Shown here: piece by piece, positions 1 through 24,000 of the stretch
How positions within the stretch are numbered: the first letter of the stretch is position 1
Layout: every line of letters begins with the position of its first letter
From: Lysobacterales bacterium
GTDB taxonomy: Bacteria > Pseudomonadota > Gammaproteobacteria > Xanthomonadales > Ahniellaceae
NCBI GenBank assembly: GCA_050173995.1
Contig: JBFXKH010000025.1
Location: forward strand, 5,349-29,348
Length of the DNA: 24,000 nucleotides
Direction: 5' to 3'
Position numbers and translations under genes: made by a program
The notes under the pieces: generated by a model
Seen by the model: the letters and a program-made list of their open reading frames with translations, nothing else
Database searches by the model: none
What the model was told of the DNA's origin: nothing

Positions 1-2
1 AC

Positions 3-821
3 GATGTGGGTGCGCTCTCGGTCACCTTGCTCGATGCAGCGGATCATCCGATCCTCGAACCCGCGGCCGGTGCGACCCCGGTGTGGCCCGAGGTGGTGGT
101 CCATGCCCTGTTCGACGCGGACTGCGATCGCGCCGGCGTGGTCGATGCCCTGCAGGCGATGCTGGGCTGGCTCGGTCCGGAACAAGTCGCTTGGCGGGCG
201 GTGGAAGACGCCGACTGGACCCGCGCCTGGATGGACCAATTCCAGCCGATGCAGTTTGGTCGGCGTACCTTCATCTATCCATGGAATATCGAGCCGCCAA
301 CCGACCCAGCCGCCGTTGTCGTGCGGCTCGATCCCGGGCTGGCGTTCGGCACCGGCACCCACGCCACCACCGCGTTGTGTCTGCAATGGCTCGATGGACT
401 CGATCTCGACGGCCGCGTGCTGATCGATTTCGGCTGCGGTTCCGGCATTCTGGCGATCGCCGCGCTCAAGCTCGGCGCCGCGCGGGCGATCGGCATCGAC
501 AACGATCCGCAGGCGCTGATCGCCAGCGCGGACAATGCCGAGCGCAATGCGGTCGATGCCCATCTGCAACTGTTCGCACCAGAGCAGGCGCCAGCGATCG
601 CGGCCGATGTGCTGGTCGCCAATATTCTGGCCGGTGCCTTGATCGCGCTTGAAGATCGGCTCGCGGCGCACTGCAAACCGGGCGCGTTGATCGCGCTGTC
701 GGGCATCCTCGACGGCCAGCAAGACGAGGTGATCGCGGCGTTCGCCGATGATTTCCGCGATCTCGAAGTCGCCCGCCAGGACGGTTGGGTGCGGATCAGT
801 GGTCGGCGTCGCGGCGCATGA
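3..821 (+). CDS. prmA: ribosomal protein L11 methyltransferase PrmA, 5' end outside window
   Basis: The frame is open to the left edge. The translation carries the PrmA core LDPGLAFGTGTHATTALCLQWL and the SAM-binding motif LIDFGCGSGILAIAALKLGA...GIDNDPQA. Stop codon ends at 821. Confidence 0.9.
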   Translation, partial: DVGALSVTLLDAADHPILEPAAGATPVWPEVVVHALFDADCDRAGVVDALQAMLGWLGPEQVAWRAVEDADWTRAWMDQFQPMQFGRRTFIYPWNIEPPTDPAAVVVRLDPGLAFGTGTHATTALCLQWLDGLDLDGRVLIDFGCGSGILAIAALKLGAARAIGIDNDPQALIASADNAERNAVDAHLQLFAPEQAPAIAADVLVANILAGALIALEDRLAAHCKPGALIALSGILDGQQDEVIAAFADDFRDLEVARQDGWVRISGRRRGA

Positions 822-831
822 GGGTGGGCCG

Positions 832-1320
832 ATGCGGATCACCCTGATCGCCGCCATCGACCAGCACATGGCGATCGGTCGCGGCGGCCAACTGCCTTGG
901 CGGCTGCCCGATGACCTGCAACGTTTCAAGGCGCTGACCCTGGGTAAGACCGTGCTGATGGGGCGCAAAACCGCCGAATCGCTGGGCCGGGCGCTGCCAG
1001 GTCGAACCAACCTGGTCTTGACCCGTCGATCGAGCGCGCCGTTTTCCGGGATGCAGGCGGTCGCCACCCTGGCCGAGGCCCAGGCGATGGCCGGCAGCGA
1101 GCTGGTGGTGATCGGCGGCGGCGAAATCTATGCCCTGACCCTGCCGCTCGCCACCCACCTGCAACTCACCCGGGTCGCGCATAGCGTTGAGGATGCCGAT
1201 GCGTTCTTTCCGGCCTTCGCCGAATCCGAATGGCGGTTGCTCGCGCACACGCCACACCCGGCCGACGCCCGCCACCGCCATGCCTTCGAATTCCTCGATC
1301 TGCAAAGAAAAGCGACGTAG
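832..1320 (+). CDS. folA: dihydrofolate reductase
   Basis: ATG at 832 gives MRITLIAAIDQHMAIGRGGQLPWRLPDDLQRFKALTLGKTVLMGRKT...LVVIGGGEIY, the classic DHFR fingerprint (162 aa). The longer 748 start overlaps prmA and is not needed. Confidence 0.92.
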   Translation: MRITLIAAIDQHMAIGRGGQLPWRLPDDLQRFKALTLGKTVLMGRKTAESLGRALPGRTNLVLTRRSSAPFSGMQAVATLAEAQAMAGSELVVIGGGEIYALTLPLATHLQLTRVAHSVEDADAFFPAFAESEWRLLAHTPHPADARHRHAFEFLDLQRKAT

Positions 1321-1331
1321 CCCTTGATCGC

Positions 1332-1524
1332 GTAGCCTGGATGGAGCGCAGCGGCTCTCAACAGCGCAGCTGGTCAATCCGGGGGCTTTTGATCGCGTAG
1401 CCCGGAACAAGCGCAGCGGCTCTCAAACGCGAAGTGGGTCATCCCGGAGATTTGATCTGTCGATTCACCATCCCCGGATGACCAGCTCCGCTGTTGCAAG
1501 CCCGCTGCGCTCCATCCGGGCTAC
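1332..1524. repeat. cluster of three ~55-bp REP-like elements (two direct, one inverted)
   Basis: GTAGCCTGGATGGAGCGCAGCGGCTCTCAACAGCGCAGCTGGTCAATCC lies at 1332-1385. A variant lies at 1397-1448 and a reverse-complement copy at ~1471-1524. The cluster fills the gap between convergent folA and apaH. The same family recurs at 21959-22012. Confidence 0.65.
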
Positions 1525-1539
1525 ACTCTCGACCGAAAG

Positions 1540-2391
1540 CTAGCCTTCCGCGCTCTTGCCCTTGGGATCGGCGCGCGCCGCGCAGGCCACGCTGATTACC
1601 CGCGGTTCCGGGCCGAGTTCGAGCGCGGTCAGCCGCCCGCCCCAGACCGCGCCGGTATCGATCGCATGCACGCCCATGCCCTGCATCAGGCCGAGCGCCG
1701 ACCAATGGCCGCAGATGATCGGCAGTTCGCGCGGGCTGTGACCGGGCACTTCGAACCAGGGATAAAAACCGGCCTTCTGGGTGCCGGGCGGGCCCTTGTC
1801 GTCCAGATTGATACGCCCGGCCGGGTTGCAGTAGCGCATGCGGGTCAGCACATTGATGATGCAGCGCAGGCGCTCGTCTCCGCTCAGCGACTTGGACCAG
1901 ACTGCCGGACGATCGCCGAACATCGACTTGAGCAGGCGCCGGTAGTCCTTGCCGCGCAGCCGGCGTTCGACCTCGTGGGCGCGAGCGGCAGCGACTTTCA
2001 GTGTCCACTTCGGCGCCAGACCGGCGTGGACCATGGCGAAGCCGAGTTCGCGATCGACATGAAACAAGTGCCGCGCGCGCAACCAGTCGAGCAGAGTCTC
2101 GCGATCCTCGGCAAACAGCACGCGCTTCAGATCGGTATTGGCGCGGGCCTGGTCGGCCTCGCTGCGGATCGACACGGCGAGCAGGCTCAGATCGTGATTG
2201 CCGAGCACCACCGTGCTCAACGCATCCAGCGAATGGACCAGACGCAGCGTCTCCAGCGACTGCCCGCCGCGGTTGACCAGATCGCCGCAGAACCACAGGC
2301 GATCGCTGGACGGATCGAAGCGCAGCTTGTCGAGCAGGGCGGCGAGCGCGTCGTAGCAACCCTGAACGTCGCCGATCGCGTAGGTGGCCAT
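1540..2391 (-). CDS. apaH: bis(5'-nucleosyl)-tetraphosphatase, symmetrical (ApaH)
   Basis: MATYAIGDVQGCYDALAALLDKLRFDP..DRLWFCGDLVNRGGQSLETLRLVHSL...VVLGNHDLSLLA matches the ApaH metallophosphatase motifs (GDxHG-like, GDLVxRG, GNHD). The ATG at 2391-2389 overlaps the apaG stop (TGATG). Confidence 0.92.
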   Translation of the reverse strand: MATYAIGDVQGCYDALAALLDKLRFDPSSDRLWFCGDLVNRGGQSLETLRLVHSLDALSTVVLGNHDLSLLAVSIRSEADQARANTDLKRVLFAEDRETLLDWLRARHLFHVDRELGFAMVHAGLAPKWTLKVAAARAHEVERRLRGKDYRRLLKSMFGDRPAVWSKSLSGDERLRCIINVLTRMRYCNPAGRINLDDKGPPGTQKAGFYPWFEVPGHSPRELPIICGHWSALGLMQGMGVHAIDTGAVWGGRLTALELGPEPRVISVACAARADPKGKSAEG

Positions 2392-2768
2392 CAATGCAGA
2401 GTGCGCGGCACGGACAGCGTGAAGCGCGGAATCTCGGCGTCGAAGGCGGTGCCGTCGTCGGTCAGCATGTGGTAGCTGCCGTGCATGGTGCCGACCGGCG
2501 CATCCAGTACCGCGCCCGAGGTGTACTCAAAGGCCTGGCCGGGTTCCAGATGCGGCTGTTCGCCGACCACGCCATCGCCACGCACCTCTTCGATCTTGCC
2601 GCTGCCGTGGGTGATTACCCAATGCCGACTGATCAACTGCGCCGGGATCGCGCCCTGATTGCGGATGGTAATGGTGTAGGAAAACGCGTAGCGACCGTCC
2701 TGCGGCGCGGAATGCTCCTGCAGGAACTGACTGACTACGCTGACCTGGATAGTGGGGGTATGGTTCAT
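2391..2768 (-). CDS. apaG: ApaG protein (DUF525 fold)
   Basis: 125 aa. IQVSVVSQFLQEHSAPQDGRYAFSYTITIRNQG...QLISRHWVITHGSGKIEEVRGDGVVGEQPHLEPGQAFEYTSG is typical ApaG. It sits immediately upstream of apaH, as in the enterobacterial apaG-apaH operon. Confidence 0.9.
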   Translation of the reverse strand: MNHTPTIQVSVVSQFLQEHSAPQDGRYAFSYTITIRNQGAIPAQLISRHWVITHGSGKIEEVRGDGVVGEQPHLEPGQAFEYTSGAVLDAPVGTMHGSYHMLTDDGTAFDAEIPRFTLSVPRTLH

Positions 2769-2811
2769 GCCGCCATTGTCGGTCAGCCGCGCACGCCGGG
2801 CAATGGGGTTC

Positions 2812-2869
2812 AGAAGACAGATGACAGAAGACGGAGGACAGACGACGGCGCGTAGCCCGGGCTACGCGC
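2812..2869. repeat. heptamer tandem array (5 x AGARGAC-like) followed by a 22-bp perfect palindrome
   Basis: 2812-2846 reads agaagac agatgac agaagac ggaggac agacgac. 2848-2869 is GCGCGTAGCCCGGGCTACGCGC, which is self-complementary. The element lies in the divergent apaG/folC intergenic region. Confidence 0.7.
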
Positions 2870-2916
2870 GACTCGCTACCATCGGCGACCGCCCACCTGG
2901 TTTGATTTCGACTGCC

Positions 2917-4197
2917 ATGCACACTCTGGATGACTGGCTGCAGCACTGGCTATCGCTTGCCGATCGCGAAATCGTGATGGGTCTCGACCGGGTCGGCGCG
3001 GTCTGGTGCGCGCTTGGTGCGCCGGCACCGGCCGCCCAGGCGATCAGCGTCGCCGGCACCAATGGCAAGGGCTCGACCGTGGCCTTCATCGACGCCATGC
3101 TGCGCGCCGGCGGTTATCGGGTCGGGCGCTACACCTCGCCGCATCTGCGTCGCTACCAGGAGCGCGTGGCGATCGACGGGGTCGCGGTCGATGCCGATAC
3201 CCTGGTCGCCGCCTTTGCCCGCATCGAAGCGGCGCGCGGGACGATCCCGCTCACTTATTTCGAGGCCGGCACCCTGGCCGCCTTGCTGATCTTTGCCGAT
3301 GCCGGGCTCGATGTGGCGGTGCTCGAAGTCGGCCTGGGCGGACGCCTGGACGCGGTCAACCTGATCGACGCCGATGTCGCGCTGATCACCACCATCGATC
3401 TGGACCACCAGGCACTGCTCGGCGACAGCCGCGAGGCAATCGCCGTCGAGAAGGCCGGCATCCTGCGCCGCGAACGGGTCGCGGTGATCGGCGAGCGCGA
3501 CCCACCGGCAAGTCTGCTCGCGGCGGTGGCAGCCGTTGGCGCCCACGCCCGCTACGCCGGACGGGATTTCGACTGGCGTGCGCTCGGCGCGGACGCGGGT
3601 GCCGAGTGGGAATACCGTGGTCCAGGCGGCGCCTTGCGCCTGCCGGCGCCGGCCATGGCCGCAGCCGTGCAACGCGGCAACGCCGCCTGCGCGGTCAGCG
3701 CCGTGCATGCGTTGGCGCCGTTGTTGCATGTGCCTGATCGGGCCCTGGCCGAAGCCGTCGCCAGTACCGTGGTGCCGGGCCGTTTGCAGCGGGTGGCGAG
3801 CGTCCCGGAGATCGTGCTCGACGTCGGCCACAACCCGCAGGCGGCGCGAGCATTGTCGGCCTGGCTGACAGAGGACGGCAAACCCACCGACGCCGTGTTC
3901 GGCGTGCTCGCCGACAAGGATGTCGAGGCGATCGTGGCGGCACTGCGCGGCCAGATTCAGGTCTGGTACCTGTGCAGCCTCGACGCGCTGACCCCGCGTG
4001 GACTCGGCGTCGCGGCGCTGGCCGAGCGCCTGCGCGCGTTCGACCCGGGGCTGCGGATCGAATGCGCAGCGACACCGGCGGCGGCCTTGGCGGCGGCACT
4101 GGCGGCAGCGCGACGGCAGGGCGCGGCTGAACGGCGCATCCTCGGTTTCGGCTCTTTTTATCTGGTCGCGGCCCTGCAAGACGCCATACCCGTATAA
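2917..4197 (+). CDS. folC: bifunctional folylpolyglutamate synthase / dihydrofolate synthase
   Basis: ATG at 2917 (MHTLDDWLQHWLSL...). P-loop ISVAGTNGKGSTVAFIDAMLRAGGYRVGRYTSPHLRRYQERV and the later DLDHQALLGDSREAIAVEKAGI are Mur-ligase/FolC motifs. The upstream in-frame part of the 2752 ORF overlaps apaG and the repeats. Confidence 0.9.
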   Translation: MHTLDDWLQHWLSLADREIVMGLDRVGAVWCALGAPAPAAQAISVAGTNGKGSTVAFIDAMLRAGGYRVGRYTSPHLRRYQERVAIDGVAVDADTLVAAFARIEAARGTIPLTYFEAGTLAALLIFADAGLDVAVLEVGLGGRLDAVNLIDADVALITTIDLDHQALLGDSREAIAVEKAGILRRERVAVIGERDPPASLLAAVAAVGAHARYAGRDFDWRALGADAGAEWEYRGPGGALRLPAPAMAAAVQRGNAACAVSAVHALAPLLHVPDRALAEAVASTVVPGRLQRVASVPEIVLDVGHNPQAARALSAWLTEDGKPTDAVFGVLADKDVEAIVAALRGQIQVWYLCSLDALTPRGLGVAALAERLRAFDPGLRIECAATPAAALAAALAAARRQGAAERRILGFGSFYLVAALQDAIPV

Positions 4198-4306
4198 TCG
4201 CCGCTCGGCCCCGCGGGCTGGCCGGGATTCGCCCTTCCGGACAGACCTTGGGCGACCGGATTCCCAGCACACCGCGTTGGCCGCGGTCGCTTGGGCCACT
4301 GTCCCG

Positions 4307-5338
4307 ATGATGCAAACCGGAAACCCCATGGATCCCGCCCTGAAAAACCGCCTGATTGGCGCCAGCGTGTTGATCGTGCTTGCGATCATCTTTCTGCCGA
4401 TGTTGTTCGACGGCAAGAGCGGTGCCGAATCCGATCTGACCCGGATCGATATCGCCGATGCGCCGGCGCGCGATTTCGAGACCCGGGTGGTGCCGCTCGA
4501 TCTGCCGTCCGCACCGGGCGGTGTGGCCGCGGCGGCGGGTGTCGATGAAATCGCCGACGTGAATGCCGATGTCAACCAGCCTGTCGTGGCAGCCGCCAAC
4601 ACCGACCCGATCACCGCGCTGCCGACCGAGGCGGCGCCGATCGAAACGCTGGCAACGGTTACCGCATCCAGCAGCAAGCCCGCCGATGCCATGCCCGAAA
4701 CGATGCAGCCGGCGGCGGCAAGTGCAAGCGCAACCAGGCCGGTCGCGCCGGCCGCAGGCGCGGCCGACAACCCTAAACCAGATGCAGTCGCAGCGGCCGA
4801 GCCGACGACCAGCCGCGCCGGTCGCTTCGTGGTCAATCTGGGCAGCTATGCCAATGCCGATAATGCCCGCGAGCTTGGCGCCCTGCTCGGCAAGTCCGGG
4901 CTGCATCCGGGCTCGGAAGTCCTGGAGCGTAATGGCGCGCGGGTCACCCGCCTGCGGCTCGGGCCGTATGCCACGCGTGGCCAGGCCGAGAGCGTGCGAC
5001 TCAAGGTACGCGCCGTGCGCGCCGACGTACCGGCCAGCATCAGCGAAATCGACGACAGTCCGGCGGGTGATGTCGGATCGGGCAAGCCGCCACGCGCAAT
5101 CAGTGGCGCGTATGCGGTGCAAGTCGCGGTGCTGAGCGACGCGGGCCGGGCCAACCAACAGCGCGATCAGTTACGTGGTGCCGGGTTTGCCGCCTTCGTG
5201 GAAAAACTCAACACCGCGAACGGCGCGGTATTCCGCGTGCGGGTCGGGCCGGAGGCGAGCCGCGATAACGCGCTCAAGTTGAAATCCGGCATCAAGCAGC
5301 GCTTCGGGCTGGAAGCGATCGTGGTCGATTATCCGTAG
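4307..5338 (+). CDS. dedD: SPOR-domain cell-division protein (DedD/FtsN-like)
   Basis: The N-terminus has a membrane anchor, NRLIGASVLIVLAIIFLPMLFDG. A low-complexity Ala/Pro linker follows, then two C-terminal SPOR-like repeats (GRFVVNLGSYANADNARELG...; YAVQVAVLSDAGRANQQRDQL...FRVRVGPEASRDNALKL). Position between folC and cvpA matches E. coli dedD. The start could instead be ATG 4310 or 4328, and 4328 aligns best with E. coli DedD as I recall it. Confidence 0.8.
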   Translation: MMQTGNPMDPALKNRLIGASVLIVLAIIFLPMLFDGKSGAESDLTRIDIADAPARDFETRVVPLDLPSAPGGVAAAAGVDEIADVNADVNQPVVAAANTDPITALPTEAAPIETLATVTASSSKPADAMPETMQPAAASASATRPVAPAAGAADNPKPDAVAAAEPTTSRAGRFVVNLGSYANADNARELGALLGKSGLHPGSEVLERNGARVTRLRLGPYATRGQAESVRLKVRAVRADVPASISEIDDSPAGDVGSGKPPRAISGAYAVQVAVLSDAGRANQQRDQLRGAGFAAFVEKLNTANGAVFRVRVGPEASRDNALKLKSGIKQRFGLEAIVVDYP

Positions 5339-5387
5339 CCATGCTCACCCGCCCGGCCGACCCCGCAGCGCCACCCGCGCCCCGCCG

Positions 5388-5894
5388 ATGAACATCGCCG
5401 ATATCGCCATCCTGATGATCTTCGCTCTGTCCATGCTGATCGGCCTGGTGCGCGGGCTGATGGTCGAAGTGCTGTCGATCGTGATCTGGGTACTGGCCTC
5501 GGTATTGGCCTACCTGCTCGGGCCGGCGCTGGCCGGTTGGTTCGGCAGCCAGGTCGAACTCAATTCCCTGCGCATTTTTCTCGGCTATGGAACGGTTTTC
5601 GTGGCGGTGCTGATCGTCGGCGCGGTGGTGGTGTTCCTGATGAAGAAACTGATCGAAGGCACCGGACTCACCGGCACCGACCGCATGCTCGGCATGCTGT
5701 TCGGCGCCGTGCGCGGCGGCGTACTGGTGGTGATCCTGATCCTGGTGGTTGGCCTCACCCCGATCCCGAACGACGCCTGGTGGCAGCAGTCGCGTGCCGT
5801 CGCGCTGTTCCAGCCGCTGGCCGAACAGGCCCGCGCCTGGTTGCCGTCGAACGTGTCGGACAAAGTGAAGATGGTGCTGCCGGTCAGCGACTGA
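5388..5894 (+). CDS. cvpA: colicin V production membrane protein CvpA
   Basis: 168 aa and polytopic. MNIADIAILMIFALSMLIGLVRGLMVEVLSIVIWVL... is typical CvpA, and the gene sits upstream of purF. Confidence 0.88.
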   Translation: MNIADIAILMIFALSMLIGLVRGLMVEVLSIVIWVLASVLAYLLGPALAGWFGSQVELNSLRIFLGYGTVFVAVLIVGAVVVFLMKKLIEGTGLTGTDRMLGMLFGAVRGGVLVVILILVVGLTPIPNDAWWQQSRAVALFQPLAEQARAWLPSNVSDKVKMVLPVSD

Positions 5895-6104
5895 AGACAG
5901 AAGACAGAGGACAGAAGACAGAAGACAGAGGACCGCAACAGCCGTCGCCCCGGCGAACGCCGGGGCCCAGTGGCGGGTTCAGAGGACAGAGGACAGAAGA
6001 CAGAGGACAGAAATTGCCGTCGCCCCGGCGAACGCCGGGGCCCAGTGGCGGGTCGTACCGCAGTGTCGGGCACTGGGTCCCGGCGTGCGCCGGGACGACG
6101 ATCC
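5895..6104. repeat. composite intergenic repeat mosaic (heptamer arrays plus duplicated 37-bp hairpin unit plus REP hairpin)
   Basis: Heptamers agacaga/ggacaga occupy 5895-5933. The unit GCCGTCGCCCCGGCGAACGCCGGGGCCCAGTGGCGGG lies at 5941-5977 and again, identical, at 6016-6052 (internal hairpin CCCCGGCG-AA-CGCCGGGG). A second heptamer array (agaggac x4) lies at 5981-6012. A GTCCCGGCGTGCGCCGGGAC hairpin lies at ~6077-6096. Confidence 0.8.
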
Positions 6105-6139
6105 ACCTAAAACCTAAAACCTAAAACCTAAAACCTAAA
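6105..6139. repeat. perfect 7-bp microsatellite (ACCTAAA)x5 ending 12 nt upstream of the purF ATG
   Basis: Read directly: acctaaa x5 from 6105 to 6139. It is followed by aggtatgtaagc and then ATG at 6152. Confidence 0.95.
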
Positions 6140-6151
6140 AGGTATGTAAGC

Positions 6152-7636
6152 ATGTGCGGCATCATCGGTATCGTTGGACTGAGCGAGGTGGCCGCGGCCC
6201 TGTATGACGGGCTGACGGTGCTGCAGCACCGCGGCCAGGATGCCGCCGGCATCGCCACCATCGACGGCGACCGGCTGCGTCTGCACAAGGCCAACGGGCT
6301 GGTCAAGGATGTGTTCCAGAGCGAGCACATGGCCAGGCTCAAGGGCCGCATCGGCATCGCCCACTGCCGCTATCCGACCGCCGGGTCCGAAGGCGCCGAC
6401 GAGGCGCAGCCGTTCTACGTGAACTCGCCGTTCGGTATCGCGCTCGGCCACAACGGTAATCTGGTCAACACCGCGGAACTGCGCCGCGAGTTGTTTCAGA
6501 CCGACCGTCGCCACATCAACACTGGCTCGGATTCCGAGGTGCTGCTCAATATCTTCGCCCACGAATTGCAGGCGGCCGGCGCCCTGCGCCCGGGCTCGGT
6601 CGATGTGTTCCGCGCGATCGCGGCGGTGCATCAGCGCTGCCAGGGCGGCTATGCCGTGGTCAGCCTGGTGCTCGGTCTTGGCGTGGTCGCCTTCCGCGAT
6701 GTCCACGGTATCCGCCCGCTGGTACTCGGCCGTCGCGACGGCGCCGAAGGCACCGAATGGGCGGTGGCCTCGGAAAGCGTCGCCCTCGATCTGCTTGGCT
6801 TCCGGCTGGAGCGCGACGTGCGCCCAGGCGAGGCGGTGATCCTGACCGAAGACGGCCGCCTGCTCGCCGAACAATGCGCCGCACCCGAGCGGCACACGCC
6901 GTGCATCTTCGAGTACGTCTACCTGGCGCGGCCGGATTCGATGATCGAAGACGTCTCGGTGTACAAGGCCCGACTGCGCATGGGCGAGCGCCTGGCGCAG
7001 AAAATCCGCAGGATCAAACCCGGCCACGACATCGAAGCGGTGATCCCGATCCCGGACACCTCACGCACCGCGGCGCTGGCGCTGGCCCAGGCGCTGGACG
7101 TGAAATACCGCGAAGGCTTCGTCAAGAACCGCTATGTCGGCCGCACCTTCATCATGCCCGGGCAGAGCGAGCGGGTGAAATCGGTGCGGCGCAAATTGAA
7201 CGCGATCGAACTCGAATTCCGCAACAAAGTCGTGCTGCTGGTCGACGATTCGATCGTGCGTGGCACCACCTCGAAGCAGATCATCCAGATGGCCCGCGAA
7301 GCCGGCGCGCGCAAGGTGTATTTCGCCTCGGCGGCGCCGCCGGTGCGCTTCCCCAATGTCTATGGCATCGATATGCCAGCCCCGGCGGAGTTGGTCGCGC
7401 ACGGCCGCAGCGAAACGGAAATCGAGGCGCTGCTCGGCGCCGACTGGCTGATCTATCAGGACCTGGACGACCTGATCGCCGCGGTCGCCGAAGGCAACGA
7501 GGCACTGACCGCTTTCGATAGCAGTTGCTTCAACGGCGAATACGTGACCGAGCTACCCGCCGGCTATCTGGAATCGATCGCCGACCTGCGCGCCGATCAG
7601 GCGCGTGCCGACCGACGCCAGCGGATCGACGCCTGA
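6152..7636 (+). CDS. purF: amidophosphoribosyltransferase
   Basis: MCGIIGIVG... provides the N-terminal nucleophile Cys. [11 protein letters not shown] and the PRTase motif [18 protein letters not shown] are present. 494 aa. Confidence 0.95.
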
Positions 7637-7650
7637 ACGCCACGGTCAGC

Positions 7651-8484
7651 ATGGATACCTTGTCGGCGCGCAGCCTGGCTGCGCTGATGTGTGCCGATCC
7701 CGCGACCAAGATCGCCGCGACCCGCCGCCTGCATGCCGACCGGCAAGCCGGCGCGCTGGCATCGGAACAACCCGCGGCCGCAGCCGCGCCGCCGATCCCG
7801 GTGCCCGGCCGTCCCGAGCGCCCGCTGCTGGTCGCGCCGCGCGAACTGAAAAGTCGTGGACTGGGCAGCGCGATCGGCCGCGCCAGCCTGCTGCACGCGG
7901 TCGCGCATATCGAATTCAACGCGATCAACCTGGCCCTGGACGCGGTCTATCGCTTCCCAGGCATGCCGGAAGCGTTCTACGCCGACTGGCTGCAGGTCGC
8001 CGTCGACGAAGCCCGCCATTTCGACATGCTGGCCACCCGACTGCGCGCCATCGGCCACCACTACGGCGAATTCCCGGCACACAACGGGCTGTGGGCGGCG
8101 GCGTGCAGCACCGCGCATTCCTGCCTGGCGCGCATGGCCCTGGTGCCGCGGGTACTCGAAGCCCGCGGCCTGGATGTCAGCCCAGGCATGATCGAACGCC
8201 TGCGCCGCGCCGGCGACCACGACAGCGCCGCCCTGATCGAAATAATCCTGCACGAAGAAATCGCCCACGTCGCCGCCGGCACCCGCTGGTTCAACTACTG
8301 CTGCCAACAACAACAGCTCGACCCGGATACAACCTTCCTCGCCCTGGTCCGCGAACACGCCGCCGGCATCCTCCGCCCCCCGTTCAACCACAGCGCCCGC
8401 CGCGCCGCCGGCTTCAGCGAAGCCGAACAACTCGGCCTGCAACAACTGCTCGCCGAAGCCCCATCGCCCAAGCCACCGAAGTAG
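7651..8484 (+). CDS. DUF455 family ferritin-like protein
   Basis: ATG at 7651. LLHAVAHIEFNAINLALDAVYRF...DWLQVAVDEARHFDMLATRLRAIGHHYGEFPAHNGLW...VPRVLEARGLDVSP...ILHEEIAHVAAGTRWF matches my recollection of the DUF455 metal-binding helices. Confidence 0.78.
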   Translation: MDTLSARSLAALMCADPATKIAATRRLHADRQAGALASEQPAAAAAPPIPVPGRPERPLLVAPRELKSRGLGSAIGRASLLHAVAHIEFNAINLALDAVYRFPGMPEAFYADWLQVAVDEARHFDMLATRLRAIGHHYGEFPAHNGLWAAACSTAHSCLARMALVPRVLEARGLDVSPGMIERLRRAGDHDSAALIEIILHEEIAHVAAGTRWFNYCCQQQQLDPDTTFLALVREHAAGILRPPFNHSARRAAGFSEAEQLGLQQLLAEAPSPKPPK

Positions 8485-8534
8485 GATGGGCCCTTCGCCA
8501 TGCTCAGGACAGGCAAAGCGCAGCGTGCCCATCG
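8481..8534. repeat. REP-like hairpin element (GTAGGATGGGC...GCCCATCG)
   Basis: The inverted arms are gatgggc (8485-8491) and gcccatc (8526-8532), around ...aagcgcagcg... A related motif (gtaggctggcggtaagcgcagcgaaccccagcatc) appears on the minus strand at ~21857-21891. Confidence 0.5.
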
Positions 8535-8719
8535 ACCGCCCAACCTCCACACCTCAAGCGAATCGCGAACCAGGGTGCGCTGCCGCCCGCTCGCATCGAA
8601 AGCACGCCCTGCCTGGTGAGTGAAAGCAGTTCAGCCCCAACCCGATCCTTATCGGGCGCAGTGAGGGTCGGCTGCGGGGTTTTATCCGCGATGCCGTGGC
8701 TTGCCAAGGAAAATTCGAC

Positions 8720-11700
8720 ATGTGGAAAATCGTGCGTGGTCTGTTGGGTCTGGGTCTTGCGTCTGCGCTTTGGGCAACGGCCAAGGCCGAACCCTGGTCG
8801 GTGCTGGCCGACCCCGACCCGCAGCCGGTGGCGACGTTCTCACCCACGGCGTTGTCCGAAATGCGTGCCGATGGTTATTGGGCATCGGGTTTCGCGCAGA
8901 ATCCGGCGGATGGATCGACCTCGGCAGCGGTCGGTCGTTTCGATGCGAACGGCAACTTGCAGCGTTGGTCCTTCGATGGCGGATTCTCAAAAAAACTTCT
9001 GGCCGATGGTGGCTTCGTCTACGCCAGCGTGCGCGAGACCGAAGGGCCGTCGACTGAATTTCCCCGAACGTTCTGCATGGTGGTTCGGGTAAGCGCGGAC
9101 GGTCGGACGCAGTGGCAGACGGTGCTCGACGGAAGATTTTGCCACGCAGTCGAAATCGACGCGGCTGGCGAGATATGGGTCGGCGTCAGCGACAACGTGA
9201 TCCCCGATCAGTCCAACTTCCTCAACATGGATAACATCACCGTCGCGCAGGTGGTGCGCCTGCACGATGACGGCCGTATCGCGGCGCGTATCGCGCTTGA
9301 TGTCCCGTCACAGCGCGTGGTCGAGATGCGCGCCGACCCGGCTGGTGCGGGCGTGTTTTTGGCCGTCCACCACGCCGAGCCCGGCAAGCCGCAGGCGGTG
9401 CGAATCGGCGTTCGGCGATTGCGTGCGGACGGCAGTGTCGATTGGCAGTGGCAATCGGGCAAGTTGGCGGCGGCGAGCGGCAATCATGCGTTGGCGAGCG
9501 GCATCACCCAATTCCGGGTATCGGCGAGCGCCGGCATCTTCGCCATCAGTAGCCGGTTTTCGTCGGACCCATCCATCGGCAACGCCAAGGACTGGCTGGC
9601 GGTGGGCTTGAGCCTGGCCGGCGTGCCGCGCTTCGACAAGACCATCAGCTTCGACAATGCCGTGTACGTTGCTGGGGTCAGCGCGCCGGACGCGGCCGGC
9701 CTGTGGCTGGTGGTGGCATGGGGTAACCGCAGCGACGGGGCGCAGGGCGGCAAGGTCGCCGTGGCACGGCTGTCTGGCGCCGGCAAGCTGGGTTCCAGCC
9801 ACCGGATCGATAACGCCCAGGACTGCATCTGCCAGTTGGCCCTGCGTCGGGACGGCGGCCTGTGGTTATCGGTCTTCGACCGAACCGCCATCCTCGTCGG
9901 TGTCGATGCCAAGGGCCGCGAGCACGCGCGGCTGGATGGCATCAGTCAAGGTCCGTTCGACCTGTTGTCCGACGACCGCGCCCTGGTCATCACCGGCGGC
10001 TCGCGATCGCAACCGATGCGGGCGGTGCGGGTCGGATTCGACCAGCCGAACGAGCCCTGGCCGCAGTTGACGCTGCCGGTGCGTCGGCGGTTGGTTTCGG
10101 TTGAAGCAGTAGCCAGCGACGGCGGGGTCGCGCAATGGGAAGAGCTGCCTTCGCCGGATGGCAACGCGATCACCTCGGCGTTGACCTTTCGCAGCAGCGA
10201 TACCGCCCCTGTCGCGTGGCGGATCGCGTTTCCGTTTTACGGCGACATCCGCCTGAGCGTTTCGCGCAGCATGCTGTGCCTGTCTGGCATGTTGCGTGAT
10301 AGCAACATCCGGGATTTTGTTCTGCAGTGTCGCCGCCGAGCTGATGGCAGCGTGCTCTGGCAAGATGTCCGACCACTGCAACCGGGCGAGTTCATAAACC
10401 GGTTCCTGGACGTCACCGCGCTGGACGATGGCGGTGCGGTGGCGATCCGTGGCGTGCTCGGCAGCGTGCAGCATTGGCTGATTGGCGATGATGGCCAGGT
10501 TCTGTCCGAACAAACGCTCCCCTTGCTTGGTTCCTCCCAGCAGGAACTGGAAATCACGCGTGCGAACATCAACACCCATGGCGATACCCTGCTCGCCAGT
10601 TTTGATAGTACAAAACGTGACGGCATCCTGCTGCGCCTGGATCGTGATGGCCAGGAACGCTTCCGGACGGCGTTCGAAGGTGTTTTCTTGACCTATGGCG
10701 ATATCACTCAGGATCGACTCGCTTTTGCGGACGATGCTGGCGCGATCATGTACGGCAGCGTGATCACACGCTATTCGGCGAATGGTGAGAAGCTTTGGGA
10801 ACTGGTGCCCGATCGACCGATCGTCGATCTGGTCGTGGATGGCGATACGATCGTGTACAGCATGCGTTCGGACGATCAATTTACCTTCGCGTTGGTACCG
10901 GGCAACTGGGAGCTGGTGGCCGTGGACAGCGCCAGCGGTGGCGAGCGCTGGCGCTTGCCGCTCGACGCTTCGTTCCGCCAGTCGGCCAGCATCGCAGCGT
11001 TGGCTGGGCGGCGCCTGGCGGTTTTGCAGACCGAGACCAGCCATCTGCGTTACCGCGAGTTGGATGTCGCCACCGGCACGCCGCTGCGCGAGCAGACCGA
11101 TGTCTGCGGCGGTGAATCGTGCGGTTGCGAAACCAATGCCTGCCGCCCGCGACCCCTTCGGCCGGGCGCGATTGCCCGGCCGACGCTGTCGCTGCAACCG
11201 GCCGCTTTAGGCCTGCGCGCCCGGCTCGATACGTTTCAGCTCGGGGCCGGCTGGGGATCGAGCGTTCTGGAACTGGCCGATGCCGGTCAGGATCCGGCCA
11301 CGGTGCGCGCCGATCAAGCGGGCATCAACGGCGCCTGGTTTGCGCCCTGGGCCAACGGCCAGGGGCTGGTGTTCGACTGGATCGCGGACGCTCGCATCCT
11401 GTTCGCCCCGTGGTTCACCTTTGCTCCGGAAGGCGGCAACGACCCGAGCGGGCTGCGCTGGTACACCCTGCAAGGCGAATTGGCCGATCCCAGTACGGGC
11501 GCGACGCTCGGCATCTTCAGCAATGAAAGCGGTCGCTTCGGCGTCGGCATCAGCGCGCCGCGGCAGGTGGGTTCGGCCGAGCTCAGCTTCGAGAGTTGCG
11601 AGCGCGCGCAATTTCGCTACCAATTCGACCCCGACGAAAACCACGGCTTGCGTGGCCTGGTCACCCTGTCGCGGCTGACGCCGGGCCTCGCCTGCAGCGA

Positions 11701-12169
11701 CGCGCCCGGCGCGCCCGGCGCGGCCGTGCCGGCCCCGCCCGCCACCGTACCGAACGCCCTCGACGCCAGTTTGGACGGCGCCTGGTTCGATCCGGCCAGC
11801 AGCGGCCAGGGCCTGACCTTCACCACCATCCCGGCCTCGAACCCGGCCGAAGGCATCCTGTTTGCCGCCTGGTTCACCTACGACACCGAAGCCGCCCCGG
11901 ACGACCCGCGCCAGCAACACTGGTTCACCCTGCAGGGCCCGCTCGGCAGCAGCGACCAGACCACCTTGGCCATCGTCCGCACCACCGGTGGCGCCCTGTT
12001 GACCCAGCCAACCAACAACAACCAACAGGTCGGCACCGCGACCGTCACCCGGCTCGGCTGCGATCGCCTGCGTCTGGATTACCAGTTTGATGACAACGAT
12101 CGGGCCGGACCGTACCGGCGTATCAGCGACTTCCGCGAATTGCAGCGCATCGGCGGTTGCGCCCACTGA
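8720..12169 (+). CDS. large secreted protein, beta-propeller-like repeats plus duplicated C-terminal domain, function unknown
   Basis: ATG at 8720 is preceded by AAGGA at 8706-8710. The signal peptide is MWKIVRGLLGLGLASALWATAKA. Recurrent G-x-x-(L/R)W / DG-x-x-x-W strand motifs resemble PQQ/BamB-type propellers. Two homologous ~130-aa C-terminal modules lie at ~11321-11690 and ~11771-12166. Confidence 0.8.
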   Translation: MWKIVRGLLGLGLASALWATAKAEPWSVLADPDPQPVATFSPTALSEMRADGYWASGFAQNPADGSTSAAVGRFDANGNLQRWSFDGGFSKKLLADGGFVYASVRETEGPSTEFPRTFCMVVRVSADGRTQWQTVLDGRFCHAVEIDAAGEIWVGVSDNVIPDQSNFLNMDNITVAQVVRLHDDGRIAARIALDVPSQRVVEMRADPAGAGVFLAVHHAEPGKPQAVRIGVRRLRADGSVDWQWQSGKLAAASGNHALASGITQFRVSASAGIFAISSRFSSDPSIGNAKDWLAVGLSLAGVPRFDKTISFDNAVYVAGVSAPDAAGLWLVVAWGNRSDGAQGGKVAVARLSGAGKLGSSHRIDNAQDCICQLALRRDGGLWLSVFDRTAILVGVDAKGREHARLDGISQGPFDLLSDDRALVITGGSRSQPMRAVRVGFDQPNEPWPQLTLPVRRRLVSVEAVASDGGVAQWEELPSPDGNAITSALTFRSSDTAPVAWRIAFPFYGDIRLSVSRSMLCLSGMLRDSNIRDFVLQCRRRADGSVLWQDVRPLQPGEFINRFLDVTALDDGGAVAIRGVLGSVQHWLIGDDGQVLSEQTLPLLGSSQQELEITRANINTHGDTLLASFDSTKRDGILLRLDRDGQERFRTAFEGVFLTYGDITQDRLAFADDAGAIMYGSVITRYSANGEKLWELVPDRPIVDLVVDGDTIVYSMRSDDQFTFALVPGNWELVAVDSASGGERWRLPLDASFRQSASIAALAGRRLAVLQTETSHLRYRELDVATGTPLREQTDVCGGESCGCETNACRPRPLRPGAIARPTLSLQPAALGLRARLDTFQLGAGWGSSVLELADAGQDPATVRADQAGINGAWFAPWANGQGLVFDWIADARILFAPWFTFAPEGGNDPSGLRWYTLQGELADPSTGATLGIFSNESGRFGVGISAPRQVGSAELSFESCERAQFRYQFDPDENHGLRGLVTLSRLTPGLACSDAPGAPGAAVPAPPATVPNALDASLDGAWFDPASSGQGLTFTTIPASNPAEGILFAAWFTYDTEAAPDDPRQQHWFTLQGPLGSSDQTTLAIVRTTGGALLTQPTNNNQQVGTATVTRLGCDRLRLDYQFDDNDRAGPYRRISDFRELQRIGGCAH

Positions 12170-12311
12170 TCGCGGCCGGCGCGGCGGCAACGGACACATT
12201 GCCAGTAGCCAAGCCAGATCGCCCACCCCGGCAGCGCCGAGCACCAGCTCGGCAACGCCGTCCACCGCCATCGCAACAGCGAAGCGCACCACCGCACCAC
12301 CGCATCACCAC

Positions 12312-12485
12312 CGACCCGACCATCACAGGCAATCGCAGCTCGATCGCCCGGACGCTTCCGCCGACCCAGCCACGGAAAGCGCGGTTCCGCAATCCATCGC
12401 TCCCCCCACACCCGGCACCCGACCCACAGCAACCCTCGAAAATCATGGCTGTCCCGGCTTGCGCCTGATCGAGCAGGCGCGGCGG
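12312..12485 (-). pseudogene. possible degenerate N-terminal relic of an integron integrase (very tentative)
   Basis: The minus-frame translation gives PPRLLDQ (12485-12465). It then gives LRNRAFRGWVGGSVRAIELRLPVMVGS (12392-12312). The second stretch aligns without internal gaps to the IntI1 segment [28 protein letters not shown] as I recall it, about 10 identities. Position and orientation, immediately left of the first cassette, are right for intI. Arg/Ala/Gly-rich chance matches are likely at this GC, and the spacing between the two pieces is wrong. Confidence 0.2.
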
Positions 12486-12698
12486 GTTCGCGCTCGCGGC
12501 ATGCTGACCATGGCGCGCATTGTTACCACCGATGCCGAGATCGGAATGCGTGTCAGTGAAACAACGCCAGCACACTTGCCAGTCGAATTCGAGGCGACTA
12601 ATCTGCCTGTGAAGGTACTGCGGTACGATGGTTTCATGCGCCTGCTTCCCGCCGAAAGACATTGCAAGGATAGGCTGCAAGGATCGGCGGCAACATCG

Positions 12699-12722
12699 GC
12701 GTAACACCATGATTCGTTTAGG
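12699..12722 (+). other. candidate attI-like simple site / first cassette junction
   Basis: The sequence is GCGTAAC-N10-GTTTAGG. The TTAGGA at 12717-12722 nearly matches the TTAGGC expected from the R'' box (GCCTAAC) of the first attC. The match is imperfect and not verifiable by eye. Confidence 0.2.
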
Positions 12723-12986
12723 AGTTTTCCTACAAGCAACGATCCTGGCGCTGTGATAGGCTGCGGGAACACATGGCGATTCGTCGCCGACTGGGTGGTT
12801 GGCAGCACAAACAACTAAACTCGCACTTGCCGAAACGCGGAAATCGCGTCTCTCAGAGGTGGCCTCCTGAGACTGATGATGGCGGGCTATACACATGCGG
12901 TATTTGGCCCCGCGGGTTTCCTGCTAGGGTTTGTAGTTACCGAGGTGATCGCTCTTCTATCTGAAATCACAAAGGAGGATATGCAC

Positions 12987-13187
12987 ATGGTCCAAAAGGC
13001 AGCCGTATCAAGTGGGAAGCAGCTATGGTCATGCGTCAAAAGTTCTACCAAGCGCCTCATCGCGTTTTGGGAGGCTCACCTTCCTTACAGGCAAAGCCTG
13101 CTGATGAGCTTGTGCAACTCAAGCGAAAAGGCCCTGAGATTGCTGCCTAACAATTCGTTCAAGGCGGACGCCTCCGGCGCCGCTTAA
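12987..13187 (+). CDS. hypothetical small protein (cassette 1)
   Basis: AAAGGAGG at 12971-12978 sits 8 nt before ATG 12987. The 66-aa product is MVQKAAVSSGKQLW.... The C-terminal codons (LPNNSFKADASGAA) are encoded by the attC itself. A longer in-frame start at 12876 would add a hydrophobic N-terminus but lacks an SD. Confidence 0.45.
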   Translation: MVQKAAVSSGKQLWSCVKSSTKRLIAFWEAHLPYRQSLLMSLCNSSEKALRLLPNNSFKADASGAA

Positions 13188-13201
13188 CTCAAACGTTAGG
13201 C
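13145..13201 (+). repeat. attC site 1 (57 bp)
   Basis: GCCTAAC aattcgttcaaggcggacgcctccggcgccgcttaactcaaac GTTAGGC. R'' (RYYYAAC) and R' (GTTRRRY) flank an imperfect internal palindrome. Closely resembles the aadA-type 59-base element as I recall it. Confidence 0.85.
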
Positions 13202-13216
13202 CACTATGGAGGCCAT

Positions 13217-13582
13217 GTGATCACCATAAAGACAGGAAGATTCGACGTCCTAGAAACCAAGACGCTACTTATTCCTGGCCTGGGCGAAACCAAGATTACG
13301 ATCAATCATGGCATTGAAGAAATTTCGTTCATCTTTGATTTTCGTATCGATGATAAATCGGAGCAGCAGCTCAACTATGAGTTGGTAGATGATCAACAGC
13401 TCCGCATAGTACTTATAAATTGGGGTGGCCCTTTCCCCACAACTCCTATTGAGCCGGTTCCAGTAGGAACAATTGGCAACAGAGAACTCTTTATTCTTTT
13501 TTCAGCTGCTAAGGCGGGAGACAAGGCGGAGATTCGCCAGCTAACCTTTACGGCCCTCCTGGGGGAGGTCGCAAATGGCTAA
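13217..13582 (+). CDS. hypothetical 121-aa soluble protein (cassette 2, gene 1)
   Basis: GTG at 13217 lies 4 nt after GGAGG (13208-13212). The sequence alternates hydrophobic and polar residues and looks beta-rich (ITIKTGRFDVLETKTLLIPGLGETKITINHG...LRIVLINWGG...). I recognise no family. Lower GC than the surrounding core DNA. Confidence 0.65.
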   Translation: MITIKTGRFDVLETKTLLIPGLGETKITINHGIEEISFIFDFRIDDKSEQQLNYELVDDQQLRIVLINWGGPFPTTPIEPVPVGTIGNRELFILFSAAKAGDKAEIRQLTFTALLGEVANG

Positions 13583-13841
13583 GTTGGTCGTACGTACGAG
13601 CGTTTCGGCTCCTACTGAAATCAACATCCCGTTGATCCGTGCGGATCATGCACACACCTCCCATGTATTCAGAACCTGCTTCGAAGTCTCTCTCTCTATC
13701 TTTTCAACTCTCCTAGGCTACGTGTTGGGCCTCTCAAGTACCATTCGCATCCATTGGGTGTTTCTCGGCGTATTTGCGCTTGCCACACTCGCATTTCTCG
13801 CTCTCTCTTACAGAGCTAGCAGCACTGCAAAAGTGGCCTAA
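13575..13841 (+). CDS. hypothetical 88-aa membrane protein, two predicted TM helices (cassette 2, gene 2)
   Basis: The ATG at 13575 overlaps the upstream stop (ATGGCTAA, 8-nt overlap). Hydrophobic stretches are FEVSLSIFSTLLGYVLGL and IHWVFLGVFALATLAFLAL. The stop TAA lies inside the R'' box of attC 2. Confidence 0.6.
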   Translation: MAKLVVRTSVSAPTEINIPLIRADHAHTSHVFRTCFEVSLSIFSTLLGYVLGLSSTIRIHWVFLGVFALATLAFLALSYRASSTAKVA

Positions 13842-13892
13842 CTATTCATTCAATCCGACGCCTTTGGCGCGGCTTAGCTCAAGACGTTAGCT
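13836..13892 (+). repeat. attC site 2 (57 bp)
   Basis: GCCTAAC tattcattcaatccgacgcctttggcgcggcttagctcaagac GTTAGCT. Its R'' GCCTAAC is complementary to the TTAGGC that starts this cassette at 13196. Confidence 0.85.
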
Positions 13893-13896
13893 GTCA

Positions 13897-14745
13897 ATGA
13901 GAGGTTCTCAGCACATGGATAAACAGCAGGCACTAGATCAGCTGGACAAGTTCAAACATCGTCTGGTCGCTGATGTGGCAGGTGCGTACGCGCAGCGTGG
14001 CTCTGACTTTGGGCGAGAGCGCTTTGCTGCTTGGCGACGCCAGATCGATAAGTTCCTAGACGAGAATCTTCCCGGCGCACGCGCAATGCTGGACAAAAAA
14101 TTGGACCACGGCGTCTTCTTTCGTGGCAGATCAGAGGGCGACTATGATGTATTCATGCGCGAGGATGGAGGGCCATCTTTGGCATTAATCGACTCTCTTT
14201 GTTTAGACATCAAGAATGACGAGTACGATTTTTCACGAGAAGTACCCCATCAGAACGCTGCTGAAACAAAAAAAGCAAGGAAATCTGCCCCAGAGAATTC
14301 AACTCGAGTATTCATTGTCCACGGTCATGATGAAACTTTAAAGACAAAGGCGGCGCGGTTTGTTGAAAAGTTAGGGTTAAAAGCGGTAATTCTTCATGAG
14401 CAGGCCAATCAGGGCCATACAATTATTGAGAAAATTGAGGCGCACACAGATGTAGGGTTCGCAATCGTTCTATACACACCAGATGATGCTGGTAGCACCC
14501 AGGCAGAAGCCAAAGCTGGAACACTGAAGCCAAGAGCAAGGCAAAACGTCGTTTTTGAACACGGCTACCTCATCGCCAAACTTTCACGGGCAAGAGTAGT
14601 TCCTCTGGTGGCAGCAAAATTAGAACTTCCAAGCGACATTAGCGGTGTCGTTTACGTGGACGACACGAACTGGCAAATAGATATTGCAAAGGAAATGAAA
14701 GCCGCTGGCTACAGTATTGACTTCAATAAGCTAGTTGACAGCTAA
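13897..14745 (+). CDS. TIR-like domain protein (CAP12/PycTIR-type, COG4271-like) with uncharacterised N-terminal helical domain
   Basis: The C-terminal ~140 aa read RVFIVHGHDETLKTKAARFVEKLGL..VILHEQANQGHTIIEKIE...GFAIVLYTPDD...ARQNVVFEHGYLIAKLSRARVVPLV...ELPSDISGVVYV. This matches the bacterial TIR-like family, including the conserved Glu (E221, codon 14557-14559). The N-terminal ~135 aa have no motif I recognise. An alternative start is ATG 13915. The stop TAA lies in the R'' of attC 3. Confidence 0.82.
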   Translation: MRGSQHMDKQQALDQLDKFKHRLVADVAGAYAQRGSDFGRERFAAWRRQIDKFLDENLPGARAMLDKKLDHGVFFRGRSEGDYDVFMREDGGPSLALIDSLCLDIKNDEYDFSREVPHQNAAETKKARKSAPENSTRVFIVHGHDETLKTKAARFVEKLGLKAVILHEQANQGHTIIEKIEAHTDVGFAIVLYTPDDAGSTQAEAKAGTLKPRARQNVVFEHGYLIAKLSRARVVPLVAAKLELPSDISGVVYVDDTNWQIDIAKEMKAAGYSIDFNKLVDS

Positions 14746-14799
14746 CAAGTCATTCAAGCCGACGCCGCTTCGCGGCGCGGCTTAATTCAGGCGTTAGGC
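14740..14799 (+). repeat. attC site 3 (60 bp)
   Basis: AGCTAAC aagtcattcaagccgacgccgcttcgcggcgcggcttaattcaggc GTTAGGC. Its R'' AGCTAAC is complementary to the TTAGCT that starts this cassette at 13887. Confidence 0.88.
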
Positions 14800-14815
14800 A
14801 ACAAGGTTAAATCTC

Positions 14816-15040
14816 ATGATCGACTTCTCAGCCGCAACGGCCCAGGAACTTGGCAAGCACAAGCAACACTTCCCATCTGGGAGTGACATAACAAAGCTCG
14901 CAAAGCTCGGGACACCCTCTTTTCAGCAGGCGCCCGAACCGACACGGTTGGAAGCCCAGCCCCCCCCACTCTTCCTATGCCCACAGGATGGGACGAATGG
15001 CCAGGTCAACGCAGTCCGCTGGTCGGCACGATCTGGTTGA
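14816..15040 (+). CDS. hypothetical 74-aa ORF (cassette 4, possibly truncated)
   Basis: The ORF follows attC 3 by 16 nt with a weak AAGG upstream. I recognise no family. It has no canonical attC of its own and runs straight into direct repeat A, so it may be a remnant. Confidence 0.25.
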   Translation: MIDFSAATAQELGKHKQHFPSGSDITKLAKLGTPSFQQAPEPTRLEAQPPPLFLCPQDGTNGQVNAVRWSARSG

Positions 15041-15221
15041 TGCGCTGATGGTCTGAACCGTTCGCCGGTTTGTCCTTTCCGTCATCTGACGCCACCGCGC
15101 CAGGCAAAAAGTGGACCGCCGACTGCCGTCCCTCCAACTGCCGTCCTCCGTCGATCCAAGGGCCGCGCTATGATTTTGGCTGCACGGCCGCTGCCTTGGG
15201 GATTCGTAGTTGTAGCGGCTT

Positions 15222-15282
15222 GGTTCGACCTTTCGCTCAAGCCGACGCCGCTTCACGGCACGGCCCACTTCAGGCGTTCGCC
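15222..15282 (+). repeat. degenerate attC-like element A
   Basis: ggttcgacctttcgctCAAGCCGACGCCGCTTCACGGCACGGCCCACTTCAGGC GTTCGCC. The central palindrome and a GTT-type R' box are conserved. The R'' position reads GGTTCGA, not RYYYAAC. Confidence 0.4.
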
Positions 15283-15288
15283 ACCACC

Positions 15289-15436
15289 ATGCAGGTCTCC
15301 GGCATCTGTCATTTCAATCTGCGAGCGCCGCGCGAGCTGCTCGATTCTCTGCGCGACTTCTACTGAGAGGTCGTTGGCCTTTCGGTCGGCGTTCGCCCGG
15401 CGTTCTCCAGCTTCGGCTACTCGGCAGCAAGGACGT
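15289..15436 (+). pseudogene. truncated duplicate of the VOC/glyoxalase gene
   Basis: MQVSGICHFNLRAPRELLDSLRDFY is followed by a stop at 15364-15366. Nucleotide homology to 16479-16636 continues past the stop with an ~11-nt deletion, then is lost at ~15437. Confidence 0.75.
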
Positions 15437-15519
15437 CGTCGTCGATGGCGAGTGTCGTGCGCATGATCGGCTCCTGATGGCGCACACCGTACTTCAGGCA
15501 TCGCGTCAACAAGCCAGGA

Positions 15520-15732
15520 TTATGCAGCGATGTCGATGTACTCAACTACACTGGCAGGCGCCGGAATCGGCATTCCGTCTTCACGCAACCCGGCGATGTG
15601 AAAGGCGATGGCCTCCCGGATATCGCGCTCTACGTCAGCCACCGTCGCGCCGGTTGCTATGCAGCCCGGAAGGTCGGGGACATAGGCGGAATAATTGCCC
15701 GGGGCTTGCTCAATCACTACGGCAAAACGCAT
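15520..15732 (-). CDS. hicB: HicB-family antitoxin (short, UPF0150-type)
   Basis: MRFAVVIEQAPGNYSAYVPDLPGCIATGATVADVERDIREAIAFHIAGLREDGMPIP is the canonical HicB N-terminal domain. It starts 5 nt downstream of the hicA stop codon. Confidence 0.85.
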   Translation of the reverse strand: MRFAVVIEQAPGNYSAYVPDLPGCIATGATVADVERDIREAIAFHIAGLREDGMPIPAPASVVEYIDIAA

Positions 15733-15737
15733 CGGGT

Positions 15738-15938
15738 CTACCTCTTCAGGCCAGCCTGCTTAAGGATGCTGTCGATTGTACCAGCGCCAAGGTCATCGCT
15801 GGGTTTTCCGGCAACCGTGACCCGGCCAGGCTTCGCAGGATGTTTGAACTGCCTATGGCTACCGCGAGTTGCCACCAAGACCCAGCCATCGTCCTTGAGG
15901 CGACGCAGAACTCCGCTGACTTTGGCGGTTGGCGGCAC
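15738..15938 (-). CDS. hicA: HicA-family mRNA interferase toxin
   Basis: VLRRLKDDGWVLVATRGSHRQFKHPAKPGRVTVAGKPSDDLGAGTIDSILKQAGL carries the HicA signature, including GSH-x-F-x-HP. The GTG start at 15938 lies 7 nt after GGGAGG. Confidence 0.85.
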   Translation of the reverse strand: MPPTAKVSGVLRRLKDDGWVLVATRGSHRQFKHPAKPGRVTVAGKPSDDLGAGTIDSILKQAGLKR

Positions 15939-16033
15939 CCAGGAACCTCCCTATCGAAAACCTATCGTCCGGCATCGCCTGCGGGCGAAAGCCGGTAAAG
16001 GCCGCAGTCGCTGGTCGGAGGCACGCAGTTGTT

Positions 16034-16225
16034 GGACGAAGCCGTTACGCGGAGGAAGCCTACTGCGGCACCTGTTCGGTCAGGATGATACATCGCCGCC
16101 ACGGTCGGTGGATCGCCAAAATCAGCGGCTGTGGTGATCGGTGGAACCCAGACGCGCTGGCGCTTGCTGCGCCAAGATACTGGCCCATGGAGTGCGTCGC
16201 TGCGCGCCGCTTGGTCTGAACCGAT
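16034..16225 (+). repeat. ~190-bp dispersed element, copy 1
   Basis: Aligns by eye at about 70-75% with 18957-19146 (ggacgaagccg.tacgcgga..aagcc..actgcggc.cctgt..gg..aggatgatac...). In both places it abuts the 5' side of a minus-strand toxin module. Confidence 0.55.
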
Positions 16226-16636
16226 CGCCGGCTCGACCCGATTCCACCGTTCCGGCCAAAACGTGGTTGTCCAACTGCCGTCTGTTGTCCGACTGCCGTC
16301 CTCCGACTGCCGACTGCCGTCCCGCCAACTGCCGTCCTCCATCGATCCAAGGGCCGCGGTATGATTTTGGCTGCACGGCCGCTGACTTGGGGTTTGGTAT
16401 TTTTCGCGGCTGGTTCGATCTTCCGTCCAAGCCGACACCGCTTCACGGCACGGTCCACTTCAGGCGTTTGCCACCACCATGCAGGTCTCCGGCATCTGTC
16501 ATTTCAATCTGCGCGCCCCGCGCGAGCTGCTCGATGCTTTGCGCGATTTCTACTGCGACATTGTTGGCCTTTCGGTTGGCGCTCGCCCGGCGTTCTCCAG
16601 CTTCGGCTACTGGCTCTACGCCGGCAGCAAGGATGT
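16201..16636 (+). repeat. direct repeat copy B (~436 bp)
   Basis: Partner of 15041-15436. It contains a longer heptamer run (16270-16345), attC-like element B, and the 5' end of the intact VOC gene. Confidence 0.8.
16412..16472 (+). repeat. degenerate attC-like element B
   Basis: ggttcgatcttccgtcCAAGCCGACACCGCTTCACGGCACGGTCCACTTCAGGC GTTTGCC, which ends 6 nt before the VOC ATG. Confidence 0.4.
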
Positions 16637-16889
16637 CCTTCATCTCACCGAGGCGCGGCCAGGCGAGCAGCGCTGCACGGGCCGTGCCGCAACTTTCGAT
16701 CATGTTGCGTTCGCCTGCACCGATGCTGCCGCCTACCGGGTCAGGCTGCAGGCAGCCGGCATCGCCTTCACCACCGATACCGTTCCAGGCACGGGCCAAC
16801 TGCAGATGTTCTTCACCGATCCCGCCGGCAATGGCGTCGAAATCAATTTCGCCGGGTCGGCTGACGCCTCCGTCAGAGCAACCGTGTAG
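16479..16889 (+). CDS. VOC family protein (glyoxalase/bleomycin-resistance/dioxygenase fold)
   Basis: 136 aa. ICHFNLRAPRELLDALRDFYCDIVGL...FDHVAFAC.D......RL...GI.F........G..QMFFTDPAGNGVEINF is the typical paired beta-alpha-beta-beta-beta VOC pattern. Confidence 0.85.
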   Translation: MQVSGICHFNLRAPRELLDALRDFYCDIVGLSVGARPAFSSFGYWLYAGSKDVLHLTEARPGEQRCTGRAATFDHVAFACTDAAAYRVRLQAAGIAFTTDTVPGTGQLQMFFTDPAGNGVEINFAGSADASVRATV

Positions 16890-17292
16890 GCGGGCGAGGC
16901 GCGTCGGGACGGGTCGGCTGCAACGGATGGCTGGCCGCCTGCCGCGCCAGCACGAAGCCCTCGCCGGATTCGGAATTCACTGGCAACAGCGCACGAGCCG
17001 CGAGCACTTGCGCGACAAGAATGTTTGGAATGGCGGCGCGGCCTTGCCGCCACGGCTTGGCAAGCGTGGGCGGGAGCCAGGTAACCTTTGGCGCAAGAGC
17101 GAGCTGATCGAGTTCAAGTGCAAGCGGTTGCTCGTCGGCGGAGAAGAACGCCGAAGCAACCTGCGCACTGTCGTCGGCAGCGTTGACGTGGACACAGTCA
17201 TCACGACGGTCAGCGGCGCAGCGCGGTAGCACCCCGGTTGCGAGTGCAACCTGCCAATCGGAAAGCGATGTAATGCGAAAAATCGAAGACAT
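16873..17292 (-). CDS. DUF952-like protein
   Basis: MSSIFRITSLSDWQVALATG....CVHVNAADDSAQVASAFF....PLALELD resembles the DUF952 pattern (I-x-H/R-I...W...G...FIH-S...Q......F). The 3' end overlaps the convergent VOC gene by 17 nt, and the C-terminal extension may be spurious. Confidence 0.5.
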   Translation of the reverse strand: MSSIFRITSLSDWQVALATGVLPRCAADRRDDCVHVNAADDSAQVASAFFSADEQPLALELDQLALAPKVTWLPPTLAKPWRQGRAAIPNILVAQVLAARALLPVNSESGEGFVLARQAASHPLQPTRPDAPRPPTRLL

Positions 17293-17304
17293 GGGATGCG
17301 CGGC

Positions 17305-18144
17305 CTAATGTCTAATCGCAGCGGTGGGTTTGCCAGAGCATCGTACTGCAAGCGCGCCGGTCTTCTGGACCTGCCCTGGTGGCCCACACCGGCCGTCGTC
17401 GAGGAATTGCGAGATCAGCGTGCCGATCCTGGACTGTAGCTCGGTGGGGCCATGGTCGTTCATGTCGTTATGACGGGCGCCGGCGATTGCCGTGATACAC
17501 GTGCCGGCATTCGCTTCCTGCGCTGTGGGTAGAACACCAGGGTCCGCCTCGAAGTCGCTGCCACGAATCGACAGGACTTTGATCGACCGGCTCCGGGGAA
17601 GCGGGTATCTGCGATGGTCGAGCGTGACCAGCGCCGTCGCAAGCGCAGGAGACCGATGTACGAAAAGGGCCGAAATGTCTCCCCCGTTCGAGTGGCCGAC
17701 CAGCGTTAACCGAGACCAGTCAAAGCCAGTGTGTGTACGGGACAGGGCGTCACGCACGAAGTGAAGATTCTCGACGCCACGATGCCACGCCGGCATGCGA
17801 CTGGCGAATAGGTCGCCGGACCTGCTTAGCGGGGCGTCGGTAGGCAGGTCGTGTTGAATGGCCACAACCAGGTAGCCAGATCGTGCCAGTGTGGCGGCGA
17901 CAAACGAGTAGTCAGTGTGGCGCAGGCCATAGCCAGGGCTTAGCAAAGCGACCGGGCATGGCCTGTCACGGATGCAGTCGTGCGGACGCGCCGGGAAATA
18001 AACTGCGATCGGAATGTGCCGGTCACGGCTTGCATCCCATAGCTCGGCCGACTCGGTAAGTCTTGAACCGCCCGCAGCTGTGGTTGCGCAGGCCACCAAA
18101 GCGACCAGCACCAGCAGTGTCGCAAATCTCATCAGTGCTTTCAT
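17305..18144 (-). CDS. alpha/beta hydrolase lipoprotein
   Basis: The signal peptide has a lipobox (LLVLVALVAC). The nucleophile elbow is LVGHSNGG, and a late ARHNDM supplies a probable catalytic His. 279 aa. Confidence 0.8.
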   Translation of the reverse strand: MKALMRFATLLVLVALVACATTAAGGSRLTESAELWDASRDRHIPIAVYFPARPHDCIRDRPCPVALLSPGYGLRHTDYSFVAATLARSGYLVVAIQHDLPTDAPLSRSGDLFASRMPAWHRGVENLHFVRDALSRTHTGFDWSRLTLVGHSNGGDISALFVHRSPALATALVTLDHRRYPLPRSRSIKVLSIRGSDFEADPGVLPTAQEANAGTCITAIAGARHNDMNDHGPTELQSRIGTLISQFLDDGRCGPPGQVQKTGALAVRCSGKPTAAIRH

Positions 18145-18171
18145 GGGGGCTGAGAGTTGAAGTTTTGTCGC

Positions 18172-18516
18172 TCAGGGCGACAACGCCAGCACCAGCCGCA
18201 GGCCTTCATCGACTTGTGACATGGCCTTGCCGGAGAGCGACCTGACTTTGGACGCGAGCAAAGCGCGATCCAAGGTGATGAGTTGCGAGACGTTGATTAC
18301 CGAGGCTCTCGGCAACCCCGATTCGGACCTGGCCAAACGCACATTGCCCGGTGCCGCTGCCAAGGCCAGGTTGGACGTGACGACAGCCACGATGACGGTC
18401 CCTATGCGACTTTCATTGAATGCCTGCGATTGCACAACCAGCACCGGACGTCGGAAGCCTGGATCGGAGCCGGTAGCTGCAGGCAGCGACGCCCACCACA
18501 ACTCACCACGCTTCAT
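18172..18516 (-). CDS. mazF: MazF/PemK-family toxin endoribonuclease
   Basis: MKRGELWWASLPAATGSDPGFRRPVLVVQSQAFNESRIGTVIVAVVTSNLALAAAPGNVRL....GLPRASVINVSQLITLDRALL is the canonical PemK/MazF pattern. ATG at 18516; the track's TTG at 18522 is less likely. Confidence 0.88.
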   Translation of the reverse strand: MKRGELWWASLPAATGSDPGFRRPVLVVQSQAFNESRIGTVIVAVVTSNLALAAAPGNVRLARSESGLPRASVINVSQLITLDRALLASKVRSLSGKAMSQVDEGLRLVLALSP

Positions 18517-18531
18517 CTGCAACCGAACTCG

Positions 18532-18870
18532 TCAGGCTGCATCTGCGGGCGTGCGCAAGAACCCCACTGCAATGGCAAAGACCACGGTCAACAGCAGTAC
18601 CTCGGCCAACCCGGCGCCAGCCACCAGCAGAAGCGTTCTCGCTTCCTCCTCCGCGACTATCGATAGTTTCGTCAGCTCCTCAATCCCAACCAAGATAAGA
18701 AACAGCAGAACGTATAGCAACACGGGGATGATCGAATAAAAGAAGAACAACCAAGCTGCCTTGAATCTGCGCATCACGCCGCTGCGCACTTGTCCGATCT
18801 GTCGCGCGAAGACGCCGACCGGCACCAGGATGATCGACCAGAATAGCAGCGACAGCAAATGCTCTCTCAT
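18532..18870 (-). CDS. hypothetical 112-aa membrane protein with three predicted TM helices, in the antitoxin position upstream of mazF
   Basis: ATG at 18870 lies 4 nt after AGGAGG. The hydrophobic segments are LLSLLFWSIILVPVGVFA, AAWLFFFYSIIPVLLYVLLFLILVGI and TLLLVAGAGLAEVLLLTVVFAIAVGFL. Its stop lies 15 nt before the mazF ATG. Local GC is lower than the flanks. Confidence 0.6.
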   Translation of the reverse strand: MREHLLSLLFWSIILVPVGVFARQIGQVRSGVMRRFKAAWLFFFYSIIPVLLYVLLFLILVGIEELTKLSIVAEEEARTLLLVAGAGLAEVLLLTVVFAIAVGFLRTPADAA

Positions 18871-18905
18871 CCGGCCTCCTGGGTACACCAAGTAGTGGCT
18901 TCGCA

Positions 18906-18958
18906 GCCCGACGCCTGAGCCAAGCCGCGAAGCGGCTGCGGCTTGAATGAACCGCTGG
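18906..18958 (-). repeat. attC-like element in reverse orientation
   Basis: The minus strand reads ccagcggTTCATTCAAGCCGCAGCCGCTTCGCGGCTTGGCTCAGGC GTCGGGC, which parallels attC 3 (..GTCATTCAAGCCGACGCCGCTTCGCGGCGCGGCTTAATTCAGGC GTTAGGC). The boxes are degenerate. Confidence 0.4.
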
Positions 18959-19146
18959 ACGAAGCCGCTACGCGGACAAAGCCCCACTGCGGCGCCTGTG
19001 CGGCGAGGATGATACCTCTCCCCCACGGCCGATGGCTGGCCAAGGCAACAACGGATGGGGCGATCGGCGGAACCCGGCTGCGCTGGCGTTGGCTGTGCCC
19101 AGGTGCGGACCTTTGGAGTGCGGCGCTACGCGCCGCTTTGGATGCT
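18957..19146 (+). repeat. ~190-bp dispersed element, copy 2
   Basis: Partner of 16034-16225. Its 3' part forms the left arm of the 19111-19204 palindrome. Confidence 0.55.
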
Positions 19147-19204
19147 CTACTGGCAGCGACTGACGCAAAGCATCCAAAGCGGCGCCGAGCGCCGCACGCC
19201 AAAA
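19111..19204. repeat. long imperfect palindrome (~36-bp arms, 22-nt loop)
   Basis: A perfect 17-bp core pairs GCGCCGCTTTGGATGCT (19130-19146) with AGCATCCAAAGCGGCGC (19169-19185). The arms extend through gtgcggcgct/agcgccgcac (19118-19127 / 19188-19197) and ctttgg/ccaaa, with small bulges. Confidence 0.8.
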
Positions 19205-19367
19205 TACCCGCCGGTGCCGATGGGCTCGAACACATCGGCACCGCGCTCGATGTGGGCCATTGCGGCGGTCTGGTCGCTGCATGTGCCATGCCCGACCAGG
19301 CCAGCTGTGGGCCTGTGTGAGTGCCCGCAGTGCCCCAATCAACGACCACACCACCAACCTACGGTCC

Positions 19368-19389
19368 GGATCGTGGCCGCGCACGATCC
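19368..19389 (-). terminator. candidate stem-loop downstream of the XRE gene
   Basis: GGATCGTG-gccgcg-CACGATCC lies 12 nt past the stop codon. There is no U-tract, so function is uncertain. Confidence 0.25.
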
Positions 19390-19400
19390 AAGCCTATTCG

Positions 19401-19655
19401 TCAGGCGGCTGAATCCAGTTGCCAGCCGGGAAAAGCAAGAACCGCCGGGTGGCAATGCAGCGCAGCGCCCAACACCTTGGCACGCTCTACGCCCAAATTG
19501 ACCCGACCCGTTTCGATGCTGGAGATGGTTGTTTGTGGGATGCCGCAAAGCGCGGACAGTTCATTCTGGCTGAGCCCCTGCAGTTCGCGAATGATGCGAA
19601 CGGACTCGCCAGGCGTAACGTCGACGCGCTTTTTGGCTGGAATTGGTTTGCTCAT
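19401..19655 (-). CDS. XRE-family helix-turn-helix protein (HigA-like antitoxin/regulator)
   Basis: ATG at 19655 lies 7 nt after GGAGG. IRELQGLSQNELSALCGIPQTTISSIETGRVNLGVERAKVLGAAL is a canonical XRE HTH. 84 aa. Confidence 0.8.
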   Translation of the reverse strand: MSKPIPAKKRVDVTPGESVRIIRELQGLSQNELSALCGIPQTTISSIETGRVNLGVERAKVLGAALHCHPAVLAFPGWQLDSAA

Positions 19656-19656
19656 T

Positions 19657-19842
19657 TCAGCGCCTCCGATAGTCATGAGCTGTGACACGCGCTACTTGAA
19701 CGACCATGACGCCAGCCTTGATCCGGAGGCTTGCGATGCTGCGATCAATGCGCTTGATTTGTCGAAGCGCTGATGAGCGCTGGACCCCCACATAGCGCGT
19801 CGCGTCGGTTTCCGGAAGACGCGCACCACTCTCGTCACCCAT
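19657..19842 (-). CDS. hypothetical 61-aa ORF translationally abutting the XRE gene (possible small toxin or decayed RelE/HigB-like gene)
   Basis: Its stop TGA ends 1 nt before the XRE ATG. The segment SSALRQIKRIDRSIASLRI loosely recalls the N-terminal A-x-K-x-L-K-K-L-D helix of RelE/ParE toxins. The ORF is too short for a full RelE fold. Confidence 0.3.
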   Translation of the reverse strand: MGDESGARLPETDATRYVGVQRSSALRQIKRIDRSIASLRIKAGVMVVQVARVTAHDYRRR

Positions 19843-19867
19843 GCCGACCTCGCGTTGTCTTTAGCTG

Positions 19868-20476
19868 TTACCGTTGTGCATACCGAGTGGCCAACGCGCA
19901 TAAATGTTTGCGTGTGCGCGCAAGACTCGGGGAACGTTGCGCCGCCCGAGTCGGGGACCACTGGGTACGAACCATCTCGCAAAGTCTGGCGTTATATCCC
20001 AGCCCCTGCGAGGCAATGGCGTTTCGTCGCACCACTAAATCTTCGCGTACTGCACGATGCGCCTTTTCCGCGATTCCCAACAATGTTCGTTTCGGGTCGC
20101 TCAGGCCATCGGGATTCTCGGGCAGGGAGCGGATACGCGTTCCCATCAGGGTGCGCAACCCCTCGTGATCGGCAATGATCCATGACTCGATTTCCCGCAC
20201 TGCCACCCTGAACACCAGTCCTGCTGGCTGCGCAATATCTTGCAGCCAATTGGCAATCAGTGTCGGCGCACATTTGGATTGGTCGAGATCGGTGATAAGG
20301 AACACGGGTTCATGCGCTGCCATCCGACAGAAGTTTCCGATGCGGCTCCGCAGGTACCCCGATCCACCTCGTCGAAGGCATTGGTGCGCGTGCAACCCCA
20401 CTTCAGCGGCGAGACAAAGCCCCACCTGCTCGCTGAGCTCATCTTCGGTTGCGAGCGTGATCCCACTCACTGCCAC
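19868..20476 (-). CDS. DUF4276-like protein (Toprim-like fold, putative nuclease partner of the ATPase)
   Basis: About 200 aa. The motifs ITLATEDELSEQV (acidic N-terminal strand), PVFLITDLDQSKCAPTL (DxD-like), FRVAVREIESWIIADHEGL and NPDGLSDPKRTLL match my recollection of DUF4276 proteins. The GTG start at 20476 or 20470 overlaps the ATPase stop by 10 or 4 nt. Confidence 0.65.
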   Translation of the reverse strand: MAVSGITLATEDELSEQVGLCLAAEVGLHAHQCLRRGGSGYLRSRIGNFCRMAAHEPVFLITDLDQSKCAPTLIANWLQDIAQPAGLVFRVAVREIESWIIADHEGLRTLMGTRIRSLPENPDGLSDPKRTLLGIAEKAHRAVREDLVVRRNAIASQGLGYNARLCEMVRTQWSPTRAAQRSPSLARTRKHLCALATRYAQR

Positions 20477-21630
20477 AGCCCCAGCTGCGCTGCCGCGCTG
20501 GGACGGGCCTTTGGAAGCACTACTTCGGCAACAGACAGCCCGCTCAGCAACGCGCTGCTTTCCCTTTCGTCAAGGACGCGCACAACAGTTCCCTCGGGCG
20601 CCGCCACCAGCAACAGGACGCCGCGTCCATCTATGCCCGGATTGCTCAGCAATGCCTCACTGTGCGTACTGATAAAAACCTGCCTCGAACGGCGTTTTTT
20701 ATCGCGCTGAATTCGTTGCAGCAGAAGTGGGATTTGGCGAACGATTGCATCATTCAGCGACAACTCGGGCTCTTCGAGGAGCAACAGAGAGTCCCCTTCG
20801 AGGAGCACCCACAACAATCCAAGGAGGCGCAAAGTTCCGTCCGAGAAGTGTTCCTCGCGCTGCCAGCCTGCGTTGGGCCGATGGTGTGCGTAACGGGCCT
20901 CCAAGTGTGGCCTTCCGCTAACTTTATCCGGTGTGAATCGAAGTTCTACGAATTGCGGGACGGCCAGTTTCAAGGCTTGCCCGATCTTCTTCAAGCGCGA
21001 CTCGCGCGCGCGATCCTGGGTCTTGGCAACACGCTCCAAGAAGCCTTGGCCGAACGGATCATCCTCGAGTAATTTTCCACCGAGCTGATCGGCGTACTTG
21101 AGTAACTGCGGGACTAGATGAAGATATGTTGCCTCGCCAAAAAATTCGGCAATTGCTCGAAACTTCGCGTTTGCCTGGATCTGCTCCAACGCGGTCTGTG
21201 TCAGCCGCATTGGATCCTTCTTGTCGGTCTTCGGGTTAGGCCGATCCAGCAGGAGCTTGCCACCGCGAAAGACTTGCTCAACGGAGATGAGAGTGCGCTG
21301 CGCGCCCTTTCCCTCAGGCTTGAATCCCAACACATATCGCCACGTCTCGGCCCCATCCTCAGCGCTGTCGGCAAGATCCACCTCGATCCGAACTTCGGGA
21401 TCTTTGCGCGCATGCAGGCAACGTAGTTTTTGGATTCCACCTCGATCATGGATCGCTTTTTGCAATCCACCACCATGCGGCTTGCAAACATCGCGCAGGA
21501 ATCGGAATACATCCAAAAAATTGGACTTGCCCGACGCATTTGCCCCAAGCAGGTACGTGCGCTCATGCAGCGGCACGTCCACGGCGCGAAAGTTGCGCCA
21601 GTTCTTGAGCTTGAGATGGGTCACTATCAT
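20467..21630 (-). CDS. ABC-type AAA ATPase (AAA_15/AAA_21-like, OLD/AriA/GajA/PtuA-type head)
   Basis: MIVTHLKLKNWRNFRAVDVPLHERTYLLGANASGKSNFLDVFRFL contains Walker A. FSDGTLRLLGLLWVL is signature-like, DSLLLLEEPELSLN is Walker B, and VFISTHSEALL is the H-loop. GGAG lies 10 nt upstream of the ATG at 21630. Confidence 0.85.
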   Translation of the reverse strand: MIVTHLKLKNWRNFRAVDVPLHERTYLLGANASGKSNFLDVFRFLRDVCKPHGGGLQKAIHDRGGIQKLRCLHARKDPEVRIEVDLADSAEDGAETWRYVLGFKPEGKGAQRTLISVEQVFRGGKLLLDRPNPKTDKKDPMRLTQTALEQIQANAKFRAIAEFFGEATYLHLVPQLLKYADQLGGKLLEDDPFGQGFLERVAKTQDRARESRLKKIGQALKLAVPQFVELRFTPDKVSGRPHLEARYAHHRPNAGWQREEHFSDGTLRLLGLLWVLLEGDSLLLLEEPELSLNDAIVRQIPLLLQRIQRDKKRRSRQVFISTHSEALLSNPGIDGRGVLLLVAAPEGTVVRVLDERESSALLSGLSVAEVVLPKARPSAAAQLGLWQ

Positions 21631-21772
21631 GATAAACGTCTCCGAGCGAGTGCTGCTCGCTCGCTATGGGCTGCTTTAGGTGTCCAAAATTACCGCCAAC
21701 CTGCAGACATTCATCCAGCACCGTAGCGCAACCGGAAGAACGGTTGCAATGCGACCCTGGCGGGCTGAACCA

Positions 21773-21794
21773 ATCCATCCATATGGAGTTGGAT
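21773..21794. promoter_or_regulatory. palindromic candidate operator upstream of the ATPase operon
   Basis: ATCCA TCCATATGGA gt TGGAT. The central 10-bp TCCATATGGA (21778-21787) is a perfect palindrome and lies ~145-165 nt upstream of the ATPase ATG in an otherwise GC-rich spacer. Confidence 0.2.
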
Positions 21795-21958
21795 CTGGGG
21801 ATTGTAGGCCCGATCGCCTTGCGTGCGCGAGCCTGGCGGCGGCACAGGCCAGCGCAGATGCTGGGGTTCGCTGCGCTTACCGCCAGCCTACGTTTATCCG
21901 GACGGTCGCAGGCCGAACCGGGCGGTGGCGAGGTGTGACAGCACGTTATCGGTGGCGG

Positions 21959-22012
21959 GTTCGGGATTGACCGGCTCCGCTGTCGAGAGCCACTGCGATT
22001 CGTCCGGGCTAC
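21959..22012 (-). repeat. REP-like element of the same family as 1332-1524
   Basis: The minus strand reads GTAGCCCGGACGAATCGCAGTGGCTCTCGACAGCGGAGCCGGTCAATCCCGAAC. Compare GTAGCCTGGATGGAGCGCAGCGGCTCTCAACAGCGCAGCTGGTCAATCC at 1332. Confidence 0.6.
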
Positions 22013-22047
22013 TTTTTGCACTACTTCCTAAGCTGATTTGCACGCCG

Positions 22048-24000
<1,953 letters not shown>

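Follow-up and report, generated by a model that had tools for sequence, protein, structure and literature searches.

The question raised by the 24-kb stretch of DNA analysed here (the window) is whether three short imperfect palindromes near its middle are the attC sites of an integron cassette array, and whether an integrase accompanies them. A first-pass annotation had seen here canonical attC sites arranged as a cassette array, without a neighbouring integrase, and every test that we ran upheld this central reading. With high confidence we assign the region to the chromosomal integron cassette arrays of the CALIN category, i.e. a cluster of attC sites lacking an integron integrase (Cury et al. 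2016, IntegronFinder, PMC4889954), with attC sites of the Xanthomonadales type. The assignment is supported by the covariance scores, the near-identity to class 1 attCs, the complementarity of opening hexamers and closing boxes, and the absence of intI from 37.6 kb. The array is real, ordinary and partly decayed, and the genome carrying it is related to Lysobacterales, its purF being 71-73% identical to those of Arenimonas, Rhodanobacter and Dyella.

Table 1. Features of the cassette array and its surroundings (window coordinates)
Feature	Position	Strand	Details
Possible 5'-half attC relic	12699-12722	+	GCGTAAC...ATTCGTTTAGG; weak, below R1 detection
Eroded attC (attC0)	12745-12803	+	Left boundary of cassette 1; undetected by R1
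Cassette 1	12799-13195	+	Small-ORF module between two hammerhead ribozymes
Type II hammerhead	12826-12891	+	Rfam RF02276, 36.4 bits, E 3.7e-4
103-aa ORF	12876-13187	+	15 homologues; 82 cluster representatives
Type III hammerhead	13083-13131	+	Rfam RF00008, 24.8 bits; in 3' part of ORF
attC1	13145-13201	+	57 nt; R1 58.5 bits, E 6e-14
Cassette 2	13196-13886	+	Opens TTAGGC, closes GCCTAAC
attC2	13836-13892	+	57 nt; R1 39.8 bits, E 1e-8; most degenerate of the three intact sites
Cassette 3	13887-14793	+	Opens TTAGCT, closes AGCTAAC
attC3	14740-14799	+	60 nt; R1 72.9 bits, E 7e-18; nearly identical to qacL/aadA-type attC
Eroded distal part	14794-16890	+	Relics 15228-15277 and ~16412-16473; repeat families D1-D3; Pfam
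HicB	15520-15732	-	Pfam
HicA	15738-15938	-	Pfam
Glyoxalase/VOC gene, intact, 136 aa	16479-16889		Pfam Glyoxalase
Isolated attC relic	18906-18960	-	R1 26.5 bits, E 5e-5

A pattern scan of the + strand returned exactly three attC-like elements. All three scored positive (39.8-72.9 bits) with a covariance model, R1, built solely from the four known class 1 attCs of plasmid pINCan01, though these scores partly measure sequence similarity, since R1 was trained on just four sequences and three of these share the aadA/qac type. Measured against the RYYYAAC and GTTRRRY boxes of the attC architecture, the start of attC3 and the end of attC2 are each off by one base. The opening box is GCCTAAC in attC1 and attC2 and AGCTAAC in attC3, and the closing box is GTTAGGC in attC1 and attC3 and GTTAGCT in attC2. 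The suggested resemblance of the sites to both the aadA element and Xanthomonadales attCs was borne out by plasmid attC matches and by Ghaly et al. 2021 (PMC8352920), in which aadA/qac attCs fall within a Xanthomonadales-like clade, 99.4% of it in Xanthomonadales genomes. Over ~70 nt, attC3 is 93-94% identical to the aadA5/qacL attCs of at least 5000 plasmid records. Aligned with the qacL attC of pINCan01 (NC_019286.1), from which it differs at a handful of positions, it shares the R''-spacer-L''-loop-L'-spacer-R' layout, the same R and L boxes and the same single unpaired C and A of the top strand (G and T in the bottom strand). The bottom strand of attC1 folds with R'' and R' paired, and that of attC3 folds with z = -3.75.

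The boundaries between cassettes carry the signature that had been claimed for them, the pairs TTAGGC (13196) and GCCTAA (13836), and TTAGCT (13887) and AGCTAA (14740), being reverse complements; in cassettes 2 and 3 the complementarity of opening hexamer and closing box is exact. The statement that ORF stop codons fall inside R'' boxes holds for two of the three ORFs (TAA at 13839-13841 and 14743-14745), while the first ORF stops at 13185-13187, in the 3' arm of attC1. We also recovered the reported drop in GC, to 0.47-0.54 over 12501-15000 against 0.59-0.71 upstream (8501-12500) and 0.56-0.66 downstream (17001-24000), with 15001-17000 already at 0.60-0.66, and the uniform direction of the long ORFs between 12.9 and 14.8 kb, all on the + strand. 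Cassette 2 encodes a DUF6864 protein (13217-13582; Pfam PF21732, E 1.8e-17), whose gene is overlapped by an 88-aa ORF at 13575-13841. The 282-aa protein of cassette 3 (13897-14745) has a CAP12/Pycsar-type TIR domain (Pfam PF10137, E 7e-37) and matches PADLOC PDC-S35 over its full length (E 6e-80), making it a candidate single-gene anti-phage system.

Erosion has affected the array at both ends, with proximal sites at 12699-12803, distal ones starting at 15228 and 16412, and an inverted one at 18906-18960. The decay of the right end had already been noted, and its relics include one of 27.9 bits at 15228-15277 and one 78% identical to attC3 at ~16412-16473. Here a block of ~390 bp is duplicated (15049-15437 and 16212-16637; main gapless segments of 107 and 201 nt, each 91% identical), the first copy bearing a truncated glyoxalase gene. 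Further right, the relic at 18906-18960 is opposite in orientation and lies upstream of mazF and a gene for a 112-aa membrane protein. The erosion of the left edge (12699-12722 and 12745-12803) had gone unmentioned in the first-pass annotation. A called 81-aa ORF (12459-12704) has its stop codon in the GCGTAAC box of the leftmost relic. Of attC0, the central hairpin (GGCGATTCGTCGCC) survives together with an R' relic (GTTGGC, 12798-12803), and the site aligns with the intact attC and cassette start (GTTAGGC GGCAC...CTAAACTTGCACTTGCCGAAAC) found upstream of the cassette 1 module in the homologous copies L086 and L093.

The absence of a tyrosine recombinase, first claimed for the window, extends to the whole 37.6 kb examined (the 24-kb window with ~4 kb to its left and ~10 kb to its right, on a 137-kb contig of a draft assembly), where the best tblastn match to IntI1 had an E value of 0.44 and none of the called genes matched Phage_integrase. 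The locus fits the CALIN category because no integrase-like sequence occurs in this stretch. Neither an attI site nor a Pc promoter was identified, and no sigma-70-like promoter was found in 12000-17400. The upstream gene had been taken for a core gene, a status that finds no support: the 1157-aa gene had no relative in the species-representative genome collection and no homologue in any of 80 syntenic cvpA-purF(-DUF455) loci, and the break in synteny comes directly after DUF455 (8484) rather than at 12.2 kb.

Could the palindromes be generic repetitive extragenic palindromes or terminators? They are imperfect palindromes located at gene ends, and attC2 alone folds no better than shuffled sequence (z = -1.1). 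This reading is nevertheless extremely improbable and already contradicted by the 93-94% identity to class 1 attCs in experimental use, by the conserved AAC and GTT triplets and complementary cassette boxes, and by the distribution of the sites; 38 kb of the contig hold no further copies, and R1 found just two other positive loci in 1.45 Mb of sequence from 80 other gammaproteobacterial purF loci, the remaining 78 having none. A weightier alternative, which we consider possible but doubtful, accepts the cassettes and holds that the locus never had an integrase of its own. An integrase working in trans would have put the cassettes into a chromosomal site that is not an att site, a route to CALINs that has been shown experimentally (Loot et al., bioRxiv 10.1101/2022.09.11.507474). 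Between the 1157-aa gene and the first relic we found no remains of an intI pseudogene, and in a distant relative (L013) an attC array immediately follows purF-DUF455, with no integrase within 10 kb of it. Against this, the relics on both sides and the inverted one lying 2 kb to the right indicate that the locus has long been subject to rearrangement, through which an intI could just as well have been lost; both histories are compatible with the data.

The first cassette deserves separate consideration, for its small ORF lies between two hammerhead ribozymes, neither of which had been noticed in the first-pass annotation. The type II hammerhead scores 0.6 bits under the RF02276 gathering score of 37 (homologous copies, 34.5-49.7 bits) and has a CUGAUGA/GAAA core and a GUC cleavage triplet, with a predicted cut after C12850; the ORF start codon lies in and beside the CUGAUGA core. 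The type III hammerhead, with a predicted cut after A13087, scores 24.8 bits here and 35.1 bits in copy L084, no copy attaining the RF00008 gathering score of 48.5. Both structures are conserved and covary among related sequences, which come from further cassette arrays, from genomic islands and from viral contigs. For type II (15 sequences), 92.7% of cells were paired, against 36-54% in slid controls, with six two-sided pair changes; for type III (17 sequences), the figures were 93.1% and 28-48%, with seven such changes, and none of 500 shuffles attained the observed value. The type III core varies solely at the free position N7, and RNAalifold recovered all three type III stems unprompted. 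The 103-aa ORF has a hydrophobic N-terminal segment and a tail that is translated attC1; it matches no family in Pfam, PADLOC or NCBIfam. An internal Shine-Dalgarno sequence, AAGGAGG (12972-12978), is invariant in eight aligned close members, its counterpart in distant members being merely purine-rich and SD-like, and an internal ATG at 12987 is invariant in an alignment of 16 proteins. The stretch upstream of the SD appears to be coding as well, since its variability by codon position (0.387/0.19/0.567) is a coding pattern. In unrelated metagenome contigs, too, the module sits between attCs, which supports its being a mobile unit; copies with an attC on either side are L086-L089, L093, L084 and L192.

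Transcripts reading in from upstream would be cut at the two predicted sites. The RNA so released would be 237 nt long and have its two ends base-paired, as in 18 of the 18 family members tested. These paired ends suggest that the predicted product may be a closed or circular RNA. There is an even chance, in our estimate, that the ribozymes merely trim the transcript, insulating the RNA of the small gene from upstream read-through, the attC hairpin and downstream cassettes, the protein being made from molecules still uncut by the type III ribozyme. Prophage hammerhead pairs around single small ORFs are known and have been read as processing polycistronic RNA, and attempts to detect circular products from them were negative (PMC3088659, PMC6155905). 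In many family members the ORF ends at a UGA of its own within the type III loop and is thus an ordinary linear ORF. As for the multiple-of-3 length of the excised RNA, all members share a fixed 25-nt leader, and chance alone would therefore give such a length in ~1 of 3-5 cases. Trimming fits less well with the type III cut, which would strip the stop codon and leave a non-stop mRNA, and with translation starts, as the first AUG lacks a strong Shine-Dalgarno while every member inspected has an SD-like purine-rich tract and AUG in mid-ORF. Nor would trimming need the conserved helix that joins the ends of the excised RNA, with overhangs of ~5+5 nt, in all 18 members.

In having type II and III hammerheads around one uncharacterised small ORF, and relatives in viral contigs and genomic islands, cassette 1 is like the prophage and bacterial pairs (Perreault et al. 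2011, PMC3088659; de la Pena 2017, PMC6155905). It differs from them in that its ORF is conserved, its ribozymes overlap the start codon and 3' coding end, the RNA between the cuts has covarying paired termini, and the unit travels as an attC-bounded integron cassette. None of these four properties of a hammerhead pair was reported in the literature searched, and we found no integron paper describing a hammerhead-bracketed small-gene cassette. Engineered 'Tornado' expression of circular RNA uses flanking ribozymes and a terminal stem, with ligation by RtcB. Cassette 1 has the same order of ribozyme, stem strand, insert, stem strand and ribozyme, although it is natural and has hammerheads in place of twister ribozymes, and ligation here would be purely hypothetical.

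The array resembles other CALINs in having at least two same-strand attCs less than 4 kb apart, promoterless cassettes in one direction and no intI nearby, and differs from a typical one in nothing essential, apart from its two eroded ends and an inverted relic 2 kb off. Unlike class 1 cassettes it is chromosomal, without intI1, attI1 or Pc and without resistance genes. Its aadA/qac-like attC type and Lysobacterales-related host recall the sedentary chromosomal integrons of Xanthomonadales, in which loss of intI and array decay are common (Gillings 2005; Ghaly 2021, PMC8352920; Colombi 2025, bioRxiv 10.1101/2025.06.18.660453). However, the Xanthomonas integron lies downstream of ilvD with a usually recognisable degraded intI, whereas this array lies downstream of cvpA-purF-DUF455 and the 1157-aa gene, with no detectable intI remnant.

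We envision that the cassettes were added singly by an IntI integrase, with the attC of each circular cassette recombining, as a folded bottom strand, with attI or another attC. IntI would cut between the G and the TT of the GTTRRRY box, so that a cassette starts with a hexamer complementary to the box that closes it. The cargo consists of the small ORF with its two hammerheads, the DUF6864 protein with a small protein, the TIR-domain defence candidate (PDC-S35), and HicAB with the duplicated fragment and the glyoxalase-family gene. With no integrase nearby, the array is presumably frozen and decaying. Judged by sequence, the three central attCs retain every feature that recombination would need, and excision of cassettes 2 and 3 could still occur if an integrase were provided in trans.

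The array in the window is an ordinary, decaying CALIN, i.e. a cluster of attC sites lacking an integron integrase, with attC sites of the Xanthomonadales type, and the first-pass annotation, which had read it as an integron cassette array, had interpreted a real feature correctly. A pattern scan of the plus strand recovered the same three attC-shaped elements, spaced 691 and 904 bp apart on one strand, so that at least two attC sites lie within 4 kb of each other, as in the CALIN definition. Alignment to the qacL attC, together with DNA folds, showed the R''(..AAC) - L'' - loop - L' - R'(GTT..) architecture, with R'' pairing to R' and L'' to L', attC2 carrying additional mismatches. The alignment of attC3 to the qacL attC is base for base, including the single unpaired top-strand C and A, whose bottom-strand counterparts are the extrahelical G and T of the strand that recombines. 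We also built a covariance model from the four attCs of the pINCan01 class 1 integron (qacL, orf cassette, qacE-type and aac(6')-Ib), with the R''/L''/L'/R' structure drawn by hand, the window sequence excluded and filters off; a 110-nt GES-1 attC was left out, having been misaligned in the first alignment. On this home-made model attC1 scored 58.5 bits (E 6e-14), attC2 39.8 bits (1e-8) and attC3 72.9 bits (7e-18), which bears out the annotation. The model was positive at only 2 of 80 purF control loci (1.45 Mb from other gammaproteobacteria), and since these sole control matches, L013 and L060, are obvious cassette arrays, it can be considered specific. In an Rfam scan no attC-type family fired on these sites, the only matches being hammerheads and spurious miRNAs.

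The opening hexamer of a cassette had been said to complement the box that closes it, and the match is exact in both cases given, TTAGGC (13196) with GCCTAA (13836) and TTAGCT (13887) with AGCTAA (14740). In cassette 1 one nucleotide of the opening hexamer is missing (TT-GGC against GCCTAA). Cassette crossover is expected at G|TT. The claim that ORF stop codons fall inside R'' boxes holds for two of three ORFs, the remaining one ending in the 3' arm of attC1. Past 14794 the array decays, as had been supposed, and two attC relics were found there, at 15228-15277 (table below) and about 16412-16473. A further, isolated relic at 18906-18960, unexpected and opposite in orientation, points to an inversion or to a second array since lost. 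The decayed part of the array also contains a hicAB pair on the minus strand, an intact glyoxalase/VOC gene and a block of ~390 bp that occurs twice, the main segments being 91% identical and the first copy carrying a truncated glyoxalase gene. Within this block, an ~18-nt tandem-like repeat (TCCAACTGCCGTCCTCCG and variants) occurs in five copies ahead of the glyoxalase gene. The left edge of the array is eroded as well: the DNA preceding cassette 1 aligns with an intact attC and cassette start in L086 and L093, metagenome contigs with an intact attC upstream of the same cassette, and in the window the R' box of this left attC now reads GTTGGC, the remainder of the site being barely recognisable.

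Features of the array and its surroundings (window positions)
Feature	Position	Strand	Remark
cvpA	5388-5894		
purF	6152-7636		
DUF455	7525-8484		
1157-aa protein	8696-12169		signal-peptide-like, weak PQQ_2 match; before array region
Apparently non-coding stretch	12170-12460		~300 bp between 1157-aa gene and array
Possible further half-site	12699-12722		
R' box of eroded left attC	12798-12803		
Cassette 1	12799-13195		
Hammerhead-bracketed region	12826-13131		
Type II hammerhead	12828-12891		RF02276
Predicted excised RNA	12851-13087		237 nt
Conserved ORF	12876-13187		103 aa
Type III hammerhead	13088-13127		RF00008, weak match
attC1	13145-13201	+	
Cassette 2	13196-13886		
attC2	13836-13892	+	
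Cassette 3	13887-14793		
attC3	14740-14799	+	
~18-nt repeats	15133-15150, 16270-16341		5 copies
attC relic	15228-15277		attC covariance model, 27.9 bits
Isolated attC relic	18906-18960	-	26.5 bits; opposite to array; upstream of 112-aa membrane-protein gene and mazF
AAA_21/DUF4276 pair	19868-21630	-	AAA_21 ATPase 387 aa
DUF952, alpha/beta hydrolase, mazF, HTH gene, DUF4276/AAA_21 pair, acetyl-CoA synthetase		-	right of array

The statement that no tyrosine recombinase is present also stands over a wider span: tblastn with IntI1 gave a best E of 0.44 over 37.6 kb (the window with ~4 kb of contig to its left and ~10 kb to its right), and precomputed Pfam on all called genes of the same 37.6 kb contained no match to Phage_integrase. 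No intI remnant was detected by tblastn with IntI1, by Pfam on the minus-strand ORFs of 12123-12896, which lie upstream of the array and have no family match, or by blastn and tblastx of 12170-12900 against all loci compared. With no integron integrase within about 4 kb, the array is a CALIN as defined for IntegronFinder (PMC4889954). It lacks the marks of a complete integron, in that no intI was found, no attI was recognised and a scan of 12000-17400 returned no sigma-70-like promoter; cassette expression is therefore presumably by read-through. The proposed resemblance of the sites to the aadA-type element proved sound, as at least 5000 plasmid records contain aadA5/qacL-type attCs to which attC3 is 93-94% identical over ~70 nt. 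The proposed likeness to Xanthomonas-type chromosomal sites is confirmed by Ghaly et al., who reported that the aadA1/2/6/7 and qac cassettes bear "Xanthomonadales-like" attCs and that 99.4% of Xanthomonadales-like attCs are in Xanthomonadales chromosomes (PMC8352920), and the array is thus typical of its host group.

The window belongs to the 137-kb contig JBFWRM010000002.1 of assembly GCA_050248935.1. The purF of the host is at most 73% identical to those of Arenimonas, Rhodanobacter, Dyella, Luteibacter and other Lysobacterales, a scan with purF having given distant relatives only, which identifies the host as a poorly sampled relative of Lysobacterales. The drop in GC over the array was confirmed (0.47-0.54 at 12.5-15 kb vs 0.59-0.71 upstream). 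The 1157-aa gene cannot be called core, as had been proposed, because it had no relative in the representative-genome collection and no homologue in any of 80 loci sharing cvpA-purF(-DUF455); everything to its right is likewise without a homologue in these loci. The stretch between this gene and the array is C- and A-rich (GC skew -0.21, AT skew +0.28) and bears no likeness to related loci. In L013, an uncultured MAG, and L060, a Cycloclasticus MAG, both distant gammaproteobacteria, attC arrays (12744-14720 and 14477-15977, respectively) follow purF within 2-5 kb and read in the same orientation, with no integrase within 10 kb. The presence of attC arrays near purF in these two loci and the window may reflect a recurrent insertion region or coincidence. 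The sequence TCGGCGTAAC, common to the ends of an 81-aa ORF of the window and the post-purF ORF of L013, was judged to be shared by chance since there is no wider similarity between the two.

In cassette 2 the gene for a DUF6864 protein overlaps one for an 88-aa protein. The product of cassette 3 is a 282-aa TIR protein of the CAP12/Pycsar type (Pfam PF10137), and its full-length match to PADLOC PDLC05005 (PDC-S35; E 6e-80, residues 7-279) makes it a candidate single-gene defence system. To the right of the array, the candidate defence pair HEC-01A/HEC-01B of PADLOC is matched by the AAA_21 ATPase (E 2e-150) and the DUF4276 protein (1e-45), and with the HTH gene adjoining the pair, the array sits beside a small defence island.

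The added interest of the array lies in cassette 1, where a conserved ORF is overlapped at its start by a type II hammerhead and at its 3' end by one of type III; the ORF has 15 homologues and 82 cluster representatives in a profile search. The type II ribozyme scores 36.4 bits against a gathering score of 37, homologous copies reaching 49.7, 39.9 and 34.5 bits, and overlaps the start codon (CUGAUGAUGG). [quoted passage not shown] The type III ribozyme, placed within the 3' coding part, scores 24.8 bits and misses the gathering score of 48.5, as does the top-scoring homologue in L084 (35.1 bits); stems I and II are closed and stem III, which is open, is short (4-7 bp). Both hammerheads recur in contigs carrying homologues of the ORF, and nucleotide conservation spans precisely the stretch from the first ribozyme to the end of the second, outside which the sequences are unrelated. 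Further members came from a metagenome scan with the type III pattern and from a viral-contig scan, which yielded IMG/VR contigs. Across 17 sequences, 93.1% of cells are paired in the type III structure, compared to 28-48% in slid controls and a value reached by 0 of 500 shuffles, with 7 pairs changed on both sides; the corresponding figures for type II are 92.7% across 15 sequences, 36-54% in slid controls, and 6 pairs. Variation in the type III core is confined to N7 and H17 (A, U or C at H17), although stem II and the core of type III are uninformative here because they were fixed by the search pattern. RNAalifold, unprompted, recovered the type III stems and stem III of type II. About 60 of 76 matches to the type III stem II/core pattern, in metagenome loci L098-L173, had a different stem I context and were set aside; one such context is ...TAACCCY ahead of CUGAUGA, and these loci presumably represent other families of hammerhead with the same stem II hairpin.

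The sequence of cassette 1 is both coding and RNA. The near-invariant residues "LLMS...SEK" are the translation of CUGCUGAUGAGC...AGCGAAAAG, the type III core. The annotated ORF start has no strong Shine-Dalgarno, and every member inspected has a purine-rich Shine-Dalgarno-like tract in mid-ORF followed by AUG (exactly AAGGAGG in close members). Upstream of this internal Shine-Dalgarno the codon-position variability is 0.387/0.19/0.567, a clear coding signature; downstream it is 0.264/0.28/0.354, a weak one, and inside the type III ribozyme it follows RNA constraints. The ORF of many members stops at a UGA in the loop of type III stem II; the subgroup of the window has UGC at this codon, so that its ORF runs on into attC1.

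The module, i.e. the ribozyme-bracketed small ORF, is bounded by attC sites in the window, L084/L162, L086-L089, L093, L119, L192 and probably L097; it also occurs in a tRNA-adjacent island (L100) and in AT-rich genomes (L123, L152, L172). A phage-borne subfamily (L127, L130, L154, L178, L186, L187, L191) retains the type III hammerhead. In this subfamily a promoter-like sequence replaces the type II hammerhead, a terminator follows the ribozyme, and a 5' GGCGGCGGCU pairs with AGCCGCCGC adjoining the cut site. In L090 (509-2122) a homologous module is immediately preceded by a 537-aa reverse transcriptase (RVT_1), which may belong to a group II intron of the type that inserts at attC sites.

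Cleavage by the two hammerheads, predicted after C12850 and A13087, would release a 237-nt RNA. In RNAalifold folds, a long helix joins the sequence immediately following the first cut to that immediately preceding the second. Since the register of this pairing shifts between subfamilies, column-by-column covariation was dropped in favor of duplex energies per sequence, with shuffled and internal-window controls. In all 18 members the 45 nt at the 5' end pair with the 45 nt at the 3' end (-23 to -50 kcal/mol; z = -2.3 to -8.2 vs shuffles), and this duplex is stronger than that of the 5' end with any internal window, with overhangs of ~5+5 nt and the ends paired in the minimum-energy fold. The fact that the 5' strand of the helix overlaps stem I and the core of type II implies that the helix and the type II fold are alternatives. 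The geometry of the excised RNA matches that of engineered ribozyme-plus-stem circular RNA systems.

It can be hypothesized that the excised RNA would be the precursor of a circle, its ends joined by a cellular ligase of the RtcB type, and that the circle, containing neither ribozyme complete, would not be cleaved again and would carry a Shine-Dalgarno, an AUG and a frame of 79 codons without a stop. Of the 18 members, 17 have an excised RNA whose length is divisible by 3 and whose frame, once joined into a circle, contains no stop codon; L152, with 256 nt and homopolymer runs, is the exception. However, the leader from the type II cut to the AUG is fixed at 25 nt and the indels are in-frame, so that the circular frame counts as a single observation with a chance of ~0.2-0.3. 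We therefore regard circularization, with translation of the circle, as a minority hypothesis, and consider it unlikely that the ribozymes of cassette 1 naturally produce a coding RNA that is circular, or can be closed covalently, and is translated as a circle. In prophages, multiple hammerheads flanking single small ORFs were described in 2011, when circular products were sought and not seen and a role in RNA processing was favored (PMC3088659), and a 2017 review regarded the role of prokaryotic hammerheads as an open question (PMC6155905). Full-text searches of an incomplete literature collection turned up no account of a hammerhead inside an integron cassette or of a bacterial circular RNA derived from a hammerhead, which is absence of evidence only.

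As one more CALIN with Xanthomonadales-type attC sites, the array is a data point for Xanthomonadales-like chromosomal arrays as a reservoir of the aadA/qac-type attCs found on clinical class 1 integrons, and it agrees with the idea that toxin-antitoxin and anti-phage genes are among the cargo of such arrays. Cassette 1, with its predicted cleavage, indicates that self-cleaving RNAs can be mobilized by integrons. The module family is small, conserved and easily cloned, and its conservation, the overlap of ribozymes with the ends of the ORF and the paired termini of the excised RNA make it a concrete, testable model for the role of hammerheads in bacteria, for which insulation of cassette transcripts, control of a small membrane protein and formation of circular RNA are candidates. 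A circle of this kind, if formed and translated, would be a circular mRNA encoded in bacterial DNA, with integrons, genomic islands and phages as its means of spread.

Follow-up and report, generated by a model that had tools for sequence, protein, structure and literature searches.

A DUF6864 protein and a two-helix membrane protein form a conserved gene pair on an integron cassette, a candidate membrane-acting conflict module

The Rex system of phage lambda consists of a soluble protein and an integral membrane protein, the latter (RexB) with four transmembrane (TM) helices. Cap15, a CBASS/Pycsar effector whose structure is presumably present in the PDB, is built from two TM helices fused to a small beta-barrel. 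Type II toxin-antitoxin (TA) systems are small overlapping gene pairs which, as mobile and cassette-sized units, are also carried in integron arrays. It is documented that integron cassettes serve as a reservoir for small defence systems, about one third with TM helices (bioRxiv 10.1101/2024.07.02.601719), and compact, attC-bounded phage-defence cassettes have been described as BRiCs and from sedentary chromosomal integrons (Kieffer et al. 2025, Darracq et al. 2025). In this study, we analysed a stretch of 24,000 nucleotides from a Lysobacterales bacterium, hereafter the window, in which one cassette of a short array carries two overlapping genes, gene 1 and gene 2. Homologues of this pair were compared across ten independent loci, designated here by L numbers, and its features in the window are as follows.

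13145 to 13201, forward strand: attC 1, the 3' end of the upstream cassette (nhmmer E 8.4e-15)
13196 to 13886, forward strand: the two-gene cassette proper, 691 bp, between attC 1 and attC 2
13206 to 13220, forward strand: mini-ORF ATG GAG GCC ATG TGA, overlapping the Shine-Dalgarno GGAGG
13217 to 13582, forward strand: gene 1, GTG start, TAA stop, 121 aa, Pfam DUF6864
13418 to 13468, forward strand: most conserved stretch of gene 1, residues N68-G84, NWGGPFPTTPIEPVPVG
13561 to 13582, forward strand: coupling junction, Shine-Dalgarno GGGGGAGG plus start/stop overlap ATGGCTAA
13575 to 13841, forward strand: gene 2, ATG start, TAA stop, 88 aa, two-TM protein
13575 to 13670, forward strand: polar N-tail of gene 2, residues 1-32, conserved
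13671 to 13733, forward strand: TM1 of gene 2, residues 33-53
13749 to 13811, forward strand: TM2 of gene 2, residues 59-79
13836 to 13892, forward strand: attC 2, the 3' end of the cassette (nhmmer E 1.9e-14), with R' GTTAGCT

Both ORFs lie between attC 1 and attC 2, in agreement with the initial annotation, which had described a single cassette bearing two ORFs. It had also considered this content unusual; the two ORFs are real, but two-ORF TA and defence cassettes are documented (bioRxiv 10.1101/2024.07.02.601719). The cassette is bounded by inverted R'' (RYYYAAC) and R' (GTTRRRY) cores, which in attC 1 read GCCTAAC and GTTAGGC, and its ORFs read toward the 3' attC. The recombination point of attC 1, between G and TTAGGC at 13195/13196, opens the cassette, and at the other end the TAA stop codon of gene 2 falls inside the R'' core GCCTAAC of attC 2, just as the stop codon of gene 2 lies within R'' of the attC at L001 and L009. 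The bottom strand of attC 1 folds as a canonical attC hairpin (z -3.3) and that of attC 3 has a canonical attC-like fold (z -3.8), each with an R-box stem, an unpaired spacer and an L-box stem bearing an extrahelical base, whereas the fold of attC 2 is weaker (z -1.5, no better than shuffled) and its R boxes pair over just 5 bp. No tyrosine recombinase was found among the called genes within 10 kb on either side of the array, and no ORF upstream of the array matched an integrase in Pfam. Since no integron-integrase was found nearby, the array looks like a short CALIN-type cluster, i.e. attC sites without an integron-integrase.

The junction of the two genes is as compact as the cassette itself. 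Gene 1 and gene 2 overlap by 8 nt at 13575-13582 (ATGGCTAA), and the Shine-Dalgarno of gene 2, GGGGGAGG, is located at 13561-13568 within the last codons of gene 1. An overlap of either 8 or 14 nt is kept in all ten independent loci, as is a GGAG-rich tract within the conserved LGEEV codons of gene 1. The proposal that these overlapping ORFs are expressed together is borne out to this extent, and the arrangement indicates that gene 1 and gene 2 are translationally coupled. At the 5' side, gene 1 has a Shine-Dalgarno GGAGG at 13208-13212, and the attC junction is separated from its start by just 20 nt, so that cassette expression must come from upstream read-through. The mini-ORF overlapping this Shine-Dalgarno, which had been suggested to couple translation from the attC junction, is indeed present, but the homologous 5' leaders of L001, L002 and L009 contain no ATG in its frame. 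We rejected a coupling role for it because it is not conserved in the homologous cassettes, and for the same reason it is probably a chance occurrence.

Gene 1 encodes a member of the Pfam family DUF6864 (PF21732), matching profile positions 1-114 of 114 with an E value of 1.8e-17 and a score of 63.6 bits against a gathering cut-off of 27. Every upstream partner at the related loci is likewise a full-length member. Thus, the initial view that neither protein belongs to a recognisable family was wrong for gene 1, whereas it holds for gene 2 in the libraries searched. DUF6864 has no described function or solved structure, and no paper mentioning DUF6864 or PF21732 was found in the literature searched. 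In total, 53 homologues of gene 1 were found. The highest 19-residue Kyte-Doolittle average of the protein is 0.9, and its AlphaFold2 model (pLDDT 92.5, pTM 0.84) consists of eight strands and no helix; the product, first described as soluble and strand-rich, is thereby predicted to be a cytoplasmic, soluble, eight-stranded all-beta protein. Neither a fold comparison (Foldseek best E 0.2, TM 0.32) nor a sequence-profile search detected a PDB relative, and the one true structural relative in BFVD is an uncharacterised protein of Siphoviridae sp. ctlIg4 (TM 0.83).

The conserved stretch N68-G84 is mainly a loop joining strands 5 and 6 in the model, residues 68-80 having no strand assignment. Among 48 gene 1 sequences, whose alignment is too diverse to yield a search pattern, N68 is invariant and W69, P80 and G84 are nearly so, and the motif is still recognisable in the phage and Pantoea homologues described below. 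This loop is a candidate binding surface. The conserved polar residues are T6, T25, N68, R89 and R107, and the same alignment shows no catalytic-type Asp, Glu, His, Cys or Ser that is conserved. The lack of residues of active-site type suggests that gene 1 encodes a binding protein rather than an enzyme.

Gene 2 shows the polar N-terminus and two hydrophobic helices noted from the outset, both in its hydropathy (Kyte-Doolittle averages peaking at 1.6 and 2.2) and in its AlphaFold2 model (pLDDT 87), a helical hairpin with helices at residues 23-52 and 58-85 and an extended tail. TM1 and TM2 are joined by a loop of about 5 residues, and the K+R counts of N-tail, loop and C-tail (4.1, 0.6 and 3.2) indicate an N-in/C-in topology. 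Hence, gene 2 is predicted to encode a helical-hairpin inner-membrane protein with both ends in the cytoplasm. The cytoplasmic N-tail is strongly conserved (AP.EINIPL[VI]RADH..S.VFR), and a conserved acidic residue, E37, is located near the cytoplasmic end of TM1. Eleven close homologues were found, and an exhaustive search of 1.84 billion proteins returned 99 cluster representatives at E<=1e-3; no match to gene 2 was obtained in Pfam, NCBIfam, PADLOC or PHROGs. Furthermore, gene callers missed gene 2 in three of the ten independent loci (L007, L008 and the NCBI records of the source MAG). Because of these missed calls, the pairing of DUF6864 with a membrane protein is invisible in current annotation. 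The C-terminal extension of long-form gene 2 proteins was considered as a fused DUF6864 and rejected (hhalign probability 0.4%).

In all ten independent DUF6864 loci, a homologue of gene 2 lies directly downstream and overlaps the stop codon of gene 1, so that the two genes co-occur wherever this was checked. The pairwise divergences of gene 1 and gene 2 are correlated (r = 0.46, Mantel p ~6e-4). Comparison of gene 2 in the window with that of L001 shows more similarity in protein (70% aa) than in DNA (65% nt), and dN/dS is 0.08-0.5 in pairs with unsaturated dS, with one exception of 0.71 for gene 2 of L004-L008; dS is saturated in most pairs, and these ratios are informative for a minority only. 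Conservation of both ORFs in at least 10 independent loci, with purifying selection where measurable, indicates that both are real genes. The refuting outcomes named in the initial annotation, homologues that never co-occur and ORFs that lack conservation or have dN/dS near 1, were not observed. Gene 1 was never seen without its partner in the ten loci or in a phage and a plasmid, and copies of gene 2 remain at loci (L025, L026 and L027) in which gene 1 has been truncated, has decayed or is lost. The N-tail motif of gene 2 is kept in copies without DUF6864, namely L027 and the long form P0117, which means that the N-tail cannot be a docking site alone. The DUF6864 family appears sparse and patchy in the collections scanned: a scan of 185,579 species-representative genomes with a single narrow pattern gave one match, Comamonas brasiliensis. 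DUF6864 pattern scans of JGI metagenomes and IMG/VR gave no match, nor did a gene 2 pattern scan of IMG/VR, absences which mean little given the limits of the patterns.

Three arrays, those of the window, L001/L002 and L009/L010, carry the pair between attC sites with the same cassette boundaries, and the attC sites upstream of it differ between L001 and L002. The same two-gene cassette in different arrays argues for mobilisation as a unit. Other copies are carried on a circular 52.9-kb T4SS element, are flanked by IS elements with differing neighbours (L017 and L018) or adjoin integrases (L003 and L004), and at L007 the pair sits in an ordinary part of the chromosome, with a TonB-dependent receptor on one side and dehydrogenases on the other. 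Diverged DUF6864 pairs were also found in Acinetobacter phage Ab105-2phi (ORF36/37), in a moron-type position with a Q-like antiterminator on one side, the terminase on the other and the lysis genes at a distance, and as the main cargo of the 2.55-kb Pantoea plasmid pT88c_D. The latter was reached by tblastn with family member P0020; the window proteins themselves had no tblastn match in the plasmid collection. In both replicons the partner is likewise small and combines a polar tail with two TM helices. These partners were rejected as homologues of gene 2 (hhalign probability 23%), and are treated here as a putative analogous second partner subfamily. Taken together, these comparisons indicate that gene 1 and gene 2 are inherited and mobilised together as one self-contained module.

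Many of these settings hold defence genes. In the window, the adjacent cassette encodes a TIR protein (PADLOC PDC-S35, E 6e-80) of CAP12/Pycsar type, and HicAB and PemK genes are found downstream. The L009 array holds Drt9 (E 6.5e-198), and neighbours elsewhere include PDC-S50 with a type ISP RM system (L004), a DarG-like macro domain (L003), a type II-A retron (L019), an RM system (L015), and Cas3 and ResIII genes (L017 and L008). Defence genes recognised by PADLOC or Pfam occur within about 6 kb in 6-8 of the ten loci, a raw tally to be read against mobile elements being rich in defence genes anyway. No recognisable defence neighbour was found at L001 and L007, and gene 1 and gene 2 themselves had no match in PADLOC-DB v2.0 at E<=1. 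A functional dependence on the TIR cassette was considered and rejected, since the TIR gene is absent from all other loci. A role in conflict fits these mobile-element and defence-rich contexts.

We tentatively favour the reading that the pair is a membrane-acting phage-defence module of abortive-infection-like type, at something short of an even chance. More specifically, and with a further degree of caution, it may be an undescribed two-gene abortive-infection system in which a soluble sensor, with a beta fold that has no solved relative, is combined with a membrane executor. In such a system, the membrane hairpin encoded by gene 2 would be the effector, which would oligomerise and permeabilise or depolarise the membrane, or block phage entry. 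The role of DUF6864 would be that of a sensor or regulator in the cytoplasm without enzymatic activity; it might contact the N-tail of gene 2 and, upon a phage-derived cue, switch the effector on, the docking step being purely conjectural. That gene 2 persists without gene 1 is in keeping with an effector that does no harm before it is triggered.

A toxin-immunity or addiction module, in which one partner is harmful, the other neutralises it and the array, plasmid or island is thereby stabilised, is the main alternative, though a somewhat unlikely one. It would account for two small, overlapping and co-inherited genes which are the main cargo of a 2.55-kb plasmid and which sit in arrays also holding HicAB and PemK. 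Gene 1 always occurs with gene 2, and orphan gene 2 behaves like orphan immunity or antitoxin genes; given this asymmetry, which comes from a small sample, harm would be done by the DUF6864 protein and protection given by the membrane hairpin, a wiring that recalls an effector with its immunity gene downstream more than a classical antitoxin-first type II TA pair. However, no match to a known toxin or antitoxin family was found in Pfam or NCBIfam, and gene 1 has neither a DNA-binding domain, nor conserved catalytic-type residues, nor a domain for secretion or delivery. The persistence of orphan gene 2 fits a toxin-immunity module and a triggered effector equally well. TA and abortive-infection functions are not mutually exclusive.

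A non-abortive membrane exclusion, in which the hairpin blocks phage DNA entry or an envelope step in a Sie- or Deva-like manner and the DUF6864 protein acts as its chaperone or regulator, appears unlikely. The diverged pair in the moron-type position of a temperate phage would suit this role, gene 2 relatives standing alone (L027 and the long forms) keep the N-tail, and phage resistance has been reported from integron cassettes that each encode one small TM protein; yet exclusion leaves the constant coupling of DUF6864 to a membrane protein, with its conserved overlap, unexplained, and a periplasmic loop of about 5 residues would be little exposed to incoming phage. That the pair is mobile cargo unrelated to conflict, e.g. 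a small membrane-anchored stress, transport or signalling complex, we consider rather improbable. Most integron cassettes are of unknown function and the setting of L007 is an ordinary chromosomal one, but the distribution is otherwise almost entirely on integron cassettes, phage, plasmids and IS- or integrase-flanked sites, defence neighbours recur, and the family is sparse and patchy, with its one match in 185,579 genomes by a narrow pattern. The holin-like role once considered for the pair is very improbable. Although gene 2 is small, has two TM helices and a charged C-tail, and one long-form relative has an insignificant PHROG holin match (E 0.029), the window proteins have no holin match in PHROGs and no endolysin adjoins the pair in any locus; in Ab105-2phi more than 40 kb separates the pair from the glycosyl-hydrolase-108 endolysin and the membrane protein beside it, and carriage of the pair by integron arrays and a 2.5-kb plasmid likewise speaks against a holin/antiholin-type lysis pair.

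Should the pair act in defence, or in toxin-immunity, this would be the first function for Pfam DUF6864 and would define a new family for its membrane partner, which no library covers despite its 99 cluster representatives. At 691 bp, the cassette is among the smallest two-component candidates, its predicted fold matches no solved structure, and the fixed pairing of DUF6864 with a two-TM protein appears to be unreported. Its size would let the pair travel as a single integron cassette, as a moron in a prophage or as all the cargo of a 2.5-kb plasmid.

Among described systems, Cap15 has the same parts as the pair, a two-TM hairpin and a domain of about eight strands. In the pair, however, these are separate polypeptides in the opposite order, the TIR gene is not part of the pair elsewhere, and no CD-NTase or cyclase gene was found in any examined neighbourhood. 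We rejected a Cap15-like split effector because no PDB chain scored better than E 0.2 or TM 0.32 in Foldseek and no cyclase was present. Type II TA cassettes, such as those of HicAB and PemK downstream in the window, resemble the pair in being small, overlapping, cassette-sized and mobile. Unlike them, the pair has no toxin or antitoxin family and no DNA-binding antitoxin domain, one of its partners is membrane-integral, and orphan copies occur in the opposite pattern to that of an antitoxin upstream and a toxin downstream. With lambda RexA/RexB, a soluble sensor and a small membrane effector, the pair shares the soluble-plus-membrane layout, co-expression and carriage on prophage or other mobile elements; both of its proteins are far smaller, with two TM helices in gene 2 against the four of RexB, and no sequence or fold similarity to Rex-type abortive-infection systems was detected. 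In contrast to the integron phage-defence cassettes, the pair has no PADLOC match, the window has no integrase, and protection by the pair is putative. It is nevertheless compact and attC-bounded like them, lies beside a TIR (PDC-S35) cassette and, at L009, shares its array with Drt9. If the pair does act in defence, it would lend weight to a view now emerging, in which integron arrays, among them environmental arrays of Lysobacterales without an integrase, act as stores of defence genes.

The cassette at 13196-13886 carries two genes, as the initial annotation had proposed: gene 1, which starts at a GTG (13217) and ends at 13582 (121 aa), and gene 2, which starts at an ATG (13575) and ends at 13841 (88 aa). 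Their overlap is ATGGCTAA, exactly as reported there, and each gene is preceded by a Shine-Dalgarno site, that of gene 2 lying within the final codons of gene 1. Also present is the mini-ORF (13206-13220) suggested there as a possible means of coupling translation, but this role is dismissed because the leaders of homologous cassettes do not conserve it.

The cassette lies in an island of 50% GC at about 12.5-15 kb, in a window from a Lysobacterales MAG whose genome has ~65% GC, and this island is a short integron cassette array. No integron integrase was found within +/-10 kb of the array, which is flanked on one side by a housekeeping block (folC, SPOR, cvpA, purF, DUF455, and a 1149-aa PQQ_2 protein) and on the other by a block with HicAB, PemK, and an AAA_21 ATPase; thus, the array is a CALIN-like cluster (attC sites without an integron-integrase).

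Features of the cassette array and the region beyond it.
12876-13187: first cassette ORF, 103 aa, one N-terminal hydrophobic segment; runs through the R'' core site of attC 1 and stops inside the attC
13145-13201: attC 1, bottom strand folds as a canonical attC hairpin (z -3.3)
13836-13892: attC 2, bottom-strand fold weaker (z -1.5)
13897-14745 (NCBI start 13915): adjacent cassette, TIR protein of 276-282 aa with a CAP12/Pycsar TIR domain
14742-14799: attC 3, bottom strand folds as a canonical attC hairpin (z -3.8)
15232-15278: weaker attC remnant
15520-15938, minus strand: HicB/HicA
16425-16470: weaker attC remnant
18172-18516, minus strand: PemK toxin, preceded by a 112-aa ORF without family
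18951-18911, minus strand: weaker attC remnant
20467-21630, minus strand: AAA_21 ATPase
within 15232-21630: glyoxalase and DUF952 genes
within 15232-21630: HTH_3 protein

The first cassette ORF had no family match, and neither an attC nor an attI was found upstream of it. Beyond the clear cassettes, degenerate attC remnants are interspersed with TA and other genes (15232-21630), and this stretch looks like a decayed older portion of the array with TA modules.

Neither protein had been assigned to a family initially. This holds for gene 2, for which Pfam, NCBIfam, PADLOC, and PHROGs all gave no match, but not for gene 1, to which the Pfam profile DUF6864 (PF21732) aligns over its entire length (E 1.8e-17). 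DUF6864, of which 53 homologues were found, has no annotated function, and a literature search for 'DUF6864' and 'PF21732' found no paper. The predicted beta-rich character of gene 1 is borne out by its AlphaFold2 model (48-sequence alignment; pLDDT 92.5, pTM 0.84), which has eight beta strands and no helices. Foldseek found no solved structural relative (best E 0.2, TM <= 0.32) and a profile search of PDB sequences gave nothing at E<=10; the sole structural relative, found in BFVD (TM 0.83, E 2.6e-9), is a siphovirus protein that is itself uncharacterised. The conserved residues (T6, F17, G23, T25, F38, F42, N68, W69, P80, G84, R89, L91, G101, R107, Y114, G116, and V118) contain none of the acidic, His, Cys, or Ser residues that an active site would be expected to have, and conservation is highest in the N68-G84 loop. 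We infer that gene 1 encodes a putative binding module.

Though uncatalogued, gene 2 belongs to a real family: it has 11 close homologues at 55-71% identity, and 99 cluster representatives at E<=1e-3 emerged when 1.84 billion proteins were searched exhaustively with a profile. The polar N-terminus and two hydrophobic helices described earlier recur in the AlphaFold2 model (pLDDT 87), where the N-tail is extended and the helices (23-52 and 58-85) form a hairpin. The hydropathy profile and the K+R counts (4.1 in the N-tail, 0.6 in the loop, and 3.2 in the C-tail) point to a probable topology with both termini cytoplasmic and a 5-residue outer loop. Conservation among 66 sequences peaks in the cytoplasmic N-tail and the first part of TM1, the best-conserved residues being P13, R22, D24, R33, F36, usually E37, and G48. 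Gene 2 (13575-13841) is unannotated in both NCBI MAG records containing the window (L012/L013), and its homologues are uncalled in two metagenomic loci (L007, 5362-5637; L008, 5356-5631). Since gene 2 is intact and conserved yet unannotated, current annotation under-reports its family and the pairing. Its relatives include a low-GC subgroup of 175-177 aa (P0100, P0112, P0117, P0127, and P0128; loci L020-L022), and the long forms carry an additional C-terminal soluble domain of about 85 aa without family match.

A search from gene 2 found a DUF6864 gene directly upstream in L001/L002 (Lysobacter sp. F6437), L003 (Comamonas brasiliensis), and L004/L005, and a search from DUF6864 found a gene 2 homologue directly downstream in L007, L008, L009/L010, L015/L016, L017/L018, and L019. 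Two of the checks proposed initially, on co-occurrence and on dN/dS near 1, favoured the pair: it is present in 10/10 independent loci, and dN/dS, limited to a minority of gene pairs as dS is mostly saturated, was 0.08-0.5 where dS was unsaturated, with a single exception of 0.71. The start/stop overlap is 8 or 14 nt in all 10 loci, and a GGAG-rich tract lies within the conserved LGEEV codons of gene 1 across loci. Across pairs of loci, the identity of one gene correlates with that of the other (r = 0.46, Mantel p about 6e-4). Gene 2 shares 70% identity between the window and L001, against only 42% for gene 1, but the averages for the full set of 45 pairs are close (0.50 and 0.46). In three separate arrays (the window, L001/L002, and L009/L010), the pair forms one cassette bounded by attC sites, with the gene 2 stop codon inside R'' in each, and L001 and L002 have the same cassette behind different attC sites. 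Elsewhere, it adjoins integrases (L003 and L004), is carried by a circular contig of 52.9 kb together with T4SS and ParA genes (L015), or lies between IS elements with differing flanks (L017 and L018). These comparisons show a compact, co-inherited, horizontally mobile two-gene module with predicted translational coupling, whose parts, as modelled, are a beta protein of the DUF6864 family in the cytoplasm and a membrane hairpin of N-in/C-in topology.

More distant DUF6864 genes have the same architecture with a different partner subfamily. In Acinetobacter phage Ab105-2phi (L011, KT588075.2), ORF36 is a DUF6864 protein (Pfam E 1.6e-24; PHROG 32866), and ORF37, which starts 12 nt after ORF36, encodes 117 aa with a polar tail and two TM helices. 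Both genes (3854-4606, record 16345-17097) occupy a moron position between a Q-like antiterminator and terminase, and a lytic derivative used for therapy studies (MZ514874.1) keeps them. Likewise, on the circular 2,550-bp Pantoea agglomerans plasmid pT88c_D (L024, NZ_CP134723.1; 15-700, minus strand), a DUF6864 gene overlaps by 1 nt the gene of a 109-aa protein that has the same layout (polar tail, two TM helices) and is 36% identical to ORF37; the third of its three annotated genes encodes an orphan VbhA-family antitoxin. Homology of these partners to gene 2 was undetected (hhalign probability 23%).

In published work, small defence systems are often carried by integron cassettes, among them cassettes with two ORFs and many that encode TM proteins (bioRxiv 10.1101/2024.07.02.601719). 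The TIR protein beside the pair matches Pfam TIR (E 6.9e-37) and, end to end, the PADLOC single-gene candidate PDC-S35 (E 6e-80), so that this cassette of an array without integrase holds a candidate defence gene. In L009, a full-length Drt9 reverse transcriptase (8306-9796; PADLOC E 6.5e-198) is flanked by attC sites (5624-5680, 6968-7026, 7433-7491, 8059-8117, and 9801-9890 in this locus) and appears to be a cassette in the array shared with the pair. Other loci have PDC-S50 and a type ISP RM system (L004), a DarG-like macro domain (L003), a type II-A retron (L019), an RM system (L015), Cas3 nearby (L017), or ResIII/T1R genes nearby (L008), and no recognised defence-related neighbour was found in L001 and L007. 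As a tally without matched control, these neighbourhoods are only suggestive of defence.

Our best guess, a tentative one, is that the pair is a membrane-acting defence or abortive-infection module, in which the DUF6864 protein would sense or regulate without enzymatic activity and the gene 2 hairpin would be the effector at the membrane. A toxin-immunity or addiction module, with the DUF6864 protein as the harmful part, is less likely, and here the occurrence of gene 2 without gene 1 has to be considered. Among JGI metagenome loci retrieved through gene 2, gene 1 is shortened at the N-terminus to 97 aa beside an intact gene 2 (L025), reduced to its last ~42 codons (L026), or absent altogether (L027, a small replicon that carries DnaD_N/HTH_36 and DnaG-like genes), and the long-form relative P0117 keeps the N-tail motif with no DUF6864 gene upstream. 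Cells therefore tolerate gene 2 on its own, and no gene 1 was seen that lacked a two-TM partner. This asymmetry, on small numbers, argues against the simplest model of an upstream antitoxin and a downstream membrane toxin. The L025 region (1313-2676) also contains, about 300 bp from both genes and on the opposite strand, a truncated tyrosine recombinase (Phage_int_SAM_4 domain, E 4e-32), and may be a decayed intI-proximal first cassette.

The hairpin might instead serve non-abortive exclusion at the membrane, which we consider unlikely, and, set beside the defence neighbourhoods, cargo unrelated to conflict is slightly less likely still. The holin-like option raised initially fares worst and is very improbable, because no endolysin adjoins the pair in any locus and the lysis genes of Ab105-2phi are >40 kb away (endolysin at about 58.8 kb, far from ORF36/ORF37).

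In summary, the gene 1 family is already catalogued with its function unassigned, and gene 2 falls outside the catalogued families. No description was found in the literature searched of the fixed pairing, of its spread over integrons, phage, and plasmids, or of the apparent absence of a solved fold relative. The general architecture, in which mobile elements carry a soluble protein paired with a small membrane protein, is of a known kind.

Follow-up and report, generated by a model that had tools for sequence, protein, structure and literature searches.

A mobile integron cassette in a Lysobacterales MAG carries a single gene whose product is, with a probability of roughly 55%, a self-contained anti-phage defence protein of the abortive-infection type. 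The protein is composed of two parts: an N-terminal four-helix domain that may function as sensor and a C-terminal TIR domain that is the predicted NADase effector. In the resting state, the TIR domains would be held apart and inactive. The N-terminal domain would sense an infection cue, for which a phage protein or a ligand induced by infection is most likely, and the response of this domain would lead to self-association that brings the TIR domains together. The assembly would then form a composite active site, by analogy with TIR-STING and TIR-SAVED, at which NAD+ would be hydrolysed, so that the infected cell would no longer support phage growth. If this reading is right, the protein, with its 276 aa in a 907-bp cassette that is mobile between attC arrays, would be among the smallest complete sensor-effector immune proteins.

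The window, i.e. the whole stretch of 24,000 nucleotides that was analysed, contains an attC array in which the gene is located. The sites that delimit the cassettes are:

13145..13201, + strand: attC1 (GCCTAAC...GTTAGGC, R'' and R' perfectly complementary), closing the first recognisable cassette at its 3' end
13836..13892, + strand: attC2 (R'' GCCTAAC; R' GTTAGCT at 13886-13892)
14740..14799, + strand: attC3, the TIR cassette's own attC (R'' AGCTAAC; R' GTTAGGC at 14793-14799)
13887..14793, + strand: complete mobile cassette of 907 bp, with a single ORF and its own attC

The first recognisable cassette comprises a 103-aa ORF (12876-13187) and ends with attC1. AttC2 belongs to the following cassette, which has a DUF6864 ORF and an 88-aa ORF and precedes the TIR cassette; the TIR cassette begins at the crossover point within R' of attC2. 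The pattern CTAAC-N35-65-GTTAG occurs three times in the window versus 0.04 times expected by chance. On the bottom strand, attC1 and attC3 form an R-box, an unpaired spacer and an L-stem with one bulged base (z -3.35 and -3.48), while the fold of attC2 is weaker but identical in layout. At its 3' end, the TIR gene thus has an attC with the features expected of an integron cassette: R''/L''/L'/R' boxes and, on the bottom strand, a hairpin that contains an extrahelical base. Our own scan combining a regular expression for attC with folding was too unspecific in high-GC DNA, and only the TAAC/GTTA sites were relied on; a further 'attC' (L008) was dismissed after inspection.

The boundaries follow from a second copy on a metagenome contig (L001). 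When this contig is aligned against the window, homology opens at CGTTAG|CTGTCAATG and ends at GGCGTTAG, with unrelated sequence on both flanks. The two copies share ~94% nucleotide identity, and this similarity is limited to the stretch bounded by the two G|TTAG crossover points. Because homology with the contig is confined to this span, the cassette was set to 13887-14793 (907 bp), a mobility unit bounded by G|TTRRRY crossover points. The contig is also an attC array and carries other cassettes. The TIR gene therefore resides in an attC array as a mobile integron cassette, and the TIR protein moves between arrays alone, as the one ORF of its cassette.

No Phage_integrase-family match (Pfam) was obtained for the ORFs in or beside 12.1-12.9 kb or for the 99 ORFs of the window, and no integrase was found when the six-frame translation of the window was inspected by eye. 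A tblastn search of the window with an approximate IntI1 sequence as query gave no match better than E=0.15. A complete integron, with intI and attI beside the array, is not present in the 24-kb window, and going by this window, the array is a CALIN, an attC cluster that lacks an integrase. Defence genes borne on integron cassettes were described by Darracq et al. 2025 and Kieffer et al. 2025 (both in Science; cited in bioRxiv 10.64898/2026.03.17.712381). The cassettes described there likewise hold a compact defence gene in a single attC-bounded unit that is moved between arrays, but they stem from Vibrio or from class 1 mobile integrons, whereas the present one stems from a Lysobacterales MAG and an array without integrase in the window. 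The family of the cassette protein is absent from the systems named in the texts consulted. If the defence reading holds, the picture of integrons as defence libraries would be widened to include environmental Lysobacterales besides Vibrio and the class 1 integrons of clinical origin.

The gene itself has the following features:

13897..14745, + strand: longest ORF, 282 aa
13915..14745, + strand: probable true CDS, 276 aa; PDC-S35-type protein, NCBI MGD9583018.1 'TIR domain-containing protein'
13900..13905, + strand: Shine-Dalgarno-like GAGAGG, 9 nt upstream of the ATG at 13915

The first-pass annotation had described the ORF as exactly filling one cassette. The longest ORF does lie between attC2 and attC3, and its TAA stop (14743-14745) falls within R'' of attC3, but the true start is probably the ATG at 13915 and not position 13897, because homologues (270-278 aa) begin with MDKQQ or, more generally, MDKxx, the NCBI gene call in GCA_050248935.1 is 276 aa long and the GAGAGG motif is suitably placed. 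This motif is kept in the copy on the metagenome contig, where the start codon is GTG. A promoter scan of 12100-15300 returned no sigma-70-like sites and is uninformative for a high-GC host; the missing promoter-like site upstream of the TIR gene weighs against the defence reading.

The C-terminal half of the protein contains:

14302..14742, + strand: CAP12/Pycsar-type TIR domain, putative NADase effector (residues 136-282; PF10137 match)
14557..14559, + strand: GAA codon of Glu221, the predicted catalytic Glu in the motif RQNVVFEHGY, invariant

Judged by sequence, this half belongs to the CAP12/Pycsar clade of TIR domains and retains the predicted catalytic Glu. PF10137 (Pfam) matches residues 137-255 with 126.5 bits (cut-off 24.7; E=6.9e-37), which passes the gathering threshold, and a profile match to Cap12 9lmq was obtained with E=1e-5. 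In the AF2 model, strands and helices alternate across residues 137-270, in agreement with the flavodoxin-like beta-alpha fold of TIR domains. Foldseek against the PDB gave TIR-STING 7un8 and 9lmq as best matches, followed by the TIR domains of SPARTA, SARM1 and MyD88. E221 is unchanged in 68 family members and also in 72 relatives of many phyla, among which 39 TIR-domain positions show ≥95% conservation. Its counterpart in an alignment with the Cap12 TIR-STING chains 9lmq and 7un8 is the NVVFEFG glutamate, taken to be the catalytic residue of TIR-STING (bioRxiv 10.64898/2026.04.30.722052). Both the CAP12/PycTIR-type domain and its conserved Glu had been noted in the first-pass annotation and are borne out by these results.

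Among the closest known systems are the Cap12 proteins TIR-STING and TIR-SAVED of CBASS (7UN8, 9LMQ), which share the TIR clade PF10137, the NVVFE motif and the best structural matches with the cassette protein. CAP12-type TIRs are activated via oligomerisation (Hogrel et al., bioRxiv 10.1101/2022.05.04.490601; bioRxiv 10.64898/2026.04.30.722052), and by analogy, NADase activation through sensor-driven oligomerisation as in TIR-STING and TIR-SAVED is likely the shared principle. The order of the parts is reversed, however: the sensor of TIR-STING is C-terminal, whereas the putative sensor of the cassette protein is N-terminal. The part outside the TIR domain is a four-helix domain instead of STING or SAVED, and Cap12 sits in a CD-NTase operon, whereas the cassette protein has none in the window. 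With the NCBIfam Cap12 equivalog model, scores of only 26.1 and 22.4 bits were reached, far from the cut-off of 450. PycTIR of Pycsar (8JSJ) shares the Pfam family of the TIR domain, but the HMM match is weak (E=1e-8) and covers the TIR core only, and neither an adjacent PycC nor a cNMP-responsive part was found in the window.

These comparisons bear on the possibility that the protein is an orphan CBASS- or Pycsar-type effector, activated by a cyclic nucleotide from a CD-NTase or PycC cyclase encoded elsewhere. The clade of the TIR domain would suit such a role, as would the weak matches to two PADLOC models, for the CBASS TIR effector (E=9e-12) and for PycTIR (E=1e-8), which are limited to the TIR part. 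We nevertheless regard it as very improbable, given the equivalog score far below its cut-off, the four-helix N-domain that is unlike STING, SAVED and cNMP-binding folds, and the transfer of the gene in a one-ORF cassette. No cyclase, nucleotidyltransferase, SAVED, STING or cNMP-binding domain was detected among the 99 window ORFs. When the neighbours of 80 genome loci of relatives were clustered, neither a cyclase nor a family-wide neighbour emerged, only genus-level synteny and two sub-family operons. The lack of a signal generator in the cassette, already noted in the first-pass annotation, thus extends to the window and to these loci. That annotation had left a choice between a self-contained sensor-effector and an orphan effector; the evidence favours the former and not the latter.

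As judged by sequence comparison, the family of the cassette protein is not new: it is already catalogued as a PADLOC defence candidate, and NCBI already annotates the TIR domain. The PADLOC model PDLC05005 of PDC-S35 covers residues 7-279 of the cassette protein (positions 1-262 of 264) with E=6.2e-80. The match is full-length and to a single-gene system, and the gene is indeed solitary in the cassette and in other genomes. Of the five PDC-S35 HMMs (PDLC05003-05007), the remaining four match the TIR half only, which mirrors the variable N-termini found here. We considered these N-termini as diverged forms of one domain, which was rejected since hhalign among the seven groups gave ≤11% probability. 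The cassette protein does not differ in sequence from PDC-S35, which is itself a bioinformatic candidate only. A full-text literature search found no paper that names or tests this candidate, which weighs against the defence reading, and papers mentioning PF10137 exclude stand-alone TIRs or touch on them in passing. The small Dictyostelium proteins TirB, TirC and TirD (bioRxiv 10.64898/2026.04.30.722052) resemble the cassette protein in that their C-terminal CAP12/Pycsar-clade TIR has kept the catalytic Glu and in that they lack both operon partners and a recognisable partner domain. They are, however, eukaryotic and domesticated, and the likeness is drawn outside the N-terminal regions.

The N-terminal half comprises two features:

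13915..14232, + strand: N-terminal four-helix domain (N-domain), putative sensor/regulatory module (residues 7-112 in the 282-aa numbering; AF2)
14233..14301, + strand: disordered variable linker (residues 113-135; pLDDT <50 at 114-131)

According to the AF2 model, the N-terminal half folds on its own into a four-helix domain that is connected to the TIR domain by a disordered linker. The helices span residues 9-34, 36-57, 61-69 and 82-106 with block-mean pLDDT values of ~77-94, and the linker differs in length and sequence across the family alignment. The domain matched nothing in Pfam, and the best Foldseek hits had E=0.8 in the PDB and E=0.34 in BFVD, in line with the earlier description of a helical part that resembles no known family. 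No ligand- or protein-binding fold was recognisable in the N-domain, which weighs against the defence reading.

The N-domain is nevertheless not restricted to this family. Its profile matched 116 cluster representatives; in some of them it is fused to CAP12-TIR (29), TIR_2 (canonical TIR; 17), CHAT (3) or PNP (2), with single cases of fusion to GGDEF, to a DpnII-type REase and to trypsin with nSTAND1. Two motifs, G..AF.RW..RF..FL....P.E and E.....FMR..G....AFI..L, are kept across these architectures. The TIR module is exchanged as well: TIR-domain identity across phyla is 50-64%, yet the domain is joined to at least seven N-terminal families that are mutually unrelated (BLAST, hhalign). Such two-way modularity of TIR module and N-domain appears, at the sequence level, typical of immune sensor-effectors. 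TIR, PNP, CHAT protease and GGDEF are enzymes that are oligomeric or activated by induced proximity. Because the same module precedes canonical TIR, PNP, CHAT and GGDEF effectors, a role of the N-domain as trigger-dependent assembly or sensor module would fit. More tentatively, and with the odds against it, the N-domain could be an undescribed portable phage-sensing or assembly module that recognises an infection cue directly and activates any oligomerisation-dependent effector fused to it (CAP12-TIR, canonical TIR, PNP, CHAT, GGDEF, REase). In that case, the cassette protein would represent a new class of single-chain immune receptors in its minimal, mobile form.

The same distribution recalls the effector-associated domains (EADs) of NTP-dependent conflict systems (Kaur, Burroughs, Iyer and Aravind 2020, PMC7159879), which, like the N-domain, are small, alpha-helical and non-enzymatic and stand ahead of TIR, PNP, caspase-like and trypsin effectors. 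Like EADs, the N-domain is fused to diverse effector domains (CAP12-TIR, TIR_2, PNP, CHAT, trypsin, REase, GGDEF), and it sometimes stands beside EAD7, namely in three cluster representatives, one of which also has trypsin and nSTAND1. The presence of the N-domain with EAD7 and a STAND NTPase therefore leaves room for an adaptor role, in which it would act as an EAD-like homotypic adaptor that docks the TIR domain onto a core sensor encoded at another genomic site, e.g. a STAND NTPase that has this adaptor domain too. We consider this unlikely. EADs occur in matched core/effector pairs, whereas a STAND core was found in only 1 of the 116 representatives and the N-domain is overwhelmingly present on solitary effectors, whose neighbouring genes showed no paired copy. 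When six-frame translations were scanned with the HMM, no second N-domain copy appeared in the window, in ~8 kb around 18 family loci or in 6 kb around four loci with other fusions. Pfam EAD models remained unmatched even at E≤1, and a mobile single-ORF cassette should function without a fixed partner.

The genomic surroundings of relatives agree with the self-contained defence reading. Same-family genes are solitary between housekeeping genes or reside within defence islands, next to DUF4238, Shedu SduA_C and SLFN-helicase/MazG, and the defence-gene context assumed at the outset is upheld in these relatives. A role unrelated to phages was weighed against this. The protein could be an addiction or stabilisation toxin, i.e. 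a cis-inhibited TIR NADase that keeps the attC array or island stable, like the TA modules common in chromosomal integrons, or it could have a non-lethal nucleotide-processing or signalling role. HicAB and a MazF/PemK toxin are indeed present in the variable region around the cassette, the strong conservation of the C-terminal domain would suit a conserved enzymatic function, and relatives go by the generic name 'nucleotide-binding protein' at NCBI. Yet the cassette has no antitoxin-like partner ORF, dedicated anti-phage genes surround the relatives and the domain shuffling involves known immune effectors. A ThsA-type effector (SIR2/SLOG, Macro, TM, caspase), as would accompany Thoeris ThsB, is neither present in the window nor recurrent in the 80 loci. 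Such a role is therefore quite improbable in our view. The very high conservation of the C-terminal domain is unusual for a rapidly evolving immune effector and weighs against the defence reading. The comparison of both cassette copies, in contrast, counts in its favour, with dN/dS values of 0.22 in the TIR domain and 0.84 in the N-domain, both based on small counts.

The cassette itself is an unsurprising member of a catalogued candidate family. The more useful lead is the N-domain, which has no family assignment and has recombined with at least six kinds of immune effectors; identifying its trigger would thus account for an entire group of uncharacterised proteins. More than 1,100 plasmid records, chiefly plasmids of Klebsiella, E. 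coli and Salmonella, contain relatives of the TIR module, and this spread could matter for phage therapy. On these plasmids, the relatives of the C-terminal domain adjoin DUF4238, DUF3800 and a P-loop NTPase-fold protein.

The analysis establishes a mobile, one-ORF cassette that encodes an intact CAP12-clade TIR domain and a separate, predicted helical domain, and that has no partner gene. The GC content of the window is ~64-70% and falls to 48-52% between ~12.8 and 15.0 kb. Three occurrences of the pattern CTAAC-N35-65-GTTAG fall in this low-GC stretch, versus 0.04 expected by chance:

13145-13201, attC1
13836-13892, attC2
14740-14799, attC3

The three sites align mutually and have R''/L''/L'/R' boxes in common. 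The bottom strands of attC1 and attC3 adopt the attC shape (R-box stem, unpaired spacer, and L stem with a single bulged base; z ~ -3.4), and that of attC2 has the same layout with weaker folding. No integrase was found by Pfam searches of the ORFs in or beside 12.1-12.9 kb, by Pfam searches of the 99 window ORFs, or by tblastn of the window with an approximate IntI1 query. Over these 24 kb the array thus counts as a CALIN (a cluster of attC sites without an integrase).

The first-pass annotation had described an ORF that fills one cassette and stops inside attC3. This was correct, since attC2 and attC3 flank the ORF (13897-14745, 282 aa), whose TAA stop lies within the R'' box AGCTAAC of attC3. 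A 92% identical product (P0001) is encoded on four metagenome contigs (L001-L004). The alignment of the window with L001 shows ~94% nucleotide identity, which starts abruptly at the junction of CGTTAG and CTGTCAATG and stops at GGCGTTAG; the DNA on either side is unrelated. These breakpoints are the integron crossover points, and the cassette therefore spans 13887-14793 (907 bp). It is a real mobile cassette. L001 represents a different array, with a further attC at 2247-2336 and downstream ORFs that include a HEPN_AbiU2 gene. In a Methylococcales sponge symbiont (L017, 7498-8568), a more distant gene of the PDC-S35 type (a PADLOC phage-defence candidate family) has canonical attC sites on both sides; its N-terminal domain is unrelated to that of the cassette and its stop is in the R'' box, as in the window. 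Family members also exist outside integrons: at a pair of Stenotrophomonas-type loci, of which one is a metagenome contig, the gene follows guaA at a distance of a few kb and no attC is present.

The start codon was reconsidered. Homologues measure 270-278 aa with the N-terminus MDKxx, the NCBI gene call is 276 aa (GCA_050248935.1, contig JBFWRM010000002.1), and GAGAGG is found 9 nt upstream of the ATG at 13915, a motif kept in L001 ahead of a GTG start codon. The CDS is thus most likely 13915-14745; residues are numbered here on the 282-aa form.

The cassette directly upstream (13217-13841, plus strand) is a two-gene cassette without assigned function. Its two ORFs overlap by 8 nt; one encodes a DUF6864 protein (121 aa, E=2e-17), the other a hydrophobic product of 88 aa. 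In other assemblies, too, the TIR cassette comes directly after this pair. Downstream, two ~300-bp copies (15114-15421 and 16305-16611; 91% identical) bracket a HicA/HicB toxin-antitoxin pair (15520-15938, minus strand). Both copies also hold the first ~25 or more codons of glyoxalase, of which an intact gene is present at 16479-16889, and each contains a decayed attC copy whose R boxes are gone:

15237-15286, decayed attC in the first copy
16427-16476, decayed attC in the second copy

The arrangement resembles a cassette junction that has undergone duplication or rearrangement, with loss of its R boxes.

The proposed CAP12/PycTIR-type identity of the C-terminal domain is supported by a match of residues 137-255 to Pfam PF10137 (CAP12/Pycsar TIR, E=6.9e-37) and by matches of the family profile to solved Cap12 chains 9lmq (E=1e-5) and 7un8 and to PycTIR 8jsj. 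The AlphaFold2 model (mean pLDDT 79) contains a TIR-like beta-alpha core. Among PDB entries, TIR-STING filaments match best, and the TIR domains of SPARTA, SARM1 and MyD88 come next. At 39 positions, including F139, V141, H142, G143, the R213-N217 run, E221, G223, W259 and E266, conservation is ≥ 95% across 72 relatives, which come from Proteobacteria, Bacteroidota, Firmicutes, Cyanobacteria and Planctomycetes. The Glu of RQNVVFEHGY, E221, is kept as claimed, and it aligns with the Glu of NVVFEFG in the solved Cap12 chains.

Relatives at 80 genome loci are nearly all 255-290 aa and have this conserved domain in common, joined to at least seven N-terminal families that are mutually unrelated by BLAST and hhalign. 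This agrees with PADLOC, which holds five PDC-S35 models, only one of which (PDLC05005) covers the N-domain of the cassette protein. By profile comparison, the protein belongs over its full length to the candidate family PDC-S35. Defence genes on integron cassettes are established (Darracq et al. 2025 and Kieffer et al. 2025, as cited in bioRxiv 10.64898/2026.03.17.712381). Because of the PDC-S35 match, this precedent and the NCBI name, which is already TIR-domain protein, we regard it as a further member of a known candidate kind. Within Pfam, the PDB and the searchable literature, the uncatalogued part is the N-domain and its shuffling among effectors, and this is the part worth pursuing.

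Residues 7-112 are predicted to form four confident helices (9-34, 36-57, 61-69 and 82-106; block-mean pLDDT ~77-94), with the same fold in the full-length model and in the domain-alone prediction (pTM 0.75), followed by a linker predicted to be disordered (113-135). The N-terminal part had been called helical and without recognizable relatives, and searches bear this out: in Pfam scans of 43 members the lowest E was 0.0089, for a single member, and Foldseek found no match in the PDB (best E 0.8) or BFVD (best E 0.34). A profile search of 1.84 billion representative proteins returned 116 clusters. Pfam scans of the cluster representatives identified as fusion partners CAP12-type TIR (29), canonical TIR_2 (17), CHAT (3), EAD7 (3), PNP_UDP_1 (2), and GGDEF, DpnII-type REase, adenylate/guanylate cyclase, SH3_3 and Trypsin-nSTAND1 (1 each, the last being a protein also counted under EAD7). 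The motifs G..AF.RW..RF..FL....P.E and E.....FMR..G....AFI..L are retained across architectures, and one protein contains the domain twice. One PNP fusion (P0160; L089, 1481-3350) adjoins an ORF with a weak match to DUF4062, a TIR-like NADase defence domain according to recent preprints.

Enzymes of the TIR, PNP, CHAT and GGDEF types function in oligomeric form or depend on proximity for their activation. We consider it somewhat probable (roughly 55%) that the N-domain senses or assembles, leading to NAD+ depletion by the TIR domain and abortive infection. As a trigger-responsive assembly or sensor module, it would bring TIR domains together upon infection, and their assembly would deplete NAD+ and abort the infection. 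This reading fits because the partner effectors are of this oligomeric or proximity-activated kind, because a one-ORF cassette must work without a fixed partner, and because dN/dS between the window (13915-14742) and L001 (80-907) is 0.84 in the N-domain, a value based on the small counts of ~14 substitutions (3.5 synonymous, 10.5 non-synonymous), versus 0.22 in the TIR domain. The former value may reflect selection on the putative sensor that is relaxed or diversifying. TIR-STING and TIR-SAVED are NADases only upon sensor-driven filament assembly that completes a composite active site (bioRxiv 10.1101/2022.05.04.490601; 10.64898/2026.04.30.722052). The EAD7/STAND fusions would also suit an adaptor resembling an effector-associated domain (EAD) that recruits the TIR to a STAND or other core, but STAND cores are rare among N-domain carriers and neither 22 loci nor the window contains a paired N-domain copy, making such an adaptor unlikely. 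A role as an addiction toxin or one unrelated to phages is quite unlikely.

The absence of a cyclase or other signal generator, noted from the sequence at the outset, holds for the window, where no cyclase, SAVED, STING or cNMP-binding family was found, and no gene family recurs as a neighbour throughout the 80 loci. That the protein is an orphan CBASS/Pycsar effector is very improbable, as three features of membership came out against it. Genes of the same family are solitary or share defence islands with DUF4238, Shedu SduA_C and SLFN-helicase plus MazG. C-domain relatives, 42-49% identical in the TIR module and with different N-termini, occur on 1,153 PLSDB plasmid records (among them 617 Klebsiella, 367 Escherichia and 65 Salmonella), annotated solely as 'nucleotide-binding protein'. 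In the two plasmid records inspected (NZ_CP136844.1 and NZ_CP073909.1), their neighbours are DUF4238, DUF3800, VapBC and a P-loop NTPase-fold protein.

A 253-aa 'TIR-like domain-containing protein', sharing 41% identity with the cassette TIR module, is encoded by Escherichia phages vB_EcoM-689R2, -611R5 and -606R2. In the only one of these genomes that was inspected (689R2, ON470582.1, 2952-3713), the gene has a DNA polymerase gene on one side and small ORFs on the other. In two sub-families with other N-termini, the TIR-like gene begins within 2-11 nt of the end of an upstream gene of ~1,030 aa (Firmicutes loci L033, L042, L050 and L068) or ~404 aa (Psychrobacter loci L045, L047, L049, L056 and L073). 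Given this spacing, some PDC-S35 relatives may be two-gene systems.

The variable region of the window also holds HicAB, a MazF toxin and the PADLOC candidate HEC-01. The PemK_toxin match among the window ORFs was placed on 18172-18522 by sequence reading, and no antitoxin was identified. The HEC-01 pair (19868-21630, minus strand) is a second candidate defence system ~5 kb from the TIR cassette.

18172-18522, minus strand, 116-aa MazF/PemK-like toxin ORF (Pfam PemK_toxin, E=8e-26)
19401-19688, minus strand, XRE-like 95-aa ORF
19868-20476, minus strand, 202-aa partner (HEC-01B match, E=8e-56)
20467-21630, minus strand, 387-aa AAA_21/AriA-like ATPase (HEC-01A match, E=2e-150)

What the first reader, a model, noticed from the sequence alone, without database searches (positions are those of the whole stretch)
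18172..18870. MazF-family toxin whose upstream partner is a 3-TM membrane protein instead of a MazE/RHH/AbrB-type antitoxin
**Seen in the sequence**
- The MazF/PemK ORF is unambiguous.
- The position where the antitoxin normally sits holds a 112-aa ORF. It is upstream, on the same strand, and only 15 nt separate its stop from the mazF ATG.
- That ORF has a good SD and three long hydrophobic helices, with no DNA-binding-looking segment.
- The 15-nt gap leaves no room for another gene.
- Downstream, the next gene (a lipoprotein hydrolase) starts only 27 nt after the mazF stop.

**Inference (three alternatives)**
- The membrane protein is a non-canonical antitoxin or sequestering partner.
- mazF is an orphan toxin controlled in trans.
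- The cognate antitoxin was replaced by recombination, which the adjacent attC-like relic would support.
Basis: partly seen in the sequence, partly recalled or inferred. Interest (0 to 1): 0.65.

Follow-up and report, generated by a model that had tools for sequence, protein, structure and literature searches.

The report
Orphan mazF left by antitoxin deletion
The MazF toxin gene is real and intact, but the membrane-protein gene in front of it is an unrelated integron cassette that ended up there when a deletion removed the toxin's normal antitoxin gene, so this is a broken toxin-antitoxin module and not a new kind of pair.

Summary
On the minus strand, a full-length MazF/PemK gene (18516..18172) lies 15 nt after a 112-aa, three-helix membrane ORF (18870..18532) and 27 nt before a lipoprotein hydrolase. 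No other ORF could encode an antitoxin.

The "partner" reading fails.
- The membrane ORF belongs to a conserved family. Its homologues (11 metagenome loci and L007) are almost all single-gene integron cassettes with their own attC, and none of the loci examined has a MazF nearby.
- Of 80 MazF relatives, 78 have a ~78-aa ribbon-helix-helix antitoxin gene overlapping the mazF start. The other two are truncated mazF fragments. None has the membrane ORF.
- The window keeps only the last 8 codons plus stop of that antitoxin (SSVADEAW*, 18529..18503). These are fused directly to the R'' core (GCCTGAC) of the membrane cassette's attC.

A deletion therefore removed the rest of the attC, the mazE promoter/operator and about 70 mazE codons.

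The same junction occurs in a strain about 3% diverged, so it is one inherited event and not an artefact.

How the cell tolerates the intact toxin is untested. The candidates are silence, loop substitutions (P14A, G18D) or an antitoxin in trans. Low interest.

The parts
18172..18516 (-). mazF (MazF6-like PemK/MazF endoribonuclease toxin), 114 aa, full length, now without a cis antitoxin
   Evidence: Pfam PF02452 hit at E 7e-26 over the full length. PDB MazF6 5hk0 at E 3.5e-29. 37 of 38 columns conserved at 85% or more are retained, including R22, R23, P24 and T47, S48, N49.
18503..18529 (-). Remnant of the ribbon-helix-helix antitoxin gene (mazE-like): last 8 codons plus stop, SSVADEAW*, overlapping the mazF start by 14 nt. 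It has no start codon and is not translatable on its own.
   Evidence: The frame translation matches the C-termini of relatives' antitoxins...FKSVADEAW* in L109-L111, QSSVLDDEAW* in L030 and QSASIADEAW* in L044. Nucleotide homology to mazEF loci starts at 18526. No ORF of 20 aa or more exists in this frame.
18531..18537 (-). R'' core (GCCTGAC, one change from GCCTAAC) of the membrane cassette's own attC, containing the ORF's stop codon. This is the deletion junction; the rest of the attC is missing.
   Evidence: blastn homology to the L007-L010 cassette ends exactly at 18531. Homologous cassettes continue as CCTAACCGCCCAGTCAACGCGGACGCGCG...GTTAG.
18532..18870 (-). 112-aa three-helix membrane protein of unknown function; a former single-gene integron cassette unrelated to mazF
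   Evidence: 20 homologues at 50-98% identity with 19 invariant columns. Three hydrophobic segments. Cassette structure in L007 and L096-L106.
18906..18951 (-). Degenerate attC upstream of the membrane cassette. R' has decayed to GTCGGGC (18912..18906) and R'' is lost.
   Evidence: It is the inverted match to the plus-strand attC at 14750-14782 (I2). The sequence is shown. Cassette homology to L007 starts at 18908, inside R'.
17305..18144 (-). Lipoprotein with weak alpha/beta-hydrolase similarity, 27 nt downstream of mazF; not found next to any MazF relative
   Evidence: Sub-threshold Pfam hits to Hydrolase_4, PETase and others. tblastn against the 80 MazF loci found nothing.
16873..17292 (-). 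DUF952 protein, last gene of the minus-strand block. Its 3' end overlaps the convergent glyoxalase gene.
   Evidence: Pfam PF06108; ORF map.
13145..13201 (+). Intact attC (GCCTAAC...GTTAGGC), first of the plus-strand cassette array
   Evidence: Pattern scan plus fold, -24.4 kcal/mol; sequence.
13836..13892 (+). Intact attC (GCCTAAC...GTTAGCT)
14740..14799 (+). Intact attC (AGCTAAC...GTTAGGC). The stop codon of the TIR cassette gene lies in R''.
15237..15283 (+). Degenerate attC (R' GTTCGCC, no R'')
16427..16473 (+). Degenerate attC (R' GTTTGCC, no R'') in front of the glyoxalase gene

Best explanation
**Shown.** The locus is a decayed toxin-antitoxin module inside a rearranged, partly degenerate integron cassette array. 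The ancestor was a MazEF6-like type II module. It had a ~78-aa ribbon-helix-helix antitoxin gene whose last 14 nt overlap the mazF start, preceded by its own promoter/operator. That module sat next to an unrelated one-gene cassette encoding a small three-helix membrane protein.

A single deletion had one end at the R'' core of the membrane cassette's attC and the other about 24 nt before the end of the antitoxin gene. It removed:
- the rest of the attC;
- the mazE promoter/operator;
- about 70 of 78 mazE codons.

This left the membrane ORF 15 nt from an intact mazF. The membrane protein is therefore a neighbour by accident, not a partner.

**Inferred.** The orphan mazF is tolerated for one or more of these reasons:
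- It is barely expressed. It lies in an inverted block of promoterless cassettes, no sigma-70-like promoter was found, and it has no Shine-Dalgarno of its own.
- It is attenuated by two lineage-specific substitutions in the beta1-beta2 loop (P14A, G18D).
- It is neutralised by a paralogous RHH antitoxin elsewhere in the genome.
For: 1. **Relatives carry an antitoxin.** An HMM of the RHH antitoxin hits the 450 nt upstream of 78 of 80 MazF relatives. The two exceptions are truncated mazF fragments. The window gives no hit (ORFs).
2. **A remnant survives.** The window keeps SSVADEAW* in the overlap frame. The nearest antitoxin-bearing relatives (MazF 87-88% identical) end in ...KSVADEAW*. Nucleotide homology to them begins at 18526.
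3. **Homology stops at R''.** Homology to the membrane cassette of L007-L010 runs from R' (18908) to the last base of R'' (18531) and then stops. Eleven further homologous loci show the ORF, almost always followed by a conserved attC, which the window lacks. None of them has any MazF-like sequence.
4. **The native promoter is gone.** The conserved promoter/operator motif GGTCATACCnnGGTGATACC upstream of the relatives' mazE is absent.
5. **No shared neighbours.** The membrane ORF, the hydrolase and DUF952 are absent from all 80 MazF loci.
6. **One inherited event.** The junction is identical in a lineage about 3% diverged at the same chromosomal locus (L107/L108).
7. **Array context.** There are three intact and at least three degenerate attC sites, plus duplications and an inverted block.
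8. **No promoter detected.** No sigma-70-like promoter was found in 16800-19500.
9. **Lineage-specific residues.** A14 and D18 occur only in the orphan lineage. P14 is present in 61 of 64 relatives and in all nine nearest antitoxin-bearing ones.
Against: - mazF is still full length with its catalytic-type residues, and stayed so across about 3% divergence (3 synonymous and 4 conservative non-synonymous changes). This is unexpected for a useless or harmful gene. However, seven changes are too few to separate selection from chance.
- The reason for tolerance is not established. No expression data exist, and the rest of the genome could not be searched for a trans antitoxin.
- The ancestral arrangement (membrane cassette directly beside mazEF) was not observed in any sequence. 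More DNA than the minimum may therefore have been lost.
- The promoter scan is a crude consensus search.
Confidence: 0.88

Rival explanations
1. The membrane protein is a non-canonical antitoxin or sequestering partner of MazF, either originally or recruited after the deletion. It would hold the toxin at the membrane or block it.
For: - The spacing is tight (15 nt), the strand is shared, and the membrane ORF has a strong Shine-Dalgarno, so translational coupling to mazF is conceivable.
- The pair has persisted with both ORFs intact in two lineages about 3% apart.
- The membrane ORF's stop codon (TGA followed by C) is in frame with mazF, so read-through would give a fusion protein.
Against: - There is no co-occurrence outside this one orthologous locus: 0 of 80 MazF relatives and none of the contexts of membrane-ORF homologues.
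- The membrane family is conserved as a stand-alone cassette.
- An antitoxin remnant proves that a conventional partner once existed.
- By the positive-inside rule, the cytoplasmic parts would be only a basic 17-residue loop and an 8-residue tail. MazF antitoxins, in contrast, insert an acidic tail into the toxin's basic groove (established knowledge of MazE-MazF complexes).
Confidence: 0.03
2. mazF is an active orphan toxin kept harmless mainly by a cross-reacting RHH antitoxin from a paralogous mazEF locus elsewhere in the same genome. This is a specific version of the tolerance step of the main explanation.
For: - The toxin looks intact.
- Genomes with two loci of this same MazF clade exist among the relatives: OY969566.1 carries L026 and L028, and CAVQPK01 carries L065 and L066.
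- Cross-neutralisation among MazE/MazF paralogues and orphan toxins related to paralogous toxins are described in PMC7354431.
Against: - There is no antitoxin-like sequence anywhere in the 24-kb window.
- The rest of assembly GCA_050248935.1 could not be searched.
- The orphan-specific loop substitutions and the lack of a promoter offer simpler reasons for tolerance.
Confidence: 0.3
3. The juxtaposition is an assembly chimera at a repeat (attC), not a real genomic arrangement.
For: The region is rich in repeats, and several short contigs break at the same point, window 19141.
Against: - The identical junction is present in an NCBI assembly and in six Logan contigs from six different runs, including variants with 0.3-3% divergence.
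- The junction lies inside unique sequence, not inside a repeat.
Confidence: 0.01

Closest known systems
MazEF6 of Mycobacterium tuberculosis (MazF6 endoribonuclease with its antitoxin MazE6); the wider RHH-antitoxin/MazF type II modules
   Same: - The toxin is most similar to MazF6 among solved structures (E 3.5e-29, about 50% identity over 110 residues).
- Relatives of the window's toxin carry a ~78-aa antitoxin with weak RHH_1/RHH_5 matches whose 3' end overlaps mazF.
   Different: - Here the antitoxin gene and its promoter/operator are deleted. Only 8 codons plus the stop remain.
- The toxin carries A14 and D18 in the beta1-beta2 loop, residues not seen in any relative.
- The RNA target and the activity were not tested.
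Toxin-antitoxin cassettes in chromosomal integrons (for example the Vibrio superintegron; Sci Adv 2024, PMC13108822)
   Same: - mazEF relatives of this clade occur as attC-bounded cassettes: L020 has an attC on both sides, and L029 has a Xanthomonas-type attC downstream.
- The window's array also holds a HicAB pair in inverted orientation.
   Different: Functional TA cassettes keep both genes and their own promoter. This one has lost the antitoxin, the promoter and any attC of its own, so it cannot work as an addiction or stabilising module.
Orphan (solitary) toxins and degraded TA loci, as reviewed in PMC7354431
   Same: It is a toxin gene without an adjacent antitoxin, derived from a canonical pair and closely related to toxins of intact modules.
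   Different: Here the breakpoint is resolved to within about 3 nt and coincides with the R'' core of an attC. Among 79 full-length members examined, it is the only one without the antitoxin.
CALIN / decaying chromosomal integron arrays (IntegronFinder paper, PMC4889954)
   Same: It is a cluster of attC sites, some degenerate, with cassettes of unknown or defence function. No integrase was detected in the window.
   Different: Part of the array (about 16873-18951) is inverted relative to the intact attC sites. An intI gene beyond the window cannot be excluded.

Membership tests
Type II MazEF toxin-antitoxin module | Toxin of the PemK/MazF fold family | tested here: met
   PF02452 at E 7e-26 over the full-length profile. 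PDB MazF6 at E 3.5e-29.
Type II MazEF toxin-antitoxin module | Conserved catalytic and substrate-binding residues retained | tested here: met
   37 of 38 columns conserved at 85% or more are kept, including R22, R23, P24 and T47, S48, N49. The exceptions are P14A plus the unusual D18 and Q31. Activity itself was not tested.
Type II MazEF toxin-antitoxin module | Adjacent cognate proteic antitoxin gene (RHH or AbrB type) in the same operon | tested here: not met
   The antitoxin HMM gives no hit upstream. There is no ORF of 20 aa or more. Only an 8-codon 3' remnant survives.
Type II MazEF toxin-antitoxin module | Own autoregulated promoter/operator upstream of the antitoxin | tested here: not met
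   The motif GGTCATACCnnGGTGATACC, conserved in relatives, is absent. No sigma-70-like site was found in 16800-19500.
   0 of 80 MazF loci contain the membrane ORF. No MazF lies near membrane-ORF homologues in L007-L015 or L096-L106. The only co-occurrences are the same orthologous locus.
   This needs co-expression and interaction assays.
Integron gene cassette (membrane ORF) | One promoterless ORF starting just after an R' (GTTRRRY) and followed by its own complete attC (R''-L''-L'-R') | tested here: not met
   Homologues meet it. In the window the 5' R' has decayed to GTCGGGC, and only R'' (GCCTGAC) of its attC remains. It is therefore an immobilised former cassette.
Integron array / CALIN | Two or more attC sites in a cluster | tested here: met
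   Three intact attCs (13145-13201, 13836-13892, 14740-14799) and at least three degenerate ones.
Integron array / CALIN | Integron integrase (intI) next to the array, which separates a complete integron from a CALIN | tested here: inconclusive
   ORFs at 11.2-12.9 kb gave no Pfam or NCBIfam hit. Pseudogene fragments and sequence beyond the window were not examined.

The most novel reading that the evidence does not exclude
After the deletion disarmed the module, the small membrane protein, or a TGA read-through fusion of it with MazF (the two ORFs are in frame, five codons apart), took over control of the toxin. This would happen through translational coupling and membrane sequestration, creating a new membrane-tethered MazF system that explains why the intact toxin persists.
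Probability: 0.03. Interest if true: 0.7.

Novelty: new member of a known kind. Interest (0 to 1): 0.15.

Why it matters
It matters mainly as a caution. Tight, same-strand spacing next to a toxin gene does not make a gene its antitoxin. Comparison with relatives shows here that the spacing is a deletion scar.

Two minor points of interest remain:
- It is a well-resolved example of how a TA cassette decays inside an integron array, with one breakpoint at the R'' core of an attC.
- It is an intact MazF6-like toxin lacking its antitoxin, the only such case among 79 full-length relatives examined. It carries two lineage-specific loop substitutions that could be tested as natural attenuating mutations.

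Tried and rejected
- **Overlapping small antitoxin ORF.** I searched for one in all frames of 18495-18905 and found none.
- **Antitoxin elsewhere in the window.** tblastn with four RHH antitoxins gave only noise (best E 0.09). An HMM search of the upstream region gave no hit.
- **Family assignment for the membrane ORF.** Pfam, NCBIfam and PADLOC gave none.
- **Rfam.** A scan of the window at gathering thresholds found nothing.
- **intI.** ORFs left of the array gave no hits.
- **Strict attC scan.** An R''/R' pattern-plus-fold scan recovered only the first attC. The others were located by repeat analysis and by eye.
- **SNP pattern as a test of selection on mazF.** L005 has 0 changes in mazF against 19 in the flanks. 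L107 has 3 synonymous and 4 non-synonymous changes. The numbers are too small to decide.
- **XRE/HTH gene at 19401-19688 as an antitoxin.** Rejected. It lies 530 nt away beyond repeats and is replaced by other genes in the related strain L107.
- **IntI-mediated origin of the junction.** The breakpoint at R'' is suggestive, but normal cleavage is at R'. A 3-nt microhomology (GCC) with the antitoxin's Ala-Gln codons would equally fit illegitimate recombination. This is left open.

Full report
**1. What is in the sequence**

The genes in the finding lie on the minus strand.
- mazF runs from ATG 18516 to its stop at 18172 (114 aa).
  - It matches Pfam PemK_toxin over the whole profile (E 7e-26).
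  - Among solved structures it is closest to M. tuberculosis MazF6 (E 3.5e-29).
- Fifteen nucleotides upstream, a 112-aa ORF ends (ATG 18870 to TGA 18532).
  - It has an AGGAGG Shine-Dalgarno sequence.
  - It has three hydrophobic segments, separated by a basic loop (residues 22-38) and an acidic loop (63-78).
  - It has no hit in Pfam, NCBIfam or PADLOC.
- Twenty-seven nucleotides after mazF, a 279-aa lipoprotein with weak alpha/beta-hydrolase similarity begins (18144..17305). A DUF952 gene follows it.
- No other minus-strand ORF of 20 aa or more that could encode an antitoxin exists between 18495 and 18905.

**2. The setting is a decaying integron cassette array**

- The window is about 66% G+C, but 12.4-22 kb is lower.
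- That stretch holds three intact attC sites on the plus strand: 13145-13201, 13836-13892 and 14740-14799.
- It also holds degenerate attC sites at 15237-15283 and 16427-16473.
- One degenerate attC lies in inverted orientation at 18951..18906, directly upstream of the membrane ORF. Its R' box has decayed from GTTAGGC to GTCGGGC.
- The array shows duplications: 15114-15421 is 91% identical to 16305-16611, and 16033-16212 is 78-89% identical to 18956-19138.
- Its cassettes are typical of such arrays:
  - a TIR protein (PDC-S35);
  - a DUF6864 protein;
  - HicAB;
  - a glyoxalase.
- No integrase was detected in the window.

**3. The membrane ORF is a real gene, but an independent one**

- It has 20 homologues at 50-98% identity. 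All are about 112 aa, and they share 19 invariant columns.
- In L007 (82% identical) and in nearly all of eleven metagenome loci (62-69% identical) it is a textbook single-gene cassette.
  - A GTTAGGC box lies about 40-50 nt before the ATG.
  - The stop codon TAA is embedded in the R'' core GCCTAAC.
  - A conserved attC follows: CCTAACCGCCCAGTCAACGCGGACGCGCG...CGCGCGCCGGTTACTGGGAACGTTAG.
- In two Burkholderiales metagenome-assembled genomes it sits in other contexts, for example 5 nt after a PBP1C-type penicillin-binding-protein gene.
- None of these loci contains any MazF-like sequence.

**4. MazF relatives have a conventional antitoxin**

- Eighty loci encoding relatives (43-79% identical) were fetched from species-representative genomes.
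- In most of them the ORF immediately upstream is a ~78-aa protein of this form: MKVAISLPDPVFEAAE.LA......RSQLYAEAL..YL...........LNAVY......VDPALA.AQ...L.DEAW.
  - It has weak ribbon-helix-helix Pfam matches.
  - Its last codons overlap the mazF start by 14 nt (or 1-4 nt in a more distant subgroup).
- An HMM built from 57 of these antitoxins hits the upstream 450 nt in 78 of 80 loci. The two exceptions are truncated mazF fragments. The window gives no hit.
- The relatives also share a promoter/operator motif (TTGC..GGTCATACCnnGGTGATACC) before the antitoxin gene. The window lacks it.
- Neither the membrane ORF, the hydrolase nor DUF952 occurs within 3 kb of any of the 80 loci.

**5. The scar**

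- In the window, the frame that overlaps the mazF start still reads AGT TCG GTT GCA GAT GAA GCG TGG TGA, which is SSVADEAW* (18529..18503).
- The nearest antitoxin-bearing relatives (MazF 87-88% identical, L109-L111) end in ...FKSVADEAW*.
- blastn homology to those relatives begins at window 18526.
- From the other side, homology to the membrane cassette of L007-L010 runs without gaps from 18908 (inside R') to 18531, the last base of R''. In the window R'' reads GCCTGAC. Homology stops there.

The two homologies therefore abut within about 3 nt. One deletion took out three things: the attC beyond R'', the mazE promoter/operator and about 70 of 78 mazE codons. The remnant has no start codon.

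The mechanism of the deletion stays open. It could have been an aberrant integrase event at R'', or illegitimate recombination using the GCC microhomology.

**6. It is inherited, not an artefact and not a mobile unit**

- The same junction is present in the NCBI assembly GCA_050248935.1 and in Logan contigs from six different runs.
- L005 differs by 19 substitutions and one deletion. L006 differs by 4 substitutions.
- L107 and L108 carry a MazF that is 96% identical and are 97-98% identical in DNA.
  - L107's left end matches the window's acyl-CoA synthetase flank (22026-21860).
  - The genes in between differ from the window's.
- This is therefore the same chromosomal locus in a related strain, not an independent occurrence of the pair.

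**7. State of the toxin**

- mazF is full length and keeps 37 of 38 columns that are at least 85% conserved among 64 relatives. These include R22, R23, P24 and T47, S48, N49. By alignment they correspond to the catalytic Arg and Thr of characterised MazF enzymes (established knowledge).
- Three residues are never seen in those relatives: A14 (Pro in 61 of 64), D18 (Gly or Glu in most relatives) and Q31 (Asn or Asp in nearly all).
- A14 and D18 lie in the beta1-beta2 loop and are shared by the window and L107. All nine nearest antitoxin-bearing relatives have P14 and G/S18.
- Between the window and L107, mazF shows 3 synonymous and 4 conservative non-synonymous changes. This is too few to infer selection.

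**8. How it most likely works**

*Shown:* mazF is the surviving half of an RHH-type mazEF module, and the membrane gene is an unrelated former cassette.

*Inferred:* the toxin is tolerated for one or more of these reasons:
- The block is poorly expressed. It consists of promoterless cassettes in an inverted segment, the crude scan found no sigma-70-like promoter, and mazF has no Shine-Dalgarno of its own.
- The loop substitutions weaken the toxin.
- A paralogous antitoxin acts in trans. Genomes with two loci of this clade exist among the relatives, and cross-reactivity is documented in PMC7354431.

The membrane protein is an unlikely antitoxin. By the positive-inside rule it would expose only a basic 17-residue loop and an 8-residue tail to the cytoplasm. 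MazF antitoxins, in contrast, insert an acidic tail into the toxin's basic groove (established knowledge).

**9. Comparison and verdict**

- The toxin is a member of the PemK/MazF family and is closest to MazF6.
- The locus fails the defining features of a type II module, because it has no adjacent antitoxin and no operator.
- It also fails the one testable feature of a new pair, which is conserved co-occurrence.
- It belongs with orphan toxins and degraded TA loci (PMC7354431), inside a CALIN-like decaying array (PMC4889954). TA cassettes in chromosomal integrons are well known (PMC13108822).

The second (control in trans) remains possible. The first (membrane antitoxin) is not supported.

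Interest is low (0.15). The residual curiosity is an intact MazF6-like toxin that has persisted without its antitoxin.

Noticed in passing
window 19868-21630 (-): The AAA_21/AAA_15 ATPase (21630..20467) and the overlapping DUF4276-like protein (20476..19868) match the PADLOC candidate defence system HEC-01 (HEC-01A E 2e-150, HEC-01B E 9e-56). An XRE/HTH gene (19688..19401) follows them. In the related strain L107 this whole block is replaced by other genes, including a T6SS Tdi1_C-domain protein.
   Followed up: partly
window 13897-14745 (+): A TIR-domain protein (Pfam CAP12-PCTIR_TIR at E 7e-37; PADLOC PDC-S35 at E 6e-80) is carried as an integron cassette. Its stop codon lies inside the R'' box of an intact attC (14740-14799). 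A DUF6864 cassette lies just upstream (13217-13582).
   Followed up: partly
window 15520-15938 (-): A HicA/HicB toxin-antitoxin pair lies inside the cassette array in the orientation opposite to the intact attC sites. It appears complete, judging from the gene calls and Pfam hits for the same assembly.
   Followed up: no
window 16033-16212 and 18956-19138; hairpin 19112-19203: A ~180-nt element occurs twice (78-89% identical). Read on the minus strand, it precedes both hicAB and the membrane cassette. The second copy runs into a near-perfect hairpin with 35-nt arms (91% complementary, 22-nt loop). Four of the short Logan contigs (L002, L003, L005, L006) break at 19141, inside it. Its function is unknown, and Rfam gave no hit at gathering thresholds.
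   Followed up: no
window 15114-15421 and 16305-16611: A ~308-nt duplication (91% identical) covers a degenerate attC plus the first ~130 nt of the glyoxalase gene. A truncated glyoxalase 5' end therefore sits in front of hicBA. This is further evidence of rearrangement in the array.
   Followed up: no
window 18517-18534 (-): The membrane ORF's stop codon is TGA followed by C. It is in frame with the mazF ATG, with five sense codons between them. Read-through would give a membrane-anchored MazF fusion. In homologous cassettes the stop is TAA inside GCCTAAC.
   Followed up: no
L011-L014 (5001-5339) and L015 (3567-3905): In two Burkholderiales metagenome-assembled genomes the membrane-ORF homologue is not called next to other cassettes. 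In L011-L014 it starts 5 nt after a PBP1C-type transglycosylase/transpeptidase gene that follows an alpha-2-macroglobulin gene. In L015 it follows a PpoB2/DUF1326 pair. This may hint at the chromosomal origin and an envelope-related role for this cassette gene.
   Followed up: no
L016-L044, about 20-45 nt upstream of the antitoxin ATG: The RHH-mazEF relatives share a conserved upstream motif, TTGC...GGTCATACCnnGGTGATACC(A/G)T. It is probably the promoter with the antitoxin's operator, made of two ATACC repeats.
   Followed up: no
window 18475-18463 (-) (MazF residues 14 and 18): A14 and D18 in the beta1-beta2 loop are found only in the antitoxin-less lineage (the window and L107). All nine nearest antitoxin-bearing relatives have P14 and G/S18. 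They are candidate natural attenuating substitutions.
   Followed up: partly
L005 versus window 16977-17271: One Logan variant of the locus has a 295-nt deletion that removes most of the DUF952 gene. It also has 14 substitutions in the hydrolase gene, most of them non-synonymous. This suggests relaxed constraint on the genes downstream of mazF.
   Followed up: partly

Follow-up and report, generated by a model that had tools for sequence, protein, structure and literature searches.

Organization of the locus

The window analysed here is a 24,000-nucleotide stretch of Lysobacterales bacterium DNA, in which the original prediction recognised a compact run of four minus-strand genes. All four reading frames are indeed present, and successive genes overlap or are separated by no more than 25 nt. 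Gene 1 (20467–21630) encodes a 387-residue ABC-type ATPase, gene 2 (19868–20470) a 200-residue DUF4276/Toprim-like putative metal-dependent nuclease, gene 3 (19657–19842) a 61-residue product, and gene 4 (19401–19655) an 84-residue XRE/HTH_3 protein. Two of the start sites differ from those first listed. Gene 2 was listed as a 202-residue reading frame (19868–20476), but because all of its close relatives begin with VSGITL we place the true start at the GTG at 20470, the earlier start adding two extra residues. The GTG overlaps the gene 1 stop codon as a 4-nt GTGA, which decides between the two overlaps previously entertained (GTGA or 10 nt) in favour of the former. Similarly, gene 4 was listed as a 95-residue reading frame (19401–19688), and since its homologues are 84 residues long we assign its start to the ATG at 19655, just 1 nt past the gene 3 stop codon. 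The largest gap in the array is the 25 nt between genes 2 and 3.

The genes lie in an accessory island containing toxin-antitoxin (TA) modules, as had been proposed; the GC content is below that of the flanks, and the island also holds HicAB, PemK, and another candidate defence gene, a PDC-S35 TIR gene. As to the integron cassettes of the original prediction, attC-like repeats form a family with members at 14754, 15237 and 16427 and one in inverted orientation at 18918, and one copy ends with GTTAGGC; no integron integrase was found among the window reading frames scanned, and an Rfam scan of the window returned no match. Downstream of the XRE gene is a near-perfect 92-nt palindrome (19112–19203; inverted repeat I1, with 35-nt arms that are 91% complementary), and upstream of gene 1 is a 32-nt repeat (21860–21891) that matches an intergenic segment of the related locus L005 (8940–8971) at 90.6%. 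The metagenome contigs that carry the same four reading frames (L002–L004) have one end at 19117 or 19168, within the palindrome, and the other at 21886 or 21892, by the 32-nt repeat.

The ATPase/DUF4276 pair

The product of gene 1 matches the PADLOC HEC-01A profile (PDLC04180) from residue 1 to 384 of 387 (profile positions 1–379 of 382; E = 2.2e-150, 499 bits), and belongs with the Pfam AAA_21/AAA_15 ATPases (AAA_21, E = 1.6e-31). The sequence motifs that first drew attention to it are all present, with conservation of 95% or more across 73 orthologues, comprising Walker A (GANASGKSN, with K35), a signature-like FSDGTLRLL at residues 262–270 (FSDGT at 262–266), Walker B (LLLLEEPE, with E286/E287) and an H-loop (STHSE, with H323). 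The gene is under purifying selection (dN/dS 0.05). An AlphaFold model built from the single sequence was unusable (pLDDT 34).

Gene 2 matches HEC-01B (PDLC04194) over residues 3–199 (profile positions 3–201 of 204; E = 8.5e-56), such that the PADLOC search proposed as a check on the original prediction identifies both members of the HEC-01 pair at full length. The proposed DUF4276 membership is more subtle. The direct match to the Pfam family (PF14103) is below the 30.2-bit gathering threshold (19.7 bits, E = 0.0011) and on that measure the assignment did not hold, but all 35 gene 2 homologues match DUF4276 (best E = 2.4e-9) and no other Pfam family consistently. Many homologues carry a precomputed PF14103 annotation, and several are named 'DUF4276 family protein' by NCBI. 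Because the homologues consistently match DUF4276, despite the sub-threshold direct match, we classify gene 2 by transitivity as a divergent member of this family. The best 150 of the 2505 representatives of the gene 2 family are all stand-alone proteins of 155–211 residues, most of them about 200.

The acidic motifs noted previously in gene 2 (ATEDELSE, LITDLD and REIESWIIAD) are present, and E11, D12, D63, D65, E97 and D103 are invariant among 35 homologues; the gene is under purifying selection (dN/dS 0.13–0.17). An AF2 model (pLDDT 92.2) has a core of four beta-alpha repeats, with the invariant E11 following strand 1 (residues 5–10) and D63-L64-D65 at the end of strand 3 (58–63), so that the glutamate after strand 1 and the DxD after strand 3 that are looked for in a Toprim domain are both in place. 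E11, D63-x-D65, E97 and D103 fit a Toprim-type metal site, and published work places DUF4276/HEC-01B proteins in Toprim and describes a conserved metal site in them (PMC12065111; 10.1101/2024.01.29.577857). A Foldseek search of the PDB with the model yielded nothing significant, and its top 50 matches included no Toprim structure; the best viral match (BFVD), an RloB-like protein (probability 0.90, TM 0.45, E = 0.066), is not significant either. The Toprim fold of gene 2 is therefore putative. A search of PDB sequences with the family profile gave nothing relevant.

Genes 1 and 2 behave as a unit. The ATPase gene is directly upstream of the DUF4276 gene and in the same orientation in 79 of 80 loci from other species, the one exception being cut by a contig end, and nucleotide homology to related loci (L005, L101–L104 and L107) is confined to the segment between window positions 19853/19917 and 21647/21674. 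For the nearest relatives the homology extends no further than some 41 nt upstream of gene 1 and some 15 nt downstream of gene 2. The module thus includes a short 5′ leader on the minus strand (21631–21674) that moves with the two genes, homology to these same loci starting at 21647–21674. The leader has a ribosome binding site (GGAGA, 21639–21643) and, in the window copy, a 7-bp hairpin (GAGCGAG at 21656–21662 and CTCGCTC at 21644–21650). A scan of 18800–22100 found no sigma-70-like promoter, hence none is recognised in the conserved block, and terminator-like sites occur over the same interval at chance level only. Genes 1 and 2 are a self-contained two-gene module, extending from approximately 19853 to 21674, of the PADLOC candidate defence type HEC-01.

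The genes that lie next to such pairs vary greatly from place to place. Downstream of HEC-01 pairs 83 different Pfam families are represented, each in at most 6 of 67 cases, and an acetoacetyl-CoA synthetase gene, which flanks the pair in the window, is next to it at none of the 80 loci. A search of metagenomes for an empty site next to this synthetase was uninformative, since the relatives recovered were at most 69% identical and had no synteny.

A decayed toxin-antitoxin module downstream

Gene 4 encodes an antitoxin of the XRE type. It matches Pfam HTH_3 (E = 1.9e-12) and has about 8000 homologues, of which the 120 listed are 80–93% identical and mostly 84 residues long. The two proteins P0122 and P0123, to which it is 93% identical, both accompany intact toxins, and in the 17 places shown (L085–L100 and L108) the homologues are preceded by a toxin gene of 91–95 codons with the same 1-nt spacing. 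In the window the upstream position is occupied by gene 3, the product of which has no homologue other than itself among 5.8 billion proteins. In an alignment to intact toxins, residues 21–61 of gene 3 correspond to toxin residues 61–95, with a local alignment score of 87 that was reached by none of 2000 shuffled sequences, and the first 20 or so codons are junction sequence unrelated to the toxin. Searches with intact toxins (tblastn) match only 19660–19779, and nucleotide homology to one intact locus (L085) covers only 19371–19721. Only positions 42–91 of the intact toxins match YafQ/HigB/YoeB profiles, and approximately the last 35 of these survive in gene 3. Because only the last ∼35 toxin codons are kept, behind an unrelated start, we interpret gene 3 as the 5′-truncated remnant of a YafQ/HigB-like toxin gene of the RelE superfamily.

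Comparison with the toxin-first type II systems of the HigB/YafQ and XRE/HigA type shows what remains and what has gone. The window retains an antitoxin of the same family, the toxin C-terminus and the junction between the two genes; it lacks the first ∼60 toxin codons, and the conserved promoter/operator of this TA family (TTGACAgtacatatatgatcTAG) is absent from the window, with only chance-level partial matches elsewhere. With these parts lost, the module is therefore no longer a TA system. On sequence grounds, gene 3 is what remains of the toxin gene, read as a 61-residue reading frame, and gene 4 is an intact, now orphan, HigA-type antitoxin gene, the transcription of which probably now depends on read-through from genes 1 and 2. 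We also considered whether the XRE protein might regulate gene 1, and dropped this idea because the conserved operator is not in the window.

Could the two small genes nonetheless constitute a novel mini TA pair, in which a shortened 61-residue toxin is neutralised by the XRE protein? The gene 3 frame is open, with a plausible ribosome binding site (GAGG) 5 nt before its ATG, it is predicted as a gene in the metagenome contigs, and its product keeps the conserved C-terminal VxVxxVxxHDYR motif of the family. We regard this as highly improbable, however, since some 60 of the 95 toxin residues are gone, and with them most of the RelE-type fold, and the lack of any homologue of the shortened form and of the TA promoter/operator also speaks against it.

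The original prediction went further and treated all four genes as one candidate defence system, with the 61-residue protein and the XRE regulator as functional parts, perhaps as regulator or trigger, of a new DUF4276-type system. The arrangement itself is suggestive: the four reading frames run in one direction with little or no space between them, the XRE gene is undamaged and weakly matches a PADLOC 'control protein' (E = 2.4e-8) and CapH (E = 6.2e-5), and three or four short contigs from metagenomes carry all four frames together, at 99.7–100% nucleotide identity. These contigs, however, represent essentially the same strain and are not independent evidence, and it is only with the 61-residue remnant that the exact XRE sequence of the window is found. 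Co-occurrence, proposed as a check on the original prediction, holds for the ATPase and DUF4276 genes and fails for the other two, as neither small gene is present at any of the 80 related HEC-01 loci; HTH_3 appears in just one of 143 small reading frames flanking HEC-01 pairs. Furthermore, the closest relatives have an ATPase that is 93% identical and yet lose homology directly after gene 2. Comparative data have thus largely refuted the four-gene reading, and we consider the chances of its being correct very slim. We conclude that the locus is very probably a composite of two unrelated parts, a HEC-01 pair and a wrecked TA module. What appeared to be a new four-gene defence system becomes a known candidate type accompanied by genomic debris, and a false lead is avoided.

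Relationships to known systems and possible function

HEC-01 ('Hma-embedded candidate 1') is a PADLOC-DB candidate described by Payne et al. (10.1101/2024.01.29.577857), and the pair reported here is a fresh member of this already catalogued type. It has the same two-gene, co-oriented organization, an AAA_21 ATPase followed by a TOPRIM-like DUF4276 protein of about 200 residues, with no architectural difference; the window copy differs in context, in that it lies outside any Hma system and adjoins a decayed TA module. The earlier view that a DUF4276 version of such systems is uncharacterised is outdated, since HEC-01 representatives have been tested in two studies (10.1101/2024.01.29.577857; 10.1101/2024.09.26.614923) and a DUF4276 protein, Mad4, is part of the MADS system. 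The published phenotypes of HEC-01 are in conflict. In E. coli, Payne et al. saw no protection by their representative from any of the phages in their panel (10.1101/2024.01.29.577857), and a representative in E. coli is reported to have protected its host from one or more of T4, T5 and T7 (10.1101/2024.09.26.614923). The defence activity of the type rests on this one brief report, and both studies used orthologues other than that in the window. We found no description in the literature of a nuclease target, a trigger or an A:B complex for any HEC-01, and no solved HEC-01 structure in the PDB.

The referral of genes 1 and 2 to the architectural class of split ABC-ATPase/Toprim-like (DUF4276) pairs, together with OLD, PARIS and AbiL, is borne out by Pfam, PADLOC and homologue profiles, but membership in any of these systems was rejected. 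PARIS is likewise a split ABC-ATPase/Toprim-family pair, and gene 1 matches the AriA profiles PDLC02980 (AAA_21-based; E = 2.5e-29) and PDLC02979 (E = 7.6e-14), some 120 orders of magnitude more weakly than HEC-01A. There is no DUF4435/AriB partner, as searches of Pfam and PADLOC with gene 2 return neither at E≤1; AriB (35 kDa) is much larger than the product of gene 2 (200 residues) and AriA (55 kDa) larger than that of gene 1 (387 residues), and DUF4276-linked ATPases are placed in a separate domain category (PMC11464382). The N-terminal ABC P-loop of gene 1 resembles that of OLD and GajA (GajA chains, E∼1e-5 over residues 4–48; PADLOC GajA/Old, E = 1e-10 to 1e-12), and these share the common logic of an ATPase and a Toprim-type nuclease; the domains of OLD/GajA are, however, fused in one polypeptide of about 580 residues, whereas the window has them on separate reading frames with similarity confined to the P-loop region. 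AbiL and RloA-RloB also combine an ATPase with a small Toprim-related partner, and gene 1 matches the AbiLi profile (E = 9.9e-17), but gene 2 has no sequence match to AbiLii or RloB.

In PARIS the ATPase scaffold lets its nuclease go once a phage protein is sensed, and cleavage of tRNA follows (PMC11464382), which offers a plausible mechanistic template. By this analogy our best inference is that the ATPase serves as a sensor and controls a Toprim nuclease in a PARIS- or OLD-like manner. The two genes are translationally coupled at the GTGA overlap, and an ATPase oligomer would hold or gate the small DUF4276 nuclease; the ATPase would sense a phage cue through ATP binding and hydrolysis, and infection would release or activate the putative nuclease, which could then cut nucleic acid, whether tRNA like the PARIS nuclease or DNA like OLD and Gabija. 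Phage replication would be stopped, possibly at the cell's cost. We think it reasonably likely that the pair has an anti-phage or anti-mobile element role, while the specific PARIS-like sequester-and-release mechanism is offered tentatively and may well be wrong. The surroundings agree with a defence role: the window's low-GC island has the PDC-S35 TIR gene, HicAB and PemK, and at some HEC-01 loci the pair adjoins genes of type III restriction, MADS, Dpd or Zorya systems. Taken as a whole, the combination of a HEC-01 pair acting in a PARIS- or OLD-like manner and a TA wreck is the best explanation of the locus, to which we assign a probability of roughly 60%.

An alternative is that the pair does not act against phages on its own, and is instead a selfish or accessory module such as an addiction-like cassette or an add-on to a methylation or restriction system. 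MADS, an eight-gene methylation-associated system, includes the Mad3 ATPase and Mad4 (10.1101/2023.03.30.534895; PMC12065111), and deletion of either mad3 or mad4 lowers MADS defence, with deletion of mad5 tolerated only when mad2 or mad3 is deleted too. Of 67 downstream neighbours of HEC-01 pairs, six match mad3 and a few match either mad6/mad8 or enzymes of type III restriction, and in the clade nearest to the window the pair is found inside TA loci; the failure of HEC-01 alone to defend in one study (Payne et al.) points the same way. The window copy itself does not look like part of MADS, and membership was rejected: gene 1 matches mad3 weakly (PADLOC, E = 4.7e-19; NCBIfam, E = 3.4e-17), with 62.7 bits against the 420-bit cut-off of the MAD3 equivalog (NF047739), gene 2 has no mad4 match although Mad4 is a DUF4276 homologue (PMC12065111), and no methyltransferase or other mad gene adjoins the pair, the neighbours of which are TA genes, a hydrolase and similar. 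Across the 80 loci the neighbours are mostly varied or unrelated housekeeping genes and the pair is usually alone, and a stand-alone HEC-01 clone is the source of the one report of protection (10.1101/2024.09.26.614923). We therefore find a dependent role unlikely and favour the self-contained HEC-01 pair. Being well delimited, strongly conserved and only 1.8 kb long, with clear catalytic residues, the window copy is a reasonable additional candidate for testing outside E. coli.

A more speculative proposal is that HEC-01 modules preferentially lodge in TA operons, replacing or decapitating the toxin, with the retained antitoxin co-opted as a transcriptional controller or anti-addiction partner. 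If true, TA loci would offer promoter-less defence modules both a landing site and a means of regulation, but we consider this very improbable. TA-embedding as a general trait of HEC-01 was rejected, with only DUF433, HicB, MazE and HTH_3 seen once each among the 143 small flanking reading frames.

As a small curiosity, the module in the window's clade is recurrently found beside 5′-truncated toxin genes; in the closest relatives HEC-01 is situated between a DUF433 antitoxin gene and a DUF5615 toxin gene that lacks its first 31 codons. This recurrent position is relevant to the spread of promoter-less defence modules through variable islands.

The HEC-01 pair

We read the locus as composite, with a probability of roughly 0.9: a further copy of HEC-01, a candidate defence type in PADLOC-DB, lies next to toxin-antitoxin (TA) debris, and the locus is not a new four-gene system. 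The four minus-strand ORFs of the original prediction, which took them together as a split OLD/PARIS/AbiL-like defence module, are all present in the ORF listing, and every motif that it quoted can be read in the window, to which contig JBFWRM010000002.1 (assembly GCA_050248935.1) is identical. Gene 1 (20467-21630, minus strand, 387 aa) matches Pfam AAA_21 (E=1.6e-31) and AAA_15, and among the PADLOC-DB profiles it is a full-length match to HEC-01A (E=2.2e-150), its scores against the AriA, mad3, AbiLi, GajA, Old and PtuA-like profiles being many orders of magnitude lower. Gene 2 (19868-20470, minus strand) likewise matches HEC-01B over its full length (E=8.5e-56), so the predicted architecture of an ATPase with a DUF4276 partner was right for these two genes, which by profile comparison are the HEC-01 pair, a known candidate type. 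The DUF4276 label itself holds through the relatives of gene 2, being the single consistent Pfam family across 35 of 35 aligned homologues, but not through its own direct match, which is weak (19.7 bits against a cut-off of 30.2 bits); many homologues also carry the NCBI name 'DUF4276 family protein'. An exhaustive profile search places 2505 clusters at 50% identity in the family, the best 150 of which are stand-alone proteins of 155-211 aa, mostly ~200 aa. Because all close relatives open with VSGITL, we place the start of gene 2 at the GTG at 20470, which overlaps the gene 1 TGA (GTGA) and gives a product of 200 aa.

The gene 2 profile, run against a single genome from each species, yielded 80 loci, in 79 of which an ATPase orthologue (45-93% identical) lies directly upstream of the gene 2 homologue, usually with an overlap of a few bases; the remaining locus is truncated at the end of its contig. 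The Walker A, signature-like FSDGTLRL, Walker B and H-loop motifs are at least 95% conserved among 73 ATPase orthologues, and residues E11, D12, D63, D65, E97 and D103 are invariant in the alignment of gene 2 homologues. Measured against four relatives, gene 1 has a dN/dS of ~0.05 and gene 2 one of 0.13-0.17. For the pair, the analysis establishes the family, the coupling of the two genes, the selection on them and the conservation of residues of catalytic type.

The AlphaFold model of gene 2, built from the alignment, is confident (pLDDT 92.2, pTM 0.90) and contains a strand-helix unit repeated four times, with a C-terminal part made of helices. An invariant Glu follows strand 1 and a DxD motif ends strand 3, in agreement with the Toprim signature described in PMC12065111, which also places DUF4276 in the Toprim superfamily. 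A Foldseek search of the model against the PDB gave no significant match, sequence searching found no solved structure of any relative, and an RloB-like protein came out on top among the viral models, with a probability of 0.90 but E=0.066. Independent confirmation of the fold thus failed, which limits the Toprim assignment.

The original prediction took a DUF4276 version with an appended small-ORF/XRE pair to be experimentally uncharacterised; this claim of novelty was not right, HEC-01 having already been defined by Payne et al. as an ABC ATPase with a TOPRIM-like protein (bioRxiv 10.1101/2024.01.29.577857). The representative that they assayed gave no protection against any phage tested. 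In a cold-seep study HEC-01 was one of four candidates to protect E. coli B from one or more of the phages T4, T5 and T7 (10.1101/2024.09.26.614923), and a later survey still ranks it as a candidate. A defence role for the pair is somewhat favoured. The main rival, to which we give a minor share of the probability, is a non-autonomous accessory or selfish module, such as an add-on resembling Mad3/Mad4 or an addiction-like cassette; MADS itself includes a DUF4276 homologue, Mad4 (PMC12065111). If the pair does act in defence, PARIS (PMC11464382) and OLD-family precedents suggest that an ATPase oligomer would sense infection and control a small Toprim nuclease that would cleave tRNA or DNA, and DUF4276 is one partner domain in the tree of AAA15/21 ATPase systems in the PARIS paper (PMC11464382). 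A PARIS-like release mechanism is nonetheless a tentative analogy, and rather doubtful.

Module limits and toxin-antitoxin debris

Genes 3 (61 aa, 19657-19842) and 4 (XRE, 19401-19655) follow the pair on the same strand, and a four-gene system including them as components had been proposed. We reject this system as highly improbable, since a tblastn search of the 80 HEC-01 loci detected no copy of either gene and HTH_3 occurs in just 1 of 143 small ORFs flanking the pair. Genes downstream of the pair in these loci are heterogeneous and often convergent, representing 83 Pfam families, each of them present in at most 6 of 67, and the 25 commonest that were listed include no HTH family. The window and its closest relatives (L005, with an ATPase 93% identical, L101/L102, L103/L104 and L107) share homologous DNA only across ~21647/21674 to 19853/19917, a block that extends from ~41 nt upstream of gene 1 to ~15 nt downstream of gene 2. 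By these comparisons genes 3 and 4 are foreign to the HEC-01 module.

For the 61-aa ORF, a set of 5.8 billion proteins contains no homologue other than the ORF itself. The XRE protein has ~8000 homologues, the 120 listed being 80-93% identical and nearly all 84 aa long, which sets the gene 4 start at the ATG at 19655, 1 nt past the stop of the 61-aa ORF. In every context inspected a gene of 91-95 aa sits 1 nt upstream of the XRE gene, its product matching YafQ, HigB and YoeB toxin profiles, all below threshold. Searched against the window, these intact toxins match at 19660-19779 only, in the reading frame of gene 3, whose residues 21-61 align with toxin residues 61-95 (VMVVQVARVTAHDYRRR versus VMIVQVVRVTAHDYRSR) at a score reached by none of 2000 shuffles. 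With an intact locus, homology at the DNA level starts no earlier than 65 nt ahead of the toxin stop. We therefore identify gene 3 as the remnant of a toxin gene truncated at its 5' end, and gene 4 as an orphan HigA-type antitoxin. That the two still form a functional mini-TA is very improbable.

A conserved promoter that contains a palindrome (TTGACAgtacatatatgatcTAGacACAAT) is common to the intact loci. It is absent from the window, the region upstream of gene 1 included, and we found no basis for XRE control of the HEC-01 genes. This promoter is strikingly conserved across distant taxa (L085-L100 and L108), with TTGACA, a 17-nt spacer containing the palindrome TACATAT(A/G)TG, and TAGACA. 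Just ~10 nt separate the -10 element from the toxin ATG, which suggests that in this very abundant family of YafQ/HigB-like toxins with an 84-aa XRE protein the transcript is nearly leaderless and the operator overlaps with the spacer.

In the nearest clade a DUF433 antitoxin gene precedes the HEC-01 pair, and in L103-L106 the pair is followed by a DUF5615 toxin gene that lacks its first 31 codons. The pair is inserted at a DUF433/DUF5615 TA locus in L103 (4451-6907), and also in L104-L106, L101, L102, L107 and L005; the L103 contig also carries an intact DUF433/DUF5615 pair at a distance of 3.5 kb, and the DUF433 gene is frameshifted in L101 and L102. Counting the remnant in the window, the module thus adjoins toxin genes without their 5' ends from two TA families, an embedding that is not general across HEC-01 loci, as judged from the 143 small flanking ORFs.

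The accessory island

As predicted, the pair lies in an accessory island (~12170-22047), which is flanked by genes for a PQQ-repeat protein and an acetoacetyl-CoA synthetase and has a GC content of 50-62% compared with 65-70% in the core flanks. Relatives carry the pair elsewhere, for example adjoining putA in L005, and the pair is accessory, not core. In a separate set of 80 loci that contain the flanking synthetase the pair is absent throughout, but the synthetases there are only 56-69% identical and without synteny. The anticipated TA modules are an intact HicA (15738-15938)/HicB-like (15520-15732) pair on the minus strand (15520-15938) and a PemK/MazF toxin gene (18172-18522, minus strand, E=8e-26). 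Upstream of the latter is a hydrophobic 112-aa ORF (18532-18870, minus strand) without a Pfam match, and no recognisable MazE-type antitoxin is found there.

A 282-aa TIR protein gene and a preceding DUF6864 gene (13217-13582) occupy 13217-14745 on the plus strand, in a patch (12500-15000) of only ~50% GC. The TIR protein matches Pfam CAP12-PCTIR_TIR (E=7e-37) and the PADLOC candidate PDC-S35 (E=6e-80); its gene probably adds a second defence candidate, acquired separately, to the island.

Imperfect-hairpin repeats of ~50 nt follow gene ends at 14754-14803, 15237-15286 and 16427-16476 (plus strand) and at 18918-18950 (inverted). The first ends in GTTAGGC, the canonical attC core, and no integrase was found in the window; the repeats may serve as attC sites in a cassette cluster that lacks an integrase, or they may be an intergenic repeat of another kind. 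A segmental duplication of ~370 nt (15049-15421 and 16212-16611, 88-91% identity) takes in the attC-like repeat together with the initial ~130 nt of a glyoxalase-family gene (16479-16889), and the copy at 15049-15421 looks like a truncated paralogue. A second repeat, of ~180 nt, has copies at 16033-16212 and 18956-19138 (78-89% identity), the latter running into a near-perfect 92-nt palindrome (19112-19203) at which short metagenome contigs end.
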